Shown here: one piece after another, positions 1 to 64,000 of the stretch
Numbering within the stretch: position 1 is the first letter of the stretch
How the letters are laid out: the number at the start of each line of letters is the position of its first letter
Origin: Octopus sinensis
Lineage: Eukaryota
Length of the DNA: 64,000 nt
Reading direction: 5' to 3'
Assembly (NCBI RefSeq): GCF_006345805.1
Contig: NC_043006.1
Span: 93,558,001 to 93,622,000 of the forward strand
Notes under the pieces: generated by a model
Told to the model about the DNA's origin: nothing
Database searches by the model: none
The model's input: only the letters and a program-made list of their open reading frames with translations
Position numbers and translations under genes: made by a program

Positions 1-38
1 AGTGTAAAGTTGCTATCCGGTCATCTTCAAAGACATAT

Positions 39-62
39 ATATATATATATGTGTGTGTGCGC

Positions 63-108
<46 letters not shown>

Positions 109-132
109 ATATATATATATATGTATATATTT

Positions 133-201
<69 letters not shown>

Positions 202-275
202 ATGTATGTATATATATATATATATAGATAGATATATATTACATATATATGTGTATATATATATACATATATATG

Positions 276-306
<31 letters not shown>

Positions 307-420
307 GTATATATATATATAGATATATAATATATATATAGAGAGAGAGAGAGAGATGTATGTATGTATGTGTATATATATATATATACACATATTTATA
401 CACACACACACACATATAAA
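39..420. repeat. (TA)n-dominated compound microsatellite
   Basis: Long TA runs with TG/GA/CA interruptions; the YI-repeat ORFs here are artefacts. Confidence 0.95.
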
Positions 421-1302
421 TACATATAGACATATATTATAATCTATAATGTGTTGGTGGTCGTGTACGTGCCTGTGGGTGGGTGTGCGTGCGTGCTTGT
501 GTGTGTGTGTGTAAATGTATATCTATACTTGTGTATGTGTATATGTGTGTACGTATTATGAAAAGAGGGCGGGTACTGGATTTCAGCTGACTTGGAATAT
601 AGTAATAGAACCGAGTTGAAATATCCCAGGGAGGCTATCTACAAGTAGACGAACAAATGTAATCCGAGTAGTTTGATGTTTGGTAGACGTATGTCCTAGA
701 AATATAAGCACAAATTTTTTAAAAAAACAGAAACTTTTATATTTTAACGTAGAATAAATGAGAACTACGATGTGTTTTTTTTTTCTAAAGTTATTTGGGA
801 TGTAAGTTAAGGAAAAACTGTTTCAGCCTCCAATAAAACGTAAATTGGAGTTGAAACCGGTTTGGAGCTTGTCTCATCACATACTGTACTTTCTTGTAAT
901 TGCTTCAAGGATGGGAGGAAAACAAAAAGAGAACTACGGTTGCGTCTTTATCATCGTACTTGCTGACGGAATTAGTAGTTATTGATTAATGTATTCTAAG
1001 CTCATAGGAATAAGACCAATGAGATACAGCAGAAGTGGTCACGTGAATTAATAAATCATTTTTTAAAATACAAAAACAGAAGTTAACACCATTTGTCAAA
1101 AGAGAAAGCAGGAAACTCAACGTTGAATGCCAGTAAAAGGGAAATGTATGCAATGTTATGTTTCAAAGGACGGGCATGAAAGGTAGAACCAACTGACCAA
1201 GTAAAAAAGGACAGCTCAGAGCTGGCTTCCGATAAAGAGTAGAGAAATCAGAACTATCGACCAAACGGACAGTGAAATATGTCATCCCTATCCACAGAAG
1301 TG

Positions 1303-1601
1303 TGAAAGCACATGGCCTAGTGGTTAGAGCAGCGGACTCACGATCGAGGGATCGCAGGTTCGAATCTCATACCGGACGATGTGTGTTTATGAGCGAAACA
1401 CCTAAGTTCCACGCGACTCCGTCAGAAGGTAATGGCGAACTTCTGCTGACTCTTTCGCCACAACCTTCTCTCACTCTTTCCTCCTGCATCTTGCAGCTCA
1501 CCTGCGACGGACTAGCGTCCCGTCAAGGCGGGGAACCTATACGCCAAGGAAACCGGGAAACCGGCCCTATCAGCCAGATATGGCTTGAGAAGGAGCAAAA
1601 A
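1303..1601 (+). mobile_element. tRNA-derived SINE with 13-bp target-site duplication
   Basis: A-box-like TGGCCTAGTGG (1313) and B-box-like GGTTCGAATC; A-rich end; ATCCACAGAAGTG repeated at 1290-1302 and 1602-1614. Confidence 0.85.
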
Positions 1602-2512
1602 ATCCACAGAAGTGCGAGCGCGTGGCACCAGCATGGTCCTGTAATTAAGCAGGTCACTTCATAGCAGAAAGATTCAAGTTCAATACTACTGCGTGTTACC
1701 AGGGGCCAAGTTTCTCTGCCATATCCTCAGACTGATATTCGGCTTAACAAAGACACTTGCCGTTTCTCTTCCCATAAATAACAGCCAAATCTTTCTCTTG
1801 ATTTACACATGATCATTTTCCGGAAACGAAAAAAGAGGGCACGCGTTTGTAATATTGTCTGAAGTAAATATCGTTTAAATAGATACATAAAGAACTTTCA
1901 AACTTCTTGAAATCATACACTAACATCTTCAAGAAACCATGCACACATTGCATAATATATTCCTGGGTAAATGAGGTCAGAAATAGAAATTTGGATTGGA
2001 CATTGCTGGAATATCACAGATCATAGGATTGCTTGATAACGGATTGCTCGGCATGGACACATTGGGTGATACGTAACTCGGTGACTAATGCCTGAAGTAC
2101 AATATTGGATGGTCAGAGATAAAATGTCGTTGATCATAAACCTACTCCATCATGAGTAATGGGCCCAGATGACACATCCCTCCAATGTTTTCTATGACCT
2201 TCAATGTTAAATGTATTTCGTTATATTCAACGTGGCGAAAACGTTGGTGCTTCGAGTACAGTGGAGAGATATATATTGGACTAGCACTATAACCCGGCAA
2301 CGTCGGGTCATAGTGCTAGTGCATGCATATAAAGCTGCGTGCGTGCACACATACACGCGAGTACTGTCCAAATCTCCGACCAATCACATACAGCTTGCTG
2401 GCATTTAATTGGCGTATCAAGTTTCGGGCATTTTGTTTGGGTTTTGGATAGAAAATTCACAAACAAGTCACTTCTATTGATTTTTCATGGCTTTGCGGGG
2501 TGACTGGAGAAA

Positions 2513-2650
2513 TGTAAAGATGTGCACGACCACCCTTGGACGGTTTTGAATGACCATAGAAAGTGCGAGCCCTCTAACTGAAAAATTGTGGATTTGTATA
2601 AAGGATACCCACACACAGACATTTTGCCGTTTATATATATACAGATAAGG
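2513..2650. repeat. 138-bp segment duplicated at 3988-4125
   Basis: TGTAAAGATGTGCACGACC...TATATACAGATAAGG reads identically at both positions by eye. Confidence 0.9.
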
Positions 2651-2789
2651 AATTGGTGTTTCAGTTTGGAGAAAATGTTCAAAATCTTAGATGCGTGGTC
2701 GGTCATTCAATTACGACACTGCTGAATATTTTGCTCGACGCACTAACGACACTGTATTTTCAATGCTTCCATAATTATGGTTTCCCATT

Positions 2790-3003
2790 TTGACACAAGC
2801 CCAGCAGTAGAGTGTGCGCGGGTCGGGGTGCATAAATTGACTTTATCGCCCCTCGTGTTCAACTGGTATTTTATTTTATCAACTCCGAAAGGATGAAAAG
2901 CAAAACTGACCTCCGCAGAATTTAAACCAAGAACCTAAAGACGGACGAAATGCCGCTAAACGGCAAGTCCGGAGGGCTAACGATTCTGCCAACTCACCGC
3001 CTT
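2790..3003 (-). mobile_element. SINE (family with 'gcctttcatcctttcggggtcgataaaataagtaccag' core), degraded
   Basis: Reverse complement matches plus-strand copies at 27123-27320, 56455-56620 and 57085-57480. Confidence 0.7.
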
Positions 3004-3534
3004 CATTTACGTTGTTAAATTAATTACTAACAATCCCGCTTTCGATACAAAGAGTTTAAGTAACTTACTAATTAATTATCTCACCAATAAACTGTTTACT
3101 CCGTGTTTCATGGAACTGAAATAGAATTTGTTTCACTTTCTTTTATTCATTTACCCACCCGTTCCACTGAATTCTGGGTGCATTTTCACTTTTTCTCTCT
3201 CATTTTCTTTTCTGTTTTATTTAATGCTATTTATTTGTTTATCTATTTTTACATATTTATCTTTTCCGTTCGTTCCCCTGATTGCGTTTCATCTCAAAGC
3301 TTCGAAAAGGTCGACCATAAACTGAGGAAAGATATGGTCCAAACCCTGAAAACGAAAGTGCAGACTGCTCTAAGGAAAACCAAATAGGAATGGTGGAATG
3401 AAAGAGCAAAATGGACACAAGAAGCAGCTAAAACAAATAAGAAAATATAAAAAGTCTAAAATAAGAACATAGAAAACTTTTAACATTGGCGTGTATTTAA
3501 TAAAACATGCTTTAATGAAAATCTGATCCTCACA

Positions 3535-3572
3535 GAGAGACACAGGGACAGACAGGCAGACAGACAGAGACT

Positions 3573-3616
<44 letters not shown>

Positions 3617-3620
3617 GGAC

Positions 3621-3705
<85 letters not shown>

Positions 3706-3799
3706 CACACACACACACACACACACAGACACACAGACAGACACACACACAGACAGACACACACACACACAGACAGACAGACAGATAGATAGATAGCTT

Positions 3800-3869
<70 letters not shown>

Positions 3870-3870
3870 C
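3535..3870. repeat. (GACA)n/(GATA)n/(CA)n compound microsatellite
   Basis: Direct reading. Confidence 0.95.
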
Positions 3871-3987
3871 AAGATGCTTTTAAACGACGTAACAAGAGCC
3901 TGATTTTCAGGGGAGATAACTCATAACCGTTACAATACAAATTCTTTCCCTTGAAATATCTCACCTCGATCAGGTGAGAGTGTAAAC

Positions 3988-4125
3988 TGTAAAGATGTGC
4001 ACGACCACCCTTGGACGGTTTTGAATGACCATAGAAAGTGCGAGCCCTCTAACTGAAAAATTGTGGATTTGTATAAAGGATACCCACACACAGACATTTT
4101 GCCGTTTATATATATACAGATAAGG
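3988..4125. repeat. Second copy of the 138-bp segment at 2513-2650
   Basis: Direct comparison. Confidence 0.9.
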
Positions 4126-4403
4126 TTATTTGTAAATCTTCAACAGCTTTTTTGCATAATCTATACCCATGACCATCCCTCAAGGTTTCAGTCAACCAGT
4201 CATTTTCTATTCAGTCTCGCTGTACGGCATCTTGGGCAACTGTCTTCCACTATAGCCATGTGTCGATTTATGCCTTGGGAGTAATTTTGGAAGACGGAAA
4301 TTCTATGGAAATACATCGCATGTATCTGTGTTGGTGTGGGTGGTCGTGTGTGTGTCTCTCTTTGTCCCCCAACACCGCTGGTCAAACAGCCTAAGAAACG
4401 TAA

Positions 4404-4592
4404 AATAAGCCCCAGGCTGATCAATGAGTCCAAGCCTGAACAATACGTACCAGTCTGAACAATAAGTCCTAGGCTGAACAATAAGCTCTAGGCCGAACGA
4501 TAAGTCCTAGACTTTACAATAAGTCTCAGACTGGACAATAATTCTCAGGCTAAACACTAAGTTCCAGGCTGATCAATAAGTTCTAAACTTAT
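4404..4592. repeat. 19-bp degenerate minisatellite, about 10 copies (consensus AATAAGTCCTAGGCTGAAC)
   Basis: Units in exact 19-nt register starting 4404, 4423, 4442, 4461, 4480, 4499, 4518, 4537, 4556, 4575. Confidence 0.9.
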
Positions 4593-4678
4593 ATCAAAGT
4601 AATAGGAGCTCATAGTTATACACCATAGGTACTAGACTTTCTCTCTCTCTCTCTCTCTATATATATATAATATATATA

Positions 4679-4734
<56 letters not shown>

Positions 4735-4835
4735 ATATATATATATATATATATAATATATATATATATCCATCTATCTATCCATCTTTCTCTCTTTGAC
4801 TCTGTCTCTGTATATCTCGCTCTCGCTCTCTCTCT

Positions 4836-4872
<37 letters not shown>

Positions 4873-4875
4873 CAT

Positions 4876-4911
<36 letters not shown>

Positions 4912-5133
4912 GTATGTATATATATATACATATTTAAATCCTCCTTCTATTTCTCCCTCCTATCATTATACATATCCTTCCTTTTGATTCCCCCAACCCA
5001 CAGTCCCATCTTGCATGCACAGTTTTTATTTTTTCCCAGAGCACCAAGTTCTAATAGGCGCACAATGGCAGAGCACCACTTTCATGCAAGTCTGCCGAAG
5101 AGCTTCTGCAATGCTTAAAACGGCAAATATTAC

Positions 5134-5321
5134 TCTTTTACTTTTTTACTTGTGTCAGTCATTTAACTGCGGCCATGCTGGAGCACTGCTTTTAGTCGAG
5201 CAAATCGACCCCAGGCCTTATTTTTTTGTAAGCCTAGTACTTATTCTATCGGTCTGTTTTGCCGAACAGCTAAGTTACGGGGACCTAAACATTAAACATT
5301 GATGTTGGGGGACAAACACAG

Positions 5322-5401
<80 letters not shown>

Positions 5402-5573
5402 ACATACATATACACACATATGCATTAGTGTCCTCTACCGAATCTACTGACAAGGCTTTGGTCGACCCCAGGCTATGGTACAAGACACCTGACCAAGGTG
5501 CCACGCAGTGGGACTGAACCCGGAACCATGTGGTTGGTAAGCAAGCTACTTACCACACAGCCACTCCTGCGCC
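5134..5573 (-). mobile_element. Full-length tRNA-headed SINE with internal (TA)n (head GGCGCAGGAGTGGCTGTGTGGTAAGTAGC)
   Basis: Same family at 6775-7238, 10881-11320 and 34545-35521; A/B-box-like head on the minus strand. Confidence 0.85.
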
Positions 5574-5767
5574 GTAATTTTTCTTTTAGAATTTTCGTGT
5601 AAACTGGCGTTGCCAATGGAGATAGTACGGAAACATTTGTAACTTATAATTAAAGATGTGTTCAAGAATTTTCTTTGTCTTCTTTTCATTGGATTGTGTG
5701 TGTGTGTGTGTTTGTGCGCGCGTGTGTGTGTGTGTGTGTGTATGTGTGTGTGTGTGTGTGCGCGCGC

Positions 5768-5805
<38 letters not shown>

Positions 5806-5930
5806 GTGTGCGTGCGTGCGTACGTACGTATAATGAATGTCTGTATTGCAATTTGCTTCCGTCTTCTTTCCGGTTTCCTCTTCGTCTCCTTCTCATTTGT
5901 GCACTCTGTTATATTCGTGTTGGTTTTTCC

Positions 5931-6060
5931 ACTTTGGTCGGTCCGAGGCTATAGTAGAAGACACTTGCCCAAGGTGCCACGCAGTGAGACTGAACCCGGA
6001 ATCATGCGGTTGTTAAGCAAGCTACTTTATTTCATGAAAATCCAGGTGTTATCGCTATTG
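5931..6060 (-). repeat. Partial SINE plus Tx1 3'-end junction, near-duplicate of 7144-7262
   Basis: GAACCCGGAATCATGCGGTTGTTAAGCAAGCTACTTTATTTCATGAAAAT occurs in both places. Confidence 0.8.
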
Positions 6061-6294
6061 AGTTCAACCGTCAATTACTTGTGCCTGACCATAATTAAAG
6101 AGATTAATTAAATAAAACACGATTTTCTTTTCATCATTTAATGAAAATAATTAGTTCAATAATAATTTTATACTTTAGTTTTGCTAATTTTTCATTTCAT
6201 TAGATATATGCAGGTGGATTAATCCTCGCCGTCGAATATAAACGTTGACCGAATAAATATATGCTAAAATTAAAATATTTCATGAACGTATTTA

Positions 6295-6562
6295 TACGTG
6301 TGTGTGAGTGTTTGTGTGTGCATATGTGTATGTGTGTGTGTGCATGTGTGTATGTGTGCGCGTATGTGTGTGTGTGTGTTTGCGTGTGTGTGTGCGTGCG
6401 TGTGCGTGTGTGTGTGTGCGTGCGTGTGCATGCGTGTGCGTGTGTGTGTGAGTGTGTGTGTGTGTGTGTGCGTGCGTGTGCATGCGTGTGCGTGTGTGTG
6501 TGAGTGTGTGTGTGTGTGTGTGTGTGCGTGCGTGTGTATGTGTGTGCGTGTGTGTGTGTGTG
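6295..6562. repeat. (TG)n/(TGCG)n alternating purine-pyrimidine tract
   Basis: Direct reading. Confidence 0.95.
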
Positions 6563-6774
6563 TACTTCAAAATTAATTCTCCCTTTACATTCATTCAAAG
6601 ATAGACAGAGATGTTAAAGGGAGGTTATTATACGAGAATAAATAAGAGTAGTTCCCCTTGATTACCACAAAGGCAGTTACTTCACGCTGTTCCACGACCT
6701 TTTCCCATGGCGTCTCTTCATGTGCATTCCATGAAATATATTCACACAGACATAACTATTGATTATTGAGTCTT

Positions 6775-7238
6775 GTTAATACTTGTTTCACTCATTGGAC
6801 TGCGACCATGCTGGAGCATTGCCTTGATCTGTTTAGTTGAACAAATCGACTTCAGTACTTATTTCGTAGCCTTTTTCTTTTTTCTTTTTTACTTGTTTCA
6901 GTCATTTGACTACGGCCATGAGGGAGCACCCCAGGACTTATTCTTGGTAAGCCTAGTACTTATTATATCGGTCGCTTTTCGCCGAACCGCTAAGTTACGG
7001 GGACATAAACACACCAGCATCGGTTGTCAAGCGATGCTGGAGAGACAAGCACAGACACACCAACAAATACACACACATACATACATATGCATATATACGA
7101 CGGGCTTCTTTCAGTTTCCCTCCACCAAATCCCCTTAGAAGGCTTTGGTCGGCCCGAGGCTATAGTAGAAGACACTTGCCCAAGGTGCCACGCAGTAAGA
7201 CTGAACCCGGAATCATGCGGTTGTTAAGCAAGCTACTT
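6775..7238 (-). mobile_element. SINE body whose 5' head is split off by a Tx1 insertion
   Basis: Matches 5134-5551; the missing 23-nt head (TACCACACAGCCACTCCTGGGCC) reappears at 10689-10711. Confidence 0.85.
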
Positions 7239-10200
7239 TATTTCATGAAAATTCGCTATTAAGGCGTTACATAGAGGGAACATACAAATACAGACAAACA
7301 TATAGAGTGTGGTAGCTTAAAACGTTTTAGTATTTACAATATAATGTGTACAATATTTATAATATAAAGTTTACAAATTTAATATCACATAGTAGGGCAA
7401 GGAACCTAGCCATATTGGTAGAACCTTTACCTCTTGATCCGGCCACACTTACCTGGTGCCAAATATACCCAGCTTGCAAGCTACAGACTTCCATCTTTTC
7501 ACAAACATATCTCGTGACAGATACCTCTTCTTCAGCCTGATCTTACTACCGAGGTGGTAACTAAAAAGTTAACCAACCCCTGGCCGGATACAAAGGTACC
7601 TGTCACTATACCTTTCGTACGCGTCTTCCATACTATTTCTTTCAGTATGGTTACTACGCAGGAAAAACAAGCCTTCCTTTCCTTGCTGAGGAAAGGAGGT
7701 GGCACAATCTCAATGATAGACTCCGCTGATAGCTGTACTCCTCCATTCACTGACAACACGAATGCTTGCCAGACGGTTTCCCTATCCCGCTCACATCGCG
7801 GACATGTCGGCGAGACGGCATTTCCGTGCCTTGACAGCTTGTCGCGAACAGAAAACGCCGCACGGAAACACTGTCAGGCCAGGGATTTCTGGTAATTATC
7901 CAGATACCCCGGCCTGAACGCTCCCCGGAAGAGGTTGACCAACTGATTTTCATCGTAGCCCAGGGTCTCCCCCAAGGTGTCTTCGGACTTAACCTCCACT
8001 AACCTGCCATAGAAATCCGCGGTGGAACTTCTGTTGCCGGCATTGCACGCCCGAGAGAGTAGCTGAAGTGCCTGGCGGCTCTCCAATTGCCAGTCCCCCA
8101 GCCTAGGTCTCTGCTTGATCCAATTACCAATGTCCGTTAAGGACGTTAATTGCGGAAGGTAGAACCGAACCTCGGTGACTACACCTGCTCTCCATCCAAG
8201 TAAAGCCAGAGGTGCCTCAACCTTAACGCGAATTTTCGCATCTTCAGCCAAGGCATCCCTAGCCCAGCCTTTAGCGGTTTCTGGCTTTCCTCCTTTCCTC
8301 AAAAAGCGGAAAAGGATTCTCTCCAACTTGTTCAGCCACAAATCGGGGCAAGGCACCACGGTCAGACGGTAGGTGACTACTGATGCTATGAACAGCTGCA
8401 CCACCTCCGCCCTCCCTAGCAGGGATAACGCCCGTCCAGACCAGGTCTGAGTTAGAGCGGTCACCCTGCCGGCTACCTCACTCCAATTTTTCTCTATCTA
8501 CAGGTCTGGCCCGAACCAGACTCCGAGCAGCTTAACAGGACCTTCCGTCCAACGACCCACGACGTTATTGGACGGCATCGGCTTGCTCCTCCAGGTGCCG
8601 AGTTGCAAACCGACCGACTTGTCCTTGTTAACCTTTGCTCCTGTCACCGCCTCGTAACTTTTGATGGCCCCTTCCACCACTGGAAGCTGGCCTTCATCTG
8701 CCACGATGATAGAGATGTCATCCGTGTACGCCGTAGCTCCTCTTCCACACCATAGATCATGCAGTGCGCACCCTAGTGCCTCCAACTTCCGCAGCAAAGG
8801 CTCAAGAGCCAACACATATAGAAGCGGGGACAGGGCCACCCCTGACGAACTGAATGCTCGATCCTGAACGGCTTCGAACGGAAACCGTTCCCCTTGACGA
8901 CAGACTCGATGTCGCTATACAAAGCAGCGATCCCACCTCGAAAGGTCGGACCCAGGCCAGCCTCCCCGAGGACCGCCGCCAAGTACCGATGGTCGACCCT
9001 ATTAAATGCCTTAGACTGGTCTAAATGTACCAGTGCCCCCCCTGCGCCAGAAAGCTTCCCCACCCTCTCTAAGGAGTTGCGTATAACGTAGAGATTGTCG
9101 TGTATCGTCCTGCCTGGAATAGTGCACGTTTGCGTTTCTCCGACAAGTTTGTCCACGACCCGCGCCAACCTTTTCGCCAGCACCTTGGCCAAAATCTTAA
9201 ACTCTATGTTCAGCAGGGCCTGAAGTTCCCTATCTCGTCCCCCTTGCTCGGGTCCTTCCTGATCAACGTCACCACCCCCCGGCTCGCAGACTTGGGAATT
9301 CTCCCATTCTGTGGCCAATTGGCGAAGGCGCTAGCCAGCAGGTGCCCGAACAAGTCTGGCATACTTTTATAAAACTCATAGGGCAGACCATCGAGACCCG
9401 GCGACTTCTACCCGGGGCACTCGCCCAACACCTCGATTACTTCCTCGGCTGTGATTGGCCCCTCACGGCATTCAGCCTCTCGTGCCGAGAGACGCGGACC
9501 ACCAGATAGGAAGTCCCTAAGGGCCTCACCATGATCCAGCGTCCCGCACCTCCCGAACAACTCGGCGAAGTGCTTGTAAAGTGCCTCACGCATCTCGTCT
9601 CGCTCCTTGACCGTGCATCCGTTTCCGTCAGCAAGAGACCTAATTGTGGCATCGTTGCCACGCTGGGTTTCTATCGTACGGGCCCATCCGGCAACATTAA
9701 TTCCCTCACGGCCCAATGCTCGCACTTTAGCCCGAACTCTACACCCCTCATGTCTAATGTCGTTCTCGCCGCCAGAACGTGAGATGCAGAGCCCAACCTC
9801 AACGCCTCCTCTAAGTTCTTAACTAATTGCCCTTCTATTCTAGCCCTATCTAATCTTAGTTGCTTACTAAACCTAATGGACTCGAATCGAATGGCTCTTT
9901 TGAGGGCGAACCACCACCGGTTATTAACCCTGGCTCCGGTTAACGCCCTTTGCACTAACTCCTTAATCCGACTACGGTATGCCTCACAAGTCAAAATAGT
10001 CTTGTTCAGCTTCCAGTAGCCAGGTCCTATCTTAAGTGTGCTACCTATGTCCAGTCTACACTTGACCATTCTAATGTCAGTATAGGGCACCTGGACAAGC
10101 TGTGGACAACTAAAACTAGACTTATCTCTAGTTTTTATCACTATCCTGTCTAGATAAGACTTGAACCTTCCGTTGCCACTCATCCAGGTCCACTCTGGGA

Positions 10201-10688
10201 CGTTAGGATGGTGAAGTCTGTAACGATCTGCCAGCTGAAACCGCTTAAGCAGATCCACGAGACGTGAGTTCACTTTTCTATGGATCGAGCCAACACTATC
10301 GATGTGTACGTCAACGATAGCATTAAAGTCCCCTAATACTACTAAAGTCTTCGACGTCACGAGAAAGTTCTCTAGGCGCCGATAAAAATCAGTTTGGAAA
10401 CCTCTAGCACAAGGTGCATAGAGTCCGATCAACCTGAAGGCCTTTCTGCTGTATGTCACATCAAGGACGACCAGCCCACCTTCAGGGTCCACATAGACTG
10501 TACTTGTCTGCAGAGCCAAGTCTTTACGGATCAGAACCACTACACCCCCTCGCCCTCCGGTCTGGCCAGGAGACATGATTTTCTCGTAGCCATTCAGGAG
10601 GTGAGAAGGTTTGTAGACTGTCCAGCTTGGTCTCTGTAGCAACCATCACATGCATATCATGTGATCTGAGATCGTCGAGGAAACGATC
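7239..10688 (-). mobile_element. 5'-truncated Tx1/L1-clade non-LTR retrotransposon (3.45 kb)
   Basis: APE endonuclease motifs (LIGLYAP, VVLGDFN, YLDRIV, GPGYWKLN); RT motifs (LLNIEFKILAK, LDQSKAFNRVDH, VRQG..LSPLLY, AYTDDI, VKLLG); C-terminal CPRC..ETV remnant; 3' end ...TTTTCATGAAATA; bounded by the two halves of one SINE. Confidence 0.9.
7600..10688 (-). pseudogene. Frameshifted ORF2 (EN-RT) of the Tx1 element
   Basis: ORF pieces 9671-10642, 9408-9725, 8773-9318, 8498-8839 and 7874-8464 lie in different frames; the APE SDH motif reads TDI and YADD reads YTDD; ORF1 absent. Confidence 0.85.
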
Positions 10689-10721
10689 TACCACACAGCC
10701 ACTCCTGGGCCTATTAAAATG

Positions 10722-10795
10722 GTTGTTGTTATTCAGGTCACTGCTTGGAATCGAACTCGGGATCTTGGGGGTTAGTAGTCAGCGCTCTTTGTGCC
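10722..10795 (-). mobile_element. Short tRNA(Ser)-like SINE head (other copies 11347-11405 minus, 42398-42497 plus)
   Basis: GAGCGC.GRCTACTAACCCCAAGATYCCGAGTTCGATTCC shared by three copies, with a B-box GAGTTCGATTCC. Confidence 0.7.
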
Positions 10796-10880
10796 TCGGA
10801 GGGGAACTTTCTAAGTGCAATCCCACGGTCATTCATATCTGAAGGGCGTCTTTACACTTTATATATAAATATATATATAT

Positions 10881-11032
10881 GTGTGTGGTAAGTAGCTTGT
10901 TTACCAACCACATGGTTCTGTGTTCAGTCTCACTGCGTGGCACCTCGGGAAAGTGTCTTCTACCTTAGCCTCGGGCCGACCAAAGCCTTGTGAGTGGATT
11001 TGGTAGACGGAAACTGAAAGAAGCCCGTCGTA

Positions 11033-11102
<70 letters not shown>

Positions 11103-11320
11103 TGTGTGTGTTTGTGTGTCTGTGTTTGACCCCCTAGCATTGCTTGACAACCGATGCTGGTGTGTTTATGTCCCCGTTACTTAGCGGTTCGGCAAAAGAG
11201 ACCGATAGAATAAGTACAGGGCTTACAAAAGAATAGGTCCCGGGGTCGAGTTGCTCGATTAACGGCGGTGCCCCAGCATGGCCGCAGTCAAATGACTGAA
11301 ACCAGTAAAAGAGTAAAAGA
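10881..11320 (+). mobile_element. SINE, same family as 5134-5573, intact at the site where the other copy is interrupted
   Basis: GTGTGGTAAGTAGCTTG...GAAAGAAGCCCGTCG(TA)n...GAAACCAGTAAAAGA. Confidence 0.85.
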
Positions 11321-12055
11321 GACATACATACATACATATATATATGCGGGATCGAACTCGGAATCTTGGGGTTAGTAGCCCGCACTCTTAACCACTACGC
11401 CATATATTATGGTAAATATTTTAACGAATCGCTCAGTTATGGGAACTTAAACAAACCAACACCTGTCGTAAAGTGTTGGTGTGTGGACGATACACACACA
11501 AACACAAGCATGATACGTTTGTGTGTATGTGTATGTGTGTGTGTGTGTGTACATGCAATCTACACAGCTTTTGGAGACGAGAGAGAGTAGACGATACTCA
11601 ATCAAGAACGTTTATAAAATCAACGCACGTTATACACTTCGTCCCAAATGTGGAATTAGATGGAATCTGAGAATTTCCATAGCATGCCCACCAATATACA
11701 ATTAACGGTTTAGCAACGAAATATGCAGGTGAAGCAATGACGTACGGGGAATTCTGGTGCCACCAAACTTAAGCAATGTATGAAGAGGGTTCATCGGCCT
11801 AAGATGTAATCAGAGCAGTGGAGTAACTTGCACAACGAACTGCGATGTTTAACTATTTTATATTTGTTTTTTATTATACGTTTTCATTTATTCCCTATAA
11901 ATCATTTATGCATTCTGGTTTTTACAATGATGCCATCTTCAGTCTCCAACACGTTCATATTTATATCACTTGTATTTCTCACGCCACAACACTTCTTTGT
12001 AAGTCTCCTCTATGCAGTTTTACGAATTTTAGTGCATTTCTACCAGCTCATGCCT

Positions 12056-25357
<13,302 letters not shown>

Positions 25358-25457
25358 NNNNNNNNNNNNNNNNNNNNNNNNNNNNNNNNNNNNNNNNNNN
25401 NNNNNNNNNNNNNNNNNNNNNNNNNNNNNNNNNNNNNNNNNNNNNNNNNNNNNNNNN
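25358..25457. other. Assembly gap (100 N)
   Basis: N run; a round length suggests a placeholder of unknown true size. Confidence 1.
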
Positions 25458-25960
25458 TTTTCCAATACCCGTTTTTGATAGCTTCGAGCTCTATTTCTGT
25501 GAACTAACGATTTTTTTCTTATTGTTCTAGTTTGATCATATAATATCTGTTCCGTGAGTTGGAACAATCCACTTTCTCTCCATTGATCATACATACGTTG
25601 TCGGTATCCCCTAGTAAGAGCACCATTTTCGTCTACAGGATTGTTCAGGTTGTAACACTCTATGATCACAGCATTGTTTTGTTTGTTCCATCTACGCAGT
25701 GTATGCTGGTCGCTTGCTAGATAACGACAGGCTGGAGTCGGACCAATATCTCTGAGCCTGCCGGGTGTAACACTGTCACCATCAAGGGCTTCAGTTTCAT
25801 TACCACTGTTATTCACAAAATTTCAGGCCTTGTGCCTAAACTAGAAAAGAATGAGCATTCCTGTGCGATAATGACACAAAAGCGGCCTCACACCCTTGGG
25901 TCAGCTTTTATTACTACTAGCGATTAATGAGAGCGCTAGACCTGGCTTTGAAAAAACCAA
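25458..25960 (-). mobile_element. 5' part of an R4/Dong-type RLE non-LTR retrotransposon running into the gap
   Basis: ORF 25331-25816: RRWNKQNNAVIIECY...RGYRQRMYDQW...TEQILYDQTRTIRKK, a typical R4/Dong N-terminal region and similar in pattern to the KWTREDYRDVLKAFY region of the 42960 element. Confidence 0.7.
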
Positions 25961-26003
25961 TTCACCTTGTTCTTATACTAATTACTGATAGAAAAATATA
26001 TTA

Positions 26004-26045
<42 letters not shown>

Positions 26046-26484
26046 TTATATGTATATATATATATATATTTCCCTCGTTGAACTTTTGAATTTCTGAATT
26101 TTTTCTTTGAAATTTTTCTTCTCTTTTTATAAATTTTGTGTGGTTTACAGTTTTTGTAATTGTGCAGTTTGTATGCATTGCCAGGTGCTGACCTCCATAA
26201 TTTTTTTTTCTTTATCGTGCATTTAATTGAGTTGTTACAATAAAAGGCACCTTTAAATATTCGGACAGTTAGTGACAAAAGAAAGATAAAATCTCAACAC
26301 AAAATTGTAGATATTAATGTTTTAAAATTCAATAAAGATGATCTTTTGCTTCTCCGAACAGAAAAAAAAACTGTAGTGTTCTTAGAATAAGAAGGATGCT
26401 TATATTTTCGAATACTCAGGGAGAAAGGAAAGGAAGTGTATTCACAGAAGATGTAGATATTAAAGTTTTTTAAAGCTGATCTTT

Positions 26485-26518
26485 TGTATTATTATTATTA
26501 TCATTATCATCATCATCC

Positions 26519-26593
<75 letters not shown>

Positions 26594-26607
26594 CATTATT
26601 ATCATTA

Positions 26608-26641
<34 letters not shown>

Positions 26642-26770
26642 AATAGTATTATTATCATTATTATTATTGTTGTTATTTTTATTATTATTATCATCATCAT
26701 CATCATTAGTCACAATAGTAGTAGTAGTAGTATAGTAGTAGTAGTAGTAGTAGTAGTAGTGTTATCAGTT
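26485..26770. repeat. (ATT)n/(TAG)n microsatellite just 3' of transporter copy 1
   Basis: Direct reading. Confidence 0.95.
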
Positions 26771-26857
26771 TCATTATCATCTTCTGGAAGGAAATAAAAA
26801 CAAAGTTCTTTTTAAATGGTTTTGAAATATCGTTCTTTGGAATGTGGCCATTCTTTA

Positions 26858-27018
26858 TCATTTATTACCAATATTAATCACAGAATATGTGAGTGTTTGC
26901 CTAGTTAGTAGTTTGCTAAATAAGAACGGAATTAAAATGGGTTGAACCGAAAGAATTGGTCCGATCCCGATCACATAGTAGCTGTATTCGTAAGTGTTCA
27001 TGTATTCTGAGAAGATTC
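26858..27018 (-). CDS. SLC16/MCT-like MFS transporter copy 1, last coding exon (TM12, stop)
   Basis: Acceptor tttgcag|GA; GIFSEYMNTYEYSYYVIGIGPILSVQPILIPFLF...IGNK*; phase 1 matches the upstream exon. Confidence 0.85.
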
Positions 27019-27122
27019 CTGCAAACAACAAGAACAAGAAGAGCAACATTAAAGACGAGTCACCAGATTTGAATATTCAATAAATAAATAAATCAAATTT
27101 ATTTCTAATCATTAACATCTAA

Positions 27123-27320
27123 GGTAAGGCGTCAAGCGCCGGACAAAATGCTTAGCGGTATTTAGTTCGTCTTTACATTCTGTGTTCACCAACCACCGAG
27201 GTCGATTTTGCCTTTCACCTTTTGGAGGTCGATAAAATAAGTACCCGTTCAGCAATGGGGGGTCAATGTAATCGATTTACCCTTCCCCTGTACTCGCTGG
27301 CCTTGTGTCAAACTTTCAAA
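27123..27320 (+). mobile_element. SINE (AAGGCG-headed family)
   Basis: GAGGTCGATTTTGCCTTTCACCTTTTGGAGGTCGATAAAATAAGTACC core; homologous copy at 57085. Confidence 0.75.
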
Positions 27321-28661
27321 CTAATATCTATGTTAAGCACTGTCTCGTGTGTTCGTATTCATAGGGCCCGTGAACCGGTTTCCGAGGTTCAGAAATGATC
27401 GAGAGCACAACATCTGCCCACCCCACGTGGCGGAACGCCAATCCATCCCAGTGTTGCTACATTTACAGGTGAGTTGATTGGAGCAGCGAGAAATAAATTG
27501 TGTTGATCACTAACGAAACATCTGGATCGAGAATCGAAACCAAGCTCTTGTGATCGTGAGTGTGTCATAGCCTAACCACTAGGCCACGCACGTTCACATT
27601 AATATATATATATAATTGTCACAAACACACACACGCACGCACACTCACACACACACAAACACACACACAATGGAACGCGTTGGTTTCGGCGATGAGCTGT
27701 CAATTGCTCAGTCGATTAAACTGCTCTTTCATTGTATTAACGTGTGAAGTGGTTGAATGCACCGCAGACCCGTGTGCTCTTAAATTATTCTTTCGGCAGA
27801 TTCCACATGATAATGCATGTGGCAAGGATGGACATTTGAATTACAGTTACAATCTACCACTGAACGGGCTTCCGCACAGTTCTATATATCTAATTCCACA
27901 CACGATCCTTGGTCGACTGGAGGCTTCAGTAAAAAGGCCTGAAATGCCATGCAATGGGCTTGGTTTGAACCCGAGATCTTGTAATTATAGAACAAACTTC
28001 ATTGCTATACTATGAAAGACGGCATGAAATTGTCTGAACGTAAAAGAAAAATTGCCCACATGCTACAGCGTGTGCTAAAACACGAGATCTCGTGATTATA
28101 AAGCAAAATTCTGAGCCATTCAGTCATACTATGCAGGAATGAAAAATATCTTTATCTCCATGGAAACTTGAAGAATCTCTTGTAGAATATATATTCTCAT
28201 AAATTGTTAGAGTTAAGTCATAAGAATTGTGAAGATATGACCGGTTTGTAGGTTTTTACACTGATTAACGAAAATCGTTTATCTACAAAAACGTTATTTC
28301 TTATATTTCATTCGATTCAAATGTTTCTCTATAAAATACTATAATTGCTGACCGGGGATTACTTCAGCAACATTCATACGGGAATGAGACGTTTTGGCAC
28401 AGCCGTTTTAGCACCACCTATTTGGCATCGCTAATTCGATGCTGACTTATTTGACAACCAACGTGTAAACGTTTCTATCGTTCTCTTCATCTCTGTCTGT
28501 CTGTCTCTGTCTCTCTCTCCCTTTCTCTCTATTTATCTGAGTAATTGTACTCCTCCTTCTGTGTATGAGGAGAGGAGAAACATTTATGACAACTGTGCTG
28601 AATAAATTGTAATTTCTTTTCTTTCTCTCCTTCTCATCCTTCAACACATACATGATAAGTA

Positions 28662-29588
28662 TTGGGTCATCCCATTAATAAAGCGGTTTTTTCAATTGCA
28701 TGAACTAAAAGTCGGATGGGGACAGGATTAACAACCTGCATCAACTTGCTATAAAAGCAGGTAGTAATTTTAGCTTGTGCTTATTTTTAGTGCATGTTTT
28801 GAAGAGTGTAGATCGATTTTAACAGTTATTTTTCCAAAGCTGTAATGGAATTGACAAAGGAGCATATTCGGCATATTTTGATTTATGAGTTCAATAAAGA
28901 CAACAACGCAACGGAAAGTGTGAGGAATATTCATGCAGTCTATGGGGATCGGACAAAAACGTAAGCCAGTGTCAACGGTGGTTCCAGAAATTCTGAGCCG
29001 GAACTACAGCCTAGAAGACGAGTCTCGTCCTAAAAGATCTGTAGAGCTCAACGAGGATGTCCTGAAAACCCTGGTGGAATAAAATCCCATCGTAACTGTT
29101 GTGGAACTAGCAGGGAAGCTTGAATTTGGTCGTTTAACCATTCATCGACACCTGTATGCCATCGGGAAATGTCCATTCTTGGTTTCAAGACGAAAGGTAT
29201 TCTTCCATCAGAATAATGCTCGGCGACATAAAGCGATAATGGTATCCCAAAGGCTGGAGCAGTTTGAATAGGAAGCGATGCCCCACCCATCATATTCGCC
29301 AGACATTGCCTCACCTGATTACCATTTATTCCGCATTCTTCAAAATCATTTGGACGGAAAAATATGAGTTTTGTAGACGAGGTCAGAACAGTACTGGAGG
29401 AGTATTATTTTGTCATGGACAATTGAATTTTGGAAGAGGGCCCTTCCAATCTTCCAGGTAGATGAAAGAGCATTGTAGAAAATGAAGGTGAGTATCTTTT
29501 AGATTAAAAAAAAAAAGAACTTTCTTTATCTTAATTTTAATAGTAAAAGAACTATAAAAAAGACCGCCTTATTTCTTGGATGAACCAA
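28662..29588 (+). mobile_element. Internally deleted mariner element with TA TSD, in an intron of copy 1
   Basis: Imperfect ~27-bp TIRs (TTGGGTCATCCCATTAATAAAGCGG / TTGGTTCATCCAAGAAATAAGGCGG); TA at both ends; MELTKEHIRHILIYEF and PHPSYSPDIASPDYHLF remnants. Confidence 0.85.
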
Positions 29589-29660
29589 TACATATGTAAT
29601 CACAACGGTTGTAACTTAGTATATTTTGAAATATGGATAATAAAAATGTTACATATTTAC

Positions 29661-30764
29661 CTATCAGATATCCAAAAGTTAAAATGCCGATTCCAATTAC
29701 GGTTTCTCCAAATCCCATACTTATCGAAAAATATCCGATTTCGAAGTAATCCATAATAGTTACAAGATATGTAGAGAATATGAGTCCATTTGTGAACATC
29801 ACAGCAAATGTTAGCAAAGTCAAATATGTTGAAGTGGACAAAGAGGGATAAACACAGATCAGTAATCCGCTCATGGTGGCTGCAGTACTAAATATAATCC
29901 TACTTGGAACAATGTTTTTATGTATCAACCAACTCGAGAAGAAACATGCCAAGACATAACCGAACGATCCCACTGAAAATATACGGGCACTTTCTGCTTG
30001 ACTCAGCCCTTGTTGTACGCAATAATCAGGTAGGATAGCTATTGTTGTTATGACACTACTGTAAGTTATAAAAATTGCGAAAAGGAATAAAAGAAAATTG
30101 AAATTTGTTAAAACTGTAACGATTTTTGCAGAAAATTTCGAATCAGATTTTCCTTCCGTTTGAACCTTATCACTTCGAACATCAGTCTCCTTGTCCTCAG
30201 ATTTTATAGAATTTATAGCTGTCTCTTCGATACCCAAAGAATCTTCTTTGTCAGGTTGTGTATTATTTATAACAAATGGTTCATTGTCATATTTTAAGGT
30301 CTTAATAACAGCCTCACGAATATATTTTTCATGTGTATTGATGTCTTCGTTATGATTCAAGGCTGTATTATTCTCTTCGGATATTTCCAGTTTGTTCGAT
30401 ATCGTTTCATCCTGAACGTCACCAACATTTTGAAATTGTTCCACAGAAACGTTTGAATCCGACTTATACAAATCATTCGGCGCGTTACTTTCACTTACTG
30501 CCAAAGTTTCTCTCCGCGTGTTTTTATACATATCCGTAGAATATATGAGAGCACATGGCAGAGTTTGTATGAAAGTAGCAGCCAGGAGAAGAAGACTTCC
30601 ACGCCAGAACATGAGTTCAATGAAGTAATTGGTAAGGATTGGGAAAATTGTATATCCAAGAGCTTTCCCGACCGCAGCAAATGCAATTAATTTACGACTG
30701 TCTTCACCGAAATAAGCTGCTAATCCAGCATTTGCTGATAGACTGAGAAATGAAGAACCACTTC
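29661..30764 (-). CDS. SLC16/MCT-like transporter copy 1, large 1104-bp exon (TM4-TM11 plus long acidic loop)
   Basis: taacag|GA...ATA G|gtaaat; open frame GSGSSFLSLSANAGLAAYFGEDSRKLIAFAAVGKALGYTIFPILTNYFIELMFWRGSLLL, matching the MCT-type YF..R..A....G...P.....WRG pattern. Confidence 0.9.
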
Positions 30765-30879
30765 CTGTTACAGAAGATATAAAAACAAACAGAAATTAAG
30801 AAGTAGTTACTAAGTTAATCCAAGGCTTCTAATAATCTTAATTTAGTGGCCGTGATGAGTAGCCTTGCATCTATATTGA

Positions 30880-31470
30880 AATTAAAGTTTATAACATTTA
30901 AAGTTTATGCCAAGTTCAAATATGGAAATTTTGACCTCAAAGACGCACCTCGTTCTGGCCGTCCAGTTGAGTTCGATGAAGAGCGATTAGACCAACTTTT
31001 GAATGAACATTCTCGTCAAACGACAAGGAAACTGGCAGAGAAAATGGAATGCTCCCACACTTCTATATAGGATCATCTTCACTCGGTGGGAAAGGTTCAG
31101 AAGTATGGAGCATGGGCTCCACATGCTTTTAAGTGGCAAGAACAACGACCCACAATTTCCGCTAGTTTGCTTGCTCGTCACTGCTCAACTCATGGACGCA
31201 AGCAACGATTTCTATACCGAATCGTTACTGGCGACGAAAAATGGGGCCTGTACATCAATATGAAGCAGTTTCAGGAATAGCTTAGCCCCGGTAAACAAGC
31301 GACACCGCGCGTGAAACAAGATCTTCATCCGCGTAAAACGATGTTGTGCGTATGGTGGGACTGGGAAGGGATTATCCATTACGAATTGCTTGAACAGAAA
31401 CAAACGGTCAACGCAGAACTCTATGTTCCACAGATGGAACGACTCAACACGCTTATTCAAGAGAAAATAA
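30880..31470 (+). mobile_element. Truncated mariner transposase fragment
   Basis: FDLKDAPRSGRPVEFD, WAPH (WVPHEL-like), RIVTGDEKW, MLCVWWDWEGIIHYELL; stops and frameshifts. Confidence 0.85.
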
Positions 31471-31765
31471 ATTACATGTAAATTATTTTGACAAACATAG
31501 TGATATATAAGGAGTAGTTATATTTCTAAATGTGAAAAAAGTAGACCTGACGATTGGGAGTGCGTAAACATAATGAGTTTTGGAAAGAGACTTTGTGTCT
31601 TAACATTATCATACGTACCCTCATGATACACGTGTAGTTCGTAATATGAAAATTTTGGGATTATTAATATGAATAGTAAGTATATTACTTAACATTTTAT
31701 GACTTGGTTGAGTTAATATCGTTTGAAGTTGATTAAGTTGTGGGTGTGTCTATCTCTAACAATAT

Positions 31766-31826
<61 letters not shown>

Positions 31827-31835
31827 ATATATATA

Positions 31836-31976
31836 TATGAATAAATGAAAGAATAGAGTCGAACGACGATTTTAACAAAATTCCTTTTTAGGAATATGCA
31901 GCCTTCGAAACATATGTCGAGAGTAAAGGAATTTTGTTAAAATCGTCGTTCGACTCCATTCTTTCATTTATTCATA
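31836..31976. repeat. 52-bp near-perfect inverted repeat with a 37-nt loop containing a hammerhead 3' remnant
   Basis: Arms 31836-31887 and 31925-31976 differ at one position; loop contains CCTTC-GAAA-CATATG-TC. Confidence 0.9.
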
Positions 31977-32123
31977 GTTAAAAAAACACACAAATTTACA
32001 CACGAGAACACGGGATCCCTGCCCTTGGCATATAGCTTCAACCGTGTTTTCTGACGTGAATTTGCTACCCAGGTATCGGTTAACCGAATTATCCATACTA
32101 GGATAATTCATTCACCTTCTTAT

Positions 32124-32173
<50 letters not shown>

Positions 32174-32408
32174 CGTGTGTGTGTGTGTGTGTGTGTGTAT
32201 GCATATATATATAAATATATATATATGTATGTATGTATATATGCATACATGCATATACGTACATGCACATATATATATTTACATATGTGTGTGTTTGTGT
32301 ATGTACGTGTGCGTGTACGTGTGCGTGTACGTGTGCGTGTGCGTGTGTGTGTGCGTGTGTGAAACGTTTGTTCGTGAAGGCTTTACTAAATCACTGGGCA
32401 ATACAAAC

Positions 32409-32552
32409 CTGATAAAATGCTGAAAAATCCCAATAAAACATAGATACTCGAAGAGAACGATGGCGTGCCAATAGAAAGGGCAAAACAAAGGCTTCCCACG
32501 ATGCCAATGGTTCTTACGCCAAATTTAGTGAGAAATATTCCAGTCATGAAAC
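32409..32552 (-). CDS. SLC16/MCT-like transporter copy 1, 144-bp exon (TM2-TM4)
   Basis: ctcttag|GT...TCA G|gtttgt; FMTGIFLTKFGVRTIGIVGSLCFALSIGTPSFSSSIYVLLGFFSILS; identical exon length in copy 2. Confidence 0.88.
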
Positions 32553-32659
32553 CTAAGAGCCAAAAGGAAGAGAATAGTTGTTTAATGATTAATTGGGATT
32601 CAGTTATTTATGGGTTAAAATATTGTTAATGATATTTTAATTATCAATAATTAATTAAC

Positions 32660-33355
32660 AACCTTGCAGAAGGTTGGACACGAGCCTTCCTTAGAGGTGG
32701 TGAATTATCATGCTTCCATTGCTTCGGCTGGACTTTAGTCTGAAGACCATAGTGATGGACCCGATTTATCCTCTGTGATAAGTCTGCTGATGCAGACTCC
32801 TCGTTTTCTTGGCACACTGCCAAAACTGCCTGGGAGCAATTGACTCGTTCCTGCTTCTGAAAAGGGGTGAGTATCCGAGGAATCCACCGTGTAGACGACT
32901 TTCGCATGTGCAAATGTGAATGATTTGTTTTTTCCACAGACTATACGCTTATCTTCACTTCTTGTGTTAGTTACCGAAAAGATATGCGGCAATGTTCCAG
33001 AATGGCGGCTTTCATTTTATGGATGATGACGGAATGTGGTCATCCAGGAATAGGAACAGTTTCACACCGATGTCTAACTATATTTGAACTGGTGGTGCCA
33101 GTGTTTGACCACATCGTACGATGGTGCATTGTAACCATAAGGTATTTCTTGGTGTACGACATTTCATGTATAAGAACCTAATCCCTGCCCTGCATTCAAC
33201 GGCATCCATTGTAACACCCGAGTCCACTTCAGCAGCCGTAAGCTTCAATTTACAATGTGACAAGTAGAGACATCTACCATTATGCCTGTACAGGTTGCAT
33301 TTACTGCAGTAACCGGAAGTGGGTCAGGGAAAATCTTTTAAGGACACCTCTCGTG
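32660..33355 (-). mobile_element. Truncated mariner element (different subfamily)
   Basis: MDAVECRAGIRFLYMK, RWIPRILT (WVPRLL-like), KVQPKQWKH...RKARVQPSA; 5' terminal CACGAGAGGTGTCC. Confidence 0.75.
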
Positions 33356-33356
33356 T

Positions 33357-33800
33357 GTATATATGTATGCATGTGTGAATGTATGAATGAATGCATGTAT
33401 GTATGTATGTATGTATGTATGTATGTATGTATGTATGTATGTATGTATGTATGTATGTATGTATGTATGTCTGCATGTTTATGCGTGTATATATGTGTGT
33501 ATGTATGTGAATATGTATGTATGTGTATATGTATGTGTGTGTATGTATGCATGTATGAATTTATGTATGAGTGTATGTATGTATTATGCATGTGAGTATG
33601 TATGTGTATACGTATGTTTGTATGTATGTTTTTATGCATGTGAATATGTATGTATGTGGGTATATGCAAGTATATATGTATGTATGTGTGTGTATGTATG
33701 CATGTCTGTCTGTATGCATGTATGCATGTATGCATGTATGTATGTATGTATGTATGTATGTATGTTGTATGTATGTATGTATGTATGTATGTATATGTAT
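33357..33800. repeat. (TATG)n degenerate microsatellite
   Basis: Direct reading. Confidence 0.95.
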
Positions 33801-34227
33801 GTATGTTTGTATGTATGCGGTGTTGTTATTTCAGTTTCCATCAAACAAATCCATGCAGAATGCATTTGTTGGCCCGGGGCTATTTTAGAAGTCAATTTAC
33901 CAAAGCAGTGCCGTGCAGTACGATAGAACCTGGAACCATGTGGGTGCGATGCGAGCTTCTTACCACATAGACACTCCTGTGCCTAGATTGCTAGATTATC
34001 TTTTCCATATTTGCTGTCCTCCAAGTTGTCTCGATGCAACAGTTTTGAATGAATCAATGTTCTCAATCTATTTGATGTTTGTCAGTTACTCTCTAAACTA
34101 ATTATTCAAAATTGTAAGGAATTCATATAATTATACTTGTTTTGAATATTAAACAAACTGGAAGAACAGATGGGCTATGACTGCTATTAATGATCAAAGC
34201 GGGTACATACCGACAATAGGTACTTAC

Positions 34228-34427
34228 TAACAAGACCAAATACACTTGGAGGTAAAAATACTATCAAAAGCACGAGATTGTGTAAGTCCGGAAAAACCTT
34301 CTTGAATTCTACGAGGTAAATTGGTAGAACAGCGATGAAACCAAATACTAATATGTTAGTAACAAAAACGGAAAATACTACCAAAGCAGCGACGATGGCC
34401 TCTTGCACGGATCGTTTCTTGGTTCTG
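34228..34427 (-). CDS. SLC16/MCT-like transporter copy 1, exon encoding TM1-TM2
   Basis: Polypyrimidine acceptor ttctttctctttccag|cag; RTKKRSVQEAIVAALVVFSVFVTNILVFGFIAVLPIYLVEFKKVFP...FGLV A|gtaagt; phase 1 joins the next exon. Confidence 0.8.
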
Positions 34428-34544
34428 CTGGAAAGAGAAAGAATCAAATTTTTATTTAGTATAATATGGAAACTGTCAGAGATACAGTATAGAGTAGCGG
34501 GATGAGAGGAGGGGTCAGAGTAAGAAGCATTTAGTTATGTAGGG

Positions 34545-35521
34545 TATTAGACTGCGGCCATCCTGGGGCACCGCCTTGAAGAAGTTAACTCCAACGAGTT
34601 AAGCTTGTTACTTTTTCTATCGGTCACTTTTGCTGAACCACTCGTTTAGGGGCACATAAATACATTAACACTTGTTGTGAAGCGTTGGTGCTGGAAAAAG
34701 GGCTGCAATGACAGGCAAACACACACACACAACATATGGTGGCTGCCCCCTCGTTATCAAGTATGGCCACTGCACGAAGCTTAATCAATGTTGTTATCGT
34801 GCAATGCCTGTGCAAGAAGATTTTTTTTTAAGTGAGGAAAGGCTGTGCACAGAGTCAATCCCACTCACTAAGCAACAGCGGCCATAATCCGAAAATAAGA
34901 ACAAGTTAACATCATCGGTAATCACTGAGCCGCAGGTTTTATGTCGGAGTTATCCCAGTTACCTGAGTTACTTTCTCCTAGAAGGATGCCCTAACAAAGG
35001 CTAGGAGTCCTTCACTCCCAATGGTTTAACCGTGCGATCGGGTATTCAGTCCAATTATTTCTATATCCCCGCGCATGATACATCCTTAAGACGTTTATTG
35101 GATGGCCGTTGACTCTCAAAAGTTCCTCCGCCCTTTGACGGGTTTTGTTTTTCATCCCGCAGGGTGTCCAATAAACACCCTCCTCACCAAGCAAGCTTGG
35201 TGGGGTTGCCGGTTTAGTTGCCGACGACCCGACCATGCAACAGGTTGAACTGGGTTACATGTTACCAGTAGCACTCGAAAGTGACCTGACATAAACATAT
35301 ACATATGTATATACACACATATACATATATACGCGCGCACATACACACACATATATGCTGTGGGCTTCTTTCGGTTTCCATTTACCACATTCATTCACAA
35401 GACTTTGGTCGACCTGAGGCTGTATTAATTTACACTTGCCCAAGGTGTCAAGCAGTGGTACTGAACCCAGAGCAATTTGGTCGGGAAACAAATGGCTTAT
35501 CCCACAGCCACACCTGCGCCT
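34545..35521 (-). mobile_element. Old SINE copy (5134-5573 family) split by an inserted element
   Basis: Tail half at 34545-34737; head half at 35294-35521 ending CAGCCACACCTGCGCC. Confidence 0.7.
34738..35293 (-). mobile_element. ~555-bp non-coding element resembling an RTE-type 5'UTR derivative
   Basis: GGGCATCCTTCTAGGAGAAAGTAACTC motif recalled from RTE 5'UTRs (not searched); candidate 7-bp TSD AACATAT at 34731 and 35294. Confidence 0.5.
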
Positions 35522-37124
35522 ATATTGAGTTCGTAGAATCGTCAGGGTGTGGAAATAATTGCTTTCGGTATATCTTCTGGTTCTATAAATTCTGTGTTCA
35601 AATCCAGCTCAGATGAACTCGATCAATAAATAAGTGTACCAATCAAGTACTGGAGTCGATATAATCGACTAACCCCCACCCTCACCCCTTAAGATTGCTG
35701 TGGTCGAACTTAAACAAGACACTAATTTTTCGTTCGCCTCTTTGTGCCCAGAGTTCAAAACCTACTGAGCTCAACTTTACCCCTGTTTTCTAACATTAGC
35801 TCAATCCGAGTTTCAAATCTATCCTGGTTGAATTTCTTTTCTTTATTGTTAGGCAATCGGTTGGTTATTGAGTTTATTTAAACAGTATAGATTGATGATT
35901 TTGGAGATAATTAATTGAAATACAAACATATTTTGGCAGGAAGGAAAGAAAGAAAAAACATTAAAATTATAAAATATCAAATTATCAAGAATCAAACCCA
36001 AAAATCGTGGGGTGAATTAAAGAGCAAAGGATGGAGGTGGAGATAGTAACAGTTTGTGCACCTTGAACGAAATGGTGTGTTCAGCCACACCTCGTAGGCA
36101 TGATTGGCCCGGAGTATGGCCAGCGGCACTCACTGCAACAACCACCCCACCTCGTAGGACTAATTTCACATTTTATACTTGAGCTCTGATATACACATGC
36201 CAGCTAGGTCATCTTTGCCTTGTAATTAATCGAGATGTGAAAAGCAAAACATATTAATTAGATATAAGTATTGCTTTTGCATAATTATATTTAGTGCGCC
36301 TACAAAAACAGCTTTCAAACTATTAATATCTCGAATATTTTATTCATGAAATTTGCCATTATCTTATCACCTAAGTATTTACAGTCATTTCTGACTATGA
36401 ACGAGATTTTGTCTGGTTCGGTATCATATTACTATCTTCCAATTAATGCCAATCACAACGGCTTTTATAATCCTAGACAATGTCTTTAGGTAGACTTTAT
36501 GTAAAACTCTACACTTGAAACAGATTCTCACCCGCCTCGTTTATTTGTTTATTGTATGACATGATATCGGACTTCACTTGTAAGCTCCTAAAGTGTTGTG
36601 TTTAAAGTAGAAAGAATGGAGGTGGAGGGCTTGCAAAGTCATTAGAGTGTCTGAAGACATACTTTGTGTTATTTCTTCCGGTTCTTCACGTAGTGAGTTC
36701 AAACGTAGCAGTGGTCAAGTTTGCCTTTCATCTCGGTCAAATTCTGGGGTCGATGTCATCGAGTAACTCCATCCACTAGAATATCAACATTCGAAACTTG
36801 TATACGATAAAAACAGCAGAATCGTTAGAACGTCGGAGAATAATGTCCATCAGTATATCACATGGCTTTGCGTTCTTCGTTCAAATCATGCTGAGGGCAT
36901 CTTTTCCATCGATCCTGTCGAGGTCAATGAAATAAAGTTCAAGCGAAGTATTCAGATTGGGGAGTGGTCATTTTTCTGATTTTCATAAATTGAGTAAAGT
37001 AGTTGAAGGAATTTTCAGAAATGCTTCAATTTGACCAATGCGTTCGTAGATATCACCGATCTCCAAAAAATAGCATTTTTATCTTTCTGATTTGGCTTTG
37101 CATATTGTAATTTATTTATACATC

Positions 37125-37181
<57 letters not shown>

Positions 37182-37999
37182 TTAATCCACCCCTAAAAAG
37201 GGGAAAACACAAGAAAAACACAACGCGAGGATGTGGTACATGCAAAGTATTAGCAGACATTCAAGGAAAGAAAGAAAATTAGCTTTACGTTTCCAGCAAA
37301 GCAGAAAACGGAGGAAACTACAAGAGAAAAGGAAGACGAAGGGGAAAATCGCCAACGCTCCACACGTGGTTGCATTTTGAACGTTTCTATAAAACTCATG
37401 GAAACAGAAAATAATCGGATAACTACAAAACTTTTGGTAGAATTTGAAAAAGTTATGTCGATATATTTTGAATATACTAGTTAAGCAGTAGTGTGACACC
37501 AGACCTCATGCATGAAGGATCGGTGTGGAACTGAAGGTGAGGTGTTGCCAATGCTTCAAAGGGTTTGCGGAAAAAAACACACTTACTGAAATGAGCTAAT
37601 CAAATTTGGCACCTCTTATATTATGGGGCAGTCTCAAAACTTTTTTGCGCACTAAGCATGGGCTTCATGTGTATATTTTGGGAATGTTTGCAGTACGTTT
37701 CTCGTGTCTTACTAACCTGTTCAAAACGGTAGGGGTGGAGGAAACTATTTTCATTTTCAGACTCTACATATTTCAAAGCATATAATACTACACTTTCCAC
37801 GGAAAATGGGTGAAGGTGGAACACACGGAAATCCACACACACACAAACACAACCTCGGTTTGTGTATGTGTTTGTGTGTGTCTGTGTGTGTGTGTGTGTG
37901 GCAGGTAACGCTGTGTAAGTGCTATAGGAACACCGCAGTTAAACTCTCGGTTTGATAATGATACGAGTGAGGAACCTAATGCGGGTCTTGCATGAGTAT

Positions 38000-38800
38000 G
38001 CATATATCCTTAAAAATCCTTAAATATGTTTTAACCCGAATAAAATTAAACAACAAAGCCAAGGCTGTGTGGGATTTTCAGGACATTTATAAAGAGAAAT
38101 TTAGTCTTACAGCTGTTTCTGGGATATTAAGGATATCTCTTCATCAGAGAAGATGTGAGATGGTTAAGTAGAGGGAGATATTAGAGTTCAATATGAGGAG
38201 TTATTTTGGAAAAGGAAGGAAATAAGGAGTATGTAGGAAAATAAGAGAATGGATGTAGAAATTAAAATAAAAATATATTTAGGATGTCATAGTTGCAGTT
38301 CCGTTATCCAAGGAAAGTGGTGTGTAGAAGTGGTGGAAATGATTCTTGTCCATGGTATATAAATTCCAACAGGAGTTCATATTTTGTCATTACAAATGGA
38401 AAGTTTGGAGACGTAGATTTCATGTACTGTTCATTCAAAGGGGTCTTGTGGCATGAATGGAAATTTGAGTATGTAGTGGTAATATGAAGTGGATAGAGAG
38501 GAGAGAAGAATTCCGTTAAAATGAGGAGAGTGGACAAAGGAACATGTTAGAAAAGAATAAAGGAAAGAAAGAGGAAGAGAAAATGAAAACAAGACGATAA
38601 AAAAAGAGTAAAAGAAAGTGAAAAAGAAATGTTAGCTGGTGGTCAAGATATTATGAGGGAGATGGGATATGTGTAGAAAGAGAGAAGAATGTAAATAATG
38701 AATATGTGTGAGGTGGGTTGATATGTTAAGGGATGGGTACAGAAAAAGGCATATGGTTTCTAAAGTGAGTAGTAAACCTTAAAACGGAAGGGAAGAATAC
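38000..38800 (-). mobile_element. Penelope-like element 3' remnant with pLTR
   Basis: Degenerate GIY-YIG C-terminal-like frame (LKFPFMPQ...E...SKL), then a pyrimidine-rich tract and a hammerhead motif. Confidence 0.55.
38108..38147 (-). ncRNA. Minimal type-I hammerhead ribozyme motif (slightly degenerate stem II)
   Basis: CUGAUGA-agagatatccttaatatccca-GAAA-CAGCUG-UA; palindromic stem III; GUA triplet; 3-bp stem I. Confidence 0.6.
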
Positions 38801-39084
38801 TAAGAATGGTCAAGTTTGTATTTATTCTACTGGCTAATGTGAGAGTGCTAATTGAGGAGTCAGAGAGAGAGAAAGAGAAAAGTGTATATCGATATACTTA
38901 CGAGCACATACATGTACATATATGTTTGTGTATCCACTATTATATAGGCCTACATTTAAACCCGTACGCATGCATGCATATATATACACATACACACACA
39001 TACATACATACATACACATACATATGCAAGCATGCATATAGATATATATACACACACATACATTTACATACATACACACACATA

Positions 39085-40140
39085 CACAATTCCGACCCCT
39101 CCTCTCCTTCAAATGAGCCCACAACCTACGAGACCTCTTGGTCCACAGCTTCTTTCCTAACCCAACCTCCCAAACCGACTCGTTCCCCTGCTCCCGGTCT
39201 CGTGACAGTTCCGCTCTACCGGTCACTCTTTGCAACAACTGTCCGTGTTCAAATTGTCTTTGCACAGGGGCCATCCGGACTCCTGTCTGCGCCGTAAACT
39301 GGGATTAATCTTCTCTCTTTGCTCCTTTGCGCCACATGGGCTCAACTCTCCTCCCCTCTTCATCGAACCTCCTCCCCTCACCTCTCTCCCCCTCACATCT
39401 ACTTCCTCCTACCCACCTCTCCTCTCTTGCTCCGACTACTACTTCTCTTCACTCCTACCCACCTTCTCCTCCCCCTTCATCATCACTCCCCTCGTAAGCC
39501 CACCCCACCCTTACATATCCCCCCACAACCCTATCCTTCCCCATCCCTCTCCATACCTTACACCCACTCCTACATACCCCACCTCTACTCCCACCCTCCG
39601 CCTACCAACATACTCCACCTCTACTCCCACCCTCCGCCTACCCAGATACCCCACCTCTACCCCACCCTCAGCCTAACCCACACCCCACCGGGCCTTCCCC
39701 ACACTCGCCTCCCCCACCACCTAACACCATCACACCACACCACACAACACATCACATCATAACATACCACCACACACACCAGCACTGACCACTTCCCAGA
39801 TCCACATTTTCATACATGCACATACGCACACGTCAAGATCACCAGCCCTCTTCCACACGCACATACAAACTCTCTTATACACACGCACACGCACCTTCGT
39901 TTTGGGGTCACCACTAATTTATTATCACCCCTTCTCCCTAGCTCTCCTGTATGACCCTTCTGTCCGGCATTCGCCATGACAGATCGCTAACCACTACACC
40001 TTTTTTATTTTCTCTCCTTGTTTCTTTGTGTGTTCCTTTCAGTGGAAGAGCGTAGGCTCGAAACGTTAAAGACTTTTTCACTTCCCGAGCGTTATACTAA
40101 TACATCTGTTTGTTGTCTACACCACCTGTCTTCGTCTTTT
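39085..40140 (+). mobile_element. Penelope-like element 3' remnant (GIY-YIG tail, C-rich spacer, pLTR)
   Basis: PLLSFK*AHNLRDLLVHS; LPVS*QFRSTGHSLQQL; RRKLGLIFSLCSFAPHGLN; degenerate hammerhead CAGTGGA-A-GAGC-GTAG-GCTC-GAAA-CGTT at 40040-40067. Confidence 0.75.
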
Positions 40141-40153
40141 ATTGTTATTATGA

Positions 40154-40220
<67 letters not shown>

Positions 40221-40226
<6 letters not shown>

Positions 40227-40924
40227 ACAATTGAGGGTAAAATTAATTAGTTATTAATCAATTTCACCAAGTATTCAGTATGTAAAAGGACCATTTAAGG
40301 CGAATTCAAAATATTACATTATATAATTAGGGCTTAGTAAAATAAATTACTTTGCCACATACTGAACTTACTAGAAATAGCAGCCAAAAAAAAGCTTTTT
40401 AGCCATTTCTACTACTTAAAGAAAATTTCTCTCAGATAATGATTACTCAAAATAACTCACGAAGGTATGGAGGTAAAAACAGAAAAAATATCACAAGTAC
40501 AAAGATCATTTGAGAACGTTAACGTTTCTAGATTAGCCAAATAAACTCAGCATTTCTTTCGTCAGCTCAACATTTCTTAATTTGGATTTGGAAACACTGA
40601 AAAGAAAGAACATACCCTTCGGCGACTTATCACCTCAGTTGAACCCGTTCAGACTGCCAGTGCTAACAAATTCAAAATGCGCAAGCGAAGATTCCTGCTC
40701 TCCCCTTCCACCCACGTGGGTTATCTAGCAAACATTATATTTTAACGGTGAGAACCGAGGCAATATGACAGAGAGAAATGAATTATAATATCAACAATTG
40801 AGGGTAAAATTAATTAGTTATTAATCAATTTCACCAAGTATTCAGTATGTAAAAGGACCATTTAAGGCGAATTCAAAATATTACATTATATAATTAGGGC
40901 TTAGTAAAATAAATTACTTTGCCA
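40221..40924. repeat. 700-bp module bounded by identical 137-bp direct repeats (40221-40357 and 40788-40924)
   Basis: Direct comparison; related sequence in a compact inverted arrangement at 61866-61990; probably a Penelope-type pLTR (inference). Confidence 0.8.
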
Positions 40925-40936
40925 TACATACATACA

Positions 40937-40970
<34 letters not shown>

Positions 40971-41609
40971 CATACATACATATACATTCGCACACGAATT
41001 CACGCATGCGTATACCCTGTTGTTTAAGAGAGGTGAGTCACATACTGGCTGAGTTATGACTGTATTCCAGGTGGTGGTGGTAGTATTAGTTGTAGCAGTA
41101 CTAGTAGCAGAACACTAGCAACAACAGCGATAGTGAGTCAATTCGGGTGTCAGTATGCGGTTGCCCTTTCTGCTAGACACAGCAGCTATATCTGTTTACA
41201 TAACTTTACACCATTTTGTAAAGAACGATTAGGACCGAATAGTCCCTTGTATATCTACAACAACAACAACAACGACAATAAGAAAACAAACACTATGACA
41301 ACAACAACAACATCAGAACACCAACAGCAGCAGCAGCAGCAGTTCAAGAATTTGGACCTGGAGATCTCCATTTCTAGCCACTTCAAGGGCCACCTCCCAG
41401 TGGTGTCGGGCGTCAACGAAGATTCCTCGACTACAAAAAGACGACCAAAGATTTGTTTTTCCAAAGTCTGGGATCTCCAGCTCCTAAGCCCGAGACCATC
41501 ACCTAATCACCCTTACCTGTTTTGTTGCTTAATAACAATAACACCAACACCAACAGCAGCAGCAGCAACACCGACAATTTCTATTATAAAAGGTAAAATA
41601 CAAGCAAAC

Positions 41610-41632
41610 CGTGTGTTTTCTGCGACATCCAT
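41610..41632 (-). CDS. Candidate first coding exon of transporter copy 1 (MDVAENTR)
   Basis: ATG GAT GTC GCA GAA AAC ACA CG|gtttgc; phase 2 fits the 34427 acceptor, giving a 1632-nt CDS (543 aa). No transcript evidence. Confidence 0.4.
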
Positions 41633-41886
41633 TCTTCAATTCTTCAATTCTTCAATTCTCGTAATCTTCCAGTTCTGTTGATGTTTGTCGTTACTTCAAC
41701 CGCAAATATCTCCGATTTGAAATTTCTTTCAATACTTCAATAAGACTAAACGTGACAGCAATATCTATAAAAACATTCGTGCTTGAGTATATCTGTGTGT
41801 GTGTGTACGTGTGTGTCTGTGAATATATCTATGTATATCAGCATAAATGTACGCATGCATCTATACACATGCACAAATATATTATA

Positions 41887-41962
<76 letters not shown>

Positions 41963-42397
41963 CATACATACATATGTATAAGCATATATATATATATATA
42001 TATATACATATATGTGTGTGTTTGTGTGTGTTTGCGTGCGTGCGTTTGTGTTTGTTTACACAAACACCTAATTATGTTCCTACCCAAGAAATTGATAACA
42101 CAATATCAGTAGAACCTGTTGATTTAAATTAGGTAATATTACGCCATTTTTTATACATAAATAATGCATCTGAAACTAACTGCGTAATATCCTTATTTGA
42201 AGCTGTTCAGTTAGGCAAATACCTTCACCCTCTCAGTGTATTTATAATATGCACGAACACACAGCTTTGGATTGGGTTGTATTTAGCTTTCAAGATACCT
42301 GATACGTTTCTGAGAGAGAGAGACAGACAAAAACATATACATATGTTCGTATATGCTTGTTAGGTTAAGAAGTTGGGTATTTGTAATATATGCTCGT

Positions 42398-42497
42398 GGG
42401 CATATGGCGTGGTGGTTAAGAGCGCGGGCTACTAACACCAAGATTCCGAGTTCGATTCCAAGTAGTGACCTGAATAATAATATAATAATAATAATAA
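42398..42497 (+). mobile_element. tRNA(Ser)-like head followed by (AAT)n
   Basis: TGGCGTGGTGGTTAAGAGC (A box), GAGTTCGATTCC (B box), GTGACCTG(AAT)n. Confidence 0.75.
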
Positions 42498-45400
42498 ACG
42501 AATTTAATCCAACAACATCGTTACAATGGAAGAAAGGTTCCACAAAATATCTTTTCCAAATTTTCTTTTAAGGCAAAGTAACTAAAAAGTCCGAACTATT
42601 ATTGCCATATATAGTATGGTTTTCTTTCTTTTATGCATAATATTTCCATGTGACATGCATAAGAAATAGAAGCGAACATCAGAGCTCTTGAAAGACAGTA
42701 AGTACATAAATTGATTAATTAATTAATTAATTAAATAAGTATACATGCAACTGTTTGTGCATACACGTACACATTTTAATTATAAAGTATACATGCAACT
42801 GTTTGTGCATACACGTACACATTTTAATTATAAAGTGTACATGCAACTGTTTGTGCATACACGTACACATTTTAATTATAAAGTATACATGCAACTGTTT
42901 GTGCATACACGTACACATTTTAATTATAAAGCATAAATAATGCATACACGCGCTCACACGTGCACACAGAAAGAAAAACCACGTTACGCGGACGAAAACA
43001 AAACAAAAACAAAGCGATTTTTCACGAACAAACGCAAAAAAGAGAAAATTGGTCACTGAATTTAGAAAGTCACTACACAGTTATGCCCGGAAACATGACT
43101 ACCAAAAGAAATAGAGGCGAATTTCGATCTGTAAGTCTTATGCGAGTTCGATATGAACAATATATTAATTCGGAGAATTCAGAAGCGGTGTTTTGTCAAA
43201 AAATTGACCCTGTCACCGTCACAGAAGCGGCGTCTTGTCAAAAAGTTGACTCTGAAAAAATGGACCCCTCTGATGTCGCCGTCAATCATTTAATGAAAAC
43301 AAGCCAAAAATCATGCCGGATCGGTCATCGCCCGGGACAACAAGGACCGCGTTACCCAGTAGGGAACCAGACTGGGGTCGAAAAGTTTGCTGCTGGAACA
43401 AACTCTCAAAAATACGATCTACCAGGTGACCAGAACCAGAATACTTCTAACTCTGGACTTGTAGTGACACCACCAAAAACACCACCTAAAGCAAAACGTA
43501 TAAAATGGACCAGAGAGGACTATAGAGATGTGTTGAAAGCTTTTTATACAGCCCAACTAAACCCAAATAATAACCTCAGTGTACAAACATACATCTCATG
43601 GAGAAATTCAGTAGGCAATGACGTACGTAGATATATAGACGCAAATAAATTAAGTAATGTACGCAGAGATATAATTAAAAACAAAAGACTAACTGACGCT
43701 GAAATTGACAAAATTAGGACACTAATAGCTCATGGTAGACCAAAAGAAAACAGCAACAATGTAGACGAAATAGGTAACAGTAGCACAGAAGCCAGTGTAC
43801 AAGCGGCAAATCAACTTCCCAATGGGGAAGTTAAACAAAGAATAGCGAAGACGAGAGATTTGAAAAAAGAGGAGAACGTAGACCTTCCTCAAGAAAACCA
43901 AAATAGATATGACATAGAATTTGAGGTGAATAATAGAGAAAAGATTATGGAAGCAAAAGTGGACATTATGAGAGAACTCGGCAAGATTGAGCTCACTGAC
44001 ATGGTTAATAGAGAACCACTACCAAAGTTTTCAAATGGCACAAGAAATAACAACACAATCATGACATATAACGTTGCCCTAGGACAGATCTTAAGAAATA
44101 AGGGGAATGATTTGACAACCTTAAATAATCTCATTTATTCCACTGCTAAAGTAGTAACTACCCAACTAGGTATTAAGATGACAAAGAAAAAGGCCAGGCA
44201 TGTCAATGAACCTCCTAAATGGAAAGTAGCGATACAAAAAGAGATTGAATCTCTGCGGGCGGATGTTTCAGTTCTCGATGAGCTTGCTAGAGGAGTGAAT
44301 ATTAAGCCGAGAAAAGCTAGAAAAATCAAGCAAAAATATAAAATCAAAGATCTCATAAACCTCCCTGCAACTAAGGAACTGTTGAAACAACGGATACAGT
44401 TGAAAGCTCAACAGCTTAGAAGGTATGACAAAAGAAACAAATTTTATCGACAGAATAAATTTTTTAAGACAGATGCAAAGAAATTTTATAGGGAAATTGG
44501 CAAAAATAAAATACATATAGAAGATCCACCTAAGATTGAGGAAGTGGAGGAGTTCTGGAAGAAGGTATGGAGCAACGAAAAAGAGTTTAATGCTGAGGCT
44601 GACTGGATAGAATGTGAGAAAGAGAGACTGGATGAACTTGAAGAACAGAAATGGGAAGCAATAAGAATAGAGGAGCTAAGGTGTGTCCTTAGGAAGGCTC
44701 ATAAATGGAAAACCCCAGGACTGGATCGGATCCCTAACTTCTGGCTGAATTGTTTGACAGAGGTACACGAACATCTCGCTGCATCTCTGTCTGATGTCAT
44801 TCAGAACCCAGAGCAAATACCTGCTTGGCTGACTGAAGGAACCACCTACCTATTACCTAAAACCGAAGACACAAAAAACCCAAAGAATTACCGGCCAATA
44901 ACATGTCTCAACACCACCTACAAAATCCTCACATCCATAATAACGGAGAGAATGTACGCTTTCCTTGAACAAAATTCTATCCTTCCACAAGCTCAAAAAG
45001 GTTGTAAAAGAAACTCTTATGGGTGCAAAGACCAATTGCTCATAAACAGAATGATTGTAGAGAATTGCCGGAGCAAAAACAAAAACCTGAGTATGGCATG
45101 GATAGACTACAGGAAAGCGTATGACAGTGTCCCACATAAATGGATACTCAAGGCCCTTGAGATATACAAGATCTCCCCTGTCGTCTCAAAATTCTTAGAG
45201 AATAGCATGACCATGTGGAACACACGTCTCTTTCTAAGCCATAGTAATGGGATGAGCCAGTCCGCATCTTTCAAGGTGACTCCCTCTCTCCATTACTTTT
45301 TTGCATGGCACTGATCCCACTCTCAAACGAATTGGATAGTGCCAGATATGGGTACAAAGTTTTTAGCAAGTTAATAAACCACCTTTTTTATATGGACGAT

Positions 45401-47090
45401 CTAAAGCTGTTTGCCAAGAATGACCAAGAGCTAGAAGGGCTGCTAACAACTGTTAAAGAGTTTAGCAATGATATCGGAATGGATTTTGGCCTTGATAAGT
45501 GTGCTAAAGCAACTTTTGTAAGAGGCAAGCTCAGGCAAACAGCTTCTGTTAAATTAGATATTGACACTACCATCAAGGAACTTGACCCACAAGAAAGCTA
45601 CAAATACCTAGGAATCAACGAAGGAGATGGTATACATCATGCTACTATGAAGGAAAAAATAAGAAAGGAGTACTATAGGAGAATAAGGCTTGTACTGAAG
45701 ACTGAACTCAACTCCAAAAATTGCATTGAGGCCATTAACACCCTGGCACTTCCAGTAGTCCAGTACAGTTTTAACATCATTAACTGGAACCTTACGGAAC
45801 TCCAACGCTTGGACAGGAAGACAAGAAAGTTACTGACATCCAGGAGCATGCACCACCCTAAGGCAGATGTAGACCGCTTGTACCTACCTAGAAGCAGCGG
45901 GGGGAGAGGAATGATGCAATTGGAGCTGTGCTATAAGACCTCTACTGTAGGAATGAACAGGTACCTATCTAGTACAAAAGACTGGATGCTGCGACTTGTG
46001 TGTGAACACGAAAGCAGCAAAAAGCTGCATTCTATTGTCAAGGAAGCTTATAAGTTCGAAAGGGAACTAGGCATTAACCTTGAATCAGGTGAAGAGCCAG
46101 AAACCACTGCTACCAAGCAAGCAAAGCGAATCAGGCAGACTGCAAAAAAGAATGGGCAGAATCAAATTGAGAGGCGGTGGAGCCAGAAGCCCCTGCATGG
46201 ACAATACATTCTCCGAAGCCAAAATGCTGATGTAGACCAAGCAACAACCCATCAGTGGCTGAAGAGTTCTGGATTGAAAGCAGAGACTGAAGGCTTCATA
46301 ATGGCAGCACAAGATCAAAGCTTGTTTACCAGAAATTACCAGGCTAACGTTCTCCGAAACGGTACTGACCCTAAATGCAGATTCTGTGACACATTTGACG
46401 AAACAATAGACCATCTCGTTTCGGGATGTCCTGTGCTGACACCAACGAATACAAAAATCGCCACGATAGGGTAGGACAGTATATACATTGGAAGATATGT
46501 AAACACTACAAATCCGACACTCCTGCTAACTGGTATGAACACCATCCTCAGCCAGTTGTTGAAGGTAAAGATGTCACCATCCTCTGGGATTTTCCAGTCA
46601 ACACTGACAGAACGATCAAGGCTAATCGACCAGACATAATTGTTAAAGACAGGAAGAAAATACCTGCAGACTAATAGAAGTAAGCGTCCCCACTGATAAA
46701 AATGTATCTGTCAAGGAATTTGACAAACTTAGTAAATATAAGGACCTGGAAATCGAAATACAGAGGATGTGGAATCTTAAAACAAAAACTGTTCCTGTTA
46801 TTGTAGGTGCCCTAGGTATGATAAAAAAGGGATGTCAGAAACACCTAGACAATATCCCTGGAAAACCATGTCTCAAGGAAATCCAAAAGATTGTGCTAAC
46901 AAGTACTGCCCACATCCTTAGAAAAACCCTATCAATGTAAATGTTTGTGTTTGTATTACATGGAGATATTTCTCTACTTCCCCTCCCCAAGCTTTCAGCT
47001 ATATTTCAACAACTCTTAACCTTCACTTGCCCTAGGGCGCTGGGTGTGCCCCGGCAGGTGATTGCATCAAACATGCAGATTAAAAGTAAA
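42498..47090 (+). mobile_element. Near-full-length R4/Dong-clade RLE non-LTR retrotransposon flanked by (AAT)n
   Basis: ORFs 42960-45314, 45305-46474 and 46426-46674 plus C-terminus to 46939: RT (NYRPITCL, DYRKAYDSV, IFQGDSLSP, YMDDLKL), CCHC (CRFC...HLVSGC), RHD, NRPDII, VPVIVGALG; frameshifts present. Confidence 0.93.
42737..42930. repeat. 48-bp tandem repeat x4 in the R4 5' region
   Basis: AAGTATACATGCAACTGTTTGTGCATACACGTACACATTTTAATTATA at 42737, 42785, 42833 and 42881; one substitution in total. Confidence 0.95.
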
Positions 47091-47104
47091 TGACAATGAT
47101 AGTG

Positions 47105-47183
<79 letters not shown>

Positions 47184-47197
47184 TGATGATGATGATG

Positions 47198-47266
<69 letters not shown>

Positions 47267-47280
47267 GCAACAACAACAAC
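47090..47280. repeat. (AAT)n/(GAT)n/(AAC)n tract at the R4 3' end
   Basis: Direct reading. Confidence 0.95.
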
Positions 47281-48800
47281 ATCGAAGAATACCTTAGGAA
47301 TGAGAACCCAGGTTCGAAATTTTCCCAAGACACCTGAAGAAGGCTGGAGGGTATATCAGCCGAAACGTTGAGTTAACAACAAACAAGATGAGGACACATA
47401 TCCGTCGAATGTAAATAATGTACATAATTCCTCATCGCTTAAATATAGAACTGTATTATCTAATCGGCACGGAGCCGTCATTAGACTTCAATGGAGACAT
47501 ATAGAGAAACTCCATCAAAAACTAACTCGTCTTTCAAACCATCTAACTTTCTTATGTAGATGTAGACACTCAAAGCTAATGCCACCTGGATTGAATATAA
47601 TGACACCCGTCGATTCACATAAAAGCTAAATGTGTAGCGGAAAGGAGCAGGACATGTCCTTGTCCGTGAGAGGATCCATTACAACCGTTGGAAAAACATC
47701 AACTAAATAACGAAATCAAAGAGAGGTTATCTTCATTACTTAGAAAAATAAACGGAGATGATAGAAAGAGAATCCAACAAGATCTAGAAAAGTCGTACAT
47801 GAAAGAATTGGAAATGGTGAAGACATGCCACATTAAGAAGTTTATGAAACTCAAAGGTCAGAGAATGAAGACTGAAGTCCATCACCCACCTGTGAAAGCA
47901 GTAATTAATGTAAGTAGCCGACACCTAGAAAGCTCTGAAGAAGCAGTACTGAACAAAGGTCTCAACTTTGCGACAATCATCAAGCGCATTCCATACTTGG
48001 GCATAATAGCCTCTATTGAAGAGATAGCCGTAAAGATATCAAAAGCTCCAAAGAGCTCTCACACAGCATCAAAGAGGATTCGTAATAGAAGGGATAAAAT
48101 TCAGCGTGGAGAATAGCTTCTTTGTATTTAATGACAACTTCTATCGACAAATTCTTATTTCTTTATTAACGTTTCTTATTTCTTTATACTTTATAAATTC
48201 TGAGACTGTGATGGGCACACGAATGACCCCCCCCCCCTCCTTTGCTAACCTAATCATAGAGTACCTAGAAATCAATCTTTATCGTAAGGTACTAGAAAAA
48301 TACGGAAACCCATTCTACCTGTACATAGAAAATAACTGGAAATTATATCTAGATGACTTTCATTCTTTGGCACGAAAGTATAGAGGGCCTTAAAGAATTC
48401 CAAGCACTTCTAAATGTACTTAATATCAACCTCCATTACTCGACATCCTCATTAAGAAATCGAACAGAAAAATAGAAATAGACATATATTATAAGCCCAC
48501 GGACTCCGAGCAATATCTGCCGTTCAACTCATGTCACCCTAGCCACACTAGAATGAATATCCCTTACAATTTGGCAAAAAGGATTTGTACTATGATATCT
48601 GATACAAGCACCAGGGTCACACACAACTACATGAGCTAAAGGATACACTCATCAGTAGCAACTACCTACCATCACTAATTGATATAGGCTTTCAAACCTG
48701 CCCTACAATTCAACATCCACGAACTCAGACACCCCAAAGTAAAGAAAGATTTACAACCGAAATCCCTATCATACATATCCAGGCACAGTCCCTAAACAAT
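47278..48800 (+). mobile_element. Degenerate Penelope-like element (pLTR plus RT)
   Basis: VLNKGLNFA; GTVMGTRM.P.SFANL; WKLYLDDF; DIYYKPTDSEQYLPFNSCHP...NIPYNLAKRIC. Confidence 0.85.
47327..47375 (+). ncRNA. Minimal type-I hammerhead ribozyme motif in the Penelope pLTR
   Basis: GACAC-CUGAAGA-A-GGCUG(10 nt)CAGCC-GAAA-CG-UU-GAGUU; intact core; ACGU palindromic stem III; stem I has one mismatch. Confidence 0.75.
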
Positions 48801-49189
48801 TCCAACCACTACTGCTACGACCGTTGCAGGTCACTTTTAGGTCATTTGACAAAGATCCCACCAACACTTTACTGTCACATAACTCCTGGCTTTTCCTTCT
48901 CTTTCTCCTTCTTCCTCTTCTTTCCATACTCCTATTTCTCTTCTTTCTTTATCTTCTTCTTCGCTTTCTTCTTTTCCTCTTCCTCCTCCGCCTCCCTCTT
49001 CTCCTCCCCTCCTTGTTTTTGTTGTTATTCTTCTTCTTCTCCCTCGTCTGCTTCTGCTTAAACTATCAACTCATAAAACGATTTCTTCAAATTTGCTGCT
49101 ACCTACCTACCAAACATTCACAAAGAAAGAGAGAGAAAGAGAGAGAGAGAGAGAGACAGACAGAGACAAAGACATAGACAGAGTATGGT

Positions 49190-49435
49190 CACCGTGGAGT
49201 TTGCATATTAAGACGCGTTTGGAAATTTTTAATAAAAAAATTCTCCTTGTTGAATCTCTCTTGTGTAGAGATTCTGTCTTTACATTGGTAGAAAGGGAAT
49301 ATGTGGAAATTGGGATTTTTATCTCTAGCGCAAGAGTCTATGTGGCTACTGAGTGGAATTTGACGGTATTTATCTGTTCTTTATGGACTGCTACTATTCT
49401 TCGTAAAGGAAGGCCTCACCAAGGAAATGACTAGT
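49190..49435 (-). mobile_element. Penelope-like GIY-YIG C-terminal fragment
   Basis: YRQIPLSSHIDSCARDKNPNFHIFPFYQC...KENFFIKNFQTRLN. Confidence 0.7.
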
Positions 49436-50078
49436 GACCGAGATTTTAGAAATATGCTGTGCGTGAGAAGACCCGGCAAGCCAAATGAGGCCATAATCAT
49501 TTGGCCTATGCCAGGGGCGTAACCAGCCCACTTATGCGTACCATTTCCTTCTTAGGACACTAAAACTCTGCTTGCAAAGACCTGTTGAGGCAAGTGAAAT
49601 CAAATCAAATCAAAACTGGCGTCCGTGCTAGCGGAGTGCAAAGAGCACCATACACGTGATCGTTGACAGAGCGGCTGACCGACATCCGTGCCAGTAGCAC
49701 ATAAAAGGCACCATTCAAGTGTGATCGTTACCAGCGTCGCCTAACTGGCACTTGAGCCCCGTACTAGTAGGGTGTTAAGAACACCATCCGAGCGTGATCG
49801 TTGCCAGAACGGCTATCTGGCCTCAGTGCCGGTGGCACGTAAAAGACACCATTCGAGCGTGATCGTTACCAGCATCGCCTTACTGGCATCTGTGCCGGTG
49901 GCATATGTAAAAGATTCGAGCGAGGTTGTTGCCAGTACCGTCTGACTGGCACGTAAAAGCACCCACTACACTCTCAGAGTGGTTGGCGTTAGGAAGGGCA
50001 TCCAGCTGTAGAAACTCTGCCAGATCAAGATTGAAGCCATCTGGTTCGCCAGCCCTCAGTCAAATCGTCCAACCCATG
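49436..50078 (+). mobile_element. Non-coding RTE-related interspersed repeat with five internal 63-73-bp tandem units
   Basis: GTGATCGTT(A/G)CCAG recurs at about 49656, 49721, 49794, 49859 and 49922; contains GGCGTTAGGAAGGGCATCCAGC (RTE-like motif, recalled). Confidence 0.65.
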
Positions 50079-50396
50079 CTACCCGTCTAATAAAGGTAGT
50101 TTAAGGATGATGAACAAAATACCCATACTTCCAGAGGTGAACTATTCAAACCCCAAAGAATCCCTCTAGATGCATGGCTATGATGCTCCCCCACTACTTC
50201 TGCACGTGATCAGAGATGCACATATCGTCAGCCACTAAGAGACATGCTCAACTGGTTAAGGTCAAAGAACTGACAAGCCAATCTGTGGTATTGAGCAGAA
50301 TATTTACTGTAACCCATCTATTATACCAAGACAAAACAATGTACATGATAACACCTCCAATCAGTTAAGATCAATAATACTTCCAATCAGTTAAGA

Positions 50397-50398
<2 letters not shown>
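50079..50398 (-). mobile_element. Dispersed, internally deleted copy of the array unit
   Basis: CTACCCGTCTAATAAAGGTA joined to GTTTAAGGATG...CCAATCAGTTAAGAT, then (ATT)n. Confidence 0.9.
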
Positions 50399-50453
<55 letters not shown>

Positions 50454-50455
50454 CA

Positions 50456-50523
<68 letters not shown>

Positions 50524-50540
50524 TTCATTATTATTATTAC

Positions 50541-51030
50541 CTTTGCCCAGCTTCTAACGCTGGAGATGTACTACGGTGTCGGCTGTTCACTACCAGTGAA
50601 CTAAGGTGACACCTCTTATTTTTCGAGCAGCATCCGGAGTATTCGAGCCGTTCCAAGCAGTGCTGTTTTCTGCAAGTTCTCTGCCCTTATTGCAGCCCCT
50701 ATTTGTTCCATATACTTCTCAAGAATTTCACTCACTGTTCGCGGGACTCCGACAATTATTGGTACTACTACCACCTTTTTCATCGACCACAACTGCTTAA
50801 CTTCCCAAGCCAACCTGTCATATCTATTGACTTTTCTTTCTTCCTTATCGCATGCCTTGTTGTCAGCTGGGCATGCTATATCTATGATCCAGCATAGTTT
50901 GCTTTCTTTCTCAATTAAGACTATGTCTGACTTCCTATTCTCTATCTCATGGTCGCACTGAATCATAAAATAGCACAGGATCATTGCATTATTATTTTCG
51001 ATGATGGCTTCAGGTTTGTGGTCGTACCAT
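50541..51030 (-). mobile_element. 5'-truncated R4-type element flanked by (AAT)n on both sides
   Basis: WYDHKPEAIIEN...RKSDIV...IIDIACPAD...VVVPIIVG...GTARILRMLLEK*; short 3'UTR then (AAT)n. Confidence 0.88.
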
Positions 51031-51056
51031 CATCATCATCATCATAATTATTATTA

Positions 51057-51127
<71 letters not shown>

Positions 51128-51128
<1 letters not shown>

Positions 51129-51636
51129 TTCCATCTTCAAATTTTCTTCCATTTCCCGCCGAGTGTTTTCCGTACACCTAGGGCAGAGAAGCTCACTGTA
51201 TGCATTCTCAGATTACACACGGAAATTCACAGGTAAAATATGTATTTAAAAAAATTATGAATAAATAAATTCATGAATGGATGTTGTTTTCACGGTGATA
51301 ATGCTCTTCTCAGTACACGAGTCGTTCCAGTTAACACGATTTTTTGCACTCCCTGTAGAGATAGTAAGCCTGGTATCATTTTCAAATAGGTTTCAGTACC
51401 TTTTTTTTTTATCATTCCTAGAGCTTCTACAATCACTGGTACTGTAGTCGCCTTGAGATGCCACATTTTTTCAGTTTCTATTAGTAAATCTTTATATTTA
51501 CTGATCTTGTCAAATTCTTTCGCCGCTATATTGTGATCGCAAGGAGTACACATGTCAATTAATAAACACGTCTTTTTTGTCTGATCTTTTATAATAATAT
51601 CCGGTTTATTAGCGTTTATAGTTTTGTCGGTATGTA
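51128..51636 (-). mobile_element. 5'-truncated R4-type element (second family) flanked by (AAT)n
   Basis: CLLIDMCTPCDHNIAAKEFDKISKYKDL...VPVIVEALG...RRALSP*. Confidence 0.88.
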
Positions 51637-51653
51637 CTTATTATTATTATTAC

Positions 51654-51691
<38 letters not shown>

Positions 51692-51723
51692 TATTATTAT
51701 TATTTATTATTATTATTATTATT

Positions 51724-52230
51724 GAGTGAGAGAGTAGTGCATGCCATCAAAGTGACACTGGGGCAAAATATACGAAGCCCAGTATACCCATCATGACTAC
51801 CCGTCTGATAAGGGTGCACCAGGCACATGCATCACAACCATATTTGCGCAACATAGTGATCTCATCTCAAGATAAACAGCGTATAACCTTACAAGTGAGG
51901 CCCAGTTACAATTTTCTTCAGGTCAAGTAGCCCACCTCACTCAAAATGGCCCTGAATAAAGGGTTGTTTAAGGATGTTGAACGAAACACCTATGTTTCCA
52001 AATGTGAATTATTCGAACCCAAAATAATTCCTCTCAACACATGGCTATTATGAGCCCCCACTACTTCTGCTCATGATCAGAGATATACATATCATCAACA
52101 AGGAAATCTTTGGTATTGAGCAGAATATTTACTGTAGCCCATCTTTTATACCAAGACAAAATAATGTAACACTTACAATCAGTTAATATCGAAAGCTATG
52201 TGAGCCACTGTCTGGTAGTACATCAGGCCA
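51724..52230 (-). mobile_element. Dispersed, diverged near-complete copy of the array unit between (ATT)n tracts
   Basis: GAGTGAGAGAGTAGTGCATGCCATCAAAGTGACACTGG...GTACATCAGGCC; many substitutions and a ~45-bp deletion relative to the array units. Confidence 0.92.
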
Positions 52231-52234
52231 GTAC

Positions 52235-52346
<112 letters not shown>

Positions 52347-52361
52347 TTATTATTATTATTA

Positions 52362-52405
<44 letters not shown>

Positions 52406-52429
52406 GTAGTAGTAGTAGTAGTAGTAGTA

Positions 52430-55400
52430 TTTTCTCTTTATCAGAGATTTTGTTGAAGCTCCTGGAGTCTTGCATGCGTAGTGATCTTGCTACCTGCAGC
52501 CTACGGTACCACGCTATCCGTTCTTTCTAGCTATCTAATACTTTCCTGATTATTCCTGCCATGCCAAGGAGGCAAATCTTTTGTAACAGTTCTACAGAGC
52601 ACTCTATTCCAATTTTCTTTATATTCCCCTTGATGCCTTCCAATACTGTTTCCAATGACCCAACAGTAATTGACACTATCTTCACCCTCTTCATTTTCCA
52701 TAGCCGGGTTATGTGTTCCCACCAGTTTTTACCATGGGGTAGGTCCAGGTTTTTGCAAATTATCCAGTAAATATACTATGCTACTCTCTCATGCCTACTG
52801 AGATACTCTGCATACGCAACAATACTGCACATGGAGATAACATTATCAATGGTTTCATTTTGTTGTTGACACATATGACATGTTGGACTACTGCCGTTCT
52901 TTAATATGTTGGACTGCTATGATAAACCCTTCTGTTTCTGATTTTAAGCCAGAATCCACTAACCATTGATAGGTAAGGGTTTTGTTAACATCGGCACTAT
53001 TAGATCTCTTTGGGTATTTTCCATCGAGAGGATTTTCTTGTTATTTATCAGGTCATCCCATAAGTTCTGTCCGAATTTTGAATAAAGAAAACAAGTGATC
53101 AAATGCTATATTTAATTGAAATTTAATCATCAATGTACTTTCCCTGATAATCTATGATTTCCTTCCATCTATGTACAAGCTTTTTAATCCCATCAATGTA
53201 AAAGTATTTTGGTTTCAAAGGAAGAACTCTGAAATGTCAGTTTGGACCTCCTCCTGGCTTGCGAAAGTTATGTCCCCCAAATGATTCTGTAAACTACGAA
53301 ACAAATGGTAGTTTGCAGGAGCAAGGTCGGGAGAATAAGGTGGATGAGGAATTTTTCCCAACCAAGCTCTTCGATCTTCTGTGATGTAGTCTTTGCAGTG
53401 TGGGGTCACGCATTATGATGAAACATAACTCCTTTTCACTTCACTAAAGCAGGTCTTTTGTCTTCTTCAAAGCTTGGTTCAAACGCTCTAATTGTTGACA
53501 GTAGACTTGAACATTGATGTTGCATTAGGTGGTAACAATTCAATGTGAAATACTCCTTTGCAATCCCACCAGATAGATAGTAGAAACTTTTTTCCCATGA
53601 AGTTCCCTTCTCGGTTATGGTTGAGCTTTTTCCCCTTTTACCAAGCCACTGTTTACGACGTTTAACATTTCGATAGAAGATCCATTTTTTCGTTACTAGT
53701 CACAAGTCTACACAAAAAAGGTGAAATGAGTTCGCGAGAATGGAGAGAAGAGCAGATGTCAACACGGGGTTTGCGGTTGCTTTCGGACAATTCATGAGGC
53801 ACCCATTTTCAAAACTTAAGAACCTTTCCAAGTTATTGACGATGACGATGAACAGTTGTATGGTTTGAACTAAGCTTTATTACCAATTCTTCAACTGATA
53901 ATGCAGGATTTTCTTCAAGTAATGCCTCAAGGAGCTTATCATCAAACTCAACTGGATGTCCTGTTCGACCTTCATCTTCCACTTTTGAATTTTTCAAACC
54001 ATCTTCTGCAAGTTCTTTCATTCAAGCCTTCTTTCCTATAAGCTGAGTGTATGTTCGGAGTCATTTCGGCAGAAGAGTTTTCTTTTTTGTACTCATAAAG
54101 CCTTATGTCCCTTAAATGCTCTTTGGATACTTCCATGTTAGAAAGGGTTTTAATTCTATTATTCTGTAAAATAATATTTAATTAGTTTAAATGTTCACGA
54201 ATGCATAAAAATAATTTTTAATTCCATTAGACATTCTAAAATATTAAAATTCATTTAATTTTAAAAAAGGTAAAATTGGACAGAACTTATGGGATGACCT
54301 GGTATCAGTAAAACTATCTAAGGCAGGAGTTTTCATACGCTTAGCTTTTTCTGTGCTCGATCCCAGTACGTTTAATTCTGGAATTTGTGGTATTTGGAAT
54401 TCATTTGTGGTATTTGGAATTCATTTGCCTGTTTTGTTACTTGGTGTGATGCTTTCTTGTTTTCATGCTTTGAGACAAGTTTTAACATCCATCTATTAAA
54501 AAACTATAGGTATAATCCGTCAGGACAGATGTTAGCGTTGTATGCATAGTTGTTAAACAGGTTATGGGTCTATAGTTTTTTGGTTCATTTGTTTCTTCAT
54601 TGTTTGAAGTAGGAATGTTACACCATTAACTAGCCAAGAGGGAATCATATTAGTTTGTTGCAAAACATCGTTGTAAAGTTTTATTAGCAGTTCATGTCTC
54701 TCTGGGAAGGCATTCATTGAGAAGATAGGAATTTTATCATTTCCTTAAGACTTCTATTTGCATGACTGCTTGTGAGAGCAGATCTTACCTCCTCTACCTT
54801 GATACCCTCCCACTTTTGCTCTTCTAAGGAGTTTAATCTGTAGATATTCTATCGATCCAAGGGACCTTTTCATTCTGTGTTTTTTCTTCTGCCCAAATTT
54901 TATTTTAAAATTCTTGCACTTCTTTTGACGGGAGTAACTTTACTGTCACTGGTATTTTCCCTATCTTCCTGAAAAAATTTTCAGGTTATTTTTGAACATG
55001 TTGTCCTTGAAGAATCTAACGCGCTTTTCATACCATGCTATGCGGGCAGCTTTAGCACATACCTTCGGAGTTTTGTTGGTTTGATAGTCTTGTCAAACTT
55101 AAAGTTTTTAAACATACTATGTCAGACCTAAGTAGCTGAATTTGGTGTTGAATACTCTCTTGCCAAGAAGGCTTTTTTGCGATAATGTTTTCATTTTCTA
55201 ATATTTTCACCACATAGAATCGTGAAGTGGTTGACATCTGTAATGTTAAGATCATTAGTTGAAATTATATCCTTAAGTGCAAGGTGGATTTTACAAATTA
55301 TTTTCAGGTTTTGGTTAGAACTGCGAATTTTTGGGAGAGTGTCACATCCATTCATACTGGTTTCTTTAATTTTCAGCCATTCAATCATAATTTGATTATT

Positions 55401-56275
55401 TAGATCATGTAGTTCCGTTGGGTTAATATTTGTGTGACTTTCTTCATCTATTTGATTTCCATCTGCCTTAGTGTTTATGATTGGTTCAGAGAGTATTTCA
55501 CTTTGCCTTATCAGTTACATTAACTCTTTCAATCAACATTGCACTTTCATCAGGTCAGTGTTGCTTTACAATTATTTCTTCTGTATAATCTTCTTTAGCT
55601 GCAACTTCGTTCCTCTTATCCCTTACTGACTGTTTAATTTGGTCAATCTCTAATTCAGTCAGTAATTTCTTTTTCATGTTTCTTCTGACGTTGGCAAGTT
55701 TGTTACTGTCTATGCAGGGTCTTACTTCAAAGTGTTTCTGTCTCCAGCTTAAGTAGGTTTGAATAGTATTAGATTTATTTATGGGGAAATATATGGCATG
55801 ATAGAATGCCTTAAGAACTTCTTTATTATCTACCCTACATTTTCATTCTTTCTCTTTTTTGTTATTTGCTGAAGAGAATGGATGGGTATATGCTGGAATA
55901 TTCTGGTTGTCGGGTACTTCCAGCTCCTGTGTTTCGGGAAGATTTGAACCTGTGGTTGATTATTCGTATAGAATCTGGTTCATCATTCGACTACGCAGTC
56001 CTTGGTGTTCCGTGTGAGTACAATTCCGGTTTGTAATTTGCTTTATTATCGAGGCATGACGAGCTTCGGCGTTGACATTAGAGAACGGATCTGTCTGTTT
56101 AGGGTTAATTTTTTTGAGACAACACCGCCTCCGAGTTCTCTGCATCTAAACATTGTTTGTAAGGTAGCTTCTTAACGCTAACAGATCTGTATTCGTCAGT
56201 ATTTTTTTGTTGTTGGTACATTTATCTCCAGGCAGAGTTTTTTGTGGTATTTTAAAACTGTGGTGTAGCGCATTA
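52430..56275 (-). mobile_element. Old, internally deleted R4-type element interrupted by a mariner
   Basis: N-terminal KEVLKAFYHAIF...DSNKLANVRRN (~55700-55850); SGLKSETEGFIIA and CHMC...RHERV (52750-53040); C-terminal LGMAGIIRKVLDS*; (AAT)n at both ends. Confidence 0.82.
53048..54302 (-). mobile_element. Full-length-sized (1255 bp) degenerate mariner with TA TSD
   Basis: ~31-bp TIRs (T/C)CAGGTCATCCCATAAGTTCTGTCC(G/A)A(A)TTTT; TA at 53046-53047 and 54303-54304; PHPPYSPDLAPANYHLFRSL. Confidence 0.92.
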
Positions 56276-56386
<111 letters not shown>

Positions 56387-56818
56387 CATTATTATTATTA
56401 TTATTATTATCATCATCATCATCATCATCATCACTATTATTATTATCATTATTATTAGGCAACGAACGCGATGGACGAAACGCTTACCGGTATTTTGAAC
56501 GTCGCTATGTTCTAATTCCGAATTCCGCCGAAGATGACTTTACTATTCATCCTTTCGGAGTTTATTAAATAAGTACCAGTTACGCACTGGAGTCATTGTA
56601 ATCGACTTAATCCCTCCCCTACCCCACCAAGCTGCCCATGTGATAAAAATTTGAAATCATTGTTATTTGTTTGATTGTGTAGCAAATGATCGTATGTAAA
56701 TGATTTACAAACATGATTTTCAAGTGTGAAGCTTCCAGGATCATATTCTGGAAGGAAATAACAAAGTTCTTTTTATATGATTTTGAAATATCGTTCTTTG
56801 GAATTTGGCCATTCTTCA

Positions 56819-56979
56819 TCATTTATTCTCGACATTATTCACAGAATATGTGAGTGTTTGCCTAGTTAGTAGTTTGCTAAATAAGAATGGAATTAAAATG
56901 GGTTGAACCGAAAGAATTGGTCCGATCCCGATCACATAGTAGCTGTATTCGTAAGTGTTCATGTATTCTGAGAAGATTC
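56819..56979 (-). CDS. SLC16/MCT-like transporter copy 2, last coding exon
   Basis: Same 161-nt length and acceptor as copy 1; ends NNVENK*. Confidence 0.85.
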
Positions 56980-57084
56980 CTGCAAACAACAAGAACAAGA
57001 AGAGCAACATTAAAGACGAGTCACCAGATTTGAATATTCAATAAATAAATAAATCAAATTTATTTCTAATCATTAATATCTATG

Positions 57085-57480
57085 GTAAGGCGTCAAGCGA
57101 GCAGAATCGTGGACGTGCCGGAAAAAATACTTGGTGGCATTTCGTTCGTCTTTACAGTCTGTGTTCACCTAAAACCGAGGTCGATTTTGCCTTTCATCCT
57201 TTCGGAGTCGATTAAATAAGTACCAGTTACACACTGGGGTCGATGTAATCGACTTAATCCGTTTGTCTGACCTTGTTTGTCCCCCTCTGTGTTTATCCCC
57301 TTGTGGGTAGTAAAGAAATAGGTATTTCGTCTGTCTTTATGTTCTGAGTTCAAATTCTGCTGAAGTTGACTTTGCCTTTTATCATTTCGGGGTCGATAAA
57401 CTAAGTACCAGTTGCGTACTGGGGTCGATCTAATCGACTGACCCCTTCCCCCAAAATGTTGGGCCTTATGCCTAGAGTAG
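57085..57480 (+). mobile_element. SINE with internally repeated core
   Basis: GCCTTT(C/T)ATC(C/A)TTTCGG.GTCGAT..A.TAAGTACCAGTT occurs twice (57190 and 57372). Confidence 0.7.
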
Positions 57481-58149
57481 AAAAGAATTGCAATCCACCA
57501 TTGAACGGGATTCCGCACAGTTCTATCTATCTAATTCCACACACGATCCTTGGTCGACTGGAGGCTTCAGTAAAAAGAAGGCCTGAAATACTATGCAATA
57601 GGCTTGGTTTGAACTCGAGATCTTGTAATTATAGAGCAAACTTCATTGCTATACTATGAAAGACGACATGAAATTGTCTGAACGTAAAAGAAAAATTGCC
57701 CCCATGCTACAGCGTGTGCTAAAACACGAGATCTTGTGATTATAAAGCAAAATTCTGAGCCATTCAGTCATACTATGCAGGAATGAAAAATATCTTTATC
57801 TCCATGGAAACTGGAAAAATCTCTTGTAGAATATATATTCTCATAAATCGCTAGAGTTAAGTCATAAGAATTGTGAAGATATGACCGGTTTGTAGGTTTT
57901 TACACTGATTAACGAAAAACGTTTATCTACAAAAACGTTATTTCTTATATTTCATTCGATTCAAATGTTTCTCCATAAAATACTATAATTGCTGACCGGG
58001 GATTACTTCAGCAACATTCATACGGGAATGAGACGTTTTGGCACAGCCGTTTTAGCACCACCTATTTGGCATCGCTAATTCGATGCTGACTTATTTGACA
58101 ACCAACGTGTAAACGTTTCTATCGTTCTCTTCCTCTCTGTCTGTCTGTC

Positions 58150-58196
<47 letters not shown>

Positions 58197-58654
58197 ATTT
58201 ATCTGCGTAATTATACTTCTCCTTCTGTATATAAGGAGAGGGGAAACATTTATGACAACTGTGCTGAATTGATAAATTGTAATCTCTCTTCCTTTCTTTC
58301 TCTCCTTCTCTTCCTCTGTTTATTTGTGGGTTCTTCTAGTTACGCTTCTAGTTATGCTTTTAGTCAGGCTTCTATATCTAATATCTGTCTCTCCTTCCCT
58401 CTCTCTCTCTCTCCTTTACTCCCCCCTCTCTTTCTCTTTCTGCAGGTATACATTTCTTTGTGAGCACGCGTGTTAACATCCAGAATAGAAAAGTGCTGCT
58501 GCGCAAAAACGCTGAATATCTAGCCAACGACAAAACTGCTGCGACCGATCGTCTCATTCTTCCTTAACACATACTTCATATGTATATATGTAATCAGAAC
58601 GGTTGTAACTGAGTATATTCTGAAATATGGATAATAAAAATGTTACATATTTAC

Positions 58655-59758
58655 CTATCAGATATCCAATAATTAAAATGCCAGTTCCAATTGCTGTTTC
58701 TCCAAATCCCATGCTTATCGAAAAATATCCGATTTCGAAGTAATCCATAATAGTTACAACATATGTAGAGAATATGAGGCCATTTGTGAACATCACAGCA
58801 AATGTTAGCAAAGTCAAATATGTTGAAGTGGACAACGAAGGATAAACACAGATCAGTAATCCGCTCATGGTGGCTGCAGTACTAAATATAATCCTACTTG
58901 GAACAATGTTTTTATGTATCAACCAACTACTGACGAAACAAGCCAAGATATACCCAAACGATCCCACTGAAAATATACGGGCACTTTCTGCTTGACTTAG
59001 CCCTTGTTGTACGCAATAATCCGGTAAGATAGACACTGTTGTTATAACACTGCCATACGTTATAATAACAGCGAAAAGGAATAAAAGGTAATTGAAATTT
59101 GTTAAAATTGTAACGATTTTTGCAGAAAATTTCGAATCAGATTTTCCTTCCGTTTGAACCTTGGCACTTCGAACATCAATCACCTCGTCTTCCGATTTTA
59201 TAGAATTTATAGCTGTCTCTTCAATACCCAAAGAATCTTCTTTGTCAGGTTGTGTATTATTTATAACAAATGGTTCGTTGTCATATTTTAAGGCCTTAAT
59301 AACCGCCTCACGAATATATTTTTCATTTGTATTGATGTCTTCGTTATGATTCAAGGCTGTATTATTCACTTCAGATATTTCCAGTTTGCTCGATATCGTT
59401 TCATCCTGAACGTCACCAACATTTTGAAATTGTTCTACAGAAACGTTTGAATCCGACTTATACAAATCTTTCGGCGCGTTACTTTCACTTACTGCCAAAG
59501 TTTCTCTCCGCGTGTTTTTATACATATCCGTAGAATATATGAGAGCACATGGCAGAGTTTGTATGAAAGTAGCAGCCAGGAGAAGAAGACTTCCACGCCA
59601 GAACATGAGTTCAATGAAATAATTGGTAAGGATTGGGAAAATTATATATCCAAGAGATTTTCCGACCGTAGCAAATGCAATAAATTTACGACTGTCTTCA
59701 CCGAAATAAGCTGCTAATCCATTATTAGCCGAGACATTAAGAGAAGCACAACCAATTC
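58655..59758 (-). CDS. SLC16/MCT-like transporter copy 2, 1104-bp exon
   Basis: gtaacag|GA...ATA G|gtaaat; open frame GIGCASLNVSANNGLAAYFGEDSRKFIAFATVGKSLGYIIFP... Confidence 0.9.
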
Positions 59759-60965
59759 CTGTTACAAGAGATGAAAAATAAAAAACAAAGAGTAATTAAA
59801 AAGTAGTTACTAAATTAATCAAGGACATTTCTGAATAATTAACGAAGAGAGTGTTGTTATTTTATTATTTCTGTTTTAATTCCCTGATTGGAAGCTTTAC
59901 ATCCATATTAAAAGGTAGCTCATAACGTTTACACTAGAATTAAACATCGTTTCGTATTCAATTTGCAAGATTCTTGATGTGAATTCGTGTATTGAAATAA
60001 ATCTTAAGTCTTGGTTCTGGGGATGAAGTAAGATATTCTCATGCCGCACACTTGGATTGGATTCTTGCAAACAAAGTGAACACCACCAAAAGCATCCAAT
60101 ATACCACATGGTGATCAGCGCTCGATTATGATCGACAGAAGGCTTCAGTACTTATGAGATTTTGCTGCCCTAATATATGTGTGTGTGTGGGTGTGTGTGT
60201 GTGTGTGTGAAATTTGAAATATAAACAATAAGAAACCATAAAATTAATTTTTATGTTTCAAAATGAAACAAAACAAACAGTTAGATCAAAAATAATGTTT
60301 CTTTTTTATACTAACACTTTATTTACATTTGAAATGTTTTCTTCTACTTATTTTTTTAATTGCAAAATCTTTGATCTGAGCCACAAAAATTAATCTTACG
60401 TAAGACATCTGCTTCAATATTTAGTAGAGATAAATCATCCTGAATATTATGTTAGCAAGTTTAAAGTGATTTCTATTGTACCGTAAACTATTTACCATTT
60501 CTATGGTGACCTCCCTTGATAAAATAAGCAAGTGCTTATCCTACTTAATGGTTAATCCAGTTCTGATGGTGATGGTAAACCAGTGAACAAAATTAGCTTA
60601 TCACCCAATTAAGTCAGTGCGATTTGAACTCAAACTACAAAGAGCTGGAATAAATACCATTAGAGATTCTGTCAGACACTCTTGCACTTCCACCTCTCCA
60701 CTATTCTGGACAAAGTACTTATGGAGATGTTGACCACGTCAATGACTTCAGCCTGGTCAAATTATAAAGACTTCTCTTTTCCTCGAAGCCCATAAAGATA
60801 AAGTAAAAAGATTTATGATTTGCGTTCTTTCGATAATAAAGTTTCAGAAAGCGATAAGTGACATTTGAATTCATTATCATATCTATGATTAGCGTTAAAC
60901 GTTTTACAATATGCATAGAAAGCAAGAAAACACACACACACATGTATATGAAAATACACACACAT

Positions 60966-61765
60966 ATTTTATTTGGGATGGTTAGGTTGCCAGTTTAGCT
61001 AATAAAAACACACGTACTATATATTTGGTGTTAAATTGCTTCAGCGTTATTTTATTTTTTTACCTTAATAGTATTTCGGCCAGAGTTTTTTCGTCACACT
61101 CCTGTGACCTCATCAGTGGTCCTTTGCTTTCTTCTTTCTGATTTGTGTGTCTTGCGCATGCGTATACCCCTATGTGTGTCTATGCTTAGTAGGTGCGTGT
61201 GTGTGTGTTGGGGGGAAGTGCCAGTATTATATTCATCCTCTGTTTATACACGTTCGTTTAATTTGATTTTATTTATTTTGTTCATGTGTTTATACCTACT
61301 TATTATTTTTTCTATTTATTTTTTGTATTTAATTTAATTAATTTTTAATTTTTAATTTTGTAAATGTCTATAGTTATTTAATTCCATTTGTTTATCTGTG
61401 TATTGTATTATATTTTGTTCATATTGTTATCAGCTTATGGTATCTTATTCTGTCATATGTTGTGGTGTGTTGGGTGTGTGTGCTAGTGTTCCATTCTAGT
61501 TTCCTATTCAGGCTAGCGTTATCTTCTATTATGTGTGTAGCTTCTGTAATTTGTCTAAGCGTTGCGTCTGTTCTATATATATATAATCATATAAGAATGA
61601 AGAAAGCAAAGGACCACTGATGAGGTCACATAAGTGTGACAAAAGAACTCTGGCCGAAATACGATTAAGTTAAAAAAATACAATAAAGCTGAAGCAAATT
61701 AACACCAAATATATAGTGCGTGTGTTTTATTGGCTAAACTGGCAAAATGACCATCCCTAAATACA
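60966..61765. repeat. ~170-bp imperfect inverted repeat pair, each arm carrying a hammerhead-like core
   Basis: Arms about 60966-61136 and 61594-61765; CTGATGA..GAAA at 61116-61074 (minus) and 61617-61659 (plus). Confidence 0.8.
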
Positions 61766-61813
61766 ACAATATATGTTTCAACGCAAGATTTCACATCAAG
61801 AATCTTGCAAAAC

Positions 61814-61858
<45 letters not shown>

Positions 61859-61981
61859 ATTATATAAAAGGGCTTAGTAAAATAAATTACTTTGCCGCAT
61901 ACTGAACTCATTAGAAATAGCAGCTAAAAAACTTTTTTAAAGCTATTTCTAATACTTAAAGAAAATTGCCCTCAATTGTTG

Positions 61982-62032
<51 letters not shown>

Positions 62033-62081
62033 TGCAACATTTGTTCGTGAAGGCTTTTCTAAATCACTGGGCAATACAAAC

Positions 62082-62225
62082 CTGGCAAAAGACTGAAACA
62101 TCCCAATAAAACATAAATACTCGAAGAGAACGATGGAGCGCAAATAGAAAGGGTAAGACAAAGGCTTCCCACGATGCCAGTGGTTCTTACGCCAAATTTA
62201 GTGAGAAATATTCCAACCATGAAAC
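62082..62225 (-). CDS. SLC16/MCT-like transporter copy 2, 144-bp exon
   Basis: ctcttag|GT...CCA G|gtttgt; FMVGIFLTKFGVRTTGIVGSLCLTLSICAPSFSSSIYVLLGCFSLLP. Confidence 0.88.
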
Positions 62226-62499
62226 CTAAGAGCGAAAAAAGAAGAAAATAGTCTTTTAATGATTCATTGGGATTCAATTAATTAATGAGTTATAATATTG
62301 TTAATGATCTTTTAATTACCAGTAACTAATAAACAACGGATCTAGGTTGGAATTTCTGACGATATTTAATTGTTCAATAAACGTAATTGGTAGAAACTGA
62401 ATCAGAGTTACAAACACTCGAAGGATTCTGTACAGCTTTTGCCTACTCAGTTCCACTCGCAAGCTTTGGGTCAACTCGACCTCATGAATGTATGTATAA

Positions 62500-62588
<89 letters not shown>

Positions 62589-62589
62589 C

Positions 62590-62711
62590 ATGCATGTATG
62601 TCATTATTCAGTTTATTTCAAGATTTCTTGCCAGTAGAGAAAGAACCTGTTTCTAACCTAGATCCAAGGTTCCTTCATTGGAATTTCAACATCAACAAGA
62701 GGGCATTTTTG

Positions 62712-62742
<31 letters not shown>

Positions 62743-64000
62743 GTATGTATTTATGTGTGTACGTGCAGACTTGTATGTTTTATATTTGTATTCTCATGCA
62801 TATATTTGCATATCTAATCATGCTCATATATATTTAAATGATACACTTCTGGAAAGTTTTACAGATTTTTACAGTTCCAGTGATGGATTGGATCTGTATT
62901 TTACAAATTAACGCTTTCTCCTTTCTCGTTTCGGAAAGCCTAATTTTTCAAGATTGGCATTTAGGCAGTATGTTACATATCCCAGGGCCCCAATAATTAC
63001 AGGTATAAACCTGAACTTGTAATTTGCGCAGAGTAACTGCAGATTTCTCAATAGTTCAGCGTAGGCATTTTCTTTTTCACTGATCTTCAGCTTTATGTTA
63101 ACATCCACTGGGCAGCTAATTTCCACAACTGTACACAGTTTCTGTTCTCTATCCCAAATCACTATATCCGGTCTGTCGTGCTTTTTCATCGAGGTCTTTA
63201 CTGGTACATTCCACCAGTATTCCTTTTCTTTATGAGTGGCTATGGCTTCTACCATGTTGTGGGTTTATATTTCTTTCTCCTCGGGATTACACTTCCGACG
63301 GATTTCGTTATTGATTGTCCTAGCTACAACATTATGTCTTATCAGTTGAGGATATCGGGATGACATTTTTGGACAACTGTTTATGATGTAGGTGATATCT
63401 TCAGTGTGAACTCCGCAAAGTCTGCATCAGTTTTTACATTTTACGGCTTTTCCTGCATCTCTATCCCTTTTGAGCATCTGGTACTTCGTTGATATTTCCT
63501 GTTCCTGGATTGCAAGCGCATACCCTTCAAAGTGGGAGGTAGTAATTTGGCTATTGGTACATGATAAACTGCTTTGATAATCGATGTTGCTATCATCACG
63601 GAGCTTTCTACTAACATATCCATGCATAGTCTTCTGCTCATATACGCTCATCCTTTCATCTGATGATACGTTGCGGTAGAGTCGTGCGACTTCTTTGGGC
63701 ATGTATTTAAGGTTATCAGACAAGCAATGTTGCTCAAGGAGCTGCCTTCCAAGTCTTGTGATGTTATCATCTTCAGGTATGCAAACTTGATCAAGGGATG
63801 CACTTCGACACTTGGTGGTCAAAAATGTGGCCAAAGGGATATGATACGACATTCAAAGGAATGTTGGATCGATGTGAAGCCTCTGCCGCCTTGATTTCGT
63901 TTTAGGTAGAGGCGGTCTACGTTACTGTTTATGTGGAAATTTTGTGTGCTTGTAAGTATTTTCCGGGTTTTCACATCAATGGCTCGGATCTCGTCAAGCG
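62590..64000 (-). mobile_element. R4-like RLE element, 3' part (continues beyond the window), ending in (CATA)n
   Basis: DVKTRKILT...VDRLYLKRNQGGRG; EGYALAIQEQ; HDRPDIVIWD...VEISCP; IPVIIGALG; frameshifts and stops. Confidence 0.85.

What the first reader, a model, noticed from the sequence alone, without database searches (positions are those of the whole stretch)
50079..52230. The array unit behaves like a non-autonomous, (AAT)n-targeted partner of R4/Dong retrotransposons
At all three loci the unit has (AAT)n in the same polarity as R4 tails. At two loci it lies directly 3' of a co-oriented R4 element: after 52430-56275 and after 50541-51030. At the array it lies beyond the gap that follows the R4 5' end at 25458-25960. 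Dong-type R4 elements are known to target TAA repeats, and strand-fixed insertion is expected from target-primed reverse transcription. The minus-strand start AAATGCCCTG also echoes a TGCCCT motif in three R4 3'UTRs here (47028, ~51180, ~62700). Inference: a microsatellite-homing SINE-like element, or a detached long R4 3'UTR, that seeded a satellite.
Basis: partly seen in the sequence, partly recalled or inferred. Interest (0 to 1): 0.8.

Follow-up and report, generated by a model that had tools for sequence, protein, structure and literature searches.

The report
TAA-tailed octopus repeat forming a satellite
A 560-base non-coding octopus repeat always sits in (TAA)n microsatellites in one orientation, next to TAA-targeting LINE retrotransposons; it is probably a small hitch-hiking retroposon that was then copied into a tandem array, which is a modest addition to known transposon biology.

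Summary
The observation mostly holds. The window is octopus DNA. A ~559-bp non-coding unit occurs as a 17-unit array (12055-25357) and as two separate copies (50080-50397, 51724-52230). All copies lie on the minus strand, with (TAA)n in the same polarity as the tails of the neighbouring LINEs.

Those LINEs have a reverse transcriptase (RT), a CCHC motif and a restriction-like endonuclease (RLE), so they belong to the R2 group. Even the doubtful "R4 5' end" at 25458-25960 proved to be the N-terminal domain of such a LINE.

A solitary full-length copy in Octopus bimaculoides has the same two ends, (AAT)3 on its 5' side and (TAA)11 on its 3' side. The unit is therefore a dispersed element found in TAA repeats.

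The rest is not supported. The TGCCCT "echo" is chance. The unit shares no 3' sequence with any local LINE. It has no tRNA head, no ribozyme, no terminal inverted repeats and no Helitron ends.

The array grew at least partly by DNA-level block duplication, shown by shared spacer quirks and by nearest neighbours lying within three units (p=0.00015).

Best reading (about 0.55): a non-autonomous retroposon that borrows Dong-like machinery and was then amplified by unequal crossing-over. The partnership is circumstantial: I found only five loci and no empty site.

The parts
12055..25357 (-). Array: 16 full units of ~555-561 bp, one unit cut by the gap (25026-25357) and one internally deleted unit (22302-22441), separated by (TTA)n spacers of 56-517 bp (up to 805 bp around the deleted unit). 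Some spacers carry (TCA)n or (TTC)n blocks.
14049..14609 (-). Reference unit U03. Its sense strand reads ATGCCCTGATGCAG...CTCTCTCACTCAA and is followed by (TAA)n.
25358..25457 (.). Assembly gap of 100 N that hides the junction between the upstream LINE and the array.
25458..26486 (-). LINE F, 5' part. The N-terminal-domain ORF is at 25460-25822. The 5'UTR probably runs up to the (TAA)n junction at 26486; this boundary is inferred.
26487..26760 (-). (TAA)n-(TGA)n-(CTA)n tract upstream of LINE F, at the edge of a segmental duplication.
42499..47104 (+). LINE A, the only one on the plus strand. ORFs at 42960-45314 and 45305-46474 hold RT and CCHC; the RLE follows after frameshifts to ~46940. (AAT)n lies at its 5' side (42472-42498). 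The 5' boundary is inferred.
47105..47264 (+). (TAA)n tail of LINE A, with an internal (TGA)6 block.
50080..50397 (-). Partial unit. It is 5'-truncated by ~48 nt at the (TAA)n junction and has a 26-bp duplication and an internal deletion of ~140 bp. The last ~75 nt are lost at a junction with a truncated plus-strand SINE.
50398..50540 (-). (TAA)n between LINE E and the partial unit.
50541..51030 (-). LINE E: a 5'-truncated LINE holding an RLE-domain ORF (50616-51029) and a 75-nt 3'UTR.
51031..51128 (-). (TAA)n plus (ATG)n between LINE C and LINE E.
51129..51637 (-). LINE C: a 5'-truncated LINE 3' end. It is 67% identical in nucleotides to LINE A 46603-46900 and 53% in amino acids over the RLE domain.
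51638..51723 (-). (TAA)n tail of the solitary unit.
51724..52230 (-). Solitary diverged unit (79.5% identity to the reference unit U03, 42-bp internal deletion). It has the same 5' and 3' ends as the array units.
52235..52429 (-). (CTA)8(TAA)n tail of LINE B, which is also the 5' flank of the solitary unit.
52430..56275 (-). LINE B: a degenerate, full-length-sized RLE LINE with no ORF of 110 aa or more. It shows colinear tblastn matches to LINE A ORFs and RLE.
56279..56457 (-). (TAA)n with a (TGA)8 block, at the 5' flank of LINE B.
62710..64000 (-). LINE D: the 3' part of another RLE LINE. It has a (TACA)n tail at 62710-62761, not (TAA)n. It is not part of the TAA system and is listed because the finding cites it.

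Best explanation
The unit is a ~559-bp non-coding, non-autonomous retroposon whose RNA sense is the window's minus strand and which ends in a (UAA)n tail.

Inferred mechanism:
1. A Dong-like LINE protein (RT + CCHC + restriction-like endonuclease) nicks (TAA)n/(TTA)n microsatellites.
2. The nicked (TTA)n strand anneals to the (UAA)n tail of the RNA and primes reverse transcription.
3. Every insertion therefore lands in a TAA repeat in one orientation and brings a new TAA repeat with it.
4. That new repeat is itself a target. As a result, units and LINE fragments pile up co-oriented in one tract (50-56 kb), and a second unit can land behind a first.
5. Once two or more units were in tandem, unequal crossing-over or replication slippage between units or spacers amplified [unit + spacer] blocks into the 13-kb array.

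Shown: discrete ends, dispersal, TAA flanks on both sides, fixed polarity, one 5'-truncated copy, LINE identity and co-orientation, and block duplication within the array.

Inferred: RNA-mediated movement, use of the LINE protein, and seeding of the array by re-insertion.
For: - The two ends are the same in the array, in the 79.5%-identical copy at 51724-52230 and in a solitary O. bimaculoides copy at L001:70547-71093.
- The solitary copy has (AAT)3 directly 5' and (TAA)11 directly 3'. A second O. bimaculoides locus (P0001) has (ATT)8 at the same end. So TAA is present on both sides, and the long tract lies 3' in the minus sense.
- Copy 50080-50397 is 5'-truncated exactly at a (TAA)n junction.
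- There is no ORF.
- Five RLE LINE copies with (TAA)n tails lie in the window. LINE B and LINE A have TAA on both flanks, and four of the five are co-oriented with the units.
- The upstream neighbour of the array is also a co-oriented RLE LINE.
- Dong elements target TAA repeats in Bombyx, Anopheles and the snail Biomphalaria (PMC3812793). Dong-R4 LINEs are abundant and recently active in octopus (PMC13282606).
- The 3'-terminal ~125 nt are 2-3 times more conserved than the rest among three diverged copies (6.6% against 18.5% divergence, p=0.0009; the window was chosen post hoc).
- Block duplication in the array: spacers 8 and 10 share (TTC)n; spacers 9, 11, 13 and 16 share CATTTAA(TAT)n; spacers 1, 3 and 5 share (TCA)n. 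Units 8 and 10 differ by 5 substitutions. The nearest neighbour lies within 3 units for 14 of 16 units (p=0.00015).
Against: - The unit's last 180 nt show no sequence similarity to the 3' ends of LINE A-E. The LINEs are also unlike each other, apart from A and C.
- No pol III head, Rfam family or tRNA was found. No HDV-like fold of the kind Dong carries at its 5' end (PMC3774820) was found by my own descriptor, but I had no positive control.
- The sense strand carries T4-T7 runs, so how the unit is transcribed is unknown.
- Only five loci are known. Three lie within 40 kb of each other, and two were found through the unit itself.
- No empty orthologous site could be obtained.
- No target-site duplication can be read in a microsatellite.
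- All 16 complete array units are full length, and the array growth that can be demonstrated is at the DNA level.
- The O. bimaculoides copy has no RLE LINE within 86 kb.
- With three sequences there is no covariation support for an RNA structure.
Confidence: 0.55

Rival explanations
1. The unit is a satellite that spreads purely at the DNA level. The monomer is [unit + (TAA)n]. Arrays grow and shrink by unequal crossing-over. Solitary copies are collapsed arrays, or pieces moved by segmental duplication, by extrachromosomal circles, or by recombination between TAA tracts. Fixed polarity then follows simply from the monomer structure. The nearby LINEs are there only because they target the same TAA tracts.
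For: Block duplication inside the array is demonstrated. All complete array units are full length. The window carries a ~6-kb segmental duplication that ends next to TAA tracts. No promoter, ribozyme or LINE-like 3' end was found in the unit.
Against: The solitary O. bimaculoides copy sits in a gene intron with exact unit ends, only (AAT)3 on one side and (TAA)11 on the other. That asymmetry fits a 3' tail better than an excised monomer. Copy 50080-50397 is truncated at the sense 5' end. The copies differ by 10-20% and are dispersed. The 3' end is preferentially conserved.
Confidence: 0.2
2. The unit is a piece of an unidentified autonomous LINE. It is either that LINE's long 3'UTR or an internally deleted derivative that keeps the parent's 5' and 3' ends, like the R2 SIDE elements.
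For: It has a (TAA)n tail like the LINEs. The 3' 125 nt are conserved. The gap at 25358-25457 hides what joins LINE F to the array.
Against: The 5' end is identical at three independent loci, unlike randomly 5'-truncated LINE tails. There is no similarity to any part of LINE A-F in the window. The unit has no coding remnant. A six-frame search found only two octopus artefact proteins.
Confidence: 0.1
3. The unit is a non-autonomous retroelement mobilised by other machinery. Candidates are a Penelope-like element (these show microsatellite insertion bias and head-to-tail multicopy insertions) or an APE-type LINE that makes TAA tails.
For: Penelope-like elements are abundant in octopus. They insert into microsatellites, and their non-autonomous relatives form head-to-tail copies (PMC8557442). 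The unit has no 3' similarity to the local RLE LINEs.
Against: The reported Penelope-like biases are for (TA)n, (CA)n and (C)n, not (TAA)n. There is no hammerhead or other ribozyme hit. Units are separated by long TAA spacers rather than forming pseudo-LTRs or inverted copies. The LINEs interleaved with the units are RLE-type with TAA on both flanks.
Confidence: 0.1
4. The unit is a DNA transposon of the MITE, Helitron or Helentron type that carries or targets a microsatellite.
For: Microsatellite-associated dispersed repeats in insects and bivalves have turned out to be Helentron derivatives (PMC4067079, listed). A hairpin, TGCCCTG...CAGGCA, lies at one end of the unit.
Against: There are no terminal inverted repeats. 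There is no 5'-TC or 3'-CTRR end in either orientation (read directly). The flanks are TAA repeats rather than AT or TT sites. The polarity matches that of the LINE tails.
Confidence: 0.03

Closest known systems
Dong (Bombyx mori), DongAg and DongBg: R4-clade LINEs specific for (TAA)n
   Same: They insert into TAA microsatellites in a fixed orientation. The neighbouring LINEs here share the RT + CCHC + RLE architecture and have TAA repeats on both flanks. DongBg shows that the type exists in molluscs (PMC3812793).
   Different: The unit itself encodes nothing and shares no sequence with the local LINEs. Clade membership of those LINEs was not tested by phylogeny. No 5' HDV-like ribozyme of the kind shown for Dong (PMC3774820) was detected.
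R2 SIDEs (short internally deleted, non-autonomous R2 derivatives; from my own knowledge of Eickbush-lab work)
   Same: Non-coding parasites of a site-specific RLE LINE that insert at the same target in the same orientation.
   Different: SIDEs keep the parent's 5' ribozyme and 3'UTR. The unit shows neither a ribozyme nor any similarity to a LINE end in the window.
LINE-dependent SINEs recognised through tail repeats (for example the eel UnaSINE/UnaL2 pair, or L1/Alu through poly(A); from my own knowledge)
   Same: A short non-coding element that ends in the same simple-repeat tail as the LINE.
   Different: Classical SINEs have a pol III head derived from tRNA, 5S or 7SL, and stringent pairs share the 3' stem-loop. 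Both features were tested here and not found.
Satellites derived from transposable elements (reviewed in PMC6947457)
   Same: The same sequence exists both as a dispersed element and as a tandem array with signs of local, higher-order duplication.
   Different: Here the monomers are separated by long, variable microsatellite spacers that are also the presumed insertion target.
Non-autonomous Penelope-like elements and retrozymes
   Same: Non-coding retroelements that form head-to-tail multicopy insertions with a microsatellite bias (PMC8557442).
   Different: No hammerhead motif and no pseudo-LTR or inverted structure is present, and the microsatellite is TAA rather than TA or CA.

Membership tests
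R2-group (RLE-encoding) LINE, for the neighbouring elements | A single polyprotein with reverse transcriptase, followed by a CCHC motif and a C-terminal restriction-like endonuclease (PD..D/E..K); no APE domain | tested here: met
   RVT_1 and zf-RVT in LINE A. CRFC...H...C, then RPDI...D...K, in the downstream frames. The RLE domains of LINE E, C, B and D match each other. The closest solved structures are R2 proteins.
R4/Dong clade, for the neighbouring elements | Placement of the RT inside the R4 clade rather than HERO, NeSL, R2 or CRE | not tested
   No reference R4, Dong or HERO sequences were available for a tree. Homologues carry no clade names. HERO also contains microsatellite-specific families (PMC4640811). 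Octopus annotations report many Dong-R4 and few Hero copies, which is a prior, not a test.
R4/Dong clade, for the neighbouring elements | Dong-type target: (TAA)n on both sides of the element, in a fixed orientation | tested here: met
   LINE B has (TAA)n at 56279-56457 and 52235-52429. LINE A has (AAT)n at 42472-42498 and (TAA)n at 47105-47264. LINE C and LINE E have TAA tails. LINE D does not; it has a (TACA)n tail.
Non-autonomous partner of a LINE (stringent type) | The 3' end of the short element is homologous to the 3' end of the LINE | tested here: not met
   The best match between the unit's 3' 180 nt and five LINE 3' ends is 10 nt, E=0.16. Only LINEs in this window were tested.
Non-autonomous partner of a LINE (relaxed, tail-only type) | Same simple-repeat tail, same target and orientation as the LINE; 5' truncations; no coding capacity | tested here: met
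   The TAA tail and polarity hold at five loci. One copy is 5'-truncated. There is no ORF. The sample is small.
Non-autonomous partner of a LINE | Demonstrated mobility: empty orthologous or polymorphic sites, or trans-mobilisation | tested here: inconclusive
   The O. sinensis and O. vulgaris PP2A B55 loci were too long to fetch. A more distant cephalopod lacks the unit, but the intron cannot be aligned.
Classical SINE | Head derived from tRNA, 5S, 7SL or snRNA with an internal pol III promoter, and no internal terminator | tested here: not met
   No tRNA found by ARAGORN. No Rfam hit at gathering score or at E<=5 apart from noise. The sense strand has T4-T7 runs.
SIDE-like deletion derivative of a Dong-type LINE | An HDV-like self-cleaving ribozyme at the 5' end, plus the parent's 3'UTR | tested here: inconclusive
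   Neither Rfam nor my own nested double-pseudoknot descriptor gave a hit. The descriptor also found nothing in LINE A or B, so it has no positive control. There is no match to a parent 3'UTR.
Helitron / Helentron / MITE | 5'-TC and 3'-CTRR ends with a subterminal hairpin, or terminal inverted repeats | tested here: not met
   The ends are ATGCCCTG... and ...CACTCAA. No TIR is present and no CTRR end in either orientation.
Retrozyme / Penelope-like non-autonomous element | Hammerhead ribozyme motif; pseudo-LTR or inverted partial copies | tested here: not met
   No hammerhead hit. The units are strictly direct repeats separated by microsatellite.
Satellite DNA | Head-to-tail array with evidence of amplification by local duplication | tested here: met
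   17 units. The nearest neighbour lies within 3 units for 14 of 16 (p=0.00015). Spacer idiosyncrasies are shared. With only one 13-kb array seen, it is array-forming rather than a major satellite.

The most novel reading that the evidence does not exclude
The unit is mobilised by Dong-like LINE proteins purely through its (UAA)n tail. It needs no LINE-derived 3' structure, no pol III head and no ribozyme. Because each insertion lays down a fresh copy of its own target, it acts as a self-targeting generator of satellites. The first tandem copies could even arise in a single event, if the RT jumps from the 5' end of one unit RNA to the tail of another.
Probability: 0.2. Interest if true: 0.6.

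Novelty: new member of a known kind. Interest (0 to 1): 0.35.

Why it matters
If the partnership is real, this would be a documented non-autonomous parasite of a microsatellite-specific RLE LINE. It would also give a concrete path from retroposon to tandem array: an element that carries its own target in its tail nests behind itself, and recombination does the rest. That would help explain why TAA tracts in octopus genomes are crowded with co-oriented repeats, and why such regions assemble poorly. It would also supply a simple RNA substrate for studying how R2-group enzymes choose templates. If it is not real, the locus is an ordinary TE-rich microsatellite region with a local tandem duplication.

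Tried and rejected
- TGCCCT motif link: rejected as chance.
- 3'-end homology between the unit and LINE A-E: none.
- tRNA or Rfam head, hammerhead or HDV ribozymes: none. My own HDV-like descriptor found nothing in the unit or in LINE 5' ends, but it has no positive control.
- RNA structure: the whole unit folds only slightly better than shuffles (z=-1.97). Three diverged copies give one compensatory pair, which is uninformative.
- Coding origin: no ORF. The six-frame search found only two O. bimaculoides gene-model artefacts.
- More genomic copies: the metagenome scan for a conserved 23-mer gave 0 hits. P0001 and the window's MFS ORFs are not on record.
- Empty-site test at the PP2A B55 intron: the O. 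sinensis and O. vulgaris gene ranges exceed 100 kb, so no DNA was returned. Isoform P0247 is not on record. The locus fetched from GCA_054771915.1 is too diverged to align outside exons.
- Idea that the array and the unit at 51.7 kb are paralogous through the segmental duplication: rejected. The duplication (26776-32662 against 56740-62337) stops short of both.
- Mantel test of sequence distance against position: weak (r=0.17, p=0.064). The nearest-neighbour statistic is the informative one.
- Direct comparison of the 25458-25960 ORF with LINE A: no significant match. The link needed the intermediate P0353.
Full report
**What is there.** The window is cephalopod DNA. Translated pieces of the repeat hit only Octopus bimaculoides proteins, and a solitary copy was recovered from O. 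bimaculoides chromosome CM046622.1. Between 12055 and 25357 lie 16 full units of ~555-561 bp. There is also one unit cut by a 100-N gap and one internally deleted unit. The units are separated by (TTA)n spacers of 56-517 bp. Read on the minus strand, each unit starts with ATGCCCTGATGCAG, ends with CTCTCTCACTCAA and is followed by (TAA)n.

Two more copies lie inside the finding's coordinates. The copy at 51724-52230 is 79.5% identical and has the same two ends, with TAA on both sides. The copy at 50080-50397 is 92% identical. It is truncated by ~48 nt at its sense 5' end, exactly at a (TAA)n junction. It has an internal deletion and has lost its last ~75 nt at a junction with a truncated plus-strand SINE.

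**The neighbours are RLE LINEs.** LINE A (plus strand, ~42499-47104) has RVT_1 and zf-RVT domains. These are followed, after frameshifts, by a CCHC motif and an RPD...D...K restriction-like endonuclease. It ends in (TAA)53 and begins right after a short (AAT)n.

On the minus strand there are four further copies:
- LINE B (52430-56275) is degenerate but colinear with LINE A, with TAA repeats on both flanks.
- LINE C (51129-51637) is 67% identical in nucleotides to the 3' part of LINE A.
- LINE E (50541-51030) is an RLE ORF plus 3'UTR.
- LINE D (62762-64000) has a tail of (TACA)n, not TAA.

Its 121-aa ORF has 209 homologues. One of them, the 1122-aa P0353, carries this domain at its N-terminus. 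P0353 also has RVT_1 and zf-RVT, an RT/CCHC region 39% identical to LINE A (E=4e-84) and an RLE domain 41% identical to LINE E (E=5e-25). So a co-oriented RLE LINE does lie upstream of the array, across the gap. The closest solved structures are R2 proteins. I did not test whether these LINEs belong to R4/Dong rather than HERO. The literature reports abundant, recently active Dong-R4 LINEs in octopus (PMC13282606, PMC8967140) and TAA-specific Dong elements in insects and a snail (PMC3812793).

**What does not hold.** TGCCCT occurs 35 times in the window. Fourteen hits are inside array units, and the remaining 21 equal the chance expectation of 20.8. The hit near 62700 lies beyond LINE D's tail, and the hits at 47028 and 51180 are a single homologous site in related LINEs. 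The last 180 nt of the unit share nothing with the 3' ends of LINE A-E; the best match is 10 nt with E=0.16. The unit has no tRNA-like head and no Rfam match. I detected no HDV-like fold (without a positive control). It has no ORF, no terminal inverted repeats and no Helitron ends. Its sense strand carries T4-T7 runs, so it is not a classical pol III SINE.

**Evidence that it is a mobile, TAA-associated element.** The O. bimaculoides copy (L001:70547-71093, 89.6% identical to the array consensus) sits in an intron of the PP2A B55 gene, about 40 bp upstream of an exon. It has exactly the same two ends, (AAT)3 directly 5' and (TAA)11 directly 3'. A second O. bimaculoides locus (P0001) shows the unit's 5' end abutting (ATT)8, followed by unrelated sequence.

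Five loci therefore show the same polarity. TAA is present on the 5' side even at solitary copies, which a randomly inserting element would not show. The long tract lies on the sense 3' side, as expected for a tail. One copy is 5'-truncated. Among three diverged copies, the 3' ~125 nt are two to three times more conserved than the rest (the window was chosen post hoc). This fits a constraint on the end used to start reverse transcription. No RLE LINE lies within the 86 kb around the O. bimaculoides copy. Adjacency to a LINE is therefore not obligatory, which is what independent insertion into a shared target predicts.

**How the array grew.** The units differ by 0.9-6% in substitutions, with a mean of 3.4%. 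For 14 of 16 units the most similar unit lies within three positions (permutation p=0.00015). Reciprocal pairs are U02/U03, U04/U06, U08/U10 and U12/U15. Spacers carry shared quirks that independent tails would not reproduce: (TTC)n at the start of spacers 8 and 10, CATTTAA(TAT)n and ATG(TTA)7A(TAT)3 in spacers 9 and 11, and (TCA)n blocks in spacers 1, 3 and 5. At least part of the array therefore arose by duplication of [unit + spacer] blocks at the DNA level. Whether the first tandem pair came from re-insertion into a tail cannot be decided from this window.

**Verdict.** The most likely reading (about 0.55) is a non-autonomous retroposon that uses the TAA-specific machinery of Dong-like LINEs, recognised perhaps only through its (UAA)n tail, and that was later amplified by unequal crossing-over. 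The main rival (about 0.2) is a [unit + TAA] satellite that spreads only at the DNA level. Lesser rivals are a fragment of an unidentified LINE, another retroelement's passenger, and a DNA transposon. The link to R4/Dong is circumstantial: it rests on shared target, shared polarity and interleaving, with no sequence or experimental tie.

I could not obtain an empty orthologous site. The sister-species loci were too long to fetch, and a more distant species could not be aligned. I also could not obtain a genome-wide census. This is a new family of a known general kind, of moderate interest to transposon specialists.

Noticed in passing
window 26776-32662 and 56740-62337: Segmental duplication, 89-93% identical. 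Each copy carries a ~347-350-aa MFS_1-like ORF (29569-30612 and 58554-59606, minus strand). In both copies the duplication edge lies next to a TAA-type tract that has been colonised by a different RLE LINE (F and B).
   Followed up: partly
window 45305-46474 (LINE A ORF B): This octopus LINE protein is 60-75% identical to predicted proteins from a hydrozoan (Clytia), corals and anemones, a shrimp (Penaeus) and a killifish (Nothobranchius). That is unusually high cross-phylum similarity for a LINE and may hint at horizontal transfer.
   Followed up: no
window 62710-62940: LINE D, a related RLE LINE, ends in (TACA)n instead of (TAA)n. This suggests sister families with different microsatellite tails or targets in the same genome.
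   Followed up: no
window 47183-47200, 56400-56440, 51031-51046, and array spacers at 12140-12205, 13920-14000, 15425-15503: (TGA)n/(TCA)n blocks are embedded in the (TAA)n tracts, both in LINE tails and flanks and in array spacers. (CTA)n blocks directly follow LINE B (52404-52429) and precede LINE F's tract (26716-26760).
   Followed up: no
window 42402-42498; also 11348-11405 and 10726-10789 (minus strand): Pieces of a tRNA-like repeat (GGTTAAGAGCGCGGGCTACTAAC...GAGTTCGATTCC). Two of the three copies (42402-42498 and 10726-10789) end in CCTGAATAA followed by (TAA)n or (CAA)n; the third (11348-11405) breaks off after GTTCGATCC. The one at 42472-42498 provides the TAA tract in front of LINE A. 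This may be a true pol III SINE with a TAA-type tail.
   Followed up: partly
L001:70960-71150 (O. bimaculoides PP2A B55 alpha gene model, P0002): The gene model includes the unit's 3' end and its (TAA)n, read as ...CTALSLNNNNNNNNNNNDNND, as coding sequence just upstream of a conserved exon. Orthologues lack it, so it is probably an annotation artefact or an exonisation.
   Followed up: partly
window 49700-50079 and L001:71540-71790: An abundant octopus SINE that ends in ...CCCATGCTAGCATGGAAAGCGGACGTTAAACG(ATG)n. The window copy is truncated and joined to the partial unit through a 3-nt CTA microhomology.
   Followed up: partly
window 42727-42935: A 48-bp tandem repeat of 4.3 copies, 96% matching, inside what is probably the 5'UTR of LINE A.
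   Followed up: no
window 27141-27289, 57100-57256, 56473-56620, 2845-2962: Another short dispersed repeat family. The copy at 56473-56620 is cut off exactly where the (TAA)n tract upstream of LINE B begins.
   Followed up: partly
window 7874-10642: A GC-rich segment (55% GC) with an Exo_endo_phos ORF. This is an APE-type LINE unrelated to the RLE LINEs.
   Followed up: no
window 12260-25357: Array units differ by many single-base indels (0-11 indel columns per unit). These could be long-read assembly errors, so I used substitution-only distances.
   Followed up: partly
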